Shown here: piece after piece, positions 1 to 21,926 of the stretch
How the letters are laid out: every line of letters begins with the position of its first letter
Position numbering within the stretch: position 1 is the first letter of the stretch
Source: a virus
Lineage: Duplodnaviria; Heunggongvirae; Uroviricota; Caudoviricetes
IMG/VR virus record: IMGVR_UViG_2585427776_000012
Direction: 5' to 3' (one strand)
Length of the DNA stretch: 21,926 nt
Translations under genes and position numbers: made by a program
The notes under the pieces: generated by a model
What the model was told of the DNA's origin: nothing
The model's input: the letters and a program-made list of their open reading frames with translations, nothing else
Database searches by the model: none

Positions 1-1119
1 TCAAATAACCAACTTAACCCATTCCTGACCTCGAGTATCGTTATAGCGATCGGTGGTTGCCTGGACTTTATGTCCTAGTAATGTTTTTGTATCGATACCC
101 TGTGCACGGTACAGCCGTTCTGATAGAGAGCGTTGTTCATGAAATGTTGGCGGAGTTTTTCCTGCTGGTGGAATTATCCCAGCCAGATCCCGTGCTTTGG
201 CAAAGTAGTCGCTCAGGTTGTCTTTACTCATCGGCTTCGGTTGTTTCTGGTGCCGACTATGGATTAGATATGGACTTAATATTCTGTCTCGGCACCCATC
301 AATAACTTCTTTTAACGTTATCCCAATGGCATCACAGCGTAGTGTAAGCGGTAACGCCAGACGCATTCCGGTTTTTCCCTGGGTGATATGCAAGTGTTCG
401 TTCCACACATCTGAAAAACGCATGTGGCAAATGTCATCACGGCGCTGACCAGTAACAATCGCAAGAAGCATTGCGTTACGGATAAAGTGTTTTTCAGGCG
501 TTGCATTGTAAATTTTTTGCCAGTCTTCCATGGTGAGCCTGGCTCTGGTTACTTTAGGGATCGGTTTACGGGTAGCCTCCGGAGGATTCCATCCAGGAGG
601 AACTTCCCCTGCATGCTGTGCTTCTTTATAAATATCAACCCATAATCCACGATTTACTCTCGCTGTGCTGACCATGTCTTTATCCAGCCACTCATCCAGT
701 ATTAATGCAAAGTCTCTTACTTCCAGTTCTTTCAATGGGTGGTTTCCCAGACGGGAAACCAGGTATGCAGCCATTCGAGTTTTTTCTTTGTGAGTTGTAG
801 CTGCAATATCTCCATTTTTCAGTCGCGTGTCCTGTATTTTCAGATATCGATCAACCCATGCCTTTAATCTGATACCCCGACGTTTTGTTGCTGACGGACT
901 TTCATCAATTTTGCGCATGAAATATTCAGCTTCTGCTGCAGCTATTCGCTGATTGGCTGTGGAAGCGATTTTTTCTGCCTTACCTTTGTCTGTTCCGAGT
1001 CCGTGAAATTTTCCAGTCACAGGATTTTTATACTGGTAGTAAACTCTGCCAGTTCTGCGATCAAACTTTTCGTAAAGACCGGCTACGTCAGTGCTGTTTT
1101 TTCGTGGCCTCGGTGACAT
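1..1119 (-). CDS. int: Phage tyrosine integrase (lambda Int family)
   Basis: 372-aa ORF at the prophage end. C-terminal region has the tyrosine-recombinase pattern (HxxR-type box, LLGHK...DRY motif). GGAG-type RBS upstream of the ATG at 1117-1119. Partner excisionase lies immediately upstream. Confidence 0.9.
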   Translation of the reverse strand: MSPRPRKNSTDVAGLYEKFDRRTGRVYYQYKNPVTGKFHGLGTDKGKAEKIASTANQRIAAAEAEYFMRKIDESPSATKRRGIRLKAWVDRYLKIQDTRLKNGDIAATTHKEKTRMAAYLVSRLGNHPLKELEVRDFALILDEWLDKDMVSTARVNRGLWVDIYKEAQHAGEVPPGWNPPEATRKPIPKVTRARLTMEDWQKIYNATPEKHFIRNAMLLAIVTGQRRDDICHMRFSDVWNEHLHITQGKTGMRLALPLTLRCDAIGITLKEVIDGCRDRILSPYLIHSRHQKQPKPMSKDNLSDYFAKARDLAGIIPPAGKTPPTFHEQRSLSERLYRAQGIDTKTLLGHKVQATTDRYNDTRGQEWVKLVI

Positions 1120-1366
1120 GAGTTAAAATCTCCTTCAGTGCATCATCATCGCCAGTATGAATTTCCGGCGCAATTCCCGTTTCACCAGGCCCAACAAATA
1201 CTGCTCGGCGATCTATCAGCCAACGCCCACGAATTTTTTGTGGTCTTGGAACGATGTATCCTAGTTTTCCGTATTTCACCAGGGTAGTGTTTGTTATTGG
1301 GAGACTGAACCGTTTTGGTTTCCACTCGTCGAGCGTTATCAGGTACTGTTCGCTCATGGCTATCAC
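1088..1366 (-). CDS. xis: Excisionase (Xis-like)
   Basis: 92-aa ORF overlapping the int start by about 30 nt. N-terminus YLITLDEW resembles the lambda Xis opening YLTLQEW. Start may be the internal ATG at 1357. Confidence 0.7.
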   Translation of the reverse strand: MIAMSEQYLITLDEWKPKRFSLPITNTTLVKYGKLGYIVPRPQKIRGRWLIDRRAVFVGPGETGIAPEIHTGDDDALKEILTHVTEATKKQH

Positions 1367-1418
1367 TCCGGAACGCGCCAGTTGCAGAATATCAACGACA
1401 ACTGGCGACGGTTGAACA

Positions 1419-3911
1419 TTAAAAATCAGCCTGACTCGGGATCAGTTTTTGCCAGATAACTGAAACGTATTTTGCCTGGTAACGGGCGTCATCAAGTGCA
1501 TTATGGCGCTCACCTTCGAATGGAATAGCCGTTCTGGCATCGAAGTCTATGGCTTTCCCCAGCTCAACGATTGTGCGTACATCGCGATCGTTGTAGTAAC
1601 GCCATGGGCAGGGGATCCCCTGCCGTTCGTATGAACGGCGCAAAATCGTGTTGTCGAAGTTGGCTCCATTTCCCCAAACCTGAACAAAAAATTCACCGGA
1701 GTTTTCGTCGATAAATTCTCGCAATTGTAACAGTGCATCATCTAACGGGATTTCATCGGTCATAATGGCAGATTGCGCTTCGCGTGATTGCTTAAGCCAC
1801 CATTTAATGGTGTCCCGATCAATGACTCCGCCAGCAGTTTCCAGATCGATAGTCTTACTAAATTCCGGTCCCATATCTCCGGTTTGCGGATCGAAAAATA
1901 TTGCACCTATTGAGATAATCGGGGCATCAGGATTTTTTCCCATGGTTTTAAGGTCGATCATTAGATGGTCACACGTCCTGCTGGTGGATGTGATAAGGTG
2001 ATGACCGTTCACCGTAATTAAGGGATCTGCCGTCTCGCCAGTTTCACTATCGCTGGCGTGATCCTGAGCGCTGCCAGCATTCTCCTTGTGTGGATGTTCA
2101 GCGCCTTCCATTTCCTTTGGATCATTTTCCTGAACTTCAACCTGATTCTCTTCATCGAATGTTTCCTGGTATGTTGCATCACCCATCACCGCGCCACAAT
2201 CAGGGCAGTTGCCGCCGCCGGTCTGACCGCAGGCGGTGCAGACTTTTTCCACTTCCTGTTGCGCTACTGGTTCAGGCTGTTTCGTTTCTGGCTCGTTTTG
2301 TAACGCATTTGGACTGTTTTGTTCCGCTTTTTGGTAGTTCCGTTCCGCTTTTTGGTAGTTCCGTTCCGATTCATGCTGGTTCTGGTTCACAGAATCGCGG
2401 GTCTGGAGCCCCTTAACCCATTTCGGATCATTCGGGTCGCTAATCCCTGCAACAAATTCTCCGCGAGAGGCAGCAAGCAACTTATCGGCGTCAGGCTGGC
2501 TGATATTGGCTGCCTGCATAATTTTGTTTACTTCGTCAGCGGTAACTTTTACCGGCTCTGGTTGTGCGGTCGTGTCAGATGCACCAGTATTTTGTTGTGA
2601 ACCTGAGTACGTGCCGTTTTTACGTGCGAAGTATTCCTCTTTTGTGATTTCCGTAGCTCCCAAGGCTAGTGCTTTTTCCAGACCAGAAAGTTTGTTTGCG
2701 CGACCGTATTTTTCGCCATCCTTGTCGGTGAAGAGGAAGTAGAACGGCCCCTCACGCTCTACAGATGGTTCGACTTCCACTTTGCATTCGGTTTTTTCGT
2801 TGCCCGGAATTGCCGTTTCCACTGCATCAGTTTCTGGTACTGGCGACGAGAGAGTATCAGTTGCGCTCTGATTTCTTCCTTCATCTTCAAACACGCCCTT
2901 TGTAGTCAGGTATTCAGTAATGTATTTGTTCAGTGCCACAGGGTCTTTGTGAATGTCGATCGGACGTTCACGGACAAGGCCAAAAATAGTCTGGCGGTCG
3001 TAGCGAAGGGCATCAGGCTGTTTGCGCATTGATGCCGAGATACGCTTCCAGTCTTCGCGGTCGTTGTCGATAACTTCTTTTTTTGCCCAGCGATGGATGC
3101 TGCCGTCAATGTTTCCGGCATCCACATCACCAGGCCAGAGAGCGTAGGCCAGTTCGTCATCCAGTGTTTTCCATGTCTGCTTGTATTCGCGATGAATGGC
3201 AGCAATGACCGGGCTGATTTTTCCTGTTGAATTTTCAGTGTACTGTTGATTGGCTCTGGCGCGGGCGAGATCAACAACAGACGTGTATTTTCCGGTTTCC
3301 TTGCGTTCACCTTCGCGACGTTTTTTCCAGATGCGCATCTCTGCCTGAATTTCGGGCCATTTAGCACCAGGAATACATTTATGCTTAACCCACCCAATGG
3401 CGTGCAACTTAAGCTCCGGATACATGGCGTTAACTTCTGGCATTTTCATCAACGCTTCAACGATATGTCCGTCGAATGTTGCCATGTCTTCCTGCAACAA
3501 TTCCTGTGCGCTAATAACCATATCAACGGTGATGTTTTCACATGTGTCGAACTTAACCATGACAGCGTTCTGTACTTCAGGGGCCAGCTTGTCAAAAGTG
3601 ACGTTCATCGGATCGGATTCAGTCTCAACCGGGACAAAAGAAGCAGACTCCTCATCCCAGCGGTTTTCCTGCATATATTCAGCATCCCATGAATCGAGGG
3701 CAGGGCGGGGTATGCCAGGTTTATCCTCGCAGACAATAAATTTATAAGCGCAGTCCTGAGCAGCCGGATAATGTTCCAGGAATTGCCAGTGAAATTTTGC
3801 TCGAGCACGGCGTTCGTCGCCAGCTTCAATGGCTGTAGCTACAGCCACAGCGCTATCTTCTTTTATGGCCTGTTCGTCAGGAATAGCAGCGCAAATAAAG
3901 ACTTTACTCAT
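1419..3911 (-). CDS. Putative phage exonuclease, 830 aa, with C-terminal DEDD-type 3'-5' exonuclease-like domain and internal Cys4 zinc-ribbon
   Basis: Long ORF with RBS GAGGT 8 nt before the ATG. C-terminal motifs NGANFDNTIL and HNALDDARYQAKY resemble DnaQ/RNase T-like exonuclease motifs. CTACGQTGGGNCPDCG is zinc-ribbon-like. Sits in the recE/exo position of the early-left operon. Confidence 0.7.
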   Translation of the reverse strand: MSKVFICAAIPDEQAIKEDSAVAVATAIEAGDERRARAKFHWQFLEHYPAAQDCAYKFIVCEDKPGIPRPALDSWDAEYMQENRWDEESASFVPVETESDPMNVTFDKLAPEVQNAVMVKFDTCENITVDMVISAQELLQEDMATFDGHIVEALMKMPEVNAMYPELKLHAIGWVKHKCIPGAKWPEIQAEMRIWKKRREGERKETGKYTSVVDLARARANQQYTENSTGKISPVIAAIHREYKQTWKTLDDELAYALWPGDVDAGNIDGSIHRWAKKEVIDNDREDWKRISASMRKQPDALRYDRQTIFGLVRERPIDIHKDPVALNKYITEYLTTKGVFEDEGRNQSATDTLSSPVPETDAVETAIPGNEKTECKVEVEPSVEREGPFYFLFTDKDGEKYGRANKLSGLEKALALGATEITKEEYFARKNGTYSGSQQNTGASDTTAQPEPVKVTADEVNKIMQAANISQPDADKLLAASRGEFVAGISDPNDPKWVKGLQTRDSVNQNQHESERNYQKAERNYQKAEQNSPNALQNEPETKQPEPVAQQEVEKVCTACGQTGGGNCPDCGAVMGDATYQETFDEENQVEVQENDPKEMEGAEHPHKENAGSAQDHASDSETGETADPLITVNGHHLITSTSRTCDHLMIDLKTMGKNPDAPIISIGAIFFDPQTGDMGPEFSKTIDLETAGGVIDRDTIKWWLKQSREAQSAIMTDEIPLDDALLQLREFIDENSGEFFVQVWGNGANFDNTILRRSYERQGIPCPWRYYNDRDVRTIVELGKAIDFDARTAIPFEGERHNALDDARYQAKYVSVIWQKLIPSQADF
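2321..2368. repeat. Tandem 21-bp direct repeat (2.3 copies) inside the exonuclease gene
   Basis: GTTCCGCTTTTTGGTAGTTCC repeated twice plus a partial third unit; encodes the duplicated peptide NYQKAER in the low-complexity linker. Confidence 0.8.
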
Positions 3912-4003
3912 TTTGTTTTACCTCATTACAGATTTAAGGGTGAACAAATCCCTGCCATTGCTGGCATATAAGAATGAAACCGGATATTTATTACGGAACT
4001 GTT

Positions 4004-4195
4004 TTAAAGACCTGCCGGGATTTCGTTATTATCCTGGTGAATAACTTTATCGACCGGGTAACAGTTACCGGGAATTTTCTGTTCGGTTGCTGCAGTCACA
4101 CACTCCTGCATTGTCCTGTGAACACTGACTGCAATATCAACTGGCTCTCCGGAAACAAGAAAAACTGTCAGAACAAGTGCAAATGCTGTATTCAT
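4004..4195 (-). CDS. Small secreted or membrane-anchored protein (63 aa, N-terminal signal-peptide-like segment, two Cys)
   Basis: ATG overlaps the stop of the upstream small gene (ATGA overlap), AAGGA 9 nt upstream. Hydrophobic N-terminus MNTAFALVLTVFLVSG. The ORF track extends it to 4249, but the internal start is better supported. Confidence 0.5.
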   Translation of the reverse strand: MNTAFALVLTVFLVSGEPVDIAVSVHRTMQECVTAATEQKIPGNCYPVDKVIHQDNNEIPAGL

Positions 4196-4380
4196 TGCCA
4201 GCATCCTTTTTGTATCGGACGTAAACGGGCCAGCATTGAAAGAATGCATATTTTATTTAATAGCTCCCGTTCGTGTTTTCTCTTGTTAATGGCATCTTCA
4301 GTAAATACAGGGTTACTGATAGTGACACCAATTTCAAAACAACCTTCAGACGTATTAACGTTTGGTAATAACGTTTCCAT
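4192..4380 (-). CDS. Small hypothetical protein (62 aa), translationally coupled to the downstream small gene
   Basis: GAGGA RBS 7 nt before the ATG at 4380; stop overlaps the next start. ORF track gives a longer 97-aa frame; the start is chosen on RBS. Confidence 0.45.
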   Translation of the reverse strand: METLLPNVNTSEGCFEIGVTISNPVFTEDAINKRKHERELLNKICILSMLARLRPIQKGCWQ

Positions 4381-4946
4381 TATCGCGTCCTCAACAATGA
4401 ATTTTGTGATGCGGTGCCTGGTGCCTCCAGGTGACGTTAACCAGTTAACAATTAACGCCGGATACAGAGAATCCACCCATAACACTGTTTTTGGTTTTAA
4501 CTGTTCCGCGTGCGCTCAGCCGCATTCACCACATCACAAAATTCACTTTAAAAAGGGCGGCAGAGCAGTCACGGAGTAAAACTGATACCGCCAAACGTCA
4601 CCAGAAAATTGATAACAGAGGGCGTTGCAGCGGGGTTGTCACTTAAGCGTATGGTCAACCTGACAACCCGGTGTCCTCAACGGGGGAAGGAATAACCCCG
4701 CCATACTTACCGCCGCGCCATTTCGCGGATTGCCACAACCGGAAGCGCACGGTCGACGAAAATTTAACGACAGGCTATCTATGAACCAGCTACCTCGCCG
4801 TGCGCTTTCGCGTTATGGTCTGACTTTTCAGGGAAATATCCTTTCAGTAAACTGTCAGTGCCGGATTCTTATCCGTGTCCGGCGCACGACCACACGCTGT
4901 CACGAGAGGTCTCCATTCTCAACCAGTAACCTCAATGGAGGATAAA

Positions 4947-5141
4947 ATGTCAGAGCAGGAGTTAAAACTTGGTGCATGTTATTGTGTTCTCAAGGAGCTG
5001 GTACACATGCTTCCATCTACTCAGTATCAACAGTTAGTTGGCAATTTAAATCAGCGAATCGAAGCTATGTTAAAATCTGATGGTTTTAATAACGTAGAAA
5101 CGCTGATGCTAAAAAGATATCTTGATGGATTAATCAGATAA
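4947..5141 (+). CDS. Small hypothetical protein (64 aa), opposite in orientation to the early-left operon
   Basis: Strong RBS GGAGG 5 nt before the ATG at 4947. 3' end overlaps, convergently, the 3' end of the 116-aa minus-strand gene. No recognisable motif. Confidence 0.5.
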   Translation: MSEQELKLGACYCVLKELVHMLPSTQYQQLVGNLNQRIEAMLKSDGFNNVETLMLKRYLDGLIR

Positions 5142-5480
5142 CATTTTTTTACGGCGTTCATATTCGTTAATATTTATGAAGCCTGTTGCCAGAAGCAGTT
5201 CGTTAATTTCATGGTTGTTTGGCTGTTTCTGGCTCTTTGAACTGGGATCTTCCACTTCTTTTTCTGCAAATTGTTTTGCTGTATCCTCTGTGCCATGGAT
5301 ATTTAAAGCTGTATCTGAAAACAGCCCAGTAAACGCATCGCGCACATTACGAGCCATATTATCAGTGTCTTTTTTTGTTACCGATTCCAATTCAAGTTCG
5401 TTCAGACGATGACGAAGTGTGTGTGCTGCAATCTCCTGGATTGAAGGAGGTAAATCTTTAAATTCCATCGTCAACCTCAT
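5130..5480 (-). CDS. Hypothetical early-left protein (112-116 aa)
   Basis: ORF in the early-left operon. Likely start is the ATG at 5468 (MEFKDLPP...) with GAGG upstream; the upstream gene's stop overlaps the alternative ATG at 5480. Confidence 0.5.
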   Translation of the reverse strand: MRLTMEFKDLPPSIQEIAAHTLRHRLNELELESVTKKDTDNMARNVRDAFTGLFSDTALNIHGTEDTAKQFAEKEVEDPSSKSQKQPNNHEINELLLATGFININEYERRKKMLSD

Positions 5481-5713
5481 CAGTCAGTGTTTCTGGTTAA
5501 CCAGCGACGCGCGCCAGCTTCAGTTTTAAACGTTTTGCTTCTGGTATATGTCATCGCGGTAAACGTGCCGTCCTGGTTGGGAAACACGCCGCATACCAGA
5601 GATTCGTTGTTGCCAAGCTCGATAGTATCCATGCTGACCTCATTTCCCCTTAACGCCGGGGTAGCGGAACAAAAACCTGCTGCATAGTTATTAAAGTTGA
5701 ACCCTGCCGTCAT
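5480..5713 (-). CDS. Hypothetical early-left protein (77 aa, or 50 aa from the internal start at 5632)
   Basis: First ORF downstream of the presumed pL region. The internal ATG at 5632 has the better RBS (GAGGT). Function unknown. Confidence 0.45.
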   Translation of the reverse strand: MTAGFNFNNYAAGFCSATPALRGNEVSMDTIELGNNESLVCGVFPNQDGTFTAMTYTRSKTFKTEAGARRWLTRNTD

Positions 5714-5924
5714 GTTCTTACGCCTCGGGCTGGCTACTTAACCCCTGACCACTGCCTGGTAACTCGAAGTATTGCCCTGCATTCTGTGGGGTGGGGAGAG
5801 GGAATGAATTAAGTTTAGTAAAATGAACTTTTCAGGTCAATGTTTTTTTATCAAAACATTTTAAGCAGGCAGCTGTTAAGCCATCACCACGATGGCATAC
5901 AGTTAATCAAATAGATGAGGTCGG

Positions 5925-6563
5925 TTAAATATTTTGTTGAATTTTAAAGCATACGCCCAATATGCAAGATAGATCATCCAGCATAATTGAAGGGTAGCGA
6001 GGATTCGTGGGGACTAAAAGAATATCCGGCCCTTCTATCTCCAGTTTACGAATGACAGGTGTTGTGGTCCCTTTGGGTAAGGCAAGGACAATATTTCCTG
6101 GTTGTACGGTTCGATCGGGATCAACAAAAACTGTTGAACCATTTGGGATGGAAACTCCCCCACCAGATGTTGACATACTGTCACTCTCTAGAACAACTGC
6201 AAAGGTATTGGCCGGGATTTCTCCGACAAGCTGCACACAAGAGGTTATTGAGGAATTTTTCATATAATCACTCCAGCTTGCTGCCTGCTGAAGTGATAGT
6301 AGCGGAACCGTTTTTATCGGCGGTAAAGATAGATCAAGCGAATCACCTGTATTTAACTCTCCTCCATTAAGAAGCCAATTTTCGTTTACTTTCAATATTT
6401 TTGCCAGTGAACTTATGTAACGCGAGGACGGCGCTCCTCCACCGTTCATCCATTGACTTACGGAGCCTTTTGATGCGCCAGTGGCATTGACAAGGTCTTT
6501 GCCTTTCAGGTTTAGCGCATGCATACGTTGGGTTATGCGTTCAGATATTGTTTGCTTGTTCAT
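5925..6563 (-). CDS. cI-like prophage repressor (N-terminal HTH, C-terminal LexA/S24 peptidase-like domain)
   Basis: 212-aa ORF divergent from the cro-like gene. N-terminal HTH-like segment (GASKGSVSQWMNG...). C-terminal region is S24-like (SMSTSGG ... IRK). Confidence 0.8.
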   Translation of the reverse strand: MNKQTISERITQRMHALNLKGKDLVNATGASKGSVSQWMNGGGAPSSRYISSLAKILKVNENWLLNGGELNTGDSLDLSLPPIKTVPLLSLQQAASWSDYMKNSSITSCVQLVGEIPANTFAVVLESDSMSTSGGGVSIPNGSTVFVDPDRTVQPGNIVLALPKGTTTPVIRKLEIEGPDILLVPTNPRYPSIMLDDLSCILGVCFKIQQNI

Positions 6564-6655
6564 GTTTTGATTTTAAAACACAGATGGTTTTGTTTCTTGA
6601 CTTTCTTTGGTTTTGATTATTAAACTTTTGGCGTTCAGTTTTATGGAGCGACTCA
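6564..6655. promoter_or_regulatory. Divergent immunity-region promoter/operator interval (pRM/pR analogue)
   Basis: 92-bp AT-rich spacer between the divergent repressor and cro-like genes, with repeated TTTTGATT-type motifs and a TTTTAAAA palindrome. Operators not individually resolved. Confidence 0.5.
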
Positions 6656-6897
6656 TGAAAAAATCAGAAGTATTAGGCTATTTTGGCGGAGTTGTTAAAA
6701 CAGCCGCAGCTCTAGGAACGTCAAAAACCACAGTCAGCATGTGGGGGGAAGAGGTTCCGTGGAAATGGGCGTTGCTAATTCAGGCAGTCACTGCCGGGGC
6801 GCTCAAATATGAGTTACACATACCGACGGTTGTCATTCCCGGTTCTGATCATAATCCGCCTTCTAACCAAGGGGGGATTCATGAAAATCAAGCATGA
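6656..6897 (+). CDS. Cro-like HTH regulator (YdaS-family-like)
   Basis: 80-aa ORF with GGAG RBS 6 nt before the ATG at 6656. HTH-like segment TAAALGTSKTTVSMW. First gene of the rightward operon, divergent from the repressor. Confidence 0.7.
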
Positions 6898-7306
6898 ACA
6901 CATCCGCATGGCGATGAATGCCTGGGCGCGTCCTGATGGCGAAAAAGTTCCGGCAGCTGGAATAACCCAGGCTTATTTTGAGTTGGGTATGACGTTTCCT
7001 GAACTGTACGACGACAGCCATCCGGAAGCCCTGGCTCGCAATACCCAGAAAATTTTCCGCTGGATAGAGAAAGACACCCCTGATGCAGTTGAAAAAATTC
7101 AGGCGTTGTTACCAGCGATCGAAAAGGCAATGCCACCTTTGCTGGTGGCCAGAATGCGCAGCCACAGTTCAGCTTATTTTCGGGAGCTGGTGGAGACGCG
7201 GGAGCGACTGGTGAGAGACGCTGATGATTTTGTCGCAGTGGCAATCGCCGGTTTCAATCAGATGAACCGTGGTGGCCCGGCAGGAAATGCTGTGGCAGTA
7301 CATTGA
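6881..7306 (+). CDS. YdaT-like (CII-position) regulator
   Basis: 141-aa ORF overlapping the cro-like 3' end. RBS AAGGGGGGA before the ATG at 6881. N-terminus MKIKHEHI recalled as typical of Rac YdaT-type proteins (from memory, not searched). Confidence 0.6.
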   Translation: MKIKHEHIRMAMNAWARPDGEKVPAAGITQAYFELGMTFPELYDDSHPEALARNTQKIFRWIEKDTPDAVEKIQALLPAIEKAMPPLLVARMRSHSSAYFRELVETRERLVRDADDFVAVAIAGFNQMNRGGPAGNAVAVH

Positions 7307-7377
7307 CTGACAATAGCCATATCGAATCGCTTCCGGCAACTCGTGAGTAAAAAGATTCGGTATCAGAAGAGGTGAGT

Positions 7378-8448
7378 ATGGCTAACGCCTGGCTCAGATT
7401 ATGGCATGACATGCCAAATGACCCTAAGTGGCGAACAATTGCCAGGGTGTCAGGGCGGCCAATTGCAACAGTGATGGCAGTGTATATCCACCTCCTGGTG
7501 AGCGCGTCACGAAATGTCACGCGAGGTCACATTGATGTCACGACAGAAGATTTGGCAAGTGCGCTCGACGTGACAGAAGAGGTAATTGATTCAATTTTGC
7601 AGACGATGCAGGGGCGGGGACTTGATGGTGATTTAATCACTGGATGGGAAAAACGCCAGGTGCTTAAAGAGGACAACGGCAATATTTCGCAAACCGCAAA
7701 ATCTCCTGCAGAGCGCAAGAGGGCGCAGCGAGAGAGGGAAAGAAAGCGGGAACAAAATGGCGATTGTCACGGCGCGTCACGAAATGTCACGCACATGTCA
7801 CGACGAGTCACGACAGATAAAGATACAGATAAAGATACAGATCAAGAAGATCAAAACACTATGGTCCATGGCGTAAAAAACGCCACGAACCAGGCAGGGG
7901 ATGTTCAGACCGTCAATCTTGGTCAGCCAGCAGGCACGACACCGGAAGCCGATTCAGCGTATGCGCTGAAAGCCGATTCGGGCGCTGTGCAGCAGGTGAT
8001 GACCGCAAGGCCGGAGCAATCACACCAACTGCAGCAGCCCGAAGCCGATTCCGCCATTCAGCGGGAAGCCGATCGGGTAGTCCCGGAAAACACCGGGCAG
8101 TCTGTGGGACGAGTGGATTATCCGGATGTGTTCGAACAGGTCTGGCGGGAGTACCCGTTGCGTGCTGGGGCAAACCCGAAGAAATCCGCTTTCAGTGCCT
8201 GGAAGGCCAGATTACGCGAGGGGGTGCCACCAGAGGCCATGCTGGATGGCGTGAGGCGTTACGCAAGATACTTGGCGGCTACCGGGAAAACGGGAACGGA
8301 ATTTGTTCAGCGAGCGACGACGTTTTTTGGACCGGACCGGAATTTTGAGAACCCCTGGTTGCTCCCGGTAAGCGGCACGAACAACCAGCGTTGTGTGAAT
8401 CATATTTCTGAACCGGATAACGAAATTCCGCCGGGCTTCAGGGGGTAA
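7378..8448 (+). CDS. Replication initiator-like protein (YdaU/DUF1376-like, O-protein position) carrying internal origin iterons
   Basis: RBS GAAGAGG before the ATG at 7378. N-terminus MANAWLRLWHDMPNDPKWR recalled as YdaU-like. Gene contains two iteron clusters and an AT-rich repeat, as lambda O contains ori-lambda. Confidence 0.65.
   Translation: MANAWLRLWHDMPNDPKWRTIARVSGRPIATVMAVYIHLLVSASRNVTRGHIDVTTEDLASALDVTEEVIDSILQTMQGRGLDGDLITGWEKRQVLKEDNGNISQTAKSPAERKRAQRERERKREQNGDCHGASRNVTHMSRRVTTDKDTDKDTDQEDQNTMVHGVKNATNQAGDVQTVNLGQPAGTTPEADSAYALKADSGAVQQVMTARPEQSHQLQQPEADSAIQREADRVVPENTGQSVGRVDYPDVFEQVWREYPLRAGANPKKSAFSAWKARLREGVPPEAMLDGVRRYARYLAATGKTGTEFVQRATTFFGPDRNFENPWLLPVSGTNNQRCVNHISEPDNEIPPGFRG
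7504..7850. repeat. Candidate replication origin: two clusters of GTCACG iterons at about 10-bp phasing plus an AT-rich tandem repeat
   Basis: Cluster 1 around 7504-7546 and cluster 2 around 7765-7816 (5 evenly spaced copies: tGTCACGgcgcGTCACGaaatGTCACGcacatGTCACGacgaGTCACG). Immediately followed by ATAAAGATACAG x2 and an A-rich tract (7817-7850). Confidence 0.7.
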
Positions 8449-8488
8449 GTGTTAATTTCTGGTCATGAGGTAATTTTCAGGAGGGCTT

Positions 8489-8911
8489 GTGGCAAAAGTT
8501 TTTACACAAGAAGAGCGGGAAAAAATTAAAGGACAGGTTGTTGAACTCGTACGCCAGAGTGGGCGTGAGACGTTACGGCAACTGGAAGTCAAGACAGGTG
8601 CGACAAGATATCTGATGAGCGTTCTCGCAAGAGAGCTGGTTGCCAGCGGCGATGTATGCAACTCTGGTTACGGGTTATTCCCGTCTGAACAGGCGCGTAA
8701 GGACTGGCAAAATGCCCGTAAAAAGCTCTCAAGGGCAAAGCTGAAGAAACCATCTGCGGTTGATCCGGACCTTATCTGGTCATTACCTGACGGAGAAATA
8801 CGTCGCTACGACAGGCGTCAGAACATAATCTGTCGCGAGTGCCGGAAGAGTGAAGTTATGCAGCGCATATTGTCGTTTTATCAGGGTGATGTTCGGTATT
8901 TATTGAAGTGA
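8489..8911 (+). CDS. Hypothetical protein (140 aa) downstream of the replication gene
   Basis: GTG start at 8489 with AGGAGG 6 nt upstream. Basic, helical; no recognisable catalytic motif. Occupies the position where a helicase loader (P/DnaC-like) would usually be. Confidence 0.55.
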   Translation: MAKVFTQEEREKIKGQVVELVRQSGRETLRQLEVKTGATRYLMSVLARELVASGDVCNSGYGLFPSEQARKDWQNARKKLSRAKLKKPSAVDPDLIWSLPDGEIRRYDRRQNIICRECRKSEVMQRILSFYQGDVRYLLK

Positions 8912-9042
8912 CGAGATTAAAGTGCATTAGTTCAGATGCAAATTGACATTTTGTGGCACAGGGTAGAGCTAGCGTGGTTGTCCGCTTTGTGCCAATAGCG
9001 GACATTGCTGGCTCATGGTATGTTAGTTTAAGGAGGCAGGTT

Positions 9043-10065
9043 ATGCCCTGTATTTCGCTGTGGTATAATAGTTGCGCAATTGATACAAGGGAGCGTTACA
9101 TCGTGAAAATTGTTTTCGAGGTTAATGGAAAGAAAGTTCCACTAAAATCTTTAAAATACATAAGCAAAAAAGATCAACTCGAAGTAATGAAAAACTGGTT
9201 CTTTGAAAACTTTGAAGATCCGGCAAATGCTTGTCCGTATGAAAGTAGAGAAGGTGGCTATGCTTACATATATGGCGGGCCGTATGATGCGAGCGAAGAA
9301 CTACAATCCATCTTCGGTCAATATGTTAAATCTGAGTATATTGAGGAATTAGTAGATGAATTACAAACACAATGTTTTGACTGGTCTGGAAACTCAAATA
9401 ATATAGATGATTGGTACGATGATGATATCTACGACGCTGTAACGTCTTCCGGTAATCCGTATTTAAAATTCATTGATAATATCGATAAAATAAAAAAACT
9501 TGCAAAAGATAAAACTGAACAACAGCAAAAAAAACACTTGCTTAGTTTGCTCTACACGAATGTTATTACAGCTTTGGAAACGCTTTATGTTGAGCTATTC
9601 ATTAATTCTATAGAGAAAGATGATGTCTACATAGCCAATTGTATAGAAAAAGGTAAGACTGAATTTAAAGTAAGCAAAGATATTGCTGCGTTGCCTTTCA
9701 AGGGTGAACCCATCGAGAAAATTAGGGGAGAGCTAATCAGGTCAATCAAGGAACACTTGATCAGTGCAAGCTGGCATAGCACTAAAAAGGTAATCGACCG
9801 CTATGAAGCTACATTCGATATAAAAGTACAAAAAGACTGTCCGATAGAAGCTATTGAATTGGCAACCCTCAATCGAAATCACTTAGTGCATCGTGGTGGA
9901 AAGGATAAAGAAGGGAACCTCGTAGTGATTACAGACCAGGATCTTGAAACGCTGATTGAAAATGCATCGAACCTGGCAATTATGCTCTACAACAGTTTAA
10001 ATGTAGCAACGAATAAAACCACCATTTTGCAACCAGATGACAAACCGTTCATTCATGAATTTTAA
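9043..10065 (+). CDS. AT-rich cargo gene A: protein with C-terminal HEPN-like Rx4H motif (putative RNase / abortive-infection effector)
   Basis: ATG at 9043 with AAGGAGG 5 nt upstream; alternative GTG start at 9103 with AAGGGAG upstream and an extended -10 (TGGTATAAT, 9061-9069). Sharp drop to roughly one-third GC (by eye). C-terminal helical region carries LNRNHLVHRGG, matching the HEPN R-[N]-x3-H signature. Confidence 0.6.
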   Translation: MPCISLWYNSCAIDTRERYIVKIVFEVNGKKVPLKSLKYISKKDQLEVMKNWFFENFEDPANACPYESREGGYAYIYGGPYDASEELQSIFGQYVKSEYIEELVDELQTQCFDWSGNSNNIDDWYDDDIYDAVTSSGNPYLKFIDNIDKIKKLAKDKTEQQQKKHLLSLLYTNVITALETLYVELFINSIEKDDVYIANCIEKGKTEFKVSKDIAALPFKGEPIEKIRGELIRSIKEHLISASWHSTKKVIDRYEATFDIKVQKDCPIEAIELATLNRNHLVHRGGKDKEGNLVVITDQDLETLIENASNLAIMLYNSLNVATNKTTILQPDDKPFIHEF

Positions 10066-10080
10066 TAGCGCAGGTCATAC

Positions 10081-11082
10081 ATGGATATTCGCACACGAAA
10101 GACAAAATTTTTAGAGTCGTTAGATTCAACTGAAGTGATACGCAAAGCAGTAAGTCTCGCTATAGATTGCATTATTGATAATCATAATAGTAATGAAGAT
10201 ACCCCCTTAGTTATTACCAGCTATGATGATCTCTGTAGAATCCAGGTGCTAAATTATGTACAGGAGTTTTGCGAAGCTGCATTCCCTGATATGGATGAAT
10301 ATTACTTTAGTCCTAACATACTTCGCATCAACGGCAAGACTAGTGAAGAAGCTTGTATTAACTTAATTAAACTCTTAAGAAGTACAAAAGGCATGCTATT
10401 CTGGTCCGATGCCCCATCGTGGTTCGCTAGCCTCCCCGACGGATTATTCCATGTTGTTAACATTGATCAAAAAATCGTTACTCGCGGCCTTAATAAGAAA
10501 AACTCTAAGCCGACAATAATCAATAAAGATTACAGTGTAGATACACTACTATCAGAGCTATTTTTGAATGGCGCACACATGGAGCAATCCAACGTACACA
10601 ACGTTTCTGAGGGAAACATGAAGTTCTATGATGAATGCCATGCTGGATTAATCAGACCAATACCCGCTCCAATAGGCGCGTCATACGATGAAGAGATCAC
10701 AATTAATTCTCCAGATTGGCAAAAGCTCGCGTGTGTAGCTTTACGCCGCTATCAGTCGAAGGAATGTCATGACGGAATGCAATGGGATACAACCGATCAT
10801 GGTTGGACTGATGTAATCGCGTATCCATTCGTCGAAGAAATACAATCAATGGATAATAGTGGTTATCGACAATGTTTAGTTGGGCTGGTCACAATAAACA
10901 ATTCAAATGCAAATTCTCCGTACCTATCTACCGTTTGGATACATCCATTTTATCGCAGGAGAGGGTTATTAAGTAAGTTATGGCCAAAATTACAAGAGTT
11001 ATATGGAAGTAACTTCGAAATTGAGCGACCTAATGAAAATATGAAAGCATTTCTGAAAAGTGCGAAACACGCAGATTACTAA
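10081..11082 (+). CDS. AT-rich cargo gene B: protein with C-terminal GNAT-fold acetyltransferase-like domain
   Basis: 333-aa ORF 15 bp after gene A, same AT-rich composition. C-terminal IHPFYRRRGLLSKLWPKL fits GNAT motif A (acetyl-CoA binding R/Q-x-x-G-x-G/A). N-terminal ~220 aa unrecognised. Confidence 0.6.
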   Translation: MDIRTRKTKFLESLDSTEVIRKAVSLAIDCIIDNHNSNEDTPLVITSYDDLCRIQVLNYVQEFCEAAFPDMDEYYFSPNILRINGKTSEEACINLIKLLRSTKGMLFWSDAPSWFASLPDGLFHVVNIDQKIVTRGLNKKNSKPTIINKDYSVDTLLSELFLNGAHMEQSNVHNVSEGNMKFYDECHAGLIRPIPAPIGASYDEEITINSPDWQKLACVALRRYQSKECHDGMQWDTTDHGWTDVIAYPFVEEIQSMDNSGYRQCLVGLVTINNSNANSPYLSTVWIHPFYRRRGLLSKLWPKLQELYGSNFEIERPNENMKAFLKSAKHADY

Positions 11083-11398
11083 TTTATGAATCAGTCTGTG
11101 GAGTTAGGGTTGGTGTCAACAAGTAGGGTAAGAGCCTCAACGTGATGCTATGCCGACCTGCTCCCTGAGAATTCACACAGAAGGCTGCTAGCAATGTCTG
11201 CAGATCGCTCAAAGCGGACTAGAAGGTTAGCTTGCGTCGGACTTGGCGTATTTAAAGAAGTGCTGGTGGTGACTGGTTGTTGTGTTCCATTTCTACAGAA
11301 CAAAATCACAGAAACTATACCCAATAGTTATATTGAATCAATGATGAGACAGCCTCATATTTATCAGAACTGGTGTACGTCCAATACAGGAGGTTGTC

Positions 11399-11488
11399 GT
11401 GCTGGTTCTCAAATGTGCGCTAGCTATTGCGGCTGTAATGGCAATTTATTGTCTTGCTGTTGTTCTTATGGATCGCCTTTCTGATTGA
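11399..11488 (+). CDS. Candidate small hydrophobic peptide (29 aa) just upstream of the hok promoter
   Basis: AGGAGG (11388-11393) 5 nt before GTG at 11399. Product VLVLKCALAIAAVMAIYCLAVVLMDRLSD is a single predicted transmembrane helix. Overlaps the 3' end of a Cys-rich 96-aa ORF in another frame, so only one, or neither, may be real. Confidence 0.25.
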   Translation: MLVLKCALAIAAVMAIYCLAVVLMDRLSD

Positions 11489-11569
11489 TTTTATATTGGC
11501 GAGGTGACGGGAGTTAAGTAGAATTGCTGCGGGTGCTTGAGGCTATCTGCCTCAGGCATGAACACCAAA

Positions 11570-11650
11570 GGCAGATAGAGAAAAGCCCCAGTTAATATTA
11601 CGCGTCCTGCAAGACGCTTAACATTAATCTGAGGCTCAATCTATGAACGG
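11570..11650 (-). ncRNA. sok: Predicted Sok-like antisense RNA (position inferred, boundaries approximate)
   Basis: In hok/sok loci the antisense RNA is transcribed opposite to the hok leader across the mok translation start. Placed by analogy; promoter not confidently identified. Confidence 0.3.
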
Positions 11651-11699
11651 CAAATCTAGGTTAGCCTCTTACGTGCCGAAAGGCAAGGAGAAGCAGGCT

Positions 11700-11855
11700 A
11701 TGAAGCAGCAAAAGGCGATGTTAATCGCCCTGATCGTCATCTGTTTAACCGTCATAGTGACGGCACTGGTAACGAGGAAAGACCTCTGCGAGGTACGAAT
11801 CCGAACCGGCCAGACGGAGGTCGCTGTCTTCACAGTTTACGAACCTGAGGAGTAA
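11700..11855 (+). CDS. hok: Hok-family type I toxin (in-frame upstream extension from 11643 = mok-like leader ORF)
   Basis: Product MKQQKAMLIALIVICLTVIVTALVTRKDLCEVRIRTGQTEVAVFTVYEPEE matches the Hok/Gef family as recalled. Upstream leader GGGTGCTTGAGGCTATCTGCCTCAGG resembles the conserved hok mRNA 5' end. Intrinsic terminator downstream. Confidence 0.85.
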   Translation: MKQQKAMLIALIVICLTVIVTALVTRKDLCEVRIRTGQTEVAVFTVYEPEE

Positions 11856-11920
11856 GAGACCCGGCGGGGGAGAAATCCCTCGCCACCTCTGATGTGTCAG
11901 GCATCCTCAACGCACCCGCA

Positions 11921-11946
11921 CTTAACCCGCTTCGGCGGGTTTTGTT
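11921..11946 (+). terminator. Rho-independent terminator of the hok transcript
   Basis: ACCCGCTTCGGCGGGT hairpin followed by TTTTGTTTTTT. Confidence 0.75.
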
Positions 11947-12022
11947 TTTTCCTGGCATTCTGGTTTACAATTCGCACGTCAGCCTGAACACCTGACACCT
12001 GCTGCGCCAGCAGAGAAAACAG

Positions 12023-12295
12023 ATGGCGCACAAAACCAAATTTCACAATTCTGATACCGACCTTGCCATCCGGCATGAGCGGCGTTCACACGCATTTAAA
12101 ACCGACTGGTACCAACACCCACCATGTACTGAAGAACAGGCCGAATGGCTGATTCATAACTACCGCAGACGTGGATATGAGTTTAGGAAAGCCCTCAGCC
12201 TCGATTATCGTCACTGGATAATCTCCGTCAGGCTTCCTTACTCCGAACGCCCACCGCGTCCGTCCCGCACATTCCAGCAACGCATCTGGAGGTAA
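12023..12295 (+). CDS. Hypothetical nin-region protein (90 aa)
   Basis: ORF between hok and the YdfU-like gene; stop overlaps the RBS/start of the next gene. No recognisable motif. Confidence 0.5.
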   Translation: MAHKTKFHNSDTDLAIRHERRSHAFKTDWYQHPPCTEEQAEWLIHNYRRRGYEFRKALSLDYRHWIISVRLPYSERPPRPSRTFQQRIWR

Positions 12296-12296
12296 C

Positions 12297-13343
12297 GTGC
12301 GGGTATTACTTCGACCTGTTCTGGTACCGGAACTCGGGCTGGTGATCGTTAAGCCGGGCCGTGAATCCATGCCGGTATTCCACAATACCCGGGTACTGGT
12401 GGAGCCGGAACCGAAAAGCATGCGTAATCTGCCGTCCGGGGTCGTTCCTGCCGTTCGCCAGCCGCTGGTGGAAGACAAAACATTGCTGCCGTTTTTCAGT
12501 AACGCACGGGTAATTCGTGCTGCTGGTGGTGCTGGTGCATTGTCTGACTGGCTGTTGCGCAATATTAAATCCTGCCAGTGGCCACACGGCGATTATCATC
12601 ACAGCGAAACCGTTATTCACCGTTATGGTACCGGCGCAATGGTGTTGTGCTGGCACTGCGACAACCAGCTGCGTGACCAGACATCCGAATCACTCGGGCA
12701 ACTTGCTCATCAAAACCTGTCAGCATGGATGATTGACGTCATCGGTCACGCAATAAGCGGTACGCAGGAGCGTGAATTATCTCTGGCTGAATTATCCTGG
12801 TGGGCGGTCCGCAATCAGGTGGCGGACGCGCTACCGGAAGCGGTATTACGTCGTTCGCTGGGGTTGCGTGCGGAAAAAATCCGCTCAATGTACCGTGAAA
12901 GCGACATCGTACCGGGAGAGCAGACCGCCACCAGCATACTGAAGCAGCGCACAAAAAATCTTGCGCCGCTGCCTCACCCCCACCAGCAAACCCCGCCACA
13001 GGAAGAGACGGTGGTCAGCATTGCCGTTGATCCTGAGTCTCCGGAATCTTTCATGAAACGACCTAAACGTCGCCGCTGGGTTAACGAGAAATACACACGC
13101 TGGGTGAAGACACAGCCGTGTGCGTGTTGTGGTAAGCCAGCCGACGATCCCCATCACCTGATTGGTCATGGTCAGGGCGGAATGGGGACAAAATCTCACG
13201 ATATTTTCACGCTACCGCTGTGTCGGGAGCATCACAACGAGCTTCATGCGGATCCTCTGGCGTTCGAAGAAAAGCATGGTTCTCAGGTTGATTTAATTTT
13301 TCGTTTTCTTGATCACGCCTTTGCAACTGGCGTGCTTGGGTAA
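12297..13343 (+). CDS. YdfU-like (DUF968) prophage protein with C-terminal Cys/His (HNH-like) motif
   Basis: GTG start with GGAGG 6 nt upstream. C-terminus CACCGKPADDPHHLIGHGQGG...CREHHNELH. Recalled as similar to Qin prophage YdfU; in Qin, hokD and ydfU are also neighbours. Confidence 0.65.
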   Translation: MRVLLRPVLVPELGLVIVKPGRESMPVFHNTRVLVEPEPKSMRNLPSGVVPAVRQPLVEDKTLLPFFSNARVIRAAGGAGALSDWLLRNIKSCQWPHGDYHHSETVIHRYGTGAMVLCWHCDNQLRDQTSESLGQLAHQNLSAWMIDVIGHAISGTQERELSLAELSWWAVRNQVADALPEAVLRRSLGLRAEKIRSMYRESDIVPGEQTATSILKQRTKNLAPLPHPHQQTPPQEETVVSIAVDPESPESFMKRPKRRRWVNEKYTRWVKTQPCACCGKPADDPHHLIGHGQGGMGTKSHDIFTLPLCREHHNELHADPLAFEEKHGSQVDLIFRFLDHAFATGVLG

Positions 13344-13355
13344 AAGAGGTGACTG

Positions 13356-13730
13356 ATGCTCATAGATTTGGTTTTACCTTACCCGCCGACGGTGAACACT
13401 TACTGGCGACGCCGTGGCAGCACATATTTTGTATCAAAAGCCGGGGAGCGTTATCGCCGGGCAGTGGCGCTTATTGTTCGCCAGCAGCGGCTGAAATTAA
13501 GCCTGTCCGGAAGGCTGGCGATAAAGGTGATTGCAGAGCCACCGGATAAGCGTCGTCGCGACCTGGACAATATCCTGAAAGCACCGCTGGATGCGCTGAC
13601 GCATGCGGGAGTGTTAATGGACGATGAGCAGTTTGATGAAATCAATATCGTTCGTGGTCAGCCAGTATCTGGTGGACGTCTGGGGGTGAAGATTTACCCC
13701 ATAATGCTTGAAGGGCAGGTCAAAAAATGA
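13356..13730 (+). CDS. rusA: RusA-family Holliday junction resolvase
   Basis: 124 aa. Motifs YWRRRG and DKRRRDLDNILKAPLDALTHAGVLMDDEQ match RusA (DRRRRDLDN...DALT) as recalled. Typical position just upstream of Q. Confidence 0.85.
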   Translation: MLIDLVLPYPPTVNTYWRRRGSTYFVSKAGERYRRAVALIVRQQRLKLSLSGRLAIKVIAEPPDKRRRDLDNILKAPLDALTHAGVLMDDEQFDEINIVRGQPVSGGRLGVKIYPIMLEGQVKK

Positions 13731-14548
13731 AACTGGAAGATTTACCGAAATACTACTCCCCAAAATCCCCCGGCCTGACTGATGCATCGGCCTCAACGTC
13801 GAAAGATGCGCTGAGTATCACTGATGTGATGGCCGCGCAGGGCATGACACAGAATCGGGCTGAGATGGGGTTTTCTGCGTTCCTTGGTAAAATGGGCATT
13901 AGTATGAATGACAGAGAGCGGGCAACAGAATTGCTGACAGAATATGCACTCAGTCGGTGTGATCGCGTGGCGGCGTTAAGAAAACTCCCGGCAGAAATAA
14001 AACCGGCAGTGATGCGTATTATGGCTTCGTATGCGTTTGAAGATTATGCCCGTAGCGCGGCGAGCAAAAAACAGTGCCCCTGCTGTCACGGAAAAAAATT
14101 TATTGAAAGCGAGGTTTTTACAAACAAGGTCCAGTATCCGGATGGTAAGCCGCCGGTATGGGCAAAGTGTACGAAAGGTGTGTATCCGTCTTACTGGGAA
14201 GAATGGAAAAAAGTCAGGGAGGTGGTAAAAGTTGCCTGTCCGGAGTGTGGCGGAAAGGGTGAGGTTTCCACCGCCTGTAAGGATTGCCGTGGGCGTGGTG
14301 TCGCCATTCATCGTGAAGAGTCGGTAAAACGTGGTATGCCTGTTATCAGAGACTGCCAGCGTTGTGGTGGTCGTGGCTGTGAAAGACTACCATCAACGGA
14401 GGCATTTAATGCCATATGCAAAGTGACGAGTGCTATCACGCTTGATACGTGGAAAAAATCAGTGAAACGCTTTTACGATACGTTGGTGGTTCGGTTTGAC
14501 ATTGAAGAGGCATGGGCGGAGCGGCAGTTAAAGAGGGTAACGCGATAG
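13727..14548 (+). CDS. Late-gene antiterminator Q (long, zinc-binding Q type)
   Basis: Start overlaps the rusA stop (ATGA). Several CxxC pairs (CPCCHG, CPECGG, CKDCRG, CQRCGG). Followed by a pR'-like promoter and short-transcript terminator. Confidence 0.75.
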   Translation: MKLEDLPKYYSPKSPGLTDASASTSKDALSITDVMAAQGMTQNRAEMGFSAFLGKMGISMNDRERATELLTEYALSRCDRVAALRKLPAEIKPAVMRIMASYAFEDYARSAASKKQCPCCHGKKFIESEVFTNKVQYPDGKPPVWAKCTKGVYPSYWEEWKKVREVVKVACPECGGKGEVSTACKDCRGRGVAIHREESVKRGMPVIRDCQRCGGRGCERLPSTEAFNAICKVTSAITLDTWKKSVKRFYDTLVVRFDIEEAWAERQLKRVTR

Positions 14549-14553
14549 TGTTG

Positions 14554-14581
14554 TTGATTTTTCCCGAATCTGTGGTAAATT
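14554..14581 (+). promoter_or_regulatory. pR'-like late promoter (Q utilisation region)
   Basis: TTGATT, 16-bp spacer, TAAATT immediately downstream of Q; an intrinsic terminator lies about 50 nt downstream, as for lambdoid pR'/tR'. Confidence 0.45.
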
Positions 14582-14628
14582 TGCTCTAACGATGGGCGTT
14601 TTATGCCTGACGTTAGAAGATTTTTTAC

Positions 14629-14653
14629 ACCCCGCCGCCTGGCGGGTTTTTTA
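14629..14653 (+). terminator. tR'-like intrinsic terminator
   Basis: CCCGCC-GCCT-GGCGGG hairpin followed by TTTTTT. Confidence 0.7.
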
Positions 14654-14774
14654 TGACTGAAATCGCGTCAGTACAGTAAACGCGCTGGTGGCGGTGAATA
14701 CCTGTCTTTCAGCTTGCTGGCTTTTTCGACAAGAGTTATTGGTGTGTCACGTTAACCGGAAAAGGGAAAAAGAC

Positions 14775-14972
14775 ATGCTAAAACAGCAGGATATGACAGA
14801 AACCGCCAGAGTAGTGTTTAATGAATTAAGCGTTACCGAACCGGCGACAGTCGGGGAGATTGCACAGAATACTTACCTTTCACGCGAACGCTGCCAGTTA
14901 ATACTGACCCAGCTGGTTATGGCGGGTCTGGCAGACTATCAGTTCGGTTGTTACAGACGCCTTCCGCAGTGA
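14775..14972 (+). CDS. Small putative HTH/winged-helix protein (65 aa)
   Basis: ATG at 14775 with AAGGGA upstream. Segment VGEIAQNTYLSRERCQLILTQL is HTH-like. The ORF track's longer version starting at 14688 lacks an RBS. Confidence 0.5.
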   Translation: MLKQQDMTETARVVFNELSVTEPATVGEIAQNTYLSRERCQLILTQLVMAGLADYQFGCYRRLPQ

Positions 14973-14976
14973 AGGC
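14944..14976 (+). terminator. Intrinsic terminator overlapping the stop of the small HTH gene
   Basis: GCCTTC-CGCAGT-GAAGGC hairpin followed by TTTTTTATTT. A second 11-bp inverted repeat (GCTGGTGGGTG ... CACCCACCAGC) follows at about 14998-15030. Confidence 0.6.
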
Positions 14977-15122
14977 TTTTTTATTTGTGGTAAATGGGCG
15001 GCTGGTGGGTGTTAGGGGCACCCACCAGCCATCTGCTCATGCGTTGGGTTCACAAGCAAACCTCAGGCCCACTGCTTTGCGCAAAAGCAGAATGAGCCTA
15101 TCAGAGACAGGCTTAATGATCC

Positions 15123-16172
15123 ATGCTTAATACTGTAAAAATATCCAGTTGTGAGTTAATCAACGCCGACTGCCTGGAATTTATCCGGTCGTTACCCGAA
15201 AATTCTGTTGACCTGATAGTCACGGACCCGCCGTACTTTAAAGTGAAGCCTGAGGGCTGGGATAACCAGTGGAAGGGCGACGATGATTACCTGAAGTGGC
15301 TGGACCAGTGTCTGGCGCAGTTCTGGCGGGTGCTGAAACCTGCCGGAAGTCTTTACCTGTTCTGTGGTCATCGCCGGGCATCTGATATCGAAATCATGAT
15401 GCGTGAACGCTTCAGTGTGCTGAACCATATTATCTGGGCGAAGCCGTCCGGACGCTGGAACGGATGCAACAAGGAAAGCCTGCGGGCGTATTCCCCCGCC
15501 ACAGAGCGCATTCTGTTCGCGGAACATTATCAGGGGCCGTATCGTCCGAAAGATGCCGGGTATGCGGCGAAGGGCAGTGCACTGAAACAGCATGTGATGG
15601 CCCCGCTGATTTCTTACTTTCGTGATGCGCGCGCGGCCCTGGGGATAACGGCAAAACAGATTGCAGATGCCACAGGAAAGAAAAACATGGTGTCGCACTG
15701 GTTCAGTGCCAGTCAGTGGCAGCTACCGAACGAAAGCGATTATCTGAAATTACAGTCGCTGTTTGCCCGGGTGGCAGAAGAGAAACATCAGCGCGGTGAA
15801 CTGGAAAAGCCCCACCACCAGCTGGTGGATACGTATACGTCACTGAACCGGCAGTATGTGGAGCTGCAGAGTGAATATAAGCATCTGCGGCGGTATTTTG
15901 GTGTGACGGCGCAGGTGCCGTACACGGATGTGTGGACACATAAACCGGTGCAGTTCTATCCCGGGAAACATCCGTGCGAAAAACCGGCAGAAATGCTGCA
16001 GCAGATAATCAGCGCAAGCAGTCGTCCGGGTGACCTGGTTGCAGATTTTTTTATGGGCTCAGGTTCAACGGTAAAAGCGGCACTGGCGCTCGGGCGTCGT
16101 GCGATTGGCGTTGAACTGGAGACCGGACGTTTTGAGCAGACAGTCAGGGAAGTTCAGGATTTAATCGTTTGA
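15123..16172 (+). CDS. Orphan DNA methyltransferase (beta-class amino-methyltransferase, N6-adenine or N4-cytosine)
   Basis: Motif IV VTDPPY near the N-terminus and motif I DFFMGSGST near the C-terminus (beta-class order). No adjacent restriction endonuclease. Same position as the methyltransferase of Stx-type phages. Confidence 0.85.
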   Translation: MLNTVKISSCELINADCLEFIRSLPENSVDLIVTDPPYFKVKPEGWDNQWKGDDDYLKWLDQCLAQFWRVLKPAGSLYLFCGHRRASDIEIMMRERFSVLNHIIWAKPSGRWNGCNKESLRAYSPATERILFAEHYQGPYRPKDAGYAAKGSALKQHVMAPLISYFRDARAALGITAKQIADATGKKNMVSHWFSASQWQLPNESDYLKLQSLFARVAEEKHQRGELEKPHHQLVDTYTSLNRQYVELQSEYKHLRRYFGVTAQVPYTDVWTHKPVQFYPGKHPCEKPAEMLQQIISASSRPGDLVADFFMGSGSTVKAALALGRRAIGVELETGRFEQTVREVQDLIV

Positions 16173-16221
16173 AACGGATGAGATTGCAGAATTAATTACG
16201 CACCATTATTATTCTGCTCCC

Positions 16222-16297
16222 GGCCCTTTAGCTCAGTGGTGAGAGCGAGCGACTCATAATCGCCAGGTCGCTGGTTCAAATCCAGCAAGGGCCACCA
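16222..16297 (+). tRNA. tRNA-Ile2 (anticodon CAT, lysidine type; a Met reading is not excluded by sequence alone)
   Basis: Cloverleaf by eye: acceptor GGCCCTT/AAGGGCC, D-arm GCTC...GAGC, anticodon loop CTCATAA, T-loop TTCAAAT, encoded CCA. Closely resembles E. coli ileX as recalled. Confidence 0.8.
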
Positions 16298-16304
16298 TCA
16301 CATA

Positions 16305-16381
16305 CCGCCATTAGCTCATCAGGAAAGAGCGCCAGCCTTCGAAGCTGGTTGCGCGGAGTTCGGGTCCCCGAAGGCGGTCCA
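16305..16381 (+). tRNA. tRNA-Arg (anticodon read as TCG; one mismatch each in acceptor and T stems)
   Basis: Anticodon stem CCAGC/GCTGG with loop CTTCGAA, D-arm GCTC/GAGC, encoded CCA. Anticodon read by eye and should be confirmed with a tRNA scanner. Confidence 0.6.
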
Positions 16382-16394
16382 TTATCTGTATCCT

Positions 16395-16471
16395 GCGTTG
16401 TTAGCTCAGCCGGACAGAGCAATTGCCTTCTAAGCAATCGGTCACTGGTTCGAATCCAGTACAACGCGCCA
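16395..16471 (+). tRNA. tRNA-Arg (anticodon TCT, reads the rare AGA codon)
   Basis: Acceptor GCGTTGT/ACAACGC, anticodon stem ATTGC/GCAAT with loop CTTCTAA, T-loop TTCGAAT, discriminator G, encoded CCA. Confidence 0.8.
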
Positions 16472-16513
16472 CACTTATTTTCCCTGGCTCGCTTTTGCGG
16501 GCTTTTTTTTAAA

Positions 16514-16732
16514 TGTCTCACAATTCAGGCGGTTGACTGTTGTCTGGTTTGCGGGGAGTTTGTTAAAAGAAACTGGCATGGTGAATCCCCCTGTGCGGAG
16601 GGGCAATCAGCGAGTAGGTATATGGGATAATCGCGGATTCAGGTGCTGGTACTGAATTCACCGGGAGGCACCCGGCACCATGCAATGGCACATAGCGCCA
16701 CTCTCCAGCCCCTCTCCGGAGGGGCTTTTCTG
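16514..16732 (+). repeat. Structured non-coding element, copy 1 (candidate prophage sRNA gene with intrinsic terminator)
   Basis: Shares with copy 2: CTCACAATTCAG, TTGAC box, CATGGTGAAT + CCCCCT..GCGGAGGGG hairpin, TGAA-TCACCGGGAGGCACCCGGCACCATG, and terminator AGCCCCTCTCCGGAGGGGCTTTT (16707-16729). Central segment differs. No credible ORF. Confidence 0.55.
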
Positions 16733-16920
16733 TGCCGGATACATCACAGTTTCTGGAACCTTAGGTACTACAGTATCAGTCAGGGTGCTATATTTTCAGA
16801 TGTGATGAAAGCCTGTCAGCAGGCAGGGCGTATCGGAAATGACCCAGTAGAGAAAACGTTGACTCAGATACCGGTGCTGAGTTACCGGGAAACCGGCATC
16901 ACATGACCGCTATCCTTCCA

Positions 16921-16948
16921 GGCCCATCCGCTCCGGTGGGCCTTTTTA
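16921..16948 (+). terminator. Intrinsic terminator between the two repeat copies
   Basis: GGCCCATCCGCTCCGGTGGGCC hairpin followed by TTTTT. Ends a short unit that starts at an extended -10 (TGCTATATT, about 16780). Confidence 0.65.
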
Positions 16949-16982
16949 CTGCAGAAAACAGGTTCCCCGTTAAATGCTATGT

Positions 16983-17217
16983 TGCTCACAATTCAGTAAG
17001 TTGACAGTTGCCTGTCAGACTGGGCATTTGTTAAAAAAATTTCGCATGGTGAATCCCCCTGAGCGGAGGGGCGACTGGTGACGGTATAATCTCTGATTAT
17101 CAAAACGAGAATGACGCGGGTTTAGTGGCACCGGGCTGAACTCACCGGGAGGCACCCGGCACCATGTGCATGATGATACAGATACGCGGCTTTAGCCCCT
17201 CTCCGGAGGGGCTTTCT
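16983..17217 (+). repeat. Structured non-coding element, copy 2 (paralog of 16514-16732)
   Basis: Same conserved blocks as copy 1, TATAAT at 17085-17090, terminator AGCCCCTCTCCGGAGGGGCTTT at 17193-17214. A further GCCCGCG...CGCGGGC hairpin follows at 17232-17257. Confidence 0.55.
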
Positions 17218-17446
17218 TATGGACAAAAAAAGCCCGCGCTGGGAGACGCGGGCGGCAAGGAATAAACAATAAAACGTGAAGTAATATTTCAGCTGGCGAA
17301 TAATACCCCATAGTAATCACTCTGCGCAACTGCGCGGTCTTTTTCGAATTGCGGGCTGTAGTCTCCCTTCTGCCATTGTCCTGTAACTTCCGGACTTCAG
17401 CCTGCTCCTTATCTGACTCACAACATTATCCCGCCCGGGAGGATTC

Positions 17447-17707
17447 ATGGCATTTAAACACTATGACGTGGTCAGGGCGGCATCGCCGTCAGACCTTGCG
17501 AAACGACTGACACAAAAACTGAAGGAGGGCTGGCAGCCGTTTGGTAGTCCGGTGGCCATAACCCCTTATACCCTGATGCAGGCGATTGCAGCAGAAGGTG
17601 ATGTGGTCGTCAGTGGTGCAACTGAGCCGGAGTGGTACTACGTCATCGTACTGGCCGGGCATCCGGTGTGGAGGTGGACAAGGTTGCAGAGGCTTTCGGA
17701 AAACTGA
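17447..17707 (+). CDS. Hypothetical protein (86 aa), probably 3'-truncated at a deletion junction
   Basis: Strong RBS GGGAGGA before the ATG at 17447. The ORF runs into the out-of-frame start of H-homologous sequence, so its C-terminus is probably not native. Confidence 0.5.
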   Translation: MAFKHYDVVRAASPSDLAKRLTQKLKEGWQPFGSPVAITPYTLMQAIAAEGDVVVSGATEPEWYYVIVLAGHPVWRWTRLQRLSEN

Positions 17708-19578
17708 CCACTGACCCGACGTCGGGGCTGATTGCGATGGCGAAGCAGTTCCATAACGTGACGGCGGAGCAGATTGCGTATGTTGCTCAGTTGCAGCGTT
17801 CCGGCGATGAAACCGGGGCATTGCAGGCGGCGAACGAGGCCGCAACGAAAGGGTTTGATGACCAGACCCGCCGCCTGAAAGAGAACATGGGCACGCTGGA
17901 GACCTGGGCAGACAGGACAGCGCGGGCATTCAAATCCATGTGGGATGCGGTGCTGGATATTGGTCGTCCTGATACCGCGCAGGAGATGCTGATTAAGGCA
18001 GAGGCTGCGTTTAAGAAAGCAGACGACATCTGGAATCTGCGCAAGGATGATTATTTTGTTAACGATGAAGCGCGGGCGCGTTACTGGGATGATCGTGAAA
18101 AGGCCCGTCTTGCGCTTGAAGCCGCCCGAAAGAAGGCTGAGCAGCAGACTCAACAGGACAAAAATGCGCAGCAGCAGAGCGATACCGAAGCGTCACGGCT
18201 GAAATATACCGAAGAGGCGCAGAAGGCTTACGAACGGCTGCAGACGCCGCTGGAGAAATATACCGCCCGTCAGGAAGAACTGAACAAGGCACTGAAAGAC
18301 GGGAAAATCCTGCAGGCGGATTACAACACGCTGATGGCGGCGGCGAAAAAGGATTATGAAGCGACGCTGAAAAAGCCGAAACAGTCCGGCGTGAAGGTGT
18401 CTGCGGGCGATCGTCAGGAAGACAGTGCTCATGCTGCCCTGCTGACGCTTCAGGCAGAACTCCGGACGCTGGAGAAGCATGCCGGAGCGAATGAGAAAAT
18501 CAGCCAGCAGCGCCGGGATTTGTGGAAGGCGGAGAGTCAGTTCGCGGTACTGGAGGAGGCGGCGCAACGTCGCCAGCTGTCTGCACAGGAGAAATCCCTG
18601 CTGGCGCATAAAGATGAGACGCTGGAGTACAAACGCCAGCTGGCTGCACTTGGCGACAAGGTTACGTATCAGGAGCGCCTGAACGCGCTGGCGCAGCAGG
18701 CGGATAAATTCGCACAGCAGCAACGGGCAAAACGGGCCGCCATTGATGCGAAAAGCCGGGGGCTGACTGACCGGCAGGCAGAACGGGAAGCCACGGAACA
18801 GCGCCTGAAGGAACAGTATGGCGATAATCCGCTGGCGCTGAATAACGTCATGTCAGAGCAGAAAAAGACCTGGGCGGCTGAAGACCTGCTTCGCGGGAAC
18901 TGGATGGCAGGCCTCAGGTCCGGCTGGAGTGAGTGGGAAGAGAGTGCCACGGACAGTATGTCGCAGGTTAAAAACGCGGCCACGCAGACCTTTGATGGTA
19001 TTGCACAGAATATGGCGGCGATGCTGACCGGCAGTGAACAGAACTGGCGCAGCTTCACCCGTTCCGTGCTGTCCATGATGACAGAAATTCTGCTTAAGCA
19101 GGCAATGGTGGGGATTGTCGGGAGTATCGGCAGCGCTATTGGCGGGGCTGTTGGTGGCGGCGCATCCGCGTCAGGCGGTACAGCCATTCAGGCCGCTGCG
19201 GCGAAATTCCATTTTGCAACCGGAGGATTTACGGGAACCGGCGGCAAATATGAGCCAGCGGGGATTGTCCACCGCGGGGAGTTTGTCTTCACGAAGGAGG
19301 CAACCAGCCGGATTGGTGTCGGGAACCTGTACCGCCTGATGCGGGGCTATGCGGAAGGGGGGTATGTGGGTGCTGCCGGAAGTCCGGCGCAGATGCGGCG
19401 GGCCGAAGGCATTAATTTTAATCAGAACAATCACGTGGTGATTCAGAACGACGGTATCAACGGACAGGCCGGGCCGCAGCTGATGAAAGCGGTGTATGAG
19501 ATGGCCCGTAAAGGTGCGCAGGATGAGCTCCGGCTGCAGTTGCGTGATGGCGGTCTGTTATCGGGGAGCGGGCGATGA
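17660..19578 (+). pseudogene. Tail tape-measure protein H, 5'-truncated fragment (C-terminal ~640 codons)
   Basis: No start codon or RBS at the 5' end of the homology. C-terminal region FHFATGGFTGTGGKYEPAGIVHRGEFVFTKEATSRIGVGNLYRLMRGYAEGGYVG...NNHVVIQNDG...LRDGGLLSGSGR is lambda-H-like as recalled. Confidence 0.8.
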
Positions 19579-19904
19579 AAACATTTCGCTGGAAAGTGAA
19601 GCCGGATATGGAGGTGAACTCGCAGCCATCGGTGCGTGAAGTGCGTTTTGGTGACGGGTACTCACAGCGTATGGCGGCAGGGCTGAATGCTGACCTGAAA
19701 ACATACAGGGTGACGCTTTCCGTGACCCGGGAGGAGGCCCGGCATCTGGAAGCGTTCCTGGCAGAGCACGGTGGCTGGAAGGCATTTTTGTGGAAGCCAC
19801 CCTATGCATACCGGCAGATAAAGGTGACCTGTGCCGGGTGGTCTGCGCGGGTCGGGATGTTGCGCGTTGAGTTCAGCGCGGAGTTTAAGCAGGTGGTGAA
19901 CTGA
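19575..19904 (+). CDS. Minor tail protein M
   Basis: 109 aa; MKTFRWKVKP...VRFGDGYSQR...LRVEFSAEFKQVVN is close to lambda gpM as recalled. Start overlaps the H stop. Confidence 0.9.
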   Translation: MKTFRWKVKPDMEVNSQPSVREVRFGDGYSQRMAAGLNADLKTYRVTLSVTREEARHLEAFLAEHGGWKAFLWKPPYAYRQIKVTCAGWSARVGMLRVEFSAEFKQVVN

Positions 19905-20641
19905 TGCAGGATATTCACGAAGAAAGTCTGAACGAGTCGGTTAAGTCAGAGCAGTCACCGCGGGTGGTACTCTGGGAAATCGACCTGACGGTGCAGGGCG
20001 GTGAGCGGTATTTTTTCTGCAATGAGCTGAATGAAAAAGGGGAGCCGGTGACCTGGCAGGGGCGTGAATATCAGGCGTACCCGATTGAGGGGAGTGGCTT
20101 TGAGATGAACGGGAAGGGCAGCAGTGCCAGACCATCGCTGACGGTGTCCAATCTGTTTGGTCTGGTCACCGGGATGGCGGAAGACCTGCAGAGTCTGGTG
20201 GGGGCCACGGTGGTCCGCCGCCGGGTGTATGCCCGTTTTCTGGATGCGGTGAATTTCGTTGCGGGCAATCCGGAGGCGGACCCGGAGCAGGAGCTGAGTG
20301 ACCGCTGGGTGGTGGAGCAGATGTCGCAGCTGACAGCCATGACGGCCTCGTTTGTGCTGGCCACACCGACCGAGACGGACGGGGCGCTGTTTCCCGGTCG
20401 TATCATGCTGGCGAACACCTGTATGTGGACCTACCGCTCTGATGAGTGTGGTTACACGGGCGGGGCTGTGGCGGATGAGTTCGATAAACCCACCACGGAT
20501 ATCCGTAAGGACAGATGCAGCAAGTGCATGCGCGGGTGTGAACTGCGCAGGAATGTCGGCAATTACGTCCGTTACCGGAAAATGTTACCTGGTTATCGCC
20601 GGAAGGGGAGTTTCAGAAGTGGAACGGCACAGCCTGGGTGA
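19904..20641 (+). CDS. Minor tail protein L (C-terminal ~25 aa replaced by out-of-frame tfa-derived sequence)
   Basis: 245 aa; strong similarity to lambda gpL through ...[16 protein letters not shown], after which the sequence diverges (recombination junction about 20565-20578). Confidence 0.8.
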
Positions 20642-20880
20642 AGGATACGGAAGCAGAAAAACTGTTCCGGATCCGGGAGGCGGAAGAAACAAAAAACAAC
20701 CTGATGCAGGTAGCCAGTGAGCATATTGCGCCGCTTCAGGATGCTGCAGATCTGGAAATTGCAACGGAGGAAGAAACCTCATTGCTGGAAGCCTGGAAAA
20801 AGTATCGGGTGTTGCTGAACCGTGTTGATACATCAACTGCACCTGATATTGAGTGGCCTACGAACCCTGTCAGGGAGTAA
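20578..20880 (+). pseudogene. Tail fibre assembly protein (Tfa) 3' fragment fused out of frame to the end of L
   Basis: Frame-1 translation [94 protein letters not shown] is the typical Tfa C-terminal region. No N-terminus or own start; the K, I, J and stf genes are absent. Confidence 0.75.
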
Positions 20881-20893
20881 TCATTGGGATTAT

Positions 20894-20945
20894 GCCGCAG
20901 CACGTCTTAAGCAAGAACGTGCTGCGGTTGGATGCTATTTTTTCC
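20894..20945. terminator. Bidirectional terminator hairpin between the convergent tfa fragment and methyltransferase gene
   Basis: 10-bp inverted repeat CCGCAGCACG ... CGTGCTGCGG followed by a T-run (GCTATTTTTTCC). Confidence 0.6.
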
Positions 20946-21600
20946 CTGAAGCGGAAAACATTACTACAGTACCTTGAACCTTGGTTTTAACATTCTCGAA
21001 ATGCTCTGAGAGTATATGTGTTAAGCCTTCTTCGGAATCTTTTGTGTTTGAAAAGATGCCTTTCTGATTGTAAATGCGCATCAGTTTTTGACCGAAGCTA
21101 TTGTGCACAACTCCATCGCCAAGAATTGTGGCTCCGTATAGAGTTCCATCGTCAGTTAAGGCCTGCGCCGCATTGCGTATTACACAGCTTTTTGTAGATA
21201 TATTTCCAGGCAGGCAGTGAAGAAGGTAAAACATGGAAATGGAATCAAATTGACCATGTAACGCCGCGGGATAAGGTTCAAAAACATCATGGCTAATTTT
21301 ATGTTTAATTTTTGATTCCCCAGCCCTTGTAGATGCCGCGTTCAGGCTAGCTTCGTTCAAATCCATTAAAGATATCAGACTACTCTCAGGTACGTGAGTA
21401 AGGTAAAACCCAGTTCCAACACCAATATCCAGATGGTTGTTACCTACATGTTCCAGAAAGTGTGGAAGAAGGTGTTCCTTTGTAGGACATCCCCATGCAA
21501 GCCGATTTGATACTCCCAAAACCCACCAGTCATAAAGCTTTAGGGTAAGTGGTGTGTAAATTTTAGCCCCATCATCTGTGTTTTTTTTCATTGATTTCAC
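20935..21600 (-). CDS. AT-rich cargo gene: class I (Rossmann-fold) SAM-dependent methyltransferase, substrate unknown
   Basis: 221 aa. Motif I HLDIGVGTGFYL (GxGxG-type SAM-binding loop) and acidic beta-2 end (LMDLNEASL). Low GC, opposite strand, flanked by tfa-derived direct repeats. Confidence 0.7.
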   Translation of the reverse strand: MKSMKKNTDDGAKIYTPLTLKLYDWWVLGVSNRLAWGCPTKEHLLPHFLEHVGNNHLDIGVGTGFYLTHVPESSLISLMDLNEASLNAASTRAGESKIKHKISHDVFEPYPAALHGQFDSISMFYLLHCLPGNISTKSCVIRNAAQALTDDGTLYGATILGDGVVHNSFGQKLMRIYNQKGIFSNTKDSEEGLTHILSEHFENVKTKVQGTVVMFSASGKK

Positions 21601-21659
21601 TATGTTATAGTTTTATTTGTGAATTAAATCAATTATGGCGATGAATTACAAGGGGTTAA

Positions 21660-21926
21660 ATGCTGCCGCAGCATAGCGATATTGAAATAGCCTGGTATGC
21701 TTCGATACAGCAGGAGCCGAATGACTGGAAGACCGTCACCACACAGTTCCACATCCAGGAATTCAGTGAGTATATTGCGCCACTGCAGGATGCTGTAGAT
21801 CTGGAAATCGCAACGGCGGAAGAAAGATCGTTGCTGGAGGCATGGAATAAATATCGGGTATTGTTGAATCGTGTTGATACATCAACTGCACCTGATATTG
21901 AGTGGCCGACTTCACCTGCAGAGTAA
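21660..21926 (+). CDS. Tail fibre assembly protein C-terminal-domain ORF (88 aa; possibly a remnant)
   Basis: AAGGGG RBS before the ATG at 21660. C-terminal 50 aa nearly identical to the tfa fragment at 20730-20880 ([44 protein letters not shown]). Confidence 0.55.

Follow-up and report, generated by a model that had tools for sequence, protein, structure and literature searches.

The window (the whole stretch of 21,926 nucleotides that was analysed) derives from a prophage of the PPompW type, which has ompW as its integration site and is probably intact. A 901-bp segment, which adjoins ompW, is identical in Escherichia coli 55989, in the O104:H4 outbreak strains and in ATCC 25922. The part of the early-left region considered here, together with its flanking genes, contains the following features:

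4192-4380, minus strand: dicB, encoding a 62-aa cell-division inhibitor (Pfam PF05358 DicB, E = 1.7e-37, full length)
4383-4554, minus strand: spacer between dicF and dicB, a highly structured RNA in which a 21-bp stem (4527-4547 / 4396-4416) encloses three hairpins
4550-4554, minus strand: U-run directly after DicF
4555-4607, minus strand: DicF sRNA (Rfam RF00039), 53 nt including its terminator stem-loop
4633-4669, minus strand: pre-DicF hairpin, the first inverted repeat (9-bp stem, 19-nt loop)
4734-4817, minus strand: long imperfect stem-loop, a putative RNase III site (13-nt arms at 4740-4752 and 4798-4810, 92% complementary)
4825-4853, plus strand: putative weak sigma-70 promoter (TTTTCA-17 nt-TAAACT, 8/12, below the scan threshold)
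4860-4883, plus strand: leader hairpin H1, GCCGGA-N12-TCCGGC, the second inverted repeat
4890-4909, plus strand: leader hairpin H2, degenerate here (two A-A mismatches)
4910-4946, plus strand: leader hairpin H3, which covers the Shine-Dalgarno sequence GGAGG at 4937-4941
4947-5141, plus strand: 64-aa ORF (WP_001295058.1; PHROG 4987, E = 3e-49)
5130-5480, minus strand: 116-aa early-left gene, convergent partner of the 64-aa ORF
5480-5713, minus strand: ydfA/ydaF-like DUF1391 gene, the first of the early-left operon (Pfam PF07151, E = 9e-28)
5812-5840, minus strand: PL-like promoter candidate for the early-left operon (TTGACC-17 nt-TAAACT, 9/12 in a consensus scan)
5925-6563, minus strand: CI-type repressor with HTH and S24 self-cleaving peptidase domains (Pfam PF00717, E = 2e-13; PF01381)
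about 6655-6897, divergent from the CI-type repressor gene: P22-Cro-like gene

The PL-like promoter candidate is flanked by the repressor and DUF1391 genes, and a DUF1482/ydfD gene is found downstream of dicB. A previous sequence-only reading had seen no credible minus-strand ORF between 4381 and 5129, and we likewise found there nothing beyond an ORF of 31 aa and an extension of dicB to an upstream GTG. The same reading described the stretch as non-coding, which holds for protein; however, it encodes the DicF sRNA, and about 500 of its 566 bases make up a dicBF segment.

DicF was recognised on the minus strand at 4555-4606 by the full Rfam model RF00039 (model positions 1-52 of 52), with 76.7 bits against a gathering score of 48 (E = 1e-15). 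All 53 of its nucleotides, including the target-pairing regions, are identical to K-12 dicF (b1574). The similarity extends over window positions 4383-4888, where identity to the untranslated ydfC-dicF-dicB region of K-12 prophage Qin is 98-99%, with 273 of 281 positions identical in the pre-DicF leader and 171 of 172 in the dicF-dicB spacer. The order in K-12 Qin is ydfC, 340 nt of untranslated sequence, dicF (53 nt), a further 174 nt, and dicB; the spacing is the same here, dicB starting 174 nt downstream of DicF. The setting is that of a long untranslated region upstream of dicB, itself preceded by a DUF1391 gene, a PL-like promoter and a CI/Cro pair. Judged by this identity, positions 4381-4888 come from a dicBF-type operon, comprising DicF with its processing leader and the spacer that separates dicF from dicB, and represent already known biology. 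Because this segment is nearly identical to an experimentally studied sequence, the published dicBF mechanism can be applied to it with high confidence.

In K-12, RNase III yields a 190-nt DicF species that RNase E trims to 53 nt (PMC10448788). The 356-nt minus-strand leader of the window is predicted to fold more stably than its shuffled versions (z = -3.2), and the long stem at 4734-4817 was recovered by folding both the single sequence and the alignment. Among 64 unique pre-DicF sequences, variation falls mostly at the apex of this stem, and changes within the stem itself are mainly from G-C to G-U. Counting 190 nt back from the DicF 3' end leads to about position 4744, within the 3' arm of the stem; from this length only, we infer that the RNase III site defining the 5' end of the 190-nt precursor would lie near ~4744.

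The dicF-dicB spacer is also predicted to be strongly folded (z = -5.2; 0 of 200 shuffles were as stable). RNase III also makes a 72-nt DicF species (PMC5069750), and the spacer is likely, from its sequence and predicted structure, to be the RNase III substrate that gives the 3' end of this species, its 21-bp stem acting as a putative second RNase III site on read-through transcripts. The same spacer resembles STnc100/PasD, scoring 38.7 bits (E = 1e-6) with the STnc100 model (RF02076), below the gathering score of 47. The two have in common a closing GGUG...CACC stem, a CC(N)GGAGGCACC(N)GG hairpin and compensatory changes, which were found at 13 of 41 consensus pairs when the spacer was compared with two true STnc100 copies. 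STnc100 has been described as prophage-borne. In contrast to STnc100, the spacer is an internal mRNA segment that ends at the dicB start region and not a free-standing sRNA gene. The two genuine STnc100 copies lie elsewhere in the window.

Upstream of DicF, the first inverted repeat had been reported as 8 bp long at about 4635-4672. Its presence and approximate position were correct, but the repeat is a perfect 9-bp one, GGGTTGTCA/TGACAACCC at 4633-4641/4661-4669. Two perfect 9-bp inverted repeats with loops of at most 45 nt were observed, where dinucleotide shuffles give an expectation of 0.14 (p ~0.04). The hairpin, including its loop, is essentially invariant among the 64 unique pre-DicF sequences, the exceptions being a few with G-U at the two basal pairs and one loop position that varies in less than 10%; it is also kept in a Salmonella locus (L006) where no DicF follows. 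Located between the putative RNase III site and the RNase E site, this repeat belongs to the minus-strand pre-DicF RNA and is not a control element of the plus-strand gene.

The homology with K-12 Qin ends at 4888/4889, where identity drops from 97% to 46%, and the region very probably consists of two units joined at this point, a dicBF-type untranslated segment and a plus-strand add-on cassette. The second inverted repeat, GCCGGA/TCCGGC, lies close to the join. It had been placed at about 4869-4894 and does exist, about 10 nt further left, at 4860-4865/4878-4883. Inverted repeats of 6 bp occur at chance frequency (9 observed versus 6.1 expected from dinucleotide shuffles, p = 0.21), and this one is therefore meaningful only through its conservation across genera. 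It forms the hairpin H1, whose pattern occurs once in the window with 0 matches expected, and whose sequence is conserved in Escherichia, Salmonella, Citrobacter, Edwardsiella, Trabulsiella and Pluralibacter. H1 itself sits just inside the last bases shared with Qin, the homology break coming five bases beyond it.

Two further hairpins separate H1 from the ATG. H2 maintains its pairing through at least five different stem sequences (CTCCAC/GTGGAG, CTCCAT/ATGGAG, CCCAAC/GTTGGG, CCACACG/CGTGTGG and GCCACA/TGTGGT), and at least five pairs are formed in 32 of 37 unique segments. These results come from folding of individual sequences, which replaced a column-wise pair count that was dropped as MAFFT had misregistered the stem types. 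The variant of H2 present in the window folds at -5.6 kcal/mol (z = 0). In the long form of H3, TCTCCATT (4910-4917) pairs with AATGGAGG (4934-4941). The minimum-energy fold for the window is not this long form but a shorter CCUC/GAGG alternative; among 14 representative leaders that precede an ORF, 7 do adopt the long form at minimum energy. The arms of H3, CTCCAT(T) and (A)ATGGAG(G), are conserved around a variable loop in all 25 unique ORF-bearing leaders.

The ~87 nt from H1 to the ATG are common to Salmonella, Citrobacter, Edwardsiella, Trabulsiella, Pluralibacter and many IMG/VR proviruses, and are conserved even amid unrelated flanking DNA. This leader precedes at least 11 unrelated families of small ORFs in six enterobacterial genera, which include helical proteins of 64-67 aa, a 69-aa family, peptides of 61-80 aa that contain CxxC and shorter, proline-rich ones of 30-36 aa, alongside further families in the range 57-104 aa. 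No Rfam family matched the leader when 4300-5250 was scanned with permissive settings. A genome-wide scan with the leader pattern gave mainly chance matches in GC-rich genomes, and the analysis made use only of the 11 loci that were enterobacterial. Near the leader, no plus-strand promoter site reached the scan threshold. Starting at ~4859-4861, transcription from the candidate at 4825-4853 would place H1 at the 5' end of the RNA, and a -10-like hexamer is present 5-9 nt before CCGGA in most of the non-homologous upstream contexts of other genera. A terminator scan of the plus strand downstream of 5141 found none.

The 64-aa ORF had been proposed as a plus-strand gene with a strong ribosome-binding site that converges on and overlaps the 116-aa gene, and we confirm each of these points: GGAGG (4937-4941) stands five bases before the ATG, and the two genes overlap by 12 bp (5130-5141). 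A homologue search, suggested as a check by the sequence-only reading, found the ORF to be conserved with a dN/dS of 0.22-0.31, differences falling mostly at third codon positions; in Escherichia, Salmonella and Citrobacter alike, only the plus-strand frame remains open. Homologues keep their full length down to 32% identity, and distant ones of 63-67 aa occur in the same orientation in other prophages. At the loci of Escherichia, Salmonella and Citrobacter the gene and the early-left genes face opposite ways, as they do in two prophage loci with distant homologues (L013 and L016); for Trabulsiella, represented by a 1.6-kb contig (L053), only the convergent minus-strand partner was checked. 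At every locus of this family the gene converges on a minus-strand gene, which it overlaps everywhere except in Citrobacter. From its pattern of conservation, the ORF looks like a real gene. It may also regulate its convergent 116-aa neighbour in antisense.

Of 5426 complete E. coli genomes, 207 carry the gene, which is absent from the same junction in Qin and in phage Tritos. A tblastn search of 50,697 phage records with the 64-aa protein gave no match. The family is tiny, with 7 clusters in a word-indexed search and 6 representatives among 1.84 billion in an exhaustive one. The AlphaFold2 model is a three-helix bundle (pLDDT 80), for which Foldseek found nothing significant in PDB and BFVD. 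Pfam, PHROGs, NCBIfam and PADLOC were run on the 64-aa, the 116-aa and a 77-aa protein, and assigned a functional family to neither of the first two. Literature searches on the protein accession and on antisense transcripts at ydfC/dicF found nothing in the papers that they covered, and yielded neither transcript nor proteome data on expression from the repressed prophage.

The convergent 116-aa protein is made of a conserved N-terminus (MRLTMEFKDLP...) and a cassette-specific C-terminus. Its N-terminal part is common to proteins of 105-216 aa with differing C-termini, and PHROGs 2151, 1363, 9419, 6937 and 33007 all match from residue 5; the matches end at about residues 55-60 for three of them and at 103-109 for 1363 and 2151. 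A C-terminal motif of the partner, LL(L/R)xxG.x.x.E(Y/F), co-occurs with the 64-aa family, including at distant loci, and each of the other cargo types is accompanied by its own fixed partner C-terminus.

The organisation of the locus can be compared with that of two K-12 prophages. Like the dicBF operon of Qin (ydfABC-dicF-dicB-ydfDE), to which its DicF, leader and spacer correspond as described above, it has dicB and ydfD/DUF1482 downstream, a DUF1391 gene in first position and a divergent repressor/Cro pair. It differs from Qin in that the 116-aa gene and the convergent 64-aa cassette replace ydfB and ydfC, and in that its repressor carries an S24 self-cleavage domain, which DicA reportedly does not. 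Here an SOS-cleavable repressor of the CI type governs the dicBF-type operon, so that DNA damage would induce DicF and DicB, unlike in Qin. The early-left region of Rac (racR-ydaG-ydaF-sieB-kilS-kilR-ydaE-racC-recE) also presents a repressor, a DUF1391 gene, an opposite-strand convergent overlapping gene, an sRNA, a division inhibitor and an exonuclease. The sRNA and inhibitor are kilS and kilR in Rac and dicF and dicB in the window. The slot and orientation of the 64-aa gene match those of sieB; however, the 162-aa product of Rac sieB bears no relation to the 64-aa protein, and no homology to the plus-strand leader is seen in the sequence upstream of sieB. The sequence-only reading had described sieB as reportedly opposite in orientation in Rac, which is correct because Rac carries an opposite-strand sieB converging on the DUF1391 gene.

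Lambdoid morons are additional genes that have been inserted between conserved ones of the phage and that, in the classical case, bring a promoter and a terminator of their own. The cassette resembles them in being present or absent at a fixed junction, in having an orientation independent of the operon, and in the diversity of cargo found in one slot. Its earlier description as an independently regulated moron is sound as far as a separate add-on is concerned, since it is absent from Qin and Tritos, under purifying selection, opposite in orientation and located in the sieB slot. In contrast to classical morons, the scan gave only a sub-threshold promoter candidate, with a weak -10-like hexamer, and no terminator. 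To our knowledge, an SD-occluding structured leader shared by unrelated cargoes is not a described feature of morons. The combination of a shared leader with interchangeable cargo is, as far as we could find, undescribed, and would represent a variation on the moron theme.

These comparisons suggest how the two units may function. Upon relief of the CI-type repressor, leftward transcription would proceed from the PL-like promoter near 5812-5840 through the DUF1391 gene, the 116-aa gene and, in antisense, the 64-aa gene, and then into the pre-DicF leader. As in K-12, RNase III would cleave the 4734-4817 stem to give the 190-nt species, and RNase E trimming would produce the 53-nt DicF (4555-4607), with a 3' end fixed by the DicF terminator. 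Transcripts reading through past DicF would include the structured spacer, followed by the coding sequences of dicB, ydfD and the exonuclease. The targets repressed by DicF are the ftsZ mRNA and metabolic mRNAs; cell division is blocked by DicB. Both this processing and the action of DicF and DicB are established for the near-identical Qin operon, and by virtue of that identity would apply here.

The plus-strand add-on cassette would in turn span 4860-5141 and comprise the ~87-nt three-hairpin leader and the gene for the 64-aa helical protein. Most likely, it would be transcribed alone from the weak promoter candidate just upstream of H1, against the early-left operon, and occlusion of the Shine-Dalgarno sequence by H3 would temper its translation. 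In the lysogen the cassette could then be expressed, and once the prophage is induced, convergent transcription from PL would silence it. We tentatively propose, giving it somewhat less than an even chance, that the leader is a portable platform for the expression and regulation of at least 11 unrelated cargoes antisense to the dicBF-type operon, each with a matching C-terminal domain in the partner, so as to form a polymorphic two-gene slot acting in the lysogen, in which the 64-aa cargo is perhaps an IraP-like modulator of RpoS stability.

The main rival to this interpretation stems from the fact that H1 and H2 are kept in Qin-type loci, where the 3' end of ydfC replaces H3 and the ORF; Qin, Tritos and 91 of 139 loci have both hairpins without a downstream Shine-Dalgarno sequence or plus-strand ORF. 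H1 and H2 may thus also, or instead, act in the minus-strand mRNA. In this rival, the plus-strand ORF would be unexpressed or non-functional, and the hairpins would be elements of the minus-strand dicBF mRNA, such as 3' stabilisers of its upstream cistrons once RNase has cut, or recombination linkers joining mosaic modules. In its favour, a stabilising effect of RNase III processing on the upstream portion of the dicBF mRNA has been reported, and H1 lies close to the homology break. A folding-energy test on H2 did not discriminate between the strands, the minus-strand folds being slightly more stable on average. However, one-sided substitutions in H2, at no fewer than five positions (not all independent), give G-U on the plus strand only, where the minus strand would have A-C, and no dicF leader adjoins the plus-strand leader in Edwardsiella, Trabulsiella, Pluralibacter and Citrobacter. 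The idea of an incidental ORF is moreover opposed by the coding signal, that is, the single open frame, the dN/dS values and the full-length divergent homologues, and by the conservation of a strong Shine-Dalgarno sequence and its anti-SD arm before every cargo ORF. Taken as a whole, we regard this rival as improbable. Less credible still is that the entire 570-bp stretch is the control region of a SieB-like exclusion moron, with both repeats as its operators or terminators. The second repeat does belong to the plus-strand leader, and the slot and orientation are those of sieB in Rac, but DicF, its precursor and the dicB leader account for ~500 bp of the stretch, and the first repeat lies within pre-DicF and is kept in loci devoid of the plus-strand gene. 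The link with exclusion, also put forward by the sequence-only reading, found no backing beyond the sieB position: Pfam, PHROGs, NCBIfam and PADLOC reveal no homology to SieB, the PADLOC scan of the 64-aa protein returned no defence family, and a predicted soluble helical bundle of 64 aa contrasts with the ~162 aa of Rac SieB.

Other alternatives concern the function of the cargo. It is conceivable, if somewhat doubtful, that the 64-aa protein and the C-terminal domain of the 116-aa protein form a two-gene module, for example an effector and its antagonist, within one polymorphic cassette, which is compatible with the preferred reading of a known dicBF segment followed by an add-on cassette. 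The motif pairing holds in five lineages, and the N-termini of the partners at L013, L016 and L053 are unrelated; distinct cargo types retain their own fixed partner C-termini, and in Salmonella two such pairs stand in tandem. Nevertheless, the Citrobacter 64-aa gene is without the partner, the linkage could merely reflect recombination at conserved flanks, and neither protein contains a known domain according to Pfam, PHROGs and PADLOC. A more specific suggestion, and an unlikely one, is that RpoS is stabilised in the lysogen by the 64-aa protein acting as a truncated, RssB-binding anti-adaptor of the IraP type. IraP (PF10796), the RssB anti-adaptor, is also a small helical protein, whereas the 64-aa protein is prophage-borne. 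Three methods agree on one alignment register with the C-terminal two-thirds of IraP: Pfam PF10796 (E = 0.062) for the window protein, NCBIfam IraP (NF007598) for a Citrobacter homologue (P0006) that NCBI names IraP, and hhalign, with 41.5% probability (P = 2.7e-4) over 56 columns aligning residues 10-64 with IraP 28-83. All scores nonetheless fall under the curated cut-offs (14.4 versus 23.2 bits for PF10796, 26.8 versus 78 for NF007598), and the N-terminal third of IraP (~27 residues) is missing. Moreover, NCBIfam gives no match for the window protein, BLASTP against K-12 IraP gave none either, no IraP emerged from a profile search of 1.84 billion representatives, and fold searches were uninformative. 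The similarity is weak and below threshold, and we treat it as a lead only, without counting the 64-aa protein as a member of the IraP family. A type I toxin-antitoxin system of the hok/sok kind was also considered and rejected, as the 64-aa protein is charged and predicted to be a soluble three-helix bundle, not a small hydrophobic membrane toxin. The SD-occluding leader is the only feature of the locus reminiscent of hok/sok.

If the reading of the leader as a platform for interchangeable cargo is confirmed, the leader would mark a recognisable hot spot for small proteins expressed in lysogens, and offer a handle for finding and testing them. The main feature of the region is one more copy of the very common DicF/DicB locus, which needs no fresh explanation: of 5426 complete E. 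coli genomes, 4732 match a query running from dicB to the plus-strand gene (window 4300-5200), and the median copy number is two. Its practical value lies in the correction of annotations, the region being easily mistaken for empty DNA. In the identical segment of E. coli 55989, RefSeq labels dicB as such and annotates the 64-aa 'hypothetical protein', and leaves DicF out; in phage Tritos, DicF is annotated in the corresponding block.

The dicBF-type early-left operon of the window, which carries dicB together with a DicF and a dicF-dicB spacer identical or nearly so to those of the K-12 Qin prophage, comes with its own repressor and a large neighbouring protein:

5925-6563, minus: repressor of the operon, with an S24 self-cleavage domain
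1419-3911, minus: 830-aa protein matching PF16473 (Rv2179c-like 3'-5' exoribonuclease domain) at residues 649-820

The S24 self-cleavage domain distinguishes the window repressor from DicA of Qin, and DicF and DicB should therefore be SOS-inducible here. Homologues of the 830-aa protein are named exonuclease VIII in Tritos, a phage with the same DicF block, and 'exonuclease' in RefSeq; PF16473 was its sole domain match, and PF06630 (Exonuc_VIII) was not matched.

The position occupied by DicF holds other sequences elsewhere. In a Salmonella enterica locus (L006, ~4625-4700, minus), the pre-DicF leader is kept, including its 9-bp hairpin, and DicF is replaced by an unrelated segment of ~60 nt whose 3' end consists of GCGGG-N8-CCCGC and AAUUUUUUU. 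This segment matched no Rfam family, even at E<=1, and may represent a different sRNA on the same processing platform as DicF. In the Rac prophage of K-12 (L012, 1906-2003), the annotated sRNA kilS lies between sieB and kilR, the position equivalent to that of dicF.

The window has further RNA genes and matches, among them full-length copies of the prophage sRNA STnc100 and Rfam hits to sok and IS009:

4348-4557, minus: STnc100-like dicF-dicB spacer, a sub-threshold match (38.7 bits vs 47)
16222-16468, plus: three tRNA genes
16547-16737 and 17015-17224, plus: two full-length STnc100 copies, 3' of the tRNA genes
11531-11705, plus: sok antitoxin RNA (113 bits)
20639-20837, plus: IS009 (225 bits)

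The spacer element is enclosed by a perfect 21-bp closing stem, and shares with STnc100 a multi-hairpin architecture with compensatory changes.

The three-hairpin leader preceding the 64-aa ORF of the window was also found with other cargo, and the convergent genes facing it likewise vary:

L036 5248-5340, L081, L055 115-225 and L166 2110-2208: leader with proline-rich peptide
L011 2565-2864 (E. coli O121 RM8352): 99-aa ORF behind the conserved leader, absent from the RefSeq annotation
L010 2769-3419 (E. coli STEC409): convergent gene, intact 216-aa ORF starting MRLTMEFKDLP
L006 4874-5195 and 5565-5897 (Salmonella): tandem leader-plus-cargo cassettes of the 64-aa and 69-aa types

Genomes of Edwardsiella and Trabulsiella, together with the IMG/VR contig L166, carry the proline-rich peptides (30-36 aa, MRINQFGG..RPTPAPKPKK). 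The 99-aa ORF overlaps its convergent 133-aa gene by 131 nt. RefSeq labels the STEC409 convergent gene a pseudogene 'missing N-terminus', yet its 216-aa ORF is full. In the Salmonella tandem, each cassette faces a separate convergent MRLTMEFK-type gene, and an upstream piece of ~125 nt is present twice.

Follow-up and report, generated by a model that had tools for sequence, protein, structure and literature searches.

Phased GTCACG repeats and an adjoining A-rich tract as a probable replication origin inside a prophage initiator gene

The window analysed here, by which we mean the whole 21,926-nt stretch of prophage DNA, carries a replication region with the gene order S24 repressor (5925-6563, minus strand), Cro-like, YdaT/CII-like, initiator and DUF977. 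The initiator ORF at 7378-8448 has a GAGG 6 nt 5' of its ATG. No DnaC- or DnaB-like gene lies next to the initiator in the window; such a gene follows the initiator in phage 75/02, Rac, Aeromonas phage pAEv1818 and Ralstonia phage Firinga. Two arrays of a short repeat (referred to as iterons), an A-rich tract and a palindrome lie within the initiator gene:

7378-8448, plus strand: replication initiator gene ('phage replisome organizer', 356 aa, PHROG 3729), encoding a winged-helix N-domain (residues 1-93), a disordered linker (about 94-245), a helical C-domain (249-315) and a DnaT-like tail (333-356)
7502-7545, plus strand: iteron array 1, with GTCACG at 7506, 7516 and 7537 and a GTCACA variant at 7526; codes residues 43-56
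7569-7574, minus strand: inverted iteron copy, 33 bp past the last array 1 copy, at codon 65
7764-7812, plus strand: iteron array 2, with five GTCACG at 7766, 7776, 7786, 7797 and 7807; codes linker residues 130-145
7813-7860, plus strand: candidate DNA-unwinding element (DUE), a 48-bp A-/purine-rich tract
7862-7892, no strand assigned: palindrome TGGTCCATGGCGT-AAAAA-ACGCCACGAACCA, with 13-nt arms, 2 mismatches and a 5-A loop

The gene product matches PHROG 3729 ('replication initiation protein') over its whole length (E = 3e-256, residues 1-356 aligned with profile positions 1-356), and identical copies carry the RefSeq name 'phage replisome organizer'. Two other PHROG 'replisome organizer' families, 4880 and 5968, match at E = 1e-5 and 7e-5. 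The fold of the N-domain is a winged helix, with the DnaD-NTD among its best matches, and the C-terminal part appears to be DnaD/DnaT-like. DnaT itself is matched by the last 24 residues alone (..SEPDNEIPPGFRG; NF002770, E = 7.5e-4; PDB 6aep, E = 0.003), and a PDB sequence search with the initiator gave this DnaT tail and a designed repeat protein as the sole matches. At E <= 0.01 Pfam gave no match on the initiator apart from a sub-threshold one to HTH_Crp_2; Phage_rep_O, DUF1376 and PF17948 were all absent, the last of which some relatives with other C-modules do carry. TIGR01714 scored 17.5 bits, below its cut-off of 49.8, and hhalign of the N-domain profile against SPP1 G38P gave a Prob of 0.14 with shallow profiles. 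We rejected membership of the lambda O family on the missing Phage_rep_O match, and membership of the YdaU/DUF1376 family on the missing DUF1376 match together with a BLASTP comparison to K-12 YdaU that aligns the last 19 residues plus a weak linker match. The preliminary description had called this a YdaU-like initiator gene; its family is PHROG 3729, and the assignment to the YdaU family has to be dropped.

Array 1 codes for the last part of helix 3 and the loop that leads into the helix-turn-helix, and the inverted copy for the turn at about residue 65. Residues 130-160, encoded by array 2 and the tract, belong to the linker, in which segments with pLDDT below 50 span residues 133-245. Start-to-start spacings are 10/10/11 bp in array 1 and 10/10/11/10 bp in array 2, and about 260 bp separate array 1 and its inverted copy from array 2. 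That nine GTCACG hexamers fall in two clusters at a spacing of about 10 bp had been seen before, and the coordinates, dinucleotide shuffles and codon permutation bear it out. The window holds 19 copies of GTCACG against 8.66 +/- 2.61 in dinucleotide shuffles, none of 100 of which reached 19. Nine of the 19 lie within 307 bp, a span in which 0.14 would be expected at the density seen elsewhere in the window (Poisson P = 6e-14). Seven GTCACG copies have a neighbour at 10-11 bp, and for no other hexamer in the window does this number exceed two; outside the two arrays GTCACG neither clusters nor recurs at that spacing. Permutation of synonymous codons, with protein and codon usage kept, gave a mean of 2.47 GTCACG and a maximum of 8 in 20,000 trials, compared with the 9 observed.

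The hexamer is read in frames 2, 0, 1, 0 in array 1 and 1, 2, 0, 2, 0 in array 2, where it encodes SR, VT or G/C-H. Since it is thus read in all three frames, the repeating unit is the DNA and not the peptide. A stretch of 21 nt is identical between the arrays (7502-7522 and 7772-7792) and codes for SRNVT at residues 44 and 134. The duplicated peptide is therefore accounted for by this shared DNA, as had been proposed when the iterons were said to dictate the repeated SRNVT.

Directly past array 2, ACAGATAAAGAT is repeated 2.9 times at 7813-7847, which agrees with the tandem repeat and A-rich tract first noted there. The tract at 7813-7860 is 71% AT, 56% A and 71% purine; the 40-nt segment of lowest GC in the gene (GC 0.30) falls within it, as do GATC sites at 7840 and 7849. 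DnaA boxes (TTATCCACA, at most 2 mismatches) are not enriched at the site, with 76 in the whole window against 63 expected, and the nearest DnaA-box-like match to the arrays is ATATCCACC at 7484. No Rfam RNA family overlaps 7378-8448. A promoter and terminator scan found nothing significant, and its lone minus-strand promoter-like match consists of iteron sequence.

The preliminary description had also suggested comparing the iterons with those of relatives. We compared phages and 80 bacterial species fetched by homology to the N-domain, giving 86 homologous loci in many genera. With the motif left unspecified, we then asked which hexamer has the largest number of copies phased at 10-11 bp in the first 560 nt of every gene. 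At least three phased repeats were present in the linker-coding region of 73 of the 86 loci, in the N-domain-coding region of 45 and in both regions of 44. Flanking control regions of the same loci had 0-2 phased copies, with one exception that had 5. The iterons occupy the same two places in most of the 86 loci, with one motif per genome, and the motifs fall into six classes (GTCACG, GTAACG, GCAACG, CGAACG(C), GTGACG and GGAACG) that have ACG in common. When the motif of each array was determined separately, the two motifs of a locus had a 4-mer in common in 37 of 44 loci, whereas random re-pairing between loci gave 23 on average and at most 31; of the pairs without a common 4-mer that were inspected, most were shifted registers of one iteron. 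Conservation at third codon positions, taken over 22 non-redundant GTCACG-type genes of different genera, was 0.93 within the hexamers and 0.56 outside them (Mann-Whitney P = 1.3e-5). This confirms that the repeats are under selection at the DNA level.

Aeromonas phage pAEv1818 and Pseudomonas phage phi1, with about 70% identical N-domains and different C-termini, both have GTCAC(G) at codons 43/47/50/54 (spacings 10/10/11), an inverted copy at codon 65 and a second array from codon 130 that is followed by GATAAAGAT-type A-rich repeats. The four array 1 codons are occupied alike in Aeromonas, Pseudomonas and many other homologues, and many homologues retain the inverted copy as well, likewise at nt 192 of the gene. 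The same layout is built of GCAACG in Ralstonia phage Firinga (38% identity) and of CGAACGC in a Manatee Spring podovirus (48% identity). The E. coli phages Tritos, Evi, vB_EcoS-689R5 and others have the gene in near-identical form (97-99%), and a scan of IMG/VR returned 98-99% identical copies alone, which are uninformative on co-variation or on the palindrome.

Array 1 is the more variable of the two. Most clades have it past helix 3. It is missing in the Massilia clade, and in Xanthomonadales it lies at nt 87-107 rather than 129-160, where it codes for eight inserted residues (LSR..NVT) that separate helices 2 and 3; in other loci the N-domain loop lengthens with added iteron copies. From its absence or relocation in some clades, array 1 is probably not essential to the core of the element. 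Its relocation and the growth of the loops suggest repeated selection for second initiator sites about 260 bp from the core.

The tract past array 2 is conserved in character across the family. In the 50 nt past the last linker iteron, AT content is above that of the gene in 71 of 72 loci (0.60 vs 0.42), and the top-strand purine content of the same 50 nt is above it in 70 of 72 (0.71 vs 0.56). Across loci the tract is made of 6-nt units, AGATAA or AGATAC, with AGAGAA or AGAGGA in high-G+C hosts. Within about 90 nt past the tract, the family has 0.53 hairpins per interval searched, counting those whose loop is 4 nt and whose perfect stem is at least 5 bp; control intervals have 0.092. A T..C loop is found in 18 of the 38 hairpins, as opposed to 4 of 108 in controls (Fisher P = 2.7e-9), and the stem sequences are wholly different between loci. 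These hairpins were found in part of the family, not in all of it.

A swap of modules is seen in Shigella Stx phage 75/02, which represents the 'Eru4' replication type of Stx phages (PMC8951638); neither origins nor iterons are taken up in the Eru papers on the replication regions of Stx phages. Its initiator has the C-terminal half alone in common with that of the window (64% identical from residue 158), and its N-domain is unrelated. At two analogous places it carries a different repeat, AAGGGGCTTC/GAAGCCCCTT, at 11-bp spacing, and past its arrays an A-rich GAACAG tract is followed by the same palindrome, in which one inner-stem pair is altered on both sides (GGCGT/ACGCC to GGCGA/TCGCC). What is exchanged as a unit is therefore the N-domain with both arrays and the A-rich tract, the junction with the C-module lying just past the tract.

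On this comparison, the repeats and the DNA-binding domain of the initiator appear to change together between relatives. Part of this is automatic: the iterons lie in or beside the sequence that codes for the N-domain and are inherited with it, so co-variation alone cannot identify the protein that binds them. What linkage does not produce automatically is the uniformity of 7-10 copies within one genome while clades differ. The winged-helix N-domain is also the sole protein module always linked to the arrays; downstream genes and C-domains vary by locus. Iteron class does not map simply onto N-domain subfamilies, and inspection of the alignment found no specificity residues outside the iteron-encoded loops that track motif class.

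A lambda-like layout, with iterons and an AT-rich region inside the initiator gene, had been put forward in the preliminary description. It is upheld by the tract past the linker array in 71 of 72 loci and by the selection on the repeats as DNA, and because the tested parts of the origin inference hold, the reading of the locus as an origin is supported. We consider it quite likely that the arrays and the tract are the replication origin of the prophage, placed inside its own initiator gene and bound by the initiator, whose binding and firing there we infer from sequence.

The following sequence of events can be proposed. The winged-helix N-domain of the initiator would bind the 6-bp core GTCAC(G), and with one site per helical turn the bound proteins would be aligned on one face of the DNA. 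Array 2 (7766-7812), which with its tract is nearly universal in the family, would form the core, where loading of the initiator would stress and open the adjoining A-rich tract at 7813-7860. The DnaD/DnaT-like C-part might then engage the opened DNA and bring in the replicative helicase; the C-terminal domain of DnaT forms filaments on ssDNA (PMC13377028). As the window has no DnaC- or DnaB-like gene by the initiator, host DnaB-DnaC would presumably be recruited to serve. Array 1 and the inverted copy (7506-7574) would give the initiator further binding sites, which are probably auxiliary and serve for looping, wrapping or copy control. More speculatively, array 1 may have been gained independently in different N-domain loops, placing sites about 25 turns from the core for looping or handcuffing, and the hairpin with its conserved T..C loop (GNNA on the bottom strand) by the polypurine hexanucleotide-repeat element may be a third origin element, perhaps a single-strand signal for priming or helicase loading. 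The origin would then have more components than that of lambda and would mould its protein in an unusual manner; this extended proposal is tentative, and we would not be surprised to see it fail.

The arrays could instead be initiator sites for control, by autorepression, a transcriptional roadblock or handcuffing, with the true origin elsewhere. The iteron plasmids P1 and F have separate control arrays, which offer a parallel, and array 1 would suit such a role: it is some 130 bp inside the gene, no AT-rich tract accompanies it, and some clades lack it or have it elsewhere. We nevertheless regard control as an unlikely explanation of the whole locus, since a tract rich in AT and purine comes after array 2 in 71 of 72 loci and a hairpin in part of the family, which is the anatomy of an origin and not of an operator, and since the window has no other GTCACG cluster or 10-11 bp repetition. 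For array 1 alone, a control-only role may apply. It is very unlikely that the repeats are read by a protein other than the initiator, whether a host factor or another phage protein. Linkage alone would carry the iterons along with the N-domain, and the ACG common to all motif classes could suggest a common reader; against this, only the winged-helix N-domain is always linked to the arrays. A host factor in particular fits poorly with a motif that varies among clades infecting related hosts and yet is constant, as GTCACG, across E. coli, Pseudomonas, Aeromonas and Bordetella, and DnaA boxes are not in excess at the site.

The tract and palindrome also invite comparison with an intrinsic terminator of leftward (antisense) transcription. 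Read on the minus strand, 7892-7862 does score as a weak terminator, with a 13-pair stem and a T-rich tail that is the reverse complement of the tract, and in several relatives the hairpin directly adjoins TTTATCTTTATC on that strand. In the window, however, 5 nt lie between the stem and a run of just four T, and in high-G+C hosts the tract is polypurine (AGAGGAGAGG), so that its complement is C/T-rich rather than U-rich. The conserved features are thus the asymmetry of the strands and the enrichment in AT rather than a run of U, and the 4 terminator-like sites found against 2.5 expected are not significant; we therefore judge a terminator highly improbable. Scarcely any probability attaches to the repeats being the by-product of a selected peptide (SRNVT, VT or DKDT), a neutral recent duplication or a pac site, even though SRNVT is duplicated, the low-complexity linker DKDTDKDTD is found in YdaU as well, and the pac site of P1 has two hexamer clusters. 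A peptide would not explain a 10-11 bp period that is no multiple of 3, a hexamer used in all three frames, the conservation of synonymous sites within the hexamers or the shortfall of the codon permutation from 9 copies. Recent duplication is at odds with arrays that persist across genera, and a pac site with arrays that accompany the replication gene in taxonomically different phages.

An origin made of iterons and an AT-rich DUE inside the initiator gene is a known textbook design, and the locus can be set beside several known systems. Lambda iterons are 19 bp long, partly palindromic and about 20 bp apart, and a palindrome lies to the right of the AT-rich region. The window differs in its 6-bp core at a 10-11 bp period, in having a second array in the region coding for the DNA-binding domain, in lacking a P-like or DnaC-like partner gene and in the family of its protein. 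It resembles lambda O in that array 2 falls in the linker-coding stretch, past the part coding for the winged-helix N-domain, in that the iterons add residues to the protein and in the modular unit of N-part and origin with an exchangeable C-part. In lambda, iterons and an AT-rich tract lie in the middle of gene O, and in lambda and Stx phages the iterons add residues to the protein and the N-terminal DNA-binding part forms a unit with the origin while the C-terminal part is exchangeable (PMC7466680).

In SPP1, oriL lies inside gene 38, where 'AB boxes' bound by G38P adjoin an AT-rich DUE; G38P has no AAA+ domain and has a second binding region, oriR (PMC5737612). The likeness is that the proposed origin is in a gene with the RefSeq functional name of replisome organizer, that iterons adjoin an AT-rich tract, that the product has no AAA+ domain and that there is a second set of repeats. 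Unlike the window, SPP1 has its own loader and helicase (G39P and G40P) and its second site is elsewhere in the genome, compared with about 260 bp away in the same gene, and a sequence relationship to G38P was not detected by profile-to-sequence hhalign.

Rac YdaU shares with the window the gene-order slot (repressor, Cro-like, YdaT-like, initiator, (YdaV), DUF977), a C-terminal tail of the form ..PD..IPPGFRG and a weak linker match around TDKDTD. The two also have in common a linker DNA element, ATAAAGATACAGATAAAGATCT (NKDTDKD), which in Rac has repeats of its own (TGTTCAAAC type) ahead of it. It differs in an N-domain of unrelated sequence (DUF1376 in YdaU), in the sequence of the repeats and in the DnaC-like YdaV next door in Rac, which has no counterpart in the window. 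The iteron plasmids P1, F, R6K and pPS10 have winged-helix Rep proteins and iterons of about 17-22 bp that lie outside the rep gene. Initiators of the window type are, in contrast, essentially confined to phages and prophages: PLSDB gave 11 records, all of them large plasmids, mislabelled chromosomes or Pseudomonas records of about 51 kb, which is about the size of related phages, and among them no small plasmid relying on a window-type initiator alone.

What is new here is the initiator family of the window, for whose origin we found no description in the searchable literature, where we also found no reports of binding, unwinding or autonomous replication for PHROG 3729-type initiators. New details of the design are the 6-bp core repeated once per turn, the array in the loops of the DNA-binding domain, the polypurine DUE of hexanucleotide repeats and the downstream hairpin. 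The prophage copy in the window looks defective, its late region being deleted: past Q, a methylase gene and three tRNAs comes directly an ORF matching the C-terminal part alone of a tape-measure profile. With this deletion the origin may no longer serve phage production and may be a relic or support local amplification only. PADLOC gave no match on the neighbouring low-GC genes.

The analysis provides a concrete map, open to testing, of the probable origin in a replication module that ranks among the commonest of prophages. Such a map could be used in prophage annotation, in predicting replication incompatibility or immunity of co-resident prophages from their iteron class, in the design of origin-rescue vectors and in reading local amplification when defective prophages are induced. 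The graded motif classes within one architecture are also a natural data set on how winged-helix initiators and their sites change specificity when the sites are coding as well. Relatives of the initiator, of which a homology search found 757, are spread across Proteobacteria, and the gene is matched in 2,699 of 5,426 complete E. coli genomes, in 1,647 of them at 80% of its length or more.

The first iteron array, the run of GTCACG-type hexamers in the part of the initiator gene that encodes the N-terminal domain, does not always occupy the same protein loop. In the Xanthomonadales homologues (L140, L143-L146 and L148) it lies at gene nt 87-107, in another loop, where it encodes an eight-residue LSR..NVT insertion with helices 2 and 3 on either side. 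At four further loci (L114, L125, L090 and L113) the usual loop is longer and carries more iteron copies. Because one clade uses its own loop and the loop lengthens with iteron copies, the arrays behave like insertions into the surface loops of the initiator.

We found that in many family members (L099, L105, L118, L122, L134, L142, L168 and others) the purine tract that follows the second array is itself followed by a hairpin or palindrome, with the window copy placed as follows:

7862-7892, palindrome, 3' of the purine tract

Such hairpins occurred at a frequency of 0.53 per 90-nt window, compared with 0.092 in controls. Across the family their stems are wholly unlike from locus to locus, and in most the 4-nt loop reads T..C (GNNA on the opposite strand). 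Shigella Stx phage 75/02 carries a palindrome of the window type in which one inner-stem pair is altered on both sides. The A-rich tract holds a pair of Dam sites (GATC) at a spacing of 9 bp (window 7840-7852). The sequence AAAGATCTAAAAGAT is also present in ydaU of the Rac prophage and in the corresponding tract of several relatives, both enterobacterial and from Aeromonas. This hints that methylation or SeqA may control the candidate unwinding element.

Rac ydaU of E. coli K-12 (L169:4010-4140) has an N-terminal domain (DUF1376) that is unrelated to that of the window initiator, and it has its own repeats, of the TGTTCAAAC type, in both direct and inverted orientation. These are followed by an A-rich element, ATAAAGATACAGATAAAGATCT, nearly the same as that of the window, and then by C-runs. 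Together, the repeats and A-rich element look like an equivalent origin, possibly Rac oriJ. The tail of the window initiator, ..VNHISEPDNEIPPGFRG (residues 333-356; window 8380-8445), resembles the C-terminus of YdaU as well as that of DnaT, a primosomal protein of the host; this likeness suggests that all three have in common a short motif contacting host replication proteins or ssDNA.

Among the copies of the initiator protein in the database, very many are labelled 'partial' and come from short contigs ending within the gene; one protein cluster, P0009, has 1,121 member sequences and a longest recorded contig of 683 nt. Assemblies breaking where co-resident prophages have only one half of the mosaic gene in common would fit these partial copies.

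The stretch after the initiator (window 8489-11082) has no gene resembling DnaC or DnaB. It contains instead a DUF977 gene and then two ORFs that form an island of low GC (0.37-0.39):

8489-8911, DUF977/'Ren-like' gene
island ORF 1, 370 aa, weak match to a HEPN/RES N-terminal domain
island ORF 2, 333 aa, weak match to GNAT

Neither island ORF had a PADLOC match; the two may be cargo or have a role in defence.

The window prophage looks defective. Between its Q, methylase and tRNA region and the next ORF, which is tape-measure-like, there are no lysis, terminase or head genes, and the TMP_2 tape-measure profile alignment of that ORF starts at profile position 163 of 208. Three further RNA features scored above the Rfam gathering score and close the list:

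13727-14548, antiterminator Q
15123-16172, DNA methylase
16222-16468, three tRNAs
between Q and the ORF at 17632-19578, two copies of STnc100 sRNA
17632-19578, tape-measure-like ORF
4555-4606, minus strand, DicF antisense sRNA
11531-11705, plus strand, sok antitoxin RNA (hok/sok-type module)
20639-20837, plus strand, IS009 RNA

Follow-up and report, generated by a model that had tools for sequence, protein, structure and literature searches.

The closest described counterpart of the locus examined here is DS-33, an anti-phage system published in April 2026 in supplementary tables (DeWeirdt, Mahoney & Laub, Science 2026, PMC13092281). The system has the working name 'GNAT', and its two tested proteins are WP_014639476.1 and WP_000354965.1 (PMC13092281, Tables S6-S9); the accessions stand in the supplement alone, and a main-text literature search for both gave no match. 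The main text does not discuss DS-33, and the paper offers neither a mechanism nor a co-occurrence analysis for it and does not define where the cassette begins and ends (PMC13092281). When a low-copy plasmid brought it into MG1655 under its native promoter, the system was scored as defensive (PMC13092281, Table S6) and lowered the plating of T7, T3, Bas67 and Bas26 by 2-6 logs (PMC13092281). The DS-33 mutants were run against five phages in two replicates (PMC13092281). Expressed as -log10 EOP in the two replicates, the wild type gave 3.8/2.6 for T7, 3.3/2.4 for T3, 4.0/2.0 for Bas67 and 5.0/5.9 for Bas26, the HEPN deletion and R258A gave values between -0.5 and 0.8 throughout, and the GNAT deletion gave 4.8/4.3, 3.3/3.3, 4.0/3.3 and 5.0/4.9 for the same four phages (PMC13092281, Table S7). 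The HEPN gene and its R258 are required for defence and the GNAT gene is not, its loss tending to strengthen defence (PMC13092281).

Several other described systems share parts of this architecture. PD-T4-2, a mobile-element defence of E. coli (Vassallo et al. 2022), has a B component of the same RiboL-PSP-type HEPN subfamily according to the DS-33 authors' HHblits, which aligned DS-33A to PD-T4-2_B with a probability of 96.1 over 55% of DS-33A (PMC13092281). The partner in PD-T4-2 is of the DUF262/NsnA type and not a GNAT, whereas DS-33A has an additional HEPN_RES_NTD1 domain and works alone; the PADLOC models PD-T4-2_A and PD-T4-2_B matched neither protein of our locus. HepT/MntA, a type VII toxin-antitoxin system, has the opposite gene order and a HEPN protein of about 130 aa, compared with 320 aa and an extra N-terminal domain in DS-33A. 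We rejected it as the identity of the pair: the partner is a GNAT in which no MNT/NTase match was found, and deleting the GNAT gene leaves a viable strain that still defends. The GNAT toxins TacT, AtaT, KacT and ItaT resemble gene B in their GNAT fold and residence on mobile elements, and their conserved acetyl-CoA motif A has a putative counterpart in it, but they consist of a single domain of about 170 aa and are encoded beside an RHH/DUF1778 antitoxin. DS-33B in contrast has an extra N-terminal domain of 170 aa, and any toxicity it has was too low to stand in the way of cloning it without A. A toxin-antitoxin module of this kind was also rejected, as B has two domains in 333 aa and is neighboured by the HEPN gene and non-coding DNA. 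The HEPN toxins RnlA and LsoA, for which Dmd is the phage antidote, need the cognate antitoxins RnlB and LsoB and show no sequence relationship to DS-33A.

We analysed a window of 21,926 nucleotides (the term denotes the whole stretch of DNA throughout) in which an E. coli lambdoid prophage carries two co-oriented AT-rich genes, A and B, between its replication genes and hokD. This two-gene cassette is DS-33. The proteins of the window are identical to the tested ones at 319 of 320 (A) and 331 of 333 (B) residues, with the same gene order and the same 15-bp gap. An earlier sequence-only reading of the window had not recognised the pairing as a described system, which it now is; its proposal of a defence cassette is borne out by the plaque assays on the near-identical DS-33, and its suggested mutation of the Rx4H arginine has a published outcome in R258A, which abolishes defence. 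Gene A differs by K144 in the window where the tested protein has N, and at positions 170 and 289 of gene B the window has S and P, the consensus residues, against P and L in the tested protein. Residue 289 lies beside the acetyl-CoA loop and is Pro in 44 of 44 gene B relatives; since the tested allele, P289L, is mutated at an invariant residue, the word 'dispensable' may understate the effect of the window's consensus allele.

Locus and regulatory signals

The host prophage is integrated beside ompW. Upstream the cassette is flanked by replication genes (replisome organiser, DUF977) and downstream by hokD/DUF968/rusA/Q, in agreement with the placement at the replication/nin junction given by the sequence-only reading. 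That reading had also described two adjacent genes on the same strand, 15 bp apart and well below their flanks in GC; the stop of A and the start of B (Table 1) leave exactly this gap, and GC is 0.36-0.41 over 9001-11000 compared with 0.48-0.56 in both flanks. Among 5426 complete E. coli genomes, 205 have the cassette and about 990 the flanks. The same slot holds different cargo in phages Tritos and Evi, and other defence cargo replaces the cassette at the same prophage site. INPHARED phage GenBank records yielded the flank only, with the cassette absent. An Rfam scan gave no RNA family within the cassette, its sole match being sok, downstream of it, and no intrinsic terminator was found 3' of gene B. 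These data support the view that the prophage carries the gene pair as a cargo cassette, in a slot whose content varies; as in a phage moron there are an own extended -10 (a consensus match), an atypical GC content, insertion among backbone genes and alternative cargo in relatives.

Table 1. Positions of the cassette features in the window
Feature	Position	Strand	Remarks
Left end, 'T-type' 24-nt hairpin element GTCCGCTTTGTGCCAATAGCGGAC	8980..9003	+	inverted repeat with right end reaches 9012
Upstream extended -10-like element TGGTATGTT	9016..9024	+	read from sequence; putative promoter
AAGGAGG	9030..9036		3' of the 9016..9024 element; followed by the non-conserved ATG 9043
Extended -10 TGGTATAAT	9061..9069	+	perfect consensus match; likely cassette promoter
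RBS AAGGGAG (gene A)	9087..9093		downstream of the 9061..9069 extended -10
Gene A (DS-33A), 320 aa	9103..10065	+	predicted HEPN_RES_NTD1-like, ~aa 1-100; predicted RiboL-PSP-type HEPN, ~aa 140-308
Rx4H of gene A, R258-N-H-L-V-H263	9874..9891		320-aa numbering; R258 codon 9874-9876, H263 codon 9889-9891
Stop codon TAA of gene A	10063..10065
RBS AGG (gene B)	10072..10074		weak
Gene B (DS-33B), 333 aa	10081..11082	+	starts with ATG 10081; orphan alpha/beta N-terminal domain, ~aa 1-170; predicted GNAT module, ~aa 180-333
Motif A of gene B, RRRGLL	10954..10971		IHPFYRRRGLLSKL = residues 287-300
Right end, 'A-type' 24-nt element GTCCGCTTTGAGCGATCTGCAGAC	11196..11219	-	read on minus strand; inverted-repeat arm 11187-11219

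Gene A most likely starts at the GTG and not at ATG 9043, from which the sequence-only reading had taken it, because PGAP calls a protein of 320 aa, homologues have 310-320 aa and the upstream ATG is not conserved (Erwinia has ACG in its place, and in Enterobacter a frameshift affects it). With this start the promoter no longer lies inside the gene A open reading frame, as it had before. The extended -10 that the same reading had picked out stands as a perfect match and is conserved as TGGTAYAAT in Erwinia and in type i deletion derivatives of the cassette. With its poor -35 the site was missed by a simple consensus promoter scan, and it is therefore a predicted promoter, a consensus match and not a demonstrated one. 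The DS-33 clone with its native upstream region was active (PMC13092281). The upstream element is kept in type ii deletion derivatives, which have lost the second -10. Both genes had been credited with strong ribosome-binding sites; this does not hold for the one before gene B, which is weak.

The two proteins

The fold of gene A is the all-alpha helical bundle of HEPN proteins. The segment LNRNHLVHRGG, previously singled out as an HEPN-type Rx4H, indeed contains R258 and H263, and E159, R258, H263 and R264 are invariant in 55 gene A relatives. PF18870 (HEPN_RES_NTD1) scores 22.4 bits (E 1.6e-4, cut-off 27.4 bits) on the window protein and matches 51 of the 55 relatives at E < 0.01. PF18735 (RiboL-PSP HEPN) gave no match to the window protein and matches 26 of the 55 relatives, with a best E of 7e-11. 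The family assignments of both genes are based on relatives, folds and the authors' HHblits, the window proteins themselves falling below the Pfam cut-offs. Elsewhere the N-terminal domain of gene A is also found joined to different C-terminal partners, a PIN_8 nuclease among them, as expected if it were a shared sensor or regulatory module.

Gene B reaches 20.0 bits against PF00583, with a cut-off of 20.7, and has a GNAT fold. Its candidate motif A was assessed with the acetyl-CoA pattern Q/R-x-x-G-x-G/A and reads R292-R-R-G295-L-L, where R292 is invariant, G295 is found in 37 of 45 relatives and the last position is L or M; the GNAT motif-A-like segment first noticed in the translation lies at residues 287-300. 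Among the structural neighbours protein lysine acetyltransferases predominate (alpha-TAT, HAT1, ESCO1, MYST), and the C-terminal module is also found as stand-alone proteins of about 160 aa. Gene B is a predicted acyl-CoA-dependent acetyltransferase-like protein with a separate evolutionary history. For both proteins a PADLOC scan gave only chance-level matches at E <= 1 and an NCBIfam scan nothing meaningful; the PHROG families of the pair, 17908 and 16994, are annotated 'unknown function'.

Our main reading, to which we assign a probability of about 0.8, is that in the DS-33 cassette the HEPN gene A alone protects, that gene B is not needed for this and that the whole is a mobile module of about 2.24 kb. 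Gene A would be one polypeptide joining an HEPN_RES_NTD1-type N-terminus to a RiboL-PSP-type HEPN C-terminus. DS-33A is probably inactive in uninfected cells, because no antitoxin is needed, and infection may be sensed via its N-terminal or middle region. The HEPN domains would then form the dimeric composite active site usual for such domains that cleaves RNA (tRNA, rRNA or mRNA), and this cleavage would halt translation and phage growth, probably costing the infected cell. Gene B would be co-transcribed with A without being needed for defence; we would guess that B dampens or tunes A, or else serves the element in a separate role. The two genes would travel as one unit (8980-11219) with its own promoter and inverted 24-nt hairpin ends.

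Distribution of the two genes

Solitary A-family genes, at 30-74% identity, were found in 14 viral contigs; of the 19 viral loci with full-length A, 14 have no B. The sites of these solitary genes include P2-like prophages, between replication gene A and the ogr/portal genes, and positions beside integrases. The A-B pair was confined to loci whose identity to the window proteins is at least 86% for A and at least 78% for B, namely in E. coli, Erwinia (93%/89% for A/B) and Aeromonas (87%/79%); the Aeromonas pair lies outside phages and adjoins Thoeris and SIR2 genes. Of 5 species-representative genomes 4 have B without A, as do at least 7 deletion derivatives. Solitary B at 40-50% identity is present on the chromosomes of the marine gammaproteobacteria Neptunicella, Marinomonas, Idiomarina and Arsukibacterium. 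We had considered the 'B-alone' loci at 86-91% identity as ancestrally solitary, an idea that DNA alignment rejected, showing them to be deletion derivatives of the A-B cassette. The truly solitary B lineages are the 40-50% marine homologues only. After at least 3 independent deletions of A the B open reading frame is intact and the 5' regulatory region of the cassette is retained, and a P4-like satellite and a different prophage carry B-only derivatives.

The two partners do not occur together across the diversity of both families. Since A-type genes are usually solitary and the B open reading frame is kept after A deletions, this is no obligate toxin-immunity pair. Genomic co-occurrence, whose absence the sequence-only reading had named among the outcomes that would refute it, is largely lacking outside one young clade and gives way to solitary A, solitary B and A-deleted B. 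As a defence system the cassette confirms published work and represents no new kind of immunity; comparative genomics shows independently that a single HEPN protein is the defence unit.

The role of gene B

That the two genes are unrelated cargo sharing a cassette, with B having a function of its own (for example defence beyond the phage panel, counter-defence or host modification) and no functional link to A, is possible, although we would not expect it to be so. It fits the solitary homologues in four marine genera, the stand-alone C-terminal module and the persistence of B with its 5' region where A has been lost. Gene B has a dN/dS of 0.22-0.5, and between two lineages with the same deletion the value is 0.48 (36 non-synonymous and 19 synonymous changes), but purifying selection on B is weak and in the A-less lineage only marginally distinguishable from neutrality. 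Further, the HEPN-deleted construct protected against 0 of 5 phages, though with the P289L allele, and B has no PADLOC model match. The notion that both belong to the ordinary housekeeping or nin-region genes of the phage and take no part in conflict can be given next to no credence. Their position amid early and nin-region genes and their uninformative PHROG families would suit it, but the published plaque assays refute it, the cassette is far less frequent in E. coli genomes than its flanks, the pair also lives outside phages beside Thoeris and SIR2, and other defence cargo is found at the same site.

A pair resembling HepT/MntA, in which the GNAT would chemically modify the HEPN nuclease, or its substrate, and hold it in check, either as a brake that is not essential or as self-immunity of the prophage, seems unlikely. 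The tight linkage with its conserved 15-bp gap, the joint movement among E. coli, Erwinia and Aeromonas and the lysine acetyltransferases among the structural neighbours of B speak for such a modifier. So does the GNAT deletion, which restricts phage equally or more (T7 +1.0/+1.7 log, T3 0/+0.9, Bas67 0/+1.3 and T5 +1.0/+0.5 in the two replicates), but these EOP shifts are mostly at most 1 log in two replicates and Bas26 shifts the opposite way. Most A-family genes moreover lack B and deep B lineages lack A, and DefensePredictor gives log-odds of 1.08 for B compared with 9.45 for A. The GNAT-deletion strain is viable and B is therefore no antitoxin in the strict sense; with defence intact or stronger in that strain, the toxin-immunity pair proposed from the letters alone, or a pair in which one partner has to be modified by the other, finds no support. 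We put forward as a hypothesis that gene B may act as an antidote, with which the B-only derivatives in the P4-like satellite and the prophage would fit if these elements enter DS-33A hosts. Because the dispensability of the GNAT was obtained with an allele mutated at an invariant Pro, B may be a brake, an antidote or a gene with a separate function.

Cassette ends and mobility

The exact ends of the cassette are conserved hairpin repeats common to dozens of other defence cassettes. The 33-nt inverted-repeat arms match at 26 of 33 positions, a level that 0 of 2000 shuffles reached. As single-stranded DNA the left hairpin folds at -9.3 kcal/mol (z -4.7), and the right copy is degenerate (-3.0 kcal/mol, z -0.6). 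The left element is the start of cassette homology in Erwinia, Enterobacter, the P4-like satellite and Mangrovibacter, and the outer edge of the right element is its end in Erwinia, the P4-like satellite, Citrobacter and Mangrovibacter. Across 40 cargo types the consensus ends measure 24-27 nt, GTCCGCTtTGTGCCAg.AGCgGAC for the T-type and GTCCGCTtTGAGCGAgaAGCGGAC for the A-type, with RTT, only sometimes GTT, on the cargo side. At least 45 other cargo types are bounded by hairpins of this kind; these cassettes are spread over at least 25 genomic contexts and in some places form tandem arrays. Compensatory base-pair changes are almost absent from the hairpin ends, so that any structural role is putative and the palindrome may be a protein site.

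Comparable mobile architectures are lambdoid 'morons', PeSL-flanked T4-type cassettes, integron cassettes with their attC and mobile insertion cassettes or MITEs. With these the present cassette shares a compact low-GC unit bearing a promoter, palindromic ends, alternative cargos and arrays; it differs from them in its two different inverted hairpins and in having no linked integrase or transposase and no T-run terminator. A MITE or mobile insertion cassette bounded by terminal inverted repeats would likewise show inverted repeats, but no abutting direct repeat of at least 4 bp, as a target-site duplication, was found in 33 distinct flank pairs and no transposase linked to the cassettes was identified. 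An integron cassette was rejected: there are two hairpins, T-type and A-type and inverted, in place of one attC with R''/R' core sites, the flank on the inner side reads RTT and only sometimes GTT, and the window has no integrase gene next to the cassette.

Nothing relevant came up when the literature was searched for the hairpin sequences or for defence cassettes bounded by hairpins, and cassette ends of this kind with many defence cargos appear to be a new finding. We tentatively suggest, at somewhat less than even odds, that the DS-33 cassette belongs to an undescribed family of exchangeable hairpin-bounded cassettes whose ends are swap handles, and that its GNAT may be a brake or antidote kept by other elements. 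The shared ends would be handles for swapping defence systems among prophages, satellites and islands, possibly by short-homology recombination through phage RecET/Red-type enzymes or by a dedicated recombinase. If the ends do mediate exchange they offer a concrete, testable route for the shuffling of defence systems among prophage hotspots as well as a simple signature in the sequence by which new defence cargo could be mined. The cargo found between such ends is mostly known or candidate defence, with retron RT-Toprim, ThsB, Pycsar, Tmn, PD-T7-1 and PD-T7-3 as well as NsnA/PD-T4-2_A, AbiL-like, PDC-S06, S15, S33 and S39. A true PD-T4-2_A/NsnA-like cassette with the same hairpin ends is present at locus L073, and in the Qin prophage of E. 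coli K-12 the same ends bound a cassette around flxA.

The two-gene cassette corresponds to the defence system DS-33

The sequence-only reading described an AT-rich two-gene cassette, and this observation is confirmed. GC content is 0.36-0.41 over 9001-11000 versus 0.48-0.56 on either side, gene A (the HEPN gene) and gene B (with a C-terminal GNAT module) lie on the same strand with a gap of 15 bp, and the extended -10 element and both peptide motifs were found where they had been placed. Gene A had been started at ATG 9043, which is not conserved (ACG in Erwinia, frame lost in Enterobacter) and is replaced here by a conserved GTG giving a protein of 320 aa. The GTG is also the start chosen by PGAP, and relatives of gene A measure 310-320 aa. 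The -10 element then falls upstream of gene A and not within it.

The window is an E. coli lambdoid prophage whose integration site adjoins ompW. Identical DNA occurs in many complete genomes, including the ATCC 11775 type strain, whose annotation gives the order int, xis, exonuclease, dicB, LexA-family repressor gene, Cro/CI-family regulator gene, ydaT, replication protein, DUF977, two hypothetical proteins (A and B), hokD, DUF968, rusA, Q, DNA methyltransferase, tRNAs, lysis genes and terminase. Of the 5426 complete E. coli genomes, 205 have the cassette in full; the flanks occur in about 990. A hok/sok locus lies directly downstream of the cassette, with a sok antisense RNA (Rfam RF01794, 113 bits) alongside the hokD ORF, followed by a weak isrK-like match (27 bits, under the gathering score).

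The pairing had been taken as undescribed; it is in fact published, and as a defence system the finding is already known. Gene A's accession is listed in the supplement to DeWeirdt, Mahoney & Laub, 'DefensePredictor', Science 2026 (PMC13092281), where Table S6 lists WP_014639476.1 and WP_000354965.1 as DS-33 (working id 'GNAT'), scored defensive. In A the window protein differs from the tested one by K144N, and in B by S170P and P289L (window residue first). Plating data from Table S7 of that study show that defence depends on the HEPN gene and on its motif arginine but not on the GNAT gene, whose loss tends to give stronger defence. Residue 289 of B abuts the acetyl-CoA loop and is Pro in the window and in 44 of 44 aligned relatives, and Leu in the tested allele WP_000354965.1; the DS-33B allele used in the published deletion experiments may be impaired. 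DS-33 is absent from the main-text discussion of that paper, which gives no mechanism, target or trigger; its log-odds are 9.45 for A and 1.08 for B, and the authors' top HHblits match for A is PD-T4-2_B, a RiboL-PSP-HEPN protein (probability 96.1, 55% coverage) (PMC13092281). PADLOC 2.0 models, PD-T4-2 among them, gave no match to A or B.

Efficiency of plating of DS-33 constructs, as -log10 EOP in two replicates (PMC13092281, Table S7)
Construct	T7	T3	Bas67	Bas26	T5
Wild type	3.8/2.6	3.3/2.4	4.0/2.0	5.0/5.9	0.8/0.1
HEPN gene deleted	0.1/-0.3	-0.5/0	0/-0.2	0.5/0.3	0.5/0.1
R258A	0.8/0.5	-0.3/0.3	0.5/0	0.7/0.4	0.4/0.3
GNAT gene deleted	4.8/4.3	3.3/3.3	4.0/3.3	5.0/4.9	1.7/0.5

Gene A and gene B are found together and apart

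Genomic co-occurrence had been proposed as a check on the pair, and we surveyed loci from viral contigs, species-representative genomes and assemblies, searching each for both proteins. A and B lie side by side with the same short spacing in members of three genera: in E. coli prophages, on an Erwinia chromosome (identity to the window 93% for A and 89% for B) and in Aeromonas mobilisable islands (86-87% for A and 78-79% for B), where the pair adjoins Thoeris (ThsA, ThsB), TIR and SIR2 genes. The Aeromonas islands also carry a conserved 138-aa ORF about 165 bp upstream of the pair, in a position similar to that of the 140-aa DUF977 gene in E. coli. Elsewhere A and B were found apart. Solitary A-family genes are present in ten viral contigs at 56-74% identity (two between replication gene A and the ogr/portal genes of P2-like prophages, three adjoining an integrase) and in four further viral contigs at 30-35%. 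Solitary B was found at 40-50% identity on Neptunicella, Marinomonas, Idiomarina and Arsukibacterium chromosomes. B is a rare gene, present in 5 of the 100,044 species representatives. In the loci surveyed, the partners are separate outside a young E. coli/Erwinia/Aeromonas clade.

Loci with B alone at 86-91% identity were ruled out as truly solitary: they are deletion derivatives of the A-B cassette, from which gene A was lost at least three times with differing endpoints (types i-iii), gene B being intact each time. Type ii retains a strong RBS and an ATG together with the final 12 codons of A. These make up a mini-ORF whose stop lies 15 bp ahead of B, which suggests that translational coupling is being preserved. 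The dN/dS of B is 0.22-0.5, with 0.48 between the two type ii lineages (36 non-synonymous and 19 synonymous changes). The comparative data agree with the genetics: A acts without B, and B is retained for some reason of its own.

Possible mechanism and role of gene B

The nuclease action of HEPN proteins is established from Cas13, Csm6, HepT and RnlA/LsoA (Anantharaman et al. 2013). By analogy with these nucleases, DS-33A would be kept inactive until infection, would dimerise via its HEPN domains, creating a composite Rx4H site, and would then cut RNA, blocking translation. The best candidate for a sensor or regulator would be the N-terminal HEPN_RES_NTD1 domain, which is also present in PIN and, per the Pfam definition, RES effectors. 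DS-33A and its R258 are required for defence, and no partner is required for viability or defence. Of the earlier interpretation, defence cargo and the HEPN and GNAT assignments stand; an obligate pair or toxin-immunity couple does not, given that the GNAT deletion defends and that A and B each occur alone.

Two roles for B are live options. It could be a non-essential brake or antidote working by acetylation, which would fit its linkage to A, the modest gain in defence when it is deleted, the protein acetyltransferases among its structural neighbours and the B-only modules in one satellite and one prophage. Alternatively, B could have an unrelated cargo function, as pointed to by its solitary deep lineages and by the existence of stand-alone relatives of its GNAT module.

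Hairpin ends shared with other cargo

DS-33 itself was known beforehand and the newest lead from the window is the pair of hairpins at the ends of the cassette. The cassette is bracketed by the arms of an inverted repeat, detected in a repeat search and identical at 26 of 33 positions; shuffling the two boundary regions 2000 times never reached this value. Each arm has as its outer 24 nt a palindromic element, T-type on the left and A-type on the right, and in the Erwinia, P4-like satellite, Citrobacter island and Mangrovibacter prophage copies the cassette homology begins and ends at the outer edges of these elements. Only these 24 nt and an adjoining RTT on the cargo side are conserved. Folded as ssDNA, the consensus elements give hairpins of 8-bp stem and 8-nt loop (-7.6 kcal/mol, z about -4 to -4.7), the right copy in the window being degenerate. 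The stem shows almost no compensatory changes; the palindrome is conserved as sequence and any structural role is putative. In the Erwinia, P4-like satellite and Citrobacter copies, about 47 additional nt (GCAGATTTATAACATGCTAAACATC...) lie between B and the right hairpin, which neither the window nor Mangrovibacter has. Another palindrome, GTCCGC-N9-GCGGAC, lies within the DUF968 gene, lacks the loop consensus and is probably unrelated.

The same two elements bracket other cargo at the DUF977|hokD site in phages Tritos (an FRG-like, PDC-S15 protein) and Evi (a regulator and a small acetyltransferase). Scanning viral contigs with GTCCGCTTTGNGCNANNNGCNGAC matched at least 120 stretches, with at least 71 adjacent convergent hairpin pairs and at least 45 cargo clusters between hairpins (0.4-5.8 kb, GC 0.32-0.52). 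Among the matches listed, 67 of 71 pairs combine one GTGCC-type with one GAGCG-type element, 50 of 70 cargo ORFs run from the T end to the A end, at least 31 cassettes from 15 cargo clusters occupy the lambdoid slot, and several contigs carry tandem arrays with about 16-18 nt between one cassette and the next; at least 25 further flank contexts were found beyond this slot. Representative cargo proteins matched a PADLOC defence model in 14 of 20 cases among the matches listed: retron RT-Toprim I-C, ThsB, PycC, Tmn, NsnA/PD-T4-2_A, PDC-M38A/AbiL, PD-T7-1, PD-T7-3, PDC-S06, S15, S33, S39, CARF-ADA and Hp2. A laboratory-strain example is the Qin cryptic prophage of K-12 MG1655, where flxA and part of the ydfV ORF lie between the elements and relBE-hokD just outside.

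The most economical reading is that the hairpin ends are handles for cassette exchange. Phage RecET/Red-type enzymes could provide one route, through short-homology recombination; the prophage encodes a large exonuclease upstream. Exchange by a dedicated recombinase is possible; no linked integrase or transposase was recognised with the hairpin-bounded cassettes, and 33 distinct flank pairs showed no target-site duplication. In the literature, of which coverage was partial, we found no paper that contains these hairpin sequences or reports cassettes of this kind.

Outside the lambdoid slot, the 12 nt past the A-type hairpin recur as (C/G/T)GTCA(A/G)ATTT(A/G)A in six contexts (L049, L086, L120, L131, L134, L153), and array linkers are similar to CTTYAGCTCAGT; by sequence, the conserved unit may extend past the hairpin. 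The Citrobacter island with a truncated DS-33 cassette (L059) contains a second hairpin-bounded cassette, encoding a 206-aa RNKLYAH protein and a 495-aa protein, and downstream of it a 169-aa protein with an RNNLFH (Rx4H-like) motif; the arrangement looks like a cluster of HEPN-like genes.

Coordinates of features in the window and, where named, in other sequences
Feature	Position	Strand	Details
T-type element, left end	8980-9003	+	GTCCGCTTTGTGCCAATAGCGGAC
A-type element, right end	11196-11219	-	GTCCGCTTTGAGCGATCTGCAGAC
Trimmed inverted-repeat arms	8980-9012; 11187-11219
Extended -10 element	9061-9069		TGGTATAAT
Gene A RBS	9087-9093		AAGGGAG
Gene A start	9103	+	GTG
Gene A stop	10063-10065	+	TAA
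Gene B start	10081	+
Gene B codon 289	10945-10947	+
Point of the absent segment of about 47 nt	11153-11155
hok/sok locus	11531-11705; 11643-11855
isrK-like match	11864-11945
Third palindrome	12807-12827
Type i deletion	8979-9079 joined to 10004 onward		-10 element kept; L038, L056-L058
Type ii deletion	8982-9036 joined to 10024 onward		P4-like satellite and Mangrovibacter prophage; L039, L062
Type iii deletion			Remnant of A codons 257-320; Citrobacter, L059-L061
Fourth deletion			Upstream replication gene fused to B residues 133-333; L040
L059 genes of the putative HEPN-like cluster	964-1584; 1953-3440; 5335-5844		Positions in L059
Qin T-type element	1645981-1646004		NC_000913.3 (L183)
Qin A-type element	1646972-1646995		NC_000913.3 (L183)

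Follow-up and report, generated by a model that had tools for sequence, protein, structure and literature searches.

What does the 458-bp interval between the cargo cassette and hok of this prophage contain, and is either of its two overlapping small ORFs a gene? The window, the whole 21,926-nt stretch of viral DNA that was analysed, was identical to a lambdoid prophage of UTI89, and positions 11083-11540 were 100% identical to that prophage. A first-pass annotation of the window had treated this interval as one unassigned unit with no large ORF and had proposed that only one, or neither, of its small ORFs was real: a 96-aa ORF with a Cys-rich tail (ORF96) and, in another frame, a 29-aa hydrophobic ORF preceded by AGGAGG (ORF29). 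Both ORFs were present as described, with the AGGAGG motif at a suitable spacing before the GTG start of ORF29, and no ORF of at least 100 aa lay within 11083-11540.

The view of the interval as a single unassigned unit was only partly borne out. In the UTI89 copy, which is identical, PGAP left the stretch from the cargo gene to hokD without any feature, but positions 11496-11540 comprised the hok promoter and the first bases of the hok mRNA, and the first ~120 nt belonged to the variable cargo module. In the explanation that, taken as a whole, we regard as probable, the interval is made up of the 3' flank of the cargo, a spacer that does not code, a single unannotated small gene and, at its right end, the hok promoter with the start of the hok mRNA, and the small gene is ORF29, a real prophage gene whose peptide appears to be under purifying selection (Table 1).

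Table 1. Coordinates of the features in and beside the interval (window positions)
Feature	Position	Strand	Basis or status
3' flank of the variable cargo cassette	11083-11204	+	Outside the widely conserved block
Fast-evolving non-coding spacer	11205-~11332	+	Indels, no codon periodicity
ORF96, 96 aa, tail ...CRAGSQMCASYCGCNGNLLSCCCSYGSPF	11194-11484	+	Judged a spurious ORF
Probable conserved small gene (footprint and ORF29)	~11333-11503	+	Cross-lineage conservation
Promoter-like footprint: -35 TTGAAT (11333-11338), 17-nt spacer, -10 CATATT (11356-11361)	11333-11361	+	Cross-lineage identity
Conserved 5'-UTR motif GT(G/A)T(A/G)CGTC(C/A)A	11374-11384	+	Identity 0.80 versus flanks
Shine-Dalgarno (SD) AGGAGG, 5 nt 5' of GTG	11388-11393	+	Sequence, cross-lineage conservation
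ORF29, 29-aa peptide MLVLKCALAIAAVMAIYCLAVVLMDRLSD	11399-11488	+	GTG start, conserved SD, purifying-selection pattern
hok promoter TTGGCG, 17 nt, TAGAAT	11496-11524	+	Promoter scan
hok mRNA leader (11531-11705), mok (11643-11855), hok CDS (11700-11855)	11531-11855	+	Rfam, ORF list

Four-part layout of the interval

The left border was located by comparison with 1786 matching E. coli records, in most of which the alignment started only at query position ~123 (window position ~11205), and the conservation profile stepped up at 11204. Many different cargo genes preceded the block that begins there, and the same flank was found 3' of the same cargo on a plasmid. A ~75-nt element at 11147-11220, the left part of which lies inside the flank, was common to the window and the cargo hotspot of phage P2. 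For Rac/Qin-like prophages, these results show where a cargo hotspot, probably one for defence, ends on its right side, which aids in delimiting cargo cassettes.

The adjoining spacer showed no sign of coding: its variable alleles were spread evenly over the codon positions (96/96/93), and a synonymous excess was seen in no frame. In four lineages (L002, L072, L157 and L160) it was replaced or missing. Covariation support was weak for two hairpins in the spacer (11244-11248/11259-11263 and 11312-11317/11323-11328), and the RNAalifold covariation term was -0.38, that is, almost none in the alignment fold. Two minus-strand ORFs (11084-11212 and 11148-11324) were rejected as candidates; they had no family matches and sit in the non-periodic, indel-rich spacer. 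Beyond the spacer, a core extending from TATTGAA at the -35 hexamer (~11330) to ~11503 was kept even where the sequence upstream had been swapped.

At the right end, the hok promoter ended 7 nt upstream of the start of the Rfam hok/sok leader match, which scored 113.3 bits (RF01794, gathering threshold 59), and PGAP annotated hokD downstream in UTI89. Loci that carry hok conserve this promoter, whereas a different sequence takes its place in those that lack hok. With a cutoff of E<=1, Rfam returned hok/sok only, plus sub-threshold noise. Part of this noise was an isrK-like match at the hok terminator; another part was a weak sok match on the minus strand at 11467-11589 (E=0.19).

Coding evidence and expression signals of ORF29

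The reading frame of ORF29 was never disrupted in its homologues. It was intact in 155/155 related loci, one of which encoded a 31-aa variant through a change of the stop codon, and in 134/134 loci retrieved with a pattern outside the ORF, although this test is weak alone because divergence is low. Of the unique substitutions, 19 were synonymous where 10.8 were expected, and 17 were non-synonymous where 24.9 were expected (P=0.0004); two of the most informative haplotypes had been retrieved by protein similarity, a bias toward low dN. For the synonymous excess, P was 0.024 in the purely DNA-retrieved subset and 0.17 when only those ORF positions were counted that the search pattern left free. 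The non-synonymous changes were conservative (P=0.017), and variable alleles fell mainly on the third codon position (20, against 9 on the first and 7 on the second). Where dS exceeded 0.2, dN/dS was 0.13-0.24; the most diverged lineage differed from the window by 8 synonymous and 4 conservative changes (dN/dS 0.14). When the HannyBb and L157 lineages were compared with the window, dS was only ~0.1 beside an adjacent UTR that was ~50% diverged; some of the conservation of ORF29 may thus be due to the ORF29-hok flank having recombined recently, and not to selection. ORF29 was almost invariant over its first 14 nt.

The sequence upstream of ORF29 was conserved in discrete blocks. Across four diverged lineages, the two hexamers had mean pairwise identities of 0.92 (-35) and 1.00 (-10), against 0.51 for the spacer between them, which nevertheless kept a constant length of 17 nt. 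The corresponding values were 0.81 for the SD, 0.50 for the spacer between SD and start codon, and 0.89 for ORF29. The 5'-UTR motif stood out from its flanking segments (0.51 and 0.44), and a stem pairing it with ORF29 codons 5-8 was predicted in the window and the L160 lineage only. The GGAG core, its spacing and the GTG start were kept in all four lineages, while the letters of the 5-nt spacer varied and the surrounding UTR was ~50% diverged. The footprint matched the promoter consensus at 8/12 positions, under the threshold of the promoter scanner, and was not called; from its conservation we infer that TTGAAT-17-CATATT acts as the ORF29 promoter. AGGAGG followed 4-8 nt on by ATG or GTG occurred 3 times in the 21.9-kb window (1.1 expected), and the other two pairs lay at the listed start of a DUF977 ORF (8489) and in the 5' part of a cargo gene. 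No terminator-like site was detected from the end of ORF29 (11488) to the hok promoter; the first good candidate further on was at 11924-11941, after hok. A possible LexA box in the ORF29 UTR was rejected on its spacing (CTG-N14-CAG, where a LexA box needs CTG-N10-CAG).

The suggestion that ORF29 encodes a small membrane protein was supported by the hydrophobicity of its sequence. The peptide consists of a short N-terminus (MLVLK), one predicted transmembrane helix of ~19 residues and an acidic C-terminal tail (DRLSD). Its hydrophobic core, residues 6-24, reached a Kyte-Doolittle value of 2.70 (best 19-residue mean), the highest value among the 97 window ORFs of 25-35 aa (mean 0.37, sd 0.68). 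Searches of Pfam, NCBIfam, PHROGs and PADLOC gave no significant match, the best being phrog_19319 (E=0.74). No description of the peptide was found in the literature searched, and a Sakai Ribo-seq supplement contained no match; some annotators label the ORF 'hypothetical' or 'membrane protein'.

We propose that a weak sigma-70 promoter of its own, TTGAAT-17-CATATT, would drive rightward transcription of ORF29, with a 5' UTR of about 30 nt, and that upon prophage induction the gene would also be carried on the early-right operon transcript passing through. With no terminator between ORF29 and hok, transcription from this promoter probably continues into the hok locus. The peptide would insert in the inner membrane as a single helix, with its N-terminus inside by the positive-inside rule, and might perturb the membrane or modulate a membrane protein, like other small prophage peptides. 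ORF29 is a testable candidate for the growing class of small membrane peptides of prophages with effects on host physiology, phage exclusion or lysis.

Alternative readings of the locus

The strongest alternative casts ORF29 as an unrecognised type I or orphan toxin, a membrane-depolarising peptide curbed by an antisense or nearby sRNA or by mRNA structure, in parallel with hok/sok. This reading, which refines rather than contradicts the best explanation, is in our view unlikely, though of appreciable probability. With 29 aa, a single transmembrane helix and a charged tail, the peptide is like TisB, ZorO, ShoB and the Fst-type toxins, and its GTG start is conserved; yet it was unlike every toxin model in Pfam, NCBIfam or PADLOC and unlike Hok itself, with no Pfam match to Hok/Gef (PF01848) at E<=1 and no BLASTP alignment to the adjacent Hok at E<=100. 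A bona fide type I system does adjoin ORF29 in 91% of loci. As for an antisense RNA, the window carries a minus-strand promoter-like site at 11517-11488, but its -10 element, TAAAAT, becomes TGAAAT in most homologues, with loss of the second-position A, and loci without hok have a different sequence there. No Rfam family was found in or antisense to the region, and no direct repeat of at least 12 nt lay nearby through which a divergent sRNA could pair with the mRNA. The repeat search, which also covered a trans-acting antitoxin, did return short inverted repeats (I1-I8), but these were imperfect and not conserved.

As for mRNA structure, the stem predicted between the UTR motif and codons 5-8 in the window and L160 would enclose the SD together with the start codon. 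It was not retained in the HannyBb, L157 and mEp460 lineages, folding z-scores (-1.5 to +0.75) were not significant, and the strong SD was mostly unpaired in predicted folds. The per-lineage folds of the putative ORF29 mRNA disagreed with one another. The toxin reading is therefore possible but unsupported, because no antitoxin RNA was found, although an unmodelled antisense RNA may exist. The related proposal that the region holds a regulatory RNA for the neighbouring loci found no support: Rfam gave no match, minimum-free-energy z-scores for three candidate transcripts were near 0 (0.02, -0.49 and +1.15), and covariation energy was almost nil.

An extension of the toxin reading, which we hold to be decidedly unlikely, is that lambdoid prophages of Escherichia have in ORF29 the first member of a new family of toxins or effectors that act on membranes. 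It would be functionally tied to hok, forming a tandem module with it through promoter readthrough under the control of an undetected RNA or mRNA switch. If true, such an ORF29-hok module could serve lysis timing, abortive infection or prophage retention.

A different reading, very unlikely in our estimate, takes the conserved core to be untranslated, either as an upstream segment with a regulatory or leader role for hok or simply as a conserved homology arm for cargo exchange, with ORF29 incidental. It would account for the position of the core, since hok adjoins ORF29 in 132/145 loci with no terminator between them and different cargos abut the block as they would a recombination flank. It would also fit the low dS in some lineage pairs and the near-invariant first 14 nt described above. 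The linkage, however, is not obligatory: the ORF29 module (~170 bp) was also found intact without hok, and hok loci commonly lacked the module, as in K-12, plasmids and L165. Conservation in the core moreover followed the ORF29 frame, with its peak of variation at the third codon position, its synonymous excess (P=0.0004) and its conservative replacements, and the SD and GTG were kept while the spacer and nearby UTR diverged. As RNA, the core folded no more stably than shuffled controls and matched no RNA family. These observations favour a translated ORF29.

The remaining alternative, that ORF96 is the true gene, for a small Cys-rich protein, is almost certainly wrong: although older annotations called it (UTI89_C1473 and about 100 database cluster members) and its frame was open for 65-115 codons in 76/94 unique homologues, the frame was stopped 25-88 nt upstream of the ORF29 start in 18/94, indels of 14 nt and 1 nt occurred within it, its ATG fell outside the conserved block with homologues starting variously at ATG, GTG or TTG, and it had no family match. 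Open length in this frame ranged from 23 to 115 aa among homologues. Substitutions counted in the ORF96 frame (6 synonymous, 30 non-synonymous, P=0.99) concentrated at first codon positions, and the part upstream of ORF29 had no synonymous excess and 18 stop-involving variants in frame. The Cys-rich tail is the out-of-frame reading of T/G-rich hydrophobic ORF29 codons. Judged from its homologues, ORF96 is a reading-frame artefact, not a gene, and the spurious 96-aa "Cys-rich protein" drops out of the annotation. Of the two ORFs weighed in the first-pass annotation, the comparative data thus retain exactly one, ORF29.

Distribution and comparison with known systems

The block from ~11205 was present in 1785/5426 complete E. 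coli genomes, about a third, with several copies in some of them. Carriers included the UPEC/APEC/NMEC strains UTI89, APEC O1, S88 and IHE3034, as well as ATCC 25922 and strain 042. None of the ~100 RefSeq records among the matches listed had an annotated feature at ORF29. The ORF was also found in four isolated temperate phages of a phage collection (Tritos, Evi, mEp460 and HannyBb). A scan of GTDB species representatives and a search of 5.8 billion proteins placed it in Escherichia/Shigella only, apart from three short contigs, probably mis-binned, in MAGs of unrelated taxa; its divergence is shallow because of this narrow range. In K-12 the comparison covered the Qin prophage, where the block was absent. 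Among related prophages that carry hok (L163-L165 and K-12 Qin), ORF29 was absent, truncated or degenerate, and it is therefore an accessory gene.

The locus is not a new kind of system, and its parts can be set beside several known ones. The nearest in position is the prophage hok/sok locus of the hokD/hokW type: the right end of the interval is the hok promoter and mRNA start, and ORF29 is its usual left neighbour. The two are nonetheless separable, each occurring without the other.

Enterobacterial type I toxin peptides (Hok/Gef, TisB, ZorO, ShoB, DinQ, Ibs and Ldr) are about 19-50 aa long with a single hydrophobic helix. Like them, ORF29 is predicted to encode a very small single-helix hydrophobic peptide in an 'empty' intergenic stretch of a mobile element; unlike them, it showed no sequence similarity to these toxins, no cognate antisense or adjacent sRNA was found, and no translation-blocking fold was conserved.

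Phage morons are accessory genes that sit among the core genes of a phage and bring a promoter of their own. ORF29 resembles them in its promoter-like footprint (8/12 consensus), in its varying presence among related prophages and in its site at the cargo-hotspot boundary between the replication and nin/Q regions. In contrast to a moron, it is followed by no terminator and so does not form a self-contained promoter-gene-terminator unit; it may just belong to the early-right operon.

The small inner-membrane proteins of E. coli were discovered by ribosome-binding-site and conservation searches and by ribosome profiling. ORF29 is not homologous to YnfS, YnfT, YnfR or YnfP, yet it shares with such proteins, including YnfS and YnfT of Qin, a length below 50 aa, one predicted helix and a prophage location. 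As with them, standard annotation overlooked it, and a strong SD together with conservation marks it out.

Layout of the interval between the cargo cassette and hok

The interval 11083-11540 separates the stop of the cargo gene at 10081-11082 (333 aa) from the hok locus, and agreed with the first-pass annotation in containing no large ORF. UTI89 and many other ExPEC strains have a lambdoid (Rac/Qin-like) prophage that matched its 458 bp at 100% identity, and RefSeq lists zero features between the cargo gene and hokD in the UTI89 prophage. The interval query was matched in 1785 of 5426 complete E. coli genomes, with the match starting at query position ~123 (window ~11205) in most of them. Because the left neighbours at related loci are entirely different cargo genes (a DUF262/AAA ATPase pair, a TPR protein, QueH or, in the phages Tritos and mEp460, a 1.3-kb minus-strand gene), 11083-11204 was assigned to the cargo module. 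Conservation rose sharply at 11204 and was maximal over 11355-11500 in a profile of 88 unique homologues. At the right end, the hok promoter ends 7 nt 5' of the first base of the hok/sok leader match.

The cargo cassette comprises two genes (370 and 333 aa) of the function-unassigned families PHROG 17908 and 16994. It gave only weak, sub-threshold matches, to a HEPN/RES N-terminal domain and a GNAT acetyltransferase. A plasmid carries both genes, together with their 3' flank, beside IS26 (L156). The pair may encode a defence or toxin-like function. A ~75-nt non-coding element (…GACCTGCTCCCTG..AATTCACA.AAAGGCTG.TAGCAATGTC.GC..CGCTCAAAGCGGACT) lies at the accessory-cargo edge, with copies at 2001-2074 of comparison locus L155 and 3501-3569 of L162. 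It was present in 387 of 5426 E. coli genomes and occurred in three settings: the window's lambdoid prophage; the hotspot of phage P2 that is flanked by the tail-fibre-assembly gene and gpFI, the tail-sheath gene, where identity was 79.7%; and an island on the chromosome adjoining a type I restriction-modification system. Mobile cargo cassettes may share it as a junction or regulatory sequence.

Features of the interval and other elements of the window (identity, mean pairwise over four lineages)
Feature	Position	Strand	Remark
Two-gene cargo cassette	8953-11082		
~75-nt element	11147-11220		non-coding
ORF96	11194-11484	+	96 aa
-35 TTGAA(T/G)	11333-11338	+	identity 0.92
Promoter spacer, 17 nt	between hexamers	+	identity 0.51
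-10 CATATT	11356-11361	+	identity 1.00
5' UTR, first 12 nt	after -10	+	identity 0.51
Motif GT(G/A)T(A/G)CGTC(C/A)A	11374-11384	+	identity 0.80
Shine-Dalgarno (SD) AGGAGG	11388-11393	+	identity 0.81
SD-start spacer	5 nt	+	identity 0.50
ORF29	11399-11488	+	29 aa, GTG start; identity 0.89
hok promoter TTGGCG-17-TAGAAT	11496-11524	+	promoter scan; right end of interval
hok/sok leader match	11531-11705	+	Rfam, 113 bits
isrK-like match	11864-11945		Rfam, 27 bits (gathering score 50)
DicF, three tRNAs, two STnc100 copies, IS009 RNA	4555-4606 (-), 16222-16468, 16547-16737, 17015-17224, 20639-20837		other Rfam matches

The DicF match belongs to the ydfABC-dicF operon. The isrK-like match is sub-threshold, spans the hok 3' end and its terminator hairpin (11924-11941), and probably reflects mere terminator resemblance.

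Coding status of the two overlapping ORFs

Both ORFs described by the first-pass annotation, which held that probably only one or neither was real, were recovered from the sequence and ORF list, ORF29 with its SD and spacing and ORF96 with its Cys-rich tail. Only three sites in the 21.9-kb window had an exact AGGAGG with ATG or GTG after it: that of ORF29, one at the listed start of the DUF977 ORF (8489), and one in the 5' part of a cargo gene. ORF29 ranked first in hydrophobicity among 97 window ORFs of 25-35 aa. It was intact in all 155 loci collected, including 134/134 viral-contig loci, for which the search pattern lay outside the ORF; in a single locus a changed stop codon lengthens the product to 31 aa.

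Across 30 distinct intact haplotypes, 36 distinct substitutions were found in codons 2-29, with 20, 9 and 7 at codon positions 3, 1 and 2. The 19 synonymous and 17 non-synonymous changes departed significantly (P = 0.0004) from the 10.8 and 24.9 expected if substitutions of the same transition/transversion mix were placed at random. Replacements were conservative (A/T, A/V, V/I, M/V, D/E, R/H and similar), with a mean BLOSUM62 of 0.29 against -0.37 expected (P = 0.017). The synonymous excess was weaker on the purely DNA-retrieved set (P = 0.024) and on the 57 nt free of the first search pattern (P = 0.17); two informative lineages, L157 and L160, were retrieved through protein similarity. The copy of strain FAP1 (L160), the most divergent, had 12 differences, 8 synonymous and 4 conservative (dN/dS 0.14), and dS against it was 0.45-0.8. 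For the window against phage HannyBb or L157, dS was only ~0.1 beside a 5' UTR and promoter spacer (11339-11398) ~50% diverged, which suggests either a recombination (mosaic) breakpoint near the ORF start or synonymous-site/RNA constraint. The first 14 nt of ORF29, nearly invariant, are a possible target of such constraint.

ORF96 was rejected as a gene, the conserved block beginning right of its ATG (11194). Among 94 unique homologues its frame was open for 23-115 aa, with ATG, GTG or TTG starts, and in 18 of them a stop lay just 25-88 nt 5' of the ORF29 start. Homologues also carried indels of 14 nt and 1 nt within ORF96. Stops and frameshifts in close homologues, named at first pass as evidence against the ORFs, were thus found for ORF96. 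In the ORF29 overlap, its frame showed 6 synonymous and 30 non-synonymous substitutions (synonymous-excess P = 0.99). Over 11205-11398, variable alleles were spread 96/96/93 by codon position, no synonymous excess was detected in any frame on either strand, and 18 variants in the ORF96 frame involved stops. Its Cys-rich tail arises simply because the T/G-rich Leu, Val, Ala, Ile and Cys codons of ORF29 are read in +2. By these comparisons ORF96 is not a gene. Judged from sequence, the 29 codons of ORF29 are conserved and under selection, are preceded by translation signals and encode one predicted hydrophobic helix (residues 6-24); the synonymous excess and conserved SD and start single out ORF29 as the one of the pair that is very probably a gene.

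Expression signals and relation to hok

We compared four lineages (window, HannyBb, L157 and L160) whose upstream sequences have diverged strongly; they aligned gap-free from TATTGAA to 15 nt past the ORF29 stop. The segment identities trace a classical promoter/RBS footprint in this alignment. As its hexamers match just 8 of 12 consensus positions and were uncalled by the promoter scanner, the ORF29 promoter is putative. ORF29 is co-oriented with the early-right operon (cro, ydaT, replication, DUF977, cargo, ORF29, hok, DUF968, rusA, Q) and therefore would also be transcribed on induction. Transcripts probably read through into hok, as a scan found no terminator-like site from the ORF29 stop to the hok promoter.

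The hok leader directly followed ORF29 in 132 of the 145 loci with enough downstream sequence; the other 13 had different downstream sequence and then a minus-strand DUF1971/TehB-like gene. The window's hok type was present in 4765 genomes, often without ORF29, whose position is taken by relBE in K-12 Qin and by unrelated genes beside hok in L165. In L164 the cargo junction falls inside ORF29 (~2480-2520) and QueH cargo leaves only its last ~22 nt, while an O111:H11 prophage (L163, ~2440-2500) retains only a degenerate remnant with indels, just 3' of a partial pseudogene annotated by PGAP. Since each occurs without the other, ORF29 is a separable, dispensable accessory module and the usual neighbour of hok.

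A second small hydrophobic ORF, unrelated to ORF29, lies just 5' of ORF29 in L157 (~2796-2879) and directly 5' of the hok promoter in L165 (~2317-2400). The L157 copy encodes 27 aa (MTWPEAFTTVGIAIAVALVVYSICRWG), its ATG overlapping the upstream gene's stop as ATGA; the L165 copy is diverged and ends ...VVYSICRWG. The ORF gave no significant family match.

Candidate function of ORF29

ORF29 had no match at E<=1 in Pfam, NCBIfam or PADLOC, and its best PHROG match had E = 0.74; it shows no sequence likeness to Hok. The names given to database copies, one RefSeq MULTISPECIES entry among them, go no further than 'hypothetical protein' or 'membrane protein'. Its range was Escherichia/Shigella only (E. 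coli, E. albertii, E. ruysiae and S. flexneri), and four isolated temperate phages (HannyBb, Tritos, mEp460 and Evi) carry it.

We consider the composite account as a whole probable, in which the interval joins the cargo flank, a spacer, one small gene and the hok promoter. ORF29 would be expressed from its own weak promoter and within the early-right operon, and its peptide would insert into the inner membrane with the N-terminus inside, because Lys5 lies near the N-terminus and the C-tail is acidic. There it may perturb the membrane or modulate a membrane protein.

Of the first-pass alternatives, a small membrane protein or a type I-toxin-like peptide, the predicted hydrophobic helix fits the former; no toxin family or antitoxin RNA was found. 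A type I toxin is unlikely: no direct repeat of at least 12 nt lies near ORF29, the one minus-strand promoter-like site nearby (11517-11488) is not conserved, and an SD-enclosing stem was predicted in the window and L160 but not in three other lineages. The suggestion of a regulatory RNA for neighbouring loci drew no support, with no Rfam family in 11083-11530, candidate transcripts folding no better than shuffles, and a covariation term of only -0.38 in the alignment fold. Two spacer hairpins (11244-11263 and 11214-11233) kept pairing through two-sided changes in a few lineages (GGCGT/GTGCT to AATAC/GTGTT; AGCGGAC/GTTAGCT to AGCCAAC/GTTGGCT); their overall covariation support was weak, and being rich in G-U pairs they would work on the + strand only.

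ORF29 is common in E. coli and lacked annotation in every RefSeq record among the matches listed. It marks where the cargo hotspot ends on the right and would be worth including in a screen for small proteins or toxins. ORF29 is an uncharacterised member of the well-known small prophage-encoded membrane peptides, and not a new type of system.

Follow-up and report, generated by a model that had tools for sequence, protein, structure and literature searches.

One of the closest described relatives of the locus analysed here is the hokW-mokW-sokW locus of the Stx2 phages 933W and Sp5 (VT2-Sakai). By experiment, hokW-sokW is a working type I toxin-antitoxin (TA) system (PMC8621323), in which HokW is toxic and is neutralised by SokW (PMC8621323). 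The sokW RNA has been seen by Northern blot (Takada et al. 2021, PMC8621323), and a 'pro-less' mutation of sokW, carried by primer YO-421, abolishes antitoxin activity (PMC8621323).

The elements of the hok mRNA, known as tac, ucb, dcb and fbi, are named here following the definitions of Le Rhun et al. 2022 (PMC9841398). In the hok/mok/sok locus (parB) of plasmid R1, the mok reading frame is out of frame with hok, as deduced from the codon numbering in PMC9841398.

Escherichia coli K-12 holds two further copies of relevance. The first, hokC-mokC-sokC (gef), is a chromosomal locus with IS186 immediately downstream, where mok is in frame with hok and has 69 codons; hokC has been reported to be inactivated by an insertion element (PMC12214031). 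The second, hokD (relF), belongs to the Qin prophage, with the gene order relB-relE-hokD-rem-(ORF)-ydfU. According to a recent preprint (bioRxiv 10.1101/2025.08.07.668861), K-12 HokD, which is one amino acid apart from the toxin described below, is toxic when overexpressed and is neutralised by Sok RNA.

The locus described here is found in a viral record of IMG/VR (IMGVR_UViG_2585427776_000012), the whole stretch of which, 21,926 nucleotides, is referred to as the window. It is very probably a structurally intact hok/mok/sok type I TA locus of the hokD/hokW type, which would act by an R1/Sp5-like mechanism and whose role is the least certain part of this assignment. The cassette is an element already known, and an ordinary one in E. 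coli.

Prophage setting and components of the cassette

The original prediction placed a hok/mok-type type I locus inside a prophage at 11530-11950, and these limits proved nearly exact. The full hok mRNA unit, promoter through terminator, is found at 11531-11950 (+), and the surrounding part of the window, 5501-17662, is matched collinearly (98.5%) by a lambdoid prophage in E. coli ATCC 11775. The annotated order there opens with DUF1391/ydfA, a LexA-family repressor, Cro/CI and YdaT, followed by a hypothetical protein, DUF977 and two more hypothetical proteins; next come hokD, a hypothetical protein and DUF968 (ydfU-like), and the order ends with RusA, a Q-type antiterminator, a DNA methyltransferase, three tRNAs and a holin. 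In this Qin-like lambdoid E. coli prophage the cassette, named hokD in ATCC 11775, follows the replication-region genes and precedes the ydfU-like/rusA/Q genes; cro, the replication region, rusA and Q are all read in the same direction as the cassette. DicF is located at window positions 4555-4606.

The cassette is a self-contained module of about 435 bp. Among 76 related copies, homology stops just 5' of the -10 element of the hok promoter, with divergent sequence 5' of about 11515, and at the other edge it stops at about 11950, past the terminator. Two upstream ORFs, of 29 and 96 amino acids, gave no Pfam or PHROG match, and an antisense ORF of 54 amino acids at 11669-11833 (-) was taken as a mechanical ORF overlapping hok. 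The features of the cassette are the following:

11496-11524, plus strand: hok/mok promoter, with -35 TTGGCG (11496-11501), a 17-nt spacer and -10 TAGAAT (11519-11524), scoring 9/12 in the consensus scan
11531-11948, plus strand: full-length hok mRNA, about 418 nt, from the Rfam leader and an MFE fold with paired ends
11531-11542, plus strand: tac (translational activator) element, GGGUGCUUGAGG, predicted to pair with fbi (full-length MFE) and with ucb (Rfam consensus)
11584-11589, plus strand: ucb, or anti-Shine-Dalgarno box, AGCCCC, predicted to pair with the mok Shine-Dalgarno sequence (closed form) and with tac (open form); invariant in alignment A2
11631-11634, plus strand: mok Shine-Dalgarno sequence GAGG, 8 nt before ATG 11643, by direct reading
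11643-11855, plus strand: mok reading frame of 70 codons, in frame with hok, from the ORF list and its translation
11651-11581, minus strand: Sok antisense RNA of 71 nt, placed by carrying over the coordinates of SokW as annotated in 933W
11663-11668, plus strand: dcb box AGCCUC, pairing with the mok Shine-Dalgarno region GAGGCU in the open form (Rfam consensus helix)
11686-11658, minus strand: Sok promoter, with -35 TTGCCT (11686-11681), a 17-nt spacer and -10 TAACCT (11663-11658), 6 nt from the start at 11651
11687-11690, plus strand: hok Shine-Dalgarno sequence GGAG, by direct reading
11700-11855, plus strand: hok toxin gene, 51 amino acids, MKQQKAMLIALIVICLTVIVTALVTRKDLCEVRIRTGQTEVAVFTVYEPEE, Pfam HOK_GEF
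11838-11841, plus strand: UACG motif in the codon for Tyr47, a possible target of A-to-I editing by TadA (Tyr to Cys), by direct reading
11863-11884, plus strand: G+C-rich 3'-UTR stem-loop, GGCGGGGGAG-AAAU-CCCUCGCC, present in the MFE fold, a likely 3' trimming stop
11905-11917, plus strand: fbi (fold-back inhibitory) element, CCUCAACGCACCC, the complement of tac apart from one bulged C, and paired in the MFE fold
11924-11950, plus strand: intrinsic terminator, a stem (11924-11941) and a T-run, from the terminator scan

A Hok-family reading frame with an in-frame, mok-like upstream extension, a leader resembling the 5' end of hok mRNA and a terminator had all been noticed from the sequence, and each of them was borne out. 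The Hok protein matches the entire Pfam profile HOK_GEF, PF01848 (positions 1-42 of 42, 78.6 bits against a cut-off of 22, E 2.6e-22), as well as PHROG 251, 'MokW-like host killing' (E 2.8e-32), and direct reading locates Cys15 and Cys30. It is identical to WP_000813256.1, the 'HokD' of ATCC 11775, and PGAP annotates the same sequence as hokD. The sole difference from the toxic K-12 HokD is A46V, at a residue which in HokW is D. Loss of leader elements or an inactivating change in hok had been named as findings that would speak against the locus, and neither was found.

The mok ATG at 11643 lies 57 nt (19 codons) 5' of the hok start, in the same frame, and the ORF of 70 amino acids that it opens runs through the hok start to the common stop codon at 11853-11855. 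The same 57-nt in-frame arrangement exists in mokW and mokC. A scan of 150 related phage-borne copies found the mok Shine-Dalgarno sequence and ATG in 139, with mok in frame in 119 of them; the remaining 20 comprise 15 copies with a 19-codon mok that stops at the hok start and five with other out-of-frame versions. Such variety of frames fits the view, put forward in PMC9841398, that what matters is the translation of mok and not the Mok product. The overlapping mok frame has its own Shine-Dalgarno sequence, and its geometry predicts that hok translation would be coupled to it. With regard to the UACG motif near the end of both frames, low-level (6%) editing has been described at the homologous Tyr of K-12 hokD mRNA (PMC12214031).

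The leader, at 11531-11705, matches the full Rfam model RF01794 (1-157 of 157, 113.3 bits with a gathering score of 59, E 1.8e-25) and shares its opening, GGGUGCUUGAGGC, with the R1-type, hokC and hokW leaders. Since RF01794 was built in hok-sense orientation, this match identifies the hok leader and the Sok target, not transcription of Sok. A minus-strand match to the same model (11467-11589, 19.9 bits) was weak and was dismissed as noise. From the promoter spacing and the start of the Rfam model, the hok mRNA would begin at about 11531; the -10 element TAGAAT of its promoter is kept in nearly all of the 76 related copies. At the opposite end, the terminator stem is followed by a T-run up to 11950; K-12 hokD and the majority of related copies share this terminator, and 933W hokW does not. 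An isrK assignment at 11864-11945 was dropped, as the score was below threshold (27.2 bits versus 50) and the match consisted of the hairpin and terminator only.

The Sok gene and its relation to the described loci

The expectation of a sok antisense gene opposite the leader was confirmed through 933W (AF125520), which was mapped onto the window by a constant offset of +10010. This places mokW at 11643-11855, hokW at 11700-11855 and SokW at 11651-11581 (-). The Sok RNA is predicted to fold into a single-stranded 5' tail of 14 nt, a hairpin of about 25 bp and a final UUUU (-31.0 kcal/mol, z -5.3). Its 5' tail, GCCGUUCAUAGAUU, complements the mok AUG, the flanks of this codon and the loop of the target hairpin. 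The RNA begins 9 nt inside mok, as the annotated K-12 SokC does in mokC.

The one point left open in the original prediction is the Sok promoter, which had been called not evident and yet is present. A sigma-70 consensus scan of the locus picked up the hok promoter and not the Sok promoter, which was missed because its -10 element matches TATAAT at only three of six positions. The question was instead decided by homology to sokW, sokC and R1. Over 11657-11794 there are zero differences between the window and 933W, and this stretch includes the sokW promoter region, so that TTGCCT-17-TAACCT is identical to the validated sokW promoter; comparison of YO-421 with the wild-type sequence shows that the inactivating change turns TAACCT into GAGCCG. 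The probe used for hokW mRNA in PMC8621323, YO-597 (CCTTGCCTTTCGGCACGTAAGAGGCTAACC), extends across the sokW promoter and is identical to window 11659-11688 (-). At the corresponding position, the R1-type plasmid locus aligns TTGCGC, 17 nt and TATCCT, and 53 of 76 related copies conserve the Sok promoter exactly. Being the same as a mutationally validated promoter, and in a fixed position, the Sok promoter is therefore present. The Sok gene has its own promoter and terminator hairpin, from which its expression is predicted. The alignment to characterised hok/sok loci (933W, hokC and R1-type) that had been suggested as a check thus located the sok promoter and the fold-back elements alike.

The nucleotide identity between the cassette and the 933W/Sp5 hokW-mokW-sokW locus is 93.5% over 417 nt. 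The identical stretch at 11657-11794 covers the Sok promoter, the hok Shine-Dalgarno sequence and hok codons 1-31, and both loci have the in-frame 70-codon mok, the 71-nt Sok, the extended hairpin, tac, ucb, dcb and fbi. They differ in the allele of the Sok 5' tail and its target (...AUGAACGGCAAAUCU in the window, ...AUGCUGAACACAUGU in 933W hokW), in the C-terminus of Hok (TVYEPEE versus VDYESEK in HokW) and in the terminator 3' of fbi. The location also differs: in the linear genome record of 933W, hokW lies close to the end and the adjacent large ORF L0134 is on the other strand, whereas the window copy is upstream of ydfU-like/rusA/Q.

The K-12 Qin copy shares with the window the 3' UTR, fbi and the terminator, and a ydfU/DUF968 gene is nearby in both; the statement that a hok homologue neighbours ydfU in Qin is correct, with hokD two genes upstream of ydfU. 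However, K-12 hokD matches only from about 11686 (positions 207-470 of the 481-bp query). It is placed downstream of relBE, and the hok promoter, tac, ucb, the mok start and the entire Sok gene are missing. As the K-12 copy retains only this part, the window copy represents the intact version.

The R1-type IncF hok/mok/sok locus has the same order of elements as the window, and several blocks are common to both: GCUUGAGGCU, GGCAGA.AGA...AGCCCC, GAGGC, the mok AUG, UAGCCUCUUAC and CAAGGAGAAG. The R1-type Sok promoter has the same position and the same 17-nt spacer. In contrast, R1 Hok is only 40% identical to the window Hok over 45 amino acids, mok is in frame in the window and not in R1, and the R1 locus is carried by a plasmid rather than a prophage. 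The Sok hairpin of the window additionally has an 18-nt insertion which is absent from the R1-type and hokC loci. The leader of hokC is clearly homologous, although this locus has a shorter Sok hairpin, a different 3' UTR and a Sok-tail allele that is that of hokW and not that of the window.

Predicted folding of the hok mRNA and the proposed switch

Predicted folding of the full-length RNA (11531-11948) gives an MFE of -174.4 kcal/mol, compared with -127.6 +/- 6.4 for shuffled sequences (z = -7.4). This fold is the closed form, where a 12-bp tac/fbi helix joins 11531-11542 to 11905-11917 and ucb pairs with the mok Shine-Dalgarno sequence. The open form, made of tac/ucb and mok-SD/dcb, corresponds to the Rfam consensus structure and reaches -162.3 kcal/mol on the full-length RNA, which leaves it 12.1 kcal/mol above the closed form. 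Both the long-range tac/fbi pairing and the alternative closed and open pairings are accordingly found in the predicted folds.

Shortening the RNA at its 3' end changes this preference. For RNAs ending at 11904, 11895 or 11890 the MFE is the open form, and for those ending at 11900 or 11885 constrained folds put the open form at most 0.2 kcal/mol above the MFE. When the RNA cut at 11900 is folded without constraints, the MFE retains the metastable hairpin at the 5' end in place of the tac/ucb stem, with the open form at +0.1 kcal/mol. In the first 40 nt of the nascent RNA, tac is predicted to form a metastable hairpin with 11549-11559 (-19.8 kcal/mol), similar to the metastable structure of R1. 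In the model, these energetics reproduce the conformational switch of plasmid R1.

Across a set of 63 distinct related sequences, pairing is essentially 100% in the tac/fbi, tac/ucb and SD/dcb helices, and all 12 tac/fbi pairs are kept. Eight pairs are altered on both sides in these close relatives, against 1.7 expected, and they belong to peripheral hairpins. Because the switch helices are near-invariant within such a close family, they are supported by conservation and not by covariation. The hok start region (11695-11709) is predicted to pair with 11823-11838, a pairing kept at 99.8% in the 63 sequences and consistent with a dependence of hok translation on mok. The stem-loop at 11863-11884 is 99.1% paired in the same set, with G-U, A-U and G-C alternatives at one pair. 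In R1, the truncated mRNA is protected by its last stem-loop (PMC9841398), and by analogy this stem-loop is the likely point at which 3' trimming would stop.

The mechanism proposed for the cassette, which homology supports well, as it does the identity of the locus, follows that of plasmid R1 hok/sok and of Sp5 hokW-sokW. Transcription from the hok promoter would yield a stable full-length mRNA, closed by pairing of its 5' and 3' ends through tac and fbi, in which ucb would mask the mok ribosome-binding site and Sok would not bind. Slow trimming from the 3' end would then take off fbi, allowing the 5' end to refold onto ucb and shifting the mok Shine-Dalgarno sequence into the SD/dcb target hairpin. 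As long as the 71-nt Sok, presumed abundant and short-lived, is made, its 5' tail would nucleate on the loop of the target hairpin and the mok AUG; binding would block the translation of mok, and hence the coupled translation of hok, and lead to cleavage by RNase III. If Sok ceased to be made, because the element was lost, transcription was shut off or the prophage was induced, mok and hok would be translated, and the 51-amino-acid Hok would enter the inner membrane and collapse it.

Probable role, allelic variation and distribution

The most likely role of the cassette, by analogy, is that shown for hokW: production of Hok upon prophage induction would hasten killing and lysis and raise phage release, possibly in addition to stabilising the element. 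On induction of the hokW prophage with mitomycin C, Sok vanishes and HokW appears in a RecA-dependent manner (PMC8621323), while in a deletion of the hokW locus growth arrest comes later and phage release falls by half (PMC8621323). No other role has been demonstrated for a prophage copy, which is why the induction-linked one is ranked first. The position of hokW elsewhere in the phage, and its other terminator, make the transfer of this behaviour to the present locus uncertain.

Prophage addiction or stabilisation by post-segregational killing, as in R1 hok/sok, might be the main role instead of help in lysis, although this is somewhat unlikely. Killing of this kind is the classical function of the hok/sok family (PMC9841398), the combination of a stable mRNA and an unstable antisense RNA is suited to respond to loss of the element, and the same assumption lies behind phage annotations such as 'phage maintenance protein' and 'prophage maintenance'. 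Yet addiction has been demonstrated for no prophage copy, and the sole experimental study of one found an induction-linked effect in favour of phage release (PMC8621323). Chromosomal copies do not help this case either: in bioRxiv 10.1101/2025.08.07.668861, the structurally intact hokA, hokB and hokC are reported as unable to mediate post-segregational killing.

Those three chromosomal genes also provide the model for a cassette that is intact but physiologically silent, being transcribed and never activated while it hitch-hikes on prophages. Many genomes hold 2-11 copies with no obvious harm, as would be expected of a silent passenger, but the reading is an unlikely one in view of the very close hokW-sokW, which makes HokW and alters growth, viability and phage yield on induction (PMC8621323). 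The cassette is, moreover, strongly conserved over hundreds of prophages, with all the elements of the switch and an identity of 0.98 at the third codon positions of hok, which argues for selection on function.

Abortive infection, in which an incoming lytic phage would stop host transcription, deplete Sok and so release Hok, is a distinctly improbable main role. Defence genes are often carried by prophages, and R1 hok/sok cut the plating efficiency of T4 by 42% and made its plaques about 85% smaller (Pecota and Wood 1996, cited in PMC8621323); this effect was seen at high copy number only, and bioRxiv 10.1101/2025.08.07.668861 reports no enrichment of hok genes around defence systems. Finally, a decayed remnant, with a hok ORF devoid of functional mok/sok control, is what the K-12 Qin hokD (relF) has become, with relBE upstream and homology beginning just before the hok Shine-Dalgarno sequence, but it is hardly credible for a locus that retains the promoter, tac, ucb, the mok Shine-Dalgarno sequence with its AUG, the Sok gene with its promoter, dcb, fbi and the terminator, each in agreement with intact homologues. 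Of the two states left open in the original prediction, intact or decayed, the first is thus the one that stands in structural terms, with every leader element in place and the toxin ORF intact.

One segment of the cassette is hypervariable. These 23 nt (11635-11657) comprise the spacer between the mok Shine-Dalgarno sequence and AUG together with mok codons 2-5, which is to say the Sok 5' tail and its target loop. Among copies with a Hok at least 92% identical, the mean pairwise identity of the segment is 0.69, compared with 0.915-0.99 for the rest of the cassette (0.95 in the remaining leader, 0.97 in the block of the Sok promoter and hok Shine-Dalgarno sequence and 0.915 in the 3' UTR). At least ten alleles of the segment occur in 150 copies, that of the window being the fourth commonest. 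The predicted duplexes between the first 20 nt of Sok and its target average -37.7 kcal/mol for cognate and -18.2 kcal/mol for non-cognate pairs. K-12 hokC and hokW have one allele in common despite their greater divergence elsewhere. Within the 160 IMG/VR loci, only two pairs of copies from the same genome were usable, one with differing and one with identical alleles.

The segment has been considered, tentatively and with more doubt than confidence, as a specificity 'barcode' whose diversity is kept by selection or recombination; alternatively, it could simply be relaxed and recombining. A barcode would insulate several prophage-borne hok/sok copies within one cell, whereas shared alleles would let the Sok of one element disarm the Hok of another. 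The localised hypervariability bears in this way on how many near-identical toxin-antisense pairs may coexist without cross-talk.

The cassette is widely distributed. At least 80% of the 481-bp region is found in 3926 of 5426 complete E. coli genomes, where it is nearly always annotated as hokD, and the genomes with any match have a median of 2 copies and up to 11. Of phage records, 102 contain the region, including 933W, VT2-Sakai, Tritos and mEp460. Some match exists in 1589 plasmid records, mostly partial and 80-90% identical, with 257 covering at least 80% of the query. The exact 51-amino-acid Hok and the exact 70-amino-acid Mok each occur in at least 1000 public contigs. A recent survey describes hok as enriched in prophages (bioRxiv 10.1101/2025.08.07.668861).

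What is known about the family is left unchanged by this locus, the value of which is chiefly one of annotation. The Sok gene and its promoter, so far unannotated, now have exact coordinates, and in many E. coli prophages what is named 'hokD' is a complete and probably functional unit, in contrast to the truncated copy of the K-12 reference.

Variation of the Sok tail, its target and the mok frame

The most variable part of the hok/mok/sok toxin-antitoxin cassette is the short segment at 11635-11657, which encodes both the 5' tail of the antisense RNA Sok and its target, that is, the spacer between the Shine-Dalgarno (SD) sequence and the AUG of the overlapping frame mok, together with mok codons 2-5. 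The mean pairwise identity of this segment is 0.69, compared with 0.915-0.99 for the other segments of the cassette, and at least 10 alleles are found across 150 near-identical copies. According to duplex predictions, pairing between a Sok tail and a non-cognate target would be about 20 kcal/mol weaker than between cognate partners.

The position of the mok frame relative to the toxin gene hok (start codons at 11643 and 11700 in the window) also differs among very close relatives (loci L087-L166). Most copies carry a mok of 70 codons in frame with hok (n=119), while in others it has 19 codons and ends at the hok start (n=15), or lies in other frames (n=5). In the copy from an R1-type IncFII plasmid (L086) mok is in frame with hok, whereas in plasmid R1 itself it is out of frame.

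The region upstream of the hok promoter

Directly upstream of the hok promoter there is an unannotated conserved block of about 330 bp (11205-11530), which accompanies the cassette in roughly 1760 E. coli genomes as well as in three phages; the genes further upstream differ. Coding features upstream of the hok promoter include:

10081-11082, + strand: 333-aa protein of unassigned function upstream of the hok module, full-length match to PHROG 16994
11399-11488: 29-aa hydrophobic ORF inside the block, with a GTG start and the SD sequence AGGAGG at 11389-11394

The small ORF is intact in four copies, the aligned block being on average about 90% identical, and a by-eye reading of the alignment gives about four synonymous and three conservative changes. 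It appears as a "hypothetical protein" on 146 contigs, and has no family match in Pfam or PHROG. The C-terminus of the 333-aa protein weakly matches GNAT acetyltransferases, at 20.0 bits, just below the Pfam cut-off of 20.7.

Other RNA matches in the window

The other Rfam matches above the gathering score are all typical lambdoid-prophage RNA features:

4555-4606, - strand: DicF antisense RNA
16222-16468, 16547-16737, 17015-17224 and 20639-20837, + strand: three tRNAs that follow the Q/methyltransferase region, the STnc100 motif in two copies, and an IS009 element

A full-length but sub-threshold match to isrK, an sRNA of the Salmonella Gifsy-1 prophage (Rfam), lies at 11864-11945 on the + strand, where it scores 27.2 bits and the gathering score is 50. 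The match spans the hairpin of the hok 3'-UTR, the 3' element fbi and the terminator, and was rejected as isrK, since a generic hairpin and terminator are probably all that lies behind it.

The Tyr47 codon of hok

The Tyr47 codon lies in a UACG context (11838-11841), the motif of A-to-I editing by TadA. The A46V substitution of the window copy (GCT to GTT at 11836) is located two nucleotides upstream of this motif. For the hokD mRNA of the K-12 Qin prophage, 6% editing has been reported (PMC12214031). Judging from the sequence, editing by TadA at this codon would recode Tyr to Cys.

Follow-up and report, generated by a model that had tools for sequence, protein, structure and literature searches.

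A probable tandem array of three STnc100-family small RNA genes at the moron site of an Escherichia coli lambdoid prophage

The stretch of DNA analysed here (the window; 21,926 nucleotides) is an E. coli lambdoid prophage, and the non-coding region that follows its tRNA cluster holds, with a probability that we put at roughly 85%, three STnc100-family small RNA (sRNA) genes in tandem, each transcribed on its own, located at the moron site and accompanied by a convergent short sRNA gene. The array falls within a catalogued sRNA family whose members have been detected experimentally; given its Rfam membership and the published data on its homologues, it is a real feature and one that is already known. 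The tandem arrangement, a third copy below the Rfam threshold, the reassortment of modules and a copy in the dicB leader are small additions that define no new kind of element. The practical value for the window is one of annotation. The STnc100 family is widespread and adjoins stx2, yet no mechanism has been reported for any of its members and the literature holds no validated direct target for any of them; the fold, the predicted promoters and starts, and the core and tail reassortment described below provide a concrete basis for the design of probes, mutants and target searches.

Prophage context of the array

The late region is organized on the plus strand in the order antiterminator Q (13727–14548; PF03589), a candidate lambda-like pR′ and its short terminated leader directly 3′ of Q (about 14555–14652, with pR′ itself at about 14555–14583), a small ORF, an N6/N4 DNA methylase, tRNAs, the array and the start of a DUF1737/esterase gene. 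The tRNAs, detected with ARAGORN and Rfam, are tRNA-Ile(CAU) and two tRNA-Arg (ileZ-argN-argO; 16222–16471, plus strand), and the cluster is closed just 5′ of the array by an intrinsic terminator after tRNA-argO (16486–16510, plus strand; terminator scan). On the 3′ side, the terminator scan shows a hairpin with a T-run (17322–17345, plus strand), conserved in prophages Sp4 and Sp5 of strain Sakai, ahead of the truncated esterase gene that starts at 17447 on the plus strand. The prophage is a deletion remnant, and for this reason only the DUF1737 N-terminus of this esterase is left; homology to the ML35 prophage ends near 17664 and picks up again within the tail tape-measure gene.

The array thus lies in the late (moron) region of a lambdoid prophage, as members of STnc100 do, and the gene order is that of Sakai Sp4 and Sp5. 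Since in Sp5 stx2AB is flanked by the same tRNAs on one side and by an element of the same kind on the other, with the STnc100-family copy 75 nt 3′ of stx2B, the initial annotation was correct in calling the position an stx-equivalent locus. The segment 16480–17440 (961 bases) is 100% identical in many complete E. coli chromosomes, for example those of ML35 and VR50. RefSeq annotation over the array consists of a single spurious pseudogene on the wrong strand.

Two full-length members of the STnc100 family

A scan against Rfam identifies both of the ~220-bp elements that the initial annotation had singled out as RF02076 (STnc100), with scores of 136.3 bits (16547–16737; E = 2e-30) and 165.4 bits (17015–17224; E = 9e-38) for a gathering threshold of 47, each match extending over the full model (positions 1–206). 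Copy 1, of the EcOnc05 type, occupies 16576–16732 on the plus strand (predicted ~157 nt) and consists of a four-helix 5′ domain (16576–16683), a single-stranded tail (16684–16706) and a terminator (16707–16732). Copy 2 occupies 17044–17220 on the same strand (predicted ~177 nt), with its domain at 17044–17167, its tail at 17168–17193 and its terminator at 17194–17220. The covariance model R1, built from an alignment of the 5′ domain (see below), scores the two copies at 117.8 and 102 bits, respectively.

The two elements are indeed paralogous, with 72% identity overall. Their 5′ blocks (16517–16604 and 16985–17072) are 80% identical over 88 nt, their 3′ blocks (16652–16682 and 17136–17166) are 97% identical over 31 nt, and their intrinsic terminators, both found by the terminator scan, are identical over 22 nt (16707–16728 and 17194–17215); the cores of the two copies diverge, as originally described. 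The long-range complement reported between CATGGTG and CACCATG is present in each, pairing 16577–16583 with 16676–16682 in copy 1 and 17045–17051 with 17160–17166 in copy 2.

The absence of a credible ORF likewise held up, the longest being an 87-aa GTG ORF that crosses a terminator. Protein coding was considered and rejected for the array region: its 17 ORFs of 30 aa or more all lack a plausible context, and none of the four representatives searched against Pfam, the 87-aa GTG ORF among them, gave a match. ORFs beginning at the conserved CACCAUG were also discarded as genes; they cross terminators and vary between variants.

Published data on close relatives show that RNAs of this kind are made. 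Copy 1 shares 99.2% identity with the EcOnc05 locus of Sakai Sp4, and the EcOnc05 northern probe matches 16608–16642 exactly as its reverse complement; the EcOnc06 probe matches the copy 1 core and differs from the window by one base. EcOnc05, EcOnc06 and EcOnc27 were found by Hfq UV-crosslinking (CRAC) and detected on northern blots (Tree 2014, sizes in Table S2; PMC4104026), and the same study reported that eight prophages of Sakai carry 'convergent sRNAs' at the moron site (PMC4104026). EcOnc27 corresponds to sRNA103 of EDL933/86-24, which is Hfq-bound and northern-detected (PMC7873438) and whose overexpression raises fimZ and espA transcripts, an effect that is probably indirect (PMC7873438). 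In EDL933, all 11 annotated STnc100 copies have transcriptome reads and one (STnc100_4) is confirmed by northern blot. Near-identical homologues accumulate in uninduced lysogens and crosslink to Hfq, and some need Hfq for stability. Outer-membrane vesicles of Shiga-toxin-producing E. coli (STEC) have also been found to contain STnc100 RNA, and single-base variants in STnc100 ranked near the top as predictors of haemolytic uraemic syndrome (HUS) in a 2025 machine-learning study. Full-length STnc100 matches, combined with near-identical homologues that bind Hfq and appear on northern blots, support the earlier proposal of prophage sRNA genes at the moron/stx position.

The window copies share with STnc100, EcOnc05, EcOnc06 and EcOnc27/sRNA103 their fold and their prophage position, after tRNAs or stx and before esterase and lysis genes, and share with STnc100 of Sakai the layout with a convergent partner. 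They differ in number, Sp4 and Sp5 having one STnc100 gene each against three in tandem here, and copy 2 combines another core and tail than does EcOnc27 of Sp5 (78% identity).

A diverged third paralogue

Between the two elements, the initial annotation had recorded a third short promoter–terminator unit. A plus-strand unit does exist there; it is, however, a diverged third paralogue with the same fold (16800–16948, plus strand; predicted ~149 nt), made up of a domain (16800–16904), a tail (16905–16919) and a terminator (16920–16948). This middle copy scores 30.1 bits with the Rfam STnc100 model (E = 2.4e-4), below the 47-bit threshold, and 61.6 bits with R1, and it is 57–59% identical to copies 1 and 2. 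All helices are kept with other letters through compensatory changes, namely P1 (AUGUGAUG/CAUCACAU), P2 (GCCUG/CAGGC), P4 (GACUCAG/CUGAGUU) and P5 (CCGG-GAAA-CCGG), and the minimum free energy (MFE) architecture is the same, with a z-score of −3.5. A variant of the middle copy, 86% identical, occurs in three collected loci (L143, L202 and L213).

A four-helix domain supported by covariation

The 5′ domain is closed by P1, an 8-bp helix (GCAUGGUG/CACCAUGC), on which P5 (CCGGG-AGGCA-CCCGG) is stacked directly; P2 is a CCCC/GGGG hairpin, separated by a variable insert from P4, an 8-bp hairpin (GGAUUCAG/CUGAAUUC). The local hairpins noted initially are present, and each window copy folds on its own into the four-helix arrangement (MFE; z-scores from −1.9 to −3.5). 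By MFE, all three copies adopt the consensus fold of STnc100, which comprises a closing helix, CCCC/GGGG, GGGUUCAG/CUGAACUC, CCGGG-AGGCA-CCCGG and a terminator.

Homologues were collected from IMG/VR viral contigs by a search anchored on a 16-mer, which yielded 105 unique flanked sequences. The pattern GCATGGTGAATCCNCC, with 15 specified bases, worked well on viral contigs; when it was scanned against 596 Gb of genome contigs, the matches listed belonged to unrelated genomes, mostly Streptomyces and metagenome-assembled genomes, and are consistent with chance because 15 bases are too few for 596 Gb.

Covariation analysis supports P1 and P4 in both a MAFFT alignment and a model-guided alignment. 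In the MAFFT alignment of the 5′ domain, which comprises 33 representatives including PasD and the middle copy, 96.6% of cells are paired and 8 pairs are changed on both sides; none of 500 shuffles was as good, and partners slid along the alignment paired at 48% or less. This alignment set the 3′ strand of PasD in the wrong place and displaced the middle copy, so the pair counts were repeated with R1, which was built from it and found 131 copies in 100 sequences. Among the R1-aligned homologues (55 distinct rows), 97.4% of cells are paired and 19 of 26 pairs are changed on both sides; this alignment is fitted to the model and leans towards structure, and the results of both are given for that reason. 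The 16-mer anchor holds the 5′ strand of P1 constant, and the covariation of that helix therefore comes from anchor-independent copies, which are the middle copy, extra copies in one locus (L130) and a copy in the dicB leader.

Rearrangement at the array raises the question of whether its repeats are promoter/terminator debris or recombination scars with no function at the RNA level. The single copy of Sp4 corresponds to copy 1 fused at its terminator to the flank found here after copy 2, and the window locus therefore looks like that of Sp4 with a 470-bp insert between identical terminators, which suggests recombination at the terminators; lambdoid late regions are, moreover, mosaic. The initial annotation had itself allowed for debris of this kind, without conserved pairing. 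The compensatory changes, however, fall in P1 and P4, internal helices that are neither promoter nor terminator. The covariation largely refutes this explanation, the fold is kept in paralogues as distant as the middle copy, and homologues are expressed, so that we regard it as extremely improbable. Arrays of three copies were found in 10 collected loci besides the window (11 sequences in all), and an array of four in one locus.

Promoters, starts and terminators

A sigma-70 promoter that sets the start on the first base of P1 is predicted from the sequence of each copy. Comparison of 51 unique upstream regions shows conserved hexamers, TTGYCT and a TG-extended T(T)AAAA, 17–18 nt apart; the distance from the end of the −10 to the G of GCAUGGUG is fixed at six bases, and the spacer and the bases just 5′ of the start vary. 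In copy 1, a conserved upstream block (TAAATGTCTCACAATTCAGGCGGTTGAC; 16509–16545, plus strand) ends in the predicted −35 TTGTCT (16540–16545) and is followed by the extended −10 TG-T-TAAAAG (16561–16569) at the fixed distance to the start G. In copy 2, the corresponding block (16975–17013, plus strand) ends in the predicted −35 TTGCCT (17008–17013), with the extended −10 TG-T-TAAAAA at 17029–17037. The middle copy has a candidate extended −10, TG-C-TATATT (16786–16794, plus strand), placed relative to the closing helix as in copies 1 and 2. An upstream TTGACA/TTGACT was rejected as the main −35 because its spacing to the conserved −10 is 25 nt; TTGYCT, 7 nt downstream, fits. The conserved block CTCACAAT was considered as a motif repeated elsewhere in the prophage, but its 7 matches, for 5.8 expected, amount to no enrichment.

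For PasD1 and PasD2, two sRNAs of enteropathogenic E. coli (EPEC), the 5′ ends published from RNA-seq coincide with the first base (G) of P1. Together with the conserved promoter geometry, these ends predict three transcripts, from 16576 to ~16732 (157 nt), from 16800 to ~16948 (149 nt) and from 17044 to ~17220 (177 nt). The transcript length of 90–150 nt initially guessed is too short, both for these predictions (149–177 nt) and for the northern blots published for homologues (177–247 nt). The latter gave ~222 nt for EcOnc05, ~235/247 nt for EcOnc27, ~177 nt for EcOnc06 and ~187 nt for EcOnc13 (PMC4104026). The sizes of EcOnc06 and EcOnc13 fit the predicted start; those of EcOnc05 and EcOnc27 exceed the predicted 157–177 nt, and the longer species may therefore come from a second start at TAAATnnCTCACAATTCAGnnnGTTGAC, another conserved block that lies farther 5′, or from processing of a read-through RNA. 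Copies 1 and 2 have short U-tails broken by other bases (UUUUCU and UUCUUAU), a less than ideal arrangement both for binding Hfq and for termination.

A convergent unit in place of AsxR and AgvB

Copy 2 is adjoined by a convergent short sRNA-like unit of the EcOnc08 type (17225–17293, minus strand; ~69 nt), found by the terminator scan, with a strong terminator (GCCCGCGUCUCCCAGCGCGGGC-U7) and a fold z-score of −3.0. It is 93% identical to the corresponding flank of Sakai Sp4, in which EcOnc08 forms an Hfq-CRAC peak (PMC4104026), and it resembles an EPEC candidate from RIL-seq. Its putative promoter, TTGCGC-N18-TATTAT, lies at 17300–17329 on the minus strand; the AsxR locus of Sp5 has a promoter-like sequence, TTGCGC-N17-TAAAAT, in the same relative place.

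The convergent unit fills the slot of AsxR and AgvB, and its sequence is unrelated to theirs. The moron-site locus is shared with these anti-sRNAs, and the initial annotation had raised them as possible relatives of the tandem copies; the copies might accordingly be sponges that titrate core-genome sRNAs, with variable regions that could mimic target sites. Neither AgvB nor AsxR (RF02702 and RF02703) has a match at E ≤ 1 on either strand of 16100–17500, whereas the same procedure readily finds AsxR in Sp5 (88 bits), convergent to an STnc100 copy scoring 208 bits. AgvB and AsxR are RNAs of 51–60 nt with a conserved 42-nt 3′ region, and act as opposite-strand partners in 'dyads' with STnc100-type RNAs (PMC4104026). 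The copies, by contrast, lie on the plus strand, are about three times longer (predicted 149–177 nt) and lack the 42-nt region; they are thus not short transcripts antisense to the late operon, and an AgvB/AsxR identity was rejected for them. Only the minus-strand unit at 17225–17293 has the AgvB/AsxR geometry, without the family's sequence. Some STnc100 members may have a sponge role, but we consider it very unlikely that the copies are sponges of this type, and retain the reading of STnc100-family genes with a convergent partner.

Relation to PasD

A common ancestry of STnc100 and the EPEC sRNAs PasD1 and PasD2 was proposed in a 2026 preprint. PasD1 and PasD2 (EPEC E2348/69; homologue EcOnc13) share with the window copies the start GCAUGGUGAAUCC, helices P1, P2 and P4, the promoter geometry and a position 5′ of esterase or holin genes, and they are Hfq-dependent. 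They reach only 38–41 bits with the Rfam STnc100 model; R1 finds both with 49.8 bits, and its matches begin precisely at the 5′ ends published for them, which points to a shared 5′ domain. PasD differs in having no P5 hairpin, another terminator and a longer tail with a UGUGAG seed. This seed, in a long tail before a GGCUGCGCA..GCGCAGCC terminator, is absent from the window copies, which have tail types 0 and 1 and terminator type 0, compared with tail type 2 and terminator type 1 in PasD.

Proposed function

The genes of the array appear to follow a common plan, with a sigma-70 promoter, a four-helix 5′ domain that harbours a variable insert, a single-stranded tail that is short and variable, and an intrinsic terminator. 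As three stand-alone sRNA genes with promoters of their own, they would be expressed in the lysogen, and their RNAs may act in trans by Hfq-dependent base pairing of their variable single-stranded parts with host or prophage transcripts. The 5′ helix, starting at +1, probably shields the RNA from 5′-end-dependent decay. The likeliest seed, by analogy with PasD, would be the tail beside the terminator: the seed of PasD derived from RIL-seq, the only one mapped in the wider family, lies in the 3′ tail just 5′ of the terminator and not in the core, and the targets of PasD have in common a motif that complements that tail. The initial annotation had looked to the variable core for the choice of targets; among homologues, tail and core alike vary and reassort. 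The tails of the array are short and some are rich in C and U, as in copy 1 (CUCUCC) and the middle copy (UAUCCUUCC), a composition that would suit pairing with ribosome-binding sites.

The pR′-like and tR′-like elements lie directly 3′ of Q on the same strand, and after induction the Q-modified polymerase starting at pR′ would read through the whole array. In this the copies recall lambda 6S RNA and StxS, pR′ transcripts that end at tR′, which are likewise short terminated late-region RNAs read through under Q; 6S and StxS, however, lie directly after Q, and their candidate counterpart here (~14555–14652) is 2 kb 5′ of the array and unrelated to it in sequence and structure.

The 5′ domain also occurs outside the array. 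A related four-helix domain lies on the minus strand between DicF and the dicB start codon (4409–4534; R1 46.4 bits; Rfam STnc100 38.7 bits, below threshold), with the same fold by MFE. It lies ~25 nt 5′ of the dicB start codon, has no terminator of its own and is found in K-12 too, so the domain could have a role unrelated to base pairing. The unpaired residues AAU, GCGG and AGGCA are invariant in the domain, which suggests a tertiary or protein contact.

These observations bear on two further readings. In the first, the domain would act mainly in cis within long transcripts such as the Q-dependent late RNA or that of the dicB leader, in processing, stability or read-through; the terminators would chiefly shield the late genes that follow from transcription independent of Q, and the sRNAs would be by-products. 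The dicB-leader copy and the invariant unpaired residues are compatible with such a role, as are the position of the array inside the late transcription unit, 3′ of Q, pR′ and tR′, and the density of terminators, the scan giving five on the plus strand in 860 bp where 1.8 are expected on both strands together. Every copy of the array nevertheless has its own terminator and its own conserved promoter, which starts exactly at P1; homologues build up as separate RNA species, bound to Hfq, when the prophage is not induced; and in the window the genes to be insulated are deleted while the array is intact. A mainly cis-acting domain is therefore improbable, and independently transcribed sRNA genes are preferred.

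In the second, the 5′ domain would be an autonomous functional RNA module, serving protein binding or a tertiary fold, instead of a passive scaffold. A fixed chassis with swapped cores and tails, the tandem arrays and the use in cis in the dicB leader, K-12 included, fit this idea, which we advance tentatively and hold to be rather unlikely; if it were true, STnc100 and PasD would form a modular sRNA system of the cassette type whose members share a partner.

Distribution and module reassortment

Of 5426 complete E. coli genomes, 2870 match at least part of 16480–17440, with a maximum of 14 places in one genome, and 353 of the complete genomes have at least 80% of the segment in one place. Parts of the array also match 353 phage records, mostly of Stx-converting phages. 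The 93 unique elements comprise 12 core types and 16 tail types in 29 combinations, and at the extremes one core is joined to eight tails and one tail to five cores.

Tandem arrays and exchange of modules

Tandem arrays of the STnc100 domain (Rfam RF02076) recur among the homologous loci. One IMG/VR contig carries four domain copies in tandem (L130 2326-3350, minus strand), and nine further contigs carry three each (L133, L142, L143, L152, L165, L199, L202, L210 and L213). Among the sequences compared, the middle diverged paralog, which lies at 16800-16948 on the plus strand in the window, is confined to such tandem arrays. The variable cores and 3′ tails of STnc100 and the related PasD elements reassort freely: in the IMG/VR loci L127-L245, 12 core types and 16 tail types occur in 29 combinations, and hybrids are found in which an STnc100-type domain is joined to a PasD-type terminator.

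A domain copy between DicF and dicB

The four-helix 5′ domain of STnc100 is also found between DicF (4555-4606, minus strand; Rfam 77 bits, above threshold) and the dicB start codon, at 4409-4534 on the minus strand. This copy scores 46.4 bits with R1, our covariance model of the domain, and 38.7 bits with the Rfam STnc100 model, the latter being below threshold. Helices P1, P4 and P5 show compensatory changes, and the copy has no terminator of its own. The Qin prophage of K-12 MG1655 holds a domain copy at the same position (L246 1456-1581, plus strand; R1 41.9 bits). The literature that a text search found to mention STnc100 does not discuss dicB.

Transcription units around the array

Directly 3′ of Q lies a late promoter of the lambda type (TTGATT and TAAATT, separated by a spacer); about 50 nt further on comes a strong terminator, CCCGCCGCCTGGCGGG-T6. 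This plus-strand unit (14555-14652) would be the expected short pR′ transcript, equivalent to lambda 6S RNA or StxS. Within the array, a conserved block, TAAATnnCTCACAATTCAGnnnGTTGAC, occurs at 16509-16538 and 16975-17006, 5′ of the predicted promoter; a transcription start within it would fit the 222-247-nt northern species of homologs. A convergent unit is predicted on the minus strand at 17225-17329, with a promoter (TTGCGC-N18-TATTAT) and a 69-nt RNA ending in a strong terminator. Its homologs include the EcOnc08 peak of Sakai Sp4 and one EPEC RIL-seq candidate. The anti-sRNAs AsxR and AgvB occupy the same slot, but their sequences are unrelated to it.

Comparison with the ML35 prophage places a deletion junction at 17664-18187: homology breaks off within the DUF1737/esterase gene and picks up again in the gene for the tail tape-measure protein, so that the window lacks the lysis, terminase and head genes. 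The sRNA array itself is intact.

Annotation and other RNA genes

RefSeq has no ncRNA annotation at L001 17087-17212 (window 16566-16691) or L004 1801-2199, two comparison loci. It instead assigns to the strand opposite the STnc100/PasD RNAs (for the former, the minus strand of the window) a pseudogene or CDS for a 'hypothetical protein'; these gene models are probably spurious. The first tRNA (16222-16297) is called Met, anticodon CAT, by ARAGORN, whereas in RefSeq the identical gene is ileZ, a tRNA-Ile; lysidine modification presumably makes it decode Ile. Two further plus-strand matches exceed their Rfam thresholds: the sok antitoxin RNA scores 113 bits at 11531-11705, and IS009, close to the gene for minor tail protein L, scores 225 bits at 20639-20837.

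Follow-up and report, generated by a model that had tools for sequence, protein, structure and literature searches.

A defective lambda-like prophage remnant at the potB/potC boundary of Escherichia coli, with truncated nanS-p, H, L and tfa genes

In the cryptic prophages Rac, Qin and DLP12 of Escherichia coli K-12, the genes follow a lambda-like order, and large internal deletions have removed morphogenesis genes, lysis genes, or both. Cryptic prophages of K-12 and O157 retain the integrase, immunity and Q regions and cargo such as DicF/dicB, hokD/sok and tRNAs, along with truncated tape-measure genes and tail-fibre remnants. O157 Sakai is reported to hold a pool of defective prophages (PMC2669165).

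The stretch of DNA analysed here (the window; 21,926 nucleotides, IMG/VR record IMGVR_UViG_2585427776_000012) is, judging by its gene content, a 22-kb remnant of a defective lambda-like E. coli prophage, predicted to be incapable of forming virus particles. Like Rac, Qin, DLP12 and the O157 pool, it has DicF, sok, dicB, hokD, and truncated tape-measure and tail-fibre genes. Unlike them, it resides at potB/potC, has its own break points and belongs to a rare lineage. It belongs with the routine cryptic, defective lambdoid prophages, and its break points are an unremarkable new instance. These break points (nanS-p codon 72/H codon 215 and L codon 221/tfa) are previously undescribed; a literature search on the source accessions (JOQP, CP050199 and CP050200) yielded no paper, and no description of the nanS-p/H or the L/tfa joint was found.

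The window spans from the integrase stop codon to the end of a tail-fibre assembly gene fragment (21660-21926). On its 128-kb source contig, JOQP01000017.1 (GCA_000714145.1, E. coli 5-172-05_S4), potC, potD, cobB, nagK and lolCDE lie to the left of the integrase gene, and the last tfa fragment is followed on its right by potB, potA, pepT, roxA and phoQ. The prophage locus is the potB/potC boundary, with a 14-bp att core, CACCTTCTTATTCA, on each flank (attL 145-158 nt to the left of the window, attR ca. 250 nt to its right). In every occurrence of the exact integrase protein, potC adjoins it; the exact 830-aa exonuclease is found on JOQP01000017.1 only. The locus taken from this contig (L006) is 100% identical to window 7447-21926. 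An earlier reading made from the letters of the window, hereafter the sequence-only reading, had allowed for lysis and head genes lying just outside in a different arrangement. There are none, as the flanks on the source contig comprise ordinary chromosomal genes beyond the att repeats. The full prophage measures ∼22.3 kb; with ∼15 kb and ∼9 kb restored at the two junctions described below, it would reach ∼46 kb, a normal lambdoid size. The features of the left part of the window, up to the first junction, are as follows.

1-1119, minus strand: lambda-type integrase, 372 aa (Pfam Arm-DNA-bind_1 and Phage_integrase), with the stop codon at window 1-3
1088-1366, minus strand: excisionase (Pfam Exc, 23 bits, at the cut-off; annotated at the same position in relatives)
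5925-6563, minus strand: cI-like repressor, 212 aa, with a helix-turn-helix and an S24 self-cleavage domain (Pfam Peptidase_S24, HTH_3)
7372-8448, plus strand: replication initiation/helicase-loader protein, full length (phrog_3729, 356/356 profile positions)
13727-14548, plus strand: late-gene antiterminator Q, 273 aa (Pfam PF03589 Antiterm, E 1.5e-49)
14554-14593, plus strand: PR'-like late promoter (alignment with the lambda PR'/6S region)
14631-14652, plus strand: tR'-like intrinsic terminator of a short late leader (terminator scan: 6 G-C pairs, then TTTTTTAT)
15123-16172, plus strand: DNA methyltransferase, late-unit cargo (Pfam N6_N4_Mtase; PADLOC MTase_II, E 6.5e-165)
16222-16471, plus strand: three tRNA genes, anticodons CAT, TCG and TCT (ARAGORN, Rfam)
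16547-16737 and 17015-17224, plus strand: two STnc100/PasD-type sRNA genes (Rfam RF02076, 136 and 165 bits)

The gene order is lambdoid. The integrase and excisionase genes lie beside one att site, with the matching repeat at the far end, and are followed by genes for the 830-aa exonuclease, dicB and DicF. Divergent repressor and Cro genes (S24 repressor, P22_Cro) then precede YdaT and the full-length replication initiator. Further to the right are DUF977, two proteins annotated without a function, sok/hokD, DUF968, RusA, Q and a 65-aa ORF, and then the DNA methyltransferase, the three tRNAs, the two STnc100 sRNA genes and the junction region. Full-length comparison with lambda Q gives 31% identity, and Q is encoded directly upstream of a promoter of the PR' type and a terminated leader. 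The promoter elements are a -35 TTGATT (14554-14559), a -10 TAAATT (14576-14581) and a pause element AACGAT (14588-14593); the -10 and pause elements are identical to those of lambda PR', as are GGTAAATTTG and AACGATGGG. The assignment of a Q-dependent late transcription unit was therefore correct, with a lambda-like PR' right after Q and a strong terminator beyond it. The same reading took the immunity, replication and cargo modules to be intact, and indeed the integrase, excisionase, S24 repressor, Cro, initiator, Q, methyltransferase, three tRNAs and two sRNA genes are all full length. The element may still be able to excise, as it retains int, xis and both att sites, but is predicted to be incapable of packaging on its own.

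The reference loci for comparison were those of ML35 (L004), Z1323PEC0008 (L001) and E. coli GN04275 (L002), together with lambda (J02459). The GN04275 prophage, integrated at ompW, has 98.5% DNA identity over window 5501-17662, and the ML35 prophage, also at ompW, 99.55% over window 15885-17661. Both share with the window the order Q, methyltransferase, tRNA, STnc100, nanS-p. They differ in keeping the holin, lysozyme, Rz, terminase, portal, capsid and tail genes, and in having another integrase and att site, window 1-1409 being without a match there. The relatives have lesions of their own: a 1.49-kb internal nanS-p deletion in GN04275, a protease-to-capsid deletion (30782-32259) in ML35, and in Z1323PEC0008 a ydfR-to-FII deletion (20899-21845; lysozyme through FI absent) and an IS66 in H (24412-29447). 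As these late-region deletions show, such decay is routine in this phage group. The closest "intact" relatives, Z1323PEC0008 and ML35, are themselves defective. The repressor of the GN04275 prophage (L002 16345-16683) bears the annotation of a LexA-family protein of 113 aa, compared with the full 212 aa here, while the rest is 98.5% identical. The annotated repressor being this short, it may be the morphogenetically complete relative that has a damaged immunity gene.

The right part of the window contains two junctions and what remains of the late genes.

17447-17661, plus strand: 5' fragment of nanS-p, codons 1-72, encoding DUF1737 and the first strand of the esterase domain (tblastn, 98.6% to ML35 NanS-p)
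17447-17707, plus strand: chimeric 86-aa ORF of 72 NanS-p residues and 14 wrong-frame H residues (ORF list, translation)
17659-17661, no strand: junction 1, a 3-bp overlap GCA common to both parents (base-by-base comparison with ML35, Z1323PEC0008 and lambda)
17659-19578, plus strand: H', codons 215-853, the 3' three quarters of the tape-measure gene, without the native start (tblastn, 93.9% to lambda H 211-853; Pfam Tape_meas_lam_C)
19575-19904, plus strand: tail gene M, intact (100% identical to ML35 M; Pfam Phage_min_tail)
19904-20564, plus strand: L', codons 1-221 of the 232 of tail gene L (the ORF continues for 24 out-of-frame codons to 20641)
20565-20566, no strand: junction 2, two bases AC matching neither parent (base-by-base comparison)
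20567-20880, plus strand: tfa', 3' part of the tail-fibre assembly gene (lambda orf-194 from nt 22244; phrog_105/Caudo_TAP)
20935-21600, minus strand: SAM-dependent methyltransferase at the right end of the prophage (Pfam Methyltransf_12/23/25; 99.3% DNA identity to Z1323PEC0008)
21660-21926, plus strand: second tfa fragment, the last prophage gene (Pfam Caudo_TAP; right flank in L006)

The three references (ML35, Z1323PEC0008 and lambda) give the same break at junction 1. Homology to the full-length nanS-p prophages of ML35 and Z1323PEC0008 ends at window 17661 (L004 position 21182), and homology to H begins at window 17659, which corresponds to lambda 11184, L004 36249 and L001 25054 (blastn and base-by-base comparison). 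As H starts at 10542 in lambda, 11184 is the first base of codon 215. By megablast, window 16480-17664 matches complete E. coli genomes at 99.9%, in genes annotated as "SASA family carbohydrate esterase", and among phages the region from 17659 onward is 97-98% identical to the tape-measure gene H of lambda and 434, starting from lambda nt 11184. The junction, which the sequence-only reading had placed at about 17640-17665, is thereby pinned to three bases. The small gene that it had described as running out of frame into the middle of H can now be named: it is the 5' end of nanS-p, and the frame assignment stands, since the nanS frame is offset by 2 from that of H.

The ML35 NanS-p protein (617 aa) consists of DUF1737 at residues 3-50, a SASA esterase domain at 59-379 (PDB 3pt5) and a C-terminal DUF6645 (PDB 6yp6). 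Compared with NanS-p of the 933W type, with phi24B gp84 and with the relatives of PDB 3pt5 and 6yp6, the window keeps the native start, the Shine-Dalgarno (SD) sequence and DUF1737 (PF08410, E 5.8e-17, residues 3-50 of the 86-aa ORF). The break falls inside the codons of the catalytic GQSN motif (wild type VLAGQSNAMAY, window VLAG/HPVWRW). The Pfam search of the window ORF gave no match to the SASA/SGNH esterase domain, GQSN is absent from it, and the C-terminal DUF6645/lectin-like domain of ML35 NanS-p is absent from the window by tblastn. With the SASA domain, its GQSN motif and DUF6645 gone, the remnant cannot be an esterase.

In ML35, the end points of junction 1 lie 15,066 bp apart (L004 21183-36248). 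The interval holds the remainder of the esterase gene, a class II holin, YdfR, lysozyme, an Rz-type lysis protein and the small and large terminase subunits, followed by head-tail joining, portal, S49 protease and capsid genes, FI, FII, Z, U, V, G, T and the 5' 642 nt of H. When 24 lambda and 20 ML35 late proteins were compared with the window by tblastn, the only matches were H 211-853, M, L 1-221, the two tfa fragments and NanS 1-72. Neither lambda S, R and Rz nor the ML35 holin, lysozyme and Rz had a tblastn match in the window, and no unassigned coding space is left there for a lysis cassette. The same holds for Nu1, A, W, B, C, D, E, FI, FII and their ML35 equivalents, and of the tail module (Z, U, V, G, T, H, M, L, K, I, J) the window retains H 215-853, M and L 1-221 and nothing else. 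This search bears out the reported absence of holin, endolysin, Rz, terminase, portal and capsid genes, and the gene content, the flanks and the full-length early matches support the view of a cryptic prophage unable to lyse the cell or form particles. The inability to lyse is a prediction from gene content, and upon induction the cell could still be damaged by hokD and dicB.

Compared with lambda gpH, H' keeps the C-terminal Tape_meas_lam_C domain, while its native start, residues 1-214 and the upstream G/T genes are missing. The gene-caller start is a GTG at 17668. A functional alternative start of the H fragment had been named as something that would refute the cryptic reading, and we found no convincing one: among the in-frame ATG, GTG and TTG codons at 17632-17950, anti-SD pairing reaches -6.2 kcal/mol at best, as against -10.3, -8.5 and -10.2 kcal/mol for the starts of nanS', M and L. 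Even if it is translated, H' would build nothing, given the absence of its N-terminal quarter, the G/T chaperones and the tube, terminator and tip proteins.

At junction 2, the match to L stops at 20564 (lambda 14087), and the match to tfa begins at 20567 (lambda 22244) in a different frame. The fusion of L to a tfa fragment with loss of K, I, J and stf, noticed earlier, is thus confirmed, and runs from L codon 221 into the 3' part of tfa, out of frame. The missing segment amounts to ∼8.2 kb in lambda coordinates and 9.07 kb in Z1323PEC0008, and would hold K, I, J, lom and stf. In-frame NanS-H or L-Tfa fusion proteins were also considered, and are ruled out by frame arithmetic and the ORF list; both fusions are out of frame and exist at the DNA level only. 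An Rfam match to "IS009" at 20639-20837 (225 bits) lies wholly inside the tfa' coding fragment. This family seems to model a remnant of a tail-fibre assembly gene and not an independent RNA gene.

The scar very probably arose by homology-independent (illegitimate) deletion inside a lambdoid prophage at potB/potC. One break would have fallen in nanS-p codon 72 and the other at H codon 215, the ends being joined at GCA. The ∼15 kb removed would have comprised the rest of nanS-p, holin, endolysin and Rz, cos and the terminase genes, the genes for portal, protease/scaffold, decoration and capsid proteins, FI/FII, Z, U, V, G and T, and H up to codon 214. K, I, J, lom and stf would have been removed afterwards by a second, separate deletion, which joined L codon 221 to a point midway in tfa without any overlap and with two filler bases. 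Following repressor cleavage and Q action, transcription from PR' would be expected to run through the methyltransferase, tRNAs and sRNAs into nanS'-H'-M-L', and would yield neither lysis nor particles.

A 3-bp overlap, or no overlap with filler bases, is the mark of illegitimate end joining or slippage. The two junctions appear to fit this kind of process and not homologous or site-specific recombination. No genome with the exact left and right arms and an intact middle was found; how large the deletion was, and that it happened in one step, is therefore inferred from mosaic relatives. Over H-M-L, the window has only ∼85-88% DNA identity to ML35 and lambda. Nested successive deletions would give the same final scar.

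Across the left arm, prophages of the ompW type, ML35 among them, reach 99.5-99.9% identity, while the first 740 bp of H' are ∼98% identical to H of phage 434/lambda and only ∼85% to H of ML35. Moreover, the same segment, scar included, follows a different early region in L008 and has rearranged surroundings in L005 and L007. These observations could speak for illegitimate recombination between two resident lambdoid prophages, or between a prophage and an infecting phage, in place of an internal deletion. We consider such an origin unlikely, as mosaicism is usual in lambdoid phages, the genes from int to tfa keep their canonical order and orientation between matching attL and attR at one chromosomal site, and the right end (20567-21907) is again 99.3% identical to an ompW-type relative, Z1323PEC0008. 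The outcome, a defective remnant, would also be the same.

The scar is real and rare. The exact 86-aa fusion product was found on at least 16 contigs (24 contigs read), and the carriers include three drafts of the 5-172-05_S4 series, the closed chromosomes CP050199 and CP050200 (5.8-5.9 Mb) and ENA metagenome contigs. L009 does not differ from window 16518-20564. L008 shows no difference over 16216-21567, and all of its 55 differences lie further left, in the rusA, Q and methyltransferase region, so that the same late segment stands behind recombined early regions. All copies are identical around the scar, which therefore is recent. Three of the contigs from ENA and NCBI (L009-L011) have junction 1, an intact 232-aa L, a different K'-J' deletion (lambda 14496 to 16657) and then lom. 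Since they keep an intact L beside junction 1, junction 1 is older than junction 2. The L'-tfa' deletion of the window came later, either atop the K'-J' deletion or independently.

In L005 (CP050200.1, 9172-15150) and L007 (CP050199.1), only window 16618-20675 is present in one piece. In L005, the tRNA segment 16216-16659 is inverted ∼1.5 kb to the right, beside IS genes. This layout means that the remnant has been rearranged further, with breaks inside the first STnc100 copy and just after L'.

One may ask whether H' or the DUF1737 stub is instead expressed with a new function beneficial to the host and retained for that reason. No internal stop interrupts the ORFs of H', M and the stub, the native nanS-p start and its strong SD (-10.3 kcal/mol) are preserved in the stub, and a different DUF1737 stub, of 75 aa, is found on at least 1000 contigs. 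Yet the scar-bearing copies are identical, so that their intact ORFs reflect youth only, and SD pairing at the H' starts is weak. DUF1737 is reported to be the capsid-binding decoration domain of the phi24B esterase (bioRxiv 10.64898/2026.04.10.717836), and there is no capsid gene here. A new host function of the stub or of H' is very unlikely. The domestication proposed in the sequence-only reading is compatible with the data and is not demonstrated by them: the copies of the scar are identical over 4-5 kb, and zero divergence among ∼16 contigs leaves nothing from which to infer selection.

With int, xis, the att sites, repressor, replication protein, Q and PR' all intact, the element could also be taken for a purpose-built satellite that uses a helper lambdoid phage for lysis and capsids. 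Mobilisation of defective O157 prophages through other prophages has been reported (PMC2669165). However, the borders of the missing block cut genes in the middle and out of frame, no cos, small terminase or capsid-redirecting gene is left for packaging of the PICI-like type, and the sister lineages have further, different truncations, which is a signature of erosion and not of design. A satellite is thus extremely unlikely. Finally, although drafts often collapse or mis-join repeated prophage DNA, and junctions 1 and 2 are spanned in none of the 5,426 complete RefSeq E. coli genomes (megablast) and junction 1 has no exact match among GTDB representative genomes, an assembly or scaffolding artefact joining two prophage fragments is effectively refuted, because the scar is base-for-base the same, with 100% DNA identity, in independent assemblies from independent sources, including the two closed chromosomes and the ENA metagenomes.

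The erosion of this prophage is of little importance beyond annotation, and shows how and in what order a prophage became defective. In these genomes, the annotations "DUF1737 protein", "tape measure protein" and "minor tail protein L" refer to gene remnants, which ought to be marked as pseudogenes. Stepwise erosion that spares the Q-controlled tRNA and sRNA cargo has a clean example here.

The sole point that might repay further work is the break site in nanS-p, as a possible mutational hotspot. The 75-aa DUF1737 stub (...VLARHSRP) corresponds to a 1.49-kb internal nanS-p deletion at a CTGGCC repeat, present in GN04275 (L002 28070-28090) and L020-L023 and recorded on at least 1000 contigs. 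Only 0-5 nt separate the left end of this deletion from the window break to its right (17650-17661), and both fall inside the 11-nt CTGGCCGGGCA, in the GQSN codons. The GN04275-type truncation is not the same event as the window junction: the joints read CTGGCC/CGGCATTCC and GGGCA/TCCGGTG, respectively, and the right partners differ. One might speculate that CTGGCCGGGCA is a recurrent deletion hotspot, or that stubs keeping DUF1737 are preferentially retained, and, linked with this, that the remnant serves as a lysis-free, SOS/Q-inducible cassette for the methyltransferase, the three tRNAs and the STnc100/PasD-type sRNAs; we regard these linked possibilities as unlikely. Whether hotspot or coincidence, two events are too few to call a hotspot.

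The cargo between Q and junction 1 has some further features. ARAGORN predicts the tRNA at 16222-16297 as tRNA-Met (CAT), and RefSeq relatives annotate the identical position as tRNA-Ile; presumably, it is a lysidine-modified CAU tRNA of the ileZ type. The tandem STnc100/PasD-type copies have ∼70% mutual identity and a terminator each. A degenerate third copy (16776-16949, 30 bits) lies between them, and a TTGAC(T/A) motif is found 5' of each copy. A layout of pasD/STnc100, esterase, pasA/C and holin is known in such prophages (bioRxiv 10.64898/2026.05.13.724894); here, nothing of it is left beyond the first 72 esterase codons.

On the minus strand, a strong intrinsic terminator (17253-17232; 7 G-C pairs and T7) follows a block whose conservation extends even to phage PhiR5_2, at 80% identity, and -35 TTGCGC and -10 TATTAT-like hexamers are present upstream on that strand. 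Beyond the STnc100 copies, an Rfam search of 16450-17800 at a relaxed threshold gave only a sub-threshold OmrA-B-like match (minus strand, 17225-17313, E 0.034), and the folding z-score for the minus strand of 17225-17420 was only -0.94. The minus strand of 17225-17320 is a candidate for an sRNA of 70-90 nt transcribed away from nanS-p. Between the replication module and hokD, two adjoining genes at 9103-11082 encode proteins of 320 and 333 aa (phrog_17908 and phrog_16994), which had no meaningful match in PADLOC. Their only other matches are weak ones to HEPN_RES_NTD1 and GNAT, and they are a possible toxin or defence pair.

Follow-up and report, generated by a model that had tools for sequence, protein, structure and literature searches.

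An intact ybcY-type methyltransferase gene as probable moron cargo beside a relic tfa 3' end in a defective lambdoid prophage

The stretch of 21,926 nucleotides analysed here (the window) carries near its right end, on the minus strand at positions 20935–21600, an intact methyltransferase (MT) gene that its sequence identifies as an orthologue of ybcY. The prophage is heavily deleted, Rac/lambda-like and defective, and the region is its right end, the counterpart of the lambda b region. We consider it likely that the locus is a moron unit adjoining tfa sequence at a mosaic joint, that its product is a small-molecule or lipid methyltransferase, and that the unit is exchanged among phages through tfa linkers. 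The widespread form of the unit consists of a hairpin, the leftward ybcY gene, a promoter spacer, and a tfa' relic (tfaX). The tfaD-ybcY-tfaX arrangement is already known, being annotated in E. coli K-12 and found in most E. coli strains, and as an ordinary feature of a reference genome annotation it has little weight as a discovery. Two points retain some value. As a prophage gene, ybcY is very common and maintained by selection, and the usual test strain, K-12, is naturally null for it. The locus also illustrates cleanly how the conserved tfa 3' end serves as a linker when lambdoid phages exchange tail-fibre and cargo modules in mosaic fashion.

The open reading frame (ORF) encodes 221 amino acids from a GTG at 21600, or 218 from an ATG at 21591, and the alignment of homologues favours the ATG as the start. 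The gene is 99.4% identical at the nucleotide level to ybcY of K-12 (NC_000913), and the protein matches the phrog_2132 profile over its full length (E 4.1e-157; protein residues 4–221, profile positions 1–218 of 218). The synteny is also that of ybcY: at the right end of the lambdoid prophage, the gene points leftward and is flanked by a tfa end and a tfaX relic. PHROG 2132, annotated as of unknown function, is a family of class I SAM methyltransferases. The original prediction of an AT-rich, opposite-strand gene with a class I SAM-binding motif holds. The GC content across the gene is 0.41–0.43, against 0.55–0.67 in the tail genes to the left, LDIGVGTGFY occupies residues 57–66, and four Pfam families (Methyltransf_12, Methyltransf_23, Methyltransf_25, and Methyltransf_11) match above their cut-offs. 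The protein has motif I (LDIGVGTG, 57–64), acidic residues ending strands 2 and 3, and the seven-stranded beta-sheet of the class I (Rossmann-fold) SAM-dependent methyltransferases (AF2 model, pLDDT 90.7). Among 46 homologues, there is no variation at D58, G60, G62, G64, D80, and D119, and almost none at D105.

K-12 prophage DLP12 shares the gene order and orientation of the window, with 96.8% nucleotide identity over 20567–21906. The two loci differ in three respects. The K-12 ybcY copy is annotated as a pseudogene whereas the copy in the window is intact, K-12 has a full tfaD whereas the tfa of the window is cut and fused to a truncated L gene, and the 3' end of K-12 tfaX is a different allele with 85% identity and another stop.

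Morons, in the sense used for HK97/HK022-type lambdoid phages, are extra genes with autonomous transcription that are inserted among conserved phage genes. The ybcY gene resembles them in its patchy presence, its deviant base composition, its upstream promoter-like site and downstream hairpin, and its position in a cargo hot spot after the tail-fibre genes. The cargo proper is a low-GC segment (0.37–0.43) of 823 bp at 20930–21752, minus strand, which has no homology to lambda or tfa and contains the MT gene, the promoter region, and a spacer of about 90 nt. Homology to lambda runs from 20567 to 20929, just past the hairpin, where homology to HK629 and HK630 also stops, and tfa' homology begins at 21753. 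At this fixed position lambda, HK629, and HK630 are without the gene, PhiR26_1, 2G7b, and ev243 carry it, viable lambdoid phages are among its carriers, and other relatives have other cargo. The lambda stf-tfa-(hairpin)-b region (ea47/ea31/ea59) is like the window in its homologous tfa 3' end and hairpin (92% identity) and in having leftward-transcribed accessory DNA after the hairpin, but it has one tfa, no methyltransferase, and unrelated accessory genes. In addition, homologues with 56–87% identity occur as stand-alone genes in unrelated settings (chromosomal, plasmid-like, and island). These observations support the earlier view of the gene as accessory cargo in a moron-rich region downstream of the tail-fibre genes. 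Insertion as a transposon or IS element was rejected: there is no transposase ORF and there are no terminal inverted repeats, and the flanking repeats are 158–227 nt long and 84–88% identical.

It appears that ybcY is a self-contained moron, read from a sigma-70 promoter of its own that lies in an AT-rich spacer of the H-NS type, and ending at a conserved hairpin. The candidate promoter, TTGATT-17-TATAAC (21604–21632, minus strand), lies directly upstream of the gene start and is the one exact consensus match in the window, with none expected in shuffles. The same hexamers are present in the ybcY/tfaX spacer of K-12, and a K-12 RpoD genomic-SELEX study lists identical hexamers for ybcY and an H-NS site in that spacer (PMC3946193). 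With only 12 nt between the end of the -10 hexamer and the ATG at 21591, the predicted mRNA would have almost no leader. An alternative is a second, weaker promoter-like site at 21659–21632. In the RefSeq annotation of one strain, part of the 21660–21752 spacer is labelled as a DinI fragment; an origin of the spacer from DinI was dropped, as its translations in all frames have no match to DinI or any other Pfam family.

At the other end of the gene, a conserved GC-rich hairpin (20894–20928) separates the stop codons of tfa and the MT gene, with a folding energy of -28.5 kcal/mol (z = -4.6; 0 of 200 shuffles fold as well). Lambda also has the hairpin after tfa, with a compensatory C-G to A-T difference in the stem, and in two relatives (L015 and L018) it remains joined to the MT 3' end despite differing upstream DNA. 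Of the strong bidirectional hairpin originally placed at 20894–20930, the strength is borne out, but bidirectional termination is plausible rather than established, as no U-tract directly follows the stem on either strand and a terminator scan gave no call. From its sequence, the hairpin is likely a transcription stop or an RNA-stabilising element for both convergent units. With a promoter of its own and an end at the hairpin, ybcY would not depend on the late operon for its expression from the prophage.

The tfa sequences on the two sides of the cargo had been described as nearly identical plus-strand copies of about 150 bp. Both exist and both are direct copies; they are less alike than that and differently placed, for a repeat search finds 158 nt with 87% identity at 20704–20861 and 21753–21910. 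At lower identity the repeats can be traced to about 20883 and about 21926. The left copy belongs to a tfa 3' fragment of the lambda-type allele (20567–20880, plus strand; 103 codons and a stop in the tfa frame) that retains only the conserved C-terminal part and is 92% identical to lambda 22244–22608. What might be read as a left tfa gene is thus a fragment. The right copy is a relic and is itself a mosaic boundary, since homology to relatives breaks inside it at 21884 or 21906/7, varying by phage. It forms the end of an 88-aa chimeric, TfaX-type ORF (21660–21926, plus strand), whose initial ~30 codons are spacer-derived and whose remaining ~58 encode a tfa C-terminal domain. The whole ORF matches phrog_2341 (E 2e-60), the match to Pfam Caudo_TAP is limited to residues 31–87, and relatives annotate the ORF as a pseudogene or as tfaX. 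The Caudo_TAP matches of the two copies (E 4e-32 and 6e-25, respectively) cover positions 56–130 and 75–131 of the 131-position profile. A functional Tfa consists of a variable N-terminal fibre-binding domain and a conserved C-terminal helical trimerisation domain (PMC9608196). Neither copy has both, as the start of copy 1 was lost through a deletion between L and tfa and copy 2 begins in the unrelated spacer. The last position of the window is the stop codon of the second copy, therefore the DNA further downstream is visible in relatives only.

How the cargo came to lie between two tfa ends is best approached by asking which of its neighbours is constant. Among complete E. coli genomes, the MT gene is paired with tfa' in 3,425 and with the left tfa of this window in 1,497. 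Across relatives, identity is 98.6–100% for the MT gene and 85–100% for tfa', and for the left tfa it is 77–100% or the sequence is absent. The left neighbour can be another tfa allele, or the MT gene can be separated from tfa by pin-ynaE (PhiR68_2), yciGFE-catalase (21B8), or an IS3 element (2022S01-140). Hence the MT-tfa' linkage is the constant part and the left neighbour the variable part, and the repeats look like a mosaic joint, or recombination linkers, rather than the footprint of an insertion. Homology break-points cluster within the tfa repeats (20735, 20760, 20764, 21884, and 21907).

The original prediction had the methyltransferase acquired by recombination between two tfa copies, with the ~150-bp repeats as the footprint of that event. 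We regard this origin as unlikely. The two copies are each about as distant from lambda tfa (92% for the left and 87% for the right) as from one another, the left one is inconstant, and in phage Ayreon the MT spacer passes into non-tfa DNA with no tfa' after it. Moreover, homologous recombination alone cannot produce the non-homologous joints at 20929/20930 and 21752/21753. The suggested comparison with single-tfa phages defines the left border, as lambda-type homology ends at 20929. Under the mosaic-joint reading, the downstream tfa' would most simply derive from an out-of-register, non-homologous join of the MT spacer to the middle of the tfa gene of another phage. The conserved tfa C-terminal coding sequence may afterwards have served as a homology linker, its copies acting as arms. 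Through this linker, phages would exchange tail-fibre modules to its left and b-region modules to its right, and the MT cassette could move between lambdoid phages.

The MT gene is present in 3,799 of 5,426 complete E. coli genomes, and the 90% identity cluster of the 222-aa protein contains 6,589 sequences. It is conceivable, though quite improbable, that ybcY is a decaying, functionless passenger retained in cryptic prophage DNA. The K-12 copy is a pseudogene, the prophage described here is defective, and Ayreon, in which a deletion of about 660 bp joins 20970 to 21630, grows without the gene. In addition, a K-12 ybcY mutant had no phenotype in the sole assay found, that of Hha toxicity (PMC2408971). 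Against decay, dN/dS is 0.17 at a dS of 0.41 and ranges over 0.08–0.19 at informative divergence, and among the E. coli and phage copies sampled, all 10 with a full-length alignment are intact, with no internal stops. Furthermore, 55 alignment columns are invariant among the 46 homologues, down to 56% identity, and the gene is present in inducible phages. The ybcY gene is under purifying selection.

The homology and structure search proposed for predicting the substrate class places the enzyme among small-molecule and lipid methyltransferases and not among DNA methyltransferases. A profile search of the PDB leads to JHAMT and UbiG, and the best structure and profile neighbours are small-molecule and lipid methyltransferases, including phosphatidylethanolamine (PE) and phosphoethanolamine N-methyltransferases. 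JHAMT (7EC0), the bacterial PE N-methyltransferase 8YS9, phosphoethanolamine methyltransferases, DhpI (3OU2), and Coq5/UbiG all have just 12–21% identity to the protein and none stands out; the similarity to 8YS9 and 4IV0 is at the fold level only. NCBIfam equivalog models score 16–18 bits, far below their cut-offs of 175–390. Identification as PmtA or a phosphoethanolamine methyltransferase was rejected, with PmtA_Leg at 15.7 bits against a cut-off of 390. By sequence comparison, YbcY thus falls within the small-molecule/lipid fold class, yet is a member of none of these named families. We infer that it is a cytoplasmic enzyme of this type. No conserved partner gene occurs in the neighbourhoods of its distant homologues, so no pathway can be deduced from them; as these homologues are single genes, YbcY is proposed to act alone, most likely on a metabolite, a xenobiotic, or a lipid head-group. 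In literature searches on ybcY, tfaX, and tfa/moron/methyltransferase, no study of function turned up, just the mention of a mutant without phenotype and the SELEX promoter list. A more far-reaching proposal, which we put forward tentatively and consider doubtful, is that YbcY is an unrecognised lysogenic-conversion enzyme in about 70% of E. coli, altering a metabolite, a xenobiotic, or a membrane lipid head-group, and that the hairpin-ybcY-spacer-tfa' cassette is mobilised by recombination via tfa homology arms.

Methylation of nucleic acid, either to protect phage DNA from restriction or to mark host DNA or RNA, is a very improbable role. The translation lacks the DNA methyltransferase motifs (D/N/S)PP(Y/F/W) and PCQ and has no match to Pfam N6_N4_Mtase, DNA_methylase, or MethyltransfD12 at E <= 0.01, and its top neighbours are the small-molecule and lipid enzymes named above; the candidate identity as an N6/N4 or C5 DNA methyltransferase was rejected on these grounds. 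Another gene of the prophage, at 15123–16172, already bears the annotation of a site-specific DNA methyltransferase, and the stand-alone chromosomal homologues have no restriction partner. The least credible proposal, with next to no probability, is that tfa-MT-tfa' is the remnant of an invertible tail-fibre switching segment of the Gin/Pin/Cin type: such segments typically have duplicate tfa sequences, and PhiR68_2 has a pin recombinase gene between tfa and ybcY, but both tfa copies here are direct, no inverted repeat (and so no inverted crossover site) brackets the region, no recombinase ORF is found within 17000–21926 and no invertase in the window, no alternative stf C-terminus adjoins tfa', and most carriers are without pin.

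The left flank of the locus has its own history. The minor tail protein L gene is truncated to 221 codons (19904–20566, plus strand; Pfam Phage_tail_L E 3e-88, residues 31–221 matching profile positions 3–194 of 206), and identity to the parental L gene stops at about 20564. A three-way comparison that included an intact prophage (L002) places an illegitimate deletion junction between L and tfa at 20564–20568, with little or no microhomology. Relative to the intact prophage, 9,067 bp are missing, which removes K, I, J, lom, stf, and the 5' portion of tfa. Searches of the 5,426 complete E. coli genomes and of the GTDB species-representative genomes did not find this junction, and in none of the complete E. 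coli genomes is 80% or more of the window covered. The extra 9-kb deletion has joined gene L to the final third of the functional tfa, so that both tfa pieces of the window are non-functional C-terminal fragments. The L reading frame continues out of frame into tfa and stops at 20641.

The right end of the window holds part of a lambda-type tail gene cluster, consisting of a tape-measure fragment (17632-19578), gene M (19575-19904) and gene L (from 19904; Pfam Phage_tail_L, E 3e-88). It is followed by a 3' fragment of tfa ending with a TAA at 20878-20880, a GC-rich hairpin, the minus-strand open reading frame (ORF) of a class I SAM methyltransferase orthologous to ybcY (MT; 20935-21600), and a plus-strand ORF of 88 codons (21660-21926), whose stop codon falls at the last base of the window. 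The tail genes have a GC content of 0.55-0.67, and at 20900-21700 it is down to 0.37-0.43. The MT protein and the 88-aa ORF are assigned to PHROG 2132 and PHROG 2341, respectively, both labelled 'unknown function'. Lambda aligns to 20567-20929, from tfa through the hairpin, at 92% identity and past this point diverges into ea47, and homology to the right-hand tfa relic (tfa', TfaX type) begins at 21753. What is neither lambda nor tfa is therefore an insert of 823 bp (20930-21752), which contains the MT gene, a promoter-like site and a spacer of about 90 nt. The promoter-like site, TTGATT-17-TATAAC, lies on the minus strand at 21632-21604; a K-12 catalogue of RpoD genomic-SELEX sites has a ybcY entry with matching TTGATT/TATAAC hexamers, and there is an H-NS site in the K-12 ybcY/tfaX spacer (PMC3946193). 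The interpretation of MT as cargo holds.

The MT ORF, the tfa 3' copies and the hairpin of the original prediction are real in the sequence, but they were over-stated and need three corrections. A repeat search finds a single long direct repeat, 20704-20861 versus 21753-21910, of 158 nt. Its copies, described as nearly identical, share 87% identity. Each represents the tfa 3' end (Caudo_TAP, E 4e-32 and 6e-25) and covers this profile in part, at positions 56-130 on the left and 75-131 on the right of 131; the left tfa is thus a 3' fragment and not a gene. The hairpin (20894-20928) folds as strongly as was claimed (-28.5 kcal/mol, z = -4.6), but its role as a bidirectional terminator is only putative: no U-run adjoins the stem, and the terminator scan makes no call. 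The hairpin after tfa is kept from lambda (3570-3606) to an intact prophage relative (40877-40912) and the window, with a compensatory C-G to A-T change among the copies and a bulged A in some. Such conservation suggests that selection acts on an RNA or DNA structure where the late operon ends.

The arrangement is already known, as tfaD-ybcY-tfaX. It is so annotated, with ybcY as a pseudogene, in the cryptic prophage DLP12 of K-12 MG1655, whose copy of the unit is 96.8% identical to that of the window overall (20567-21906) and 99.4% inside the MT gene. Many E. coli chromosomes match the unit at 20567-21926 with 99.9% identity, and in ATCC 25922 it ends an intact prophage (J-lom-stf-tfa-MT(-)-tfa'(pseudo)-attR at potB). 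Viable phages with the unit are PhiR26_1, PhiR29/30, 2G7b, ev243 and PhiR68_2. The MT gene occurs in 3,799 of 5,426 E. coli genomes, together with tfa' in 3,425 and with this left tfa allele in 1,497. In 2G7b, PhiR26_1 and ev243, tfa' is followed, before int, by an alpha/beta hydrolase gene (465-495 aa) and ompT, both leftward; K-12 and PhiR68_2 have appY-ompT instead, and the two are differing versions of one cargo-rich arm.

It was proposed that MT was acquired by recombination between the flanking tfa copies. The comparison of carriers does not support this origin, and argues against the repeats being an insertion footprint. MT is the most uniform segment (98.6-100% identity), tfa' varies more (85-100%), and the left tfa is either 77-100% identical or not adjacent to MT. 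Between tfa and MT lie pin-ynaE in PhiR68_2 and an IS3 in strain 2022S01-140; in E. coli 21B8 (NZ_CP040309, 295-2508) a yciG/yciF/yciE-like/Mn-catalase block separates tfa from the hairpin-ybcY unit. 2G7b and ev243 have another fibre module, after which just the final ~120 nt of tfa remain. Phage Ayreon joins the equivalent of 20735-20970 straight to that of 21630-21746, an MT deletion of about 660 bp, and continues past 21746 into non-tfa DNA with no tfa'. Homology break-points among the relatives recur within both tfa pieces (20735, 20760, 20764, 21884 and 21906/7). The simplest reading is that MT and its spacer would have been joined to the mid-tfa of another phage in one out-of-register, non-homologous event, and that the conserved C-terminal coding sequence of tfa would since then have been a homology linker for module exchange on either side. 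This two-step reading agrees with the known build of Tfa proteins, which vary in their N-terminal fibre-binding domain and conserve the C-terminal helical one (PMC9608196, summarising North et al. 2019). In such later exchange the repeats probably do play a part.

Two of these relatives merit a further remark. The extra cargo in the 21B8 prophage is a chromosomal-type stress block, with a general stress protein, two yciE/yciF-type ferritin-like proteins and a manganese catalase. In Ayreon (MF807953, 3269-3617), the tfa 3' end and the hairpin are kept with the final 36 nt of ybcY, and these run straight into the ybcY promoter spacer with a 4-nt overlap; the deletion shows that lytic growth does not require MT.

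Judged from its substitution pattern, MT is under purifying selection. The dN/dS is 0.17 in comparison with a Salmonella copy of 88% identity and ranges from 0.08 to 0.19 among E. coli copies with measurable dS. Internal stops are absent from all 10 sampled copies, of E. coli and phages, whose alignment was full-length. The cluster at 90% identity comprises 6,589 sequences. Across 46 homologues, down to 56% identity, 55 columns are invariant, among them motif I (D58, G60, G62, G64), D80 and D119, together with the N-terminal motif YDWWV and the motif YLLHCLPG. At 56-87% identity, homologues occur as single genes in unrelated genomic contexts: in Salmonella, flanked by a PMT_2 glycosyltransferase gene and a cytochrome b gene, on Enterobacter and Yersinia chromosomes, on a Salmonella plasmid-like contig with ccdAB, in a PerC/autotransporter island, and in a Citrobacter sodC prophage remnant. 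These contexts indicate a stand-alone, often mobilised enzyme.

As to its substrate, the MT protein exceeds the cut-offs of four generic Pfam methyltransferase families, no NCBIfam equivalog comes near its own cut-off, and there is no defence-system match and no DNA-methyltransferase motif or family; a separate gene at 15123-16172 is annotated as a site-specific DNA methyltransferase. The solved structures nearest to the confident AF2 model (pLDDT 90.7, pTM 0.87) share 12-21% identity with the protein in a flat score list, and every one is a methyltransferase of small molecules or lipids: juvenile hormone acid methyltransferase (JHAMT), a bacterial PE N-methyltransferase, phosphoethanolamine methyltransferases, DhpI, Coq5 and UbiG, and PKS C-methyltransferase domains. 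A profile search of PDB sequences is concordant (JHAMT, E 7e-6; UbiG). The best-supported putative substrate class is a metabolite, a xenobiotic or a lipid head-group. We found no functional study of ybcY in the literature. The locus is of low interest, apart from what this very common prophage enzyme methylates.

The prophage itself is decayed. A 9,067-bp deletion joins gene L (221 codons) to tfa in the wrong frame, giving a chimeric ORF of 245 aa (19904-20641). This deletion is private to the source strain, since the junction is absent from all 5,426 complete E. coli genomes and from the species-representative genome set. A second large deletion, at about 17664/17665, joins the middle of the tape-measure gene to DNA downstream of a tRNA cluster; as a result the prophage lacks its lysis, terminase and head genes and most of the tail genes, which makes it cryptic. 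The cluster consists of three phage-borne tRNA genes (16222-16471), one with a CAT anticodon (Met according to ARAGORN, Ile according to RefSeq), Arg-TCG and Arg-TCT. They lie directly downstream of the DNA methyltransferase gene, the same placement as in Stx-type lambdoid phages.
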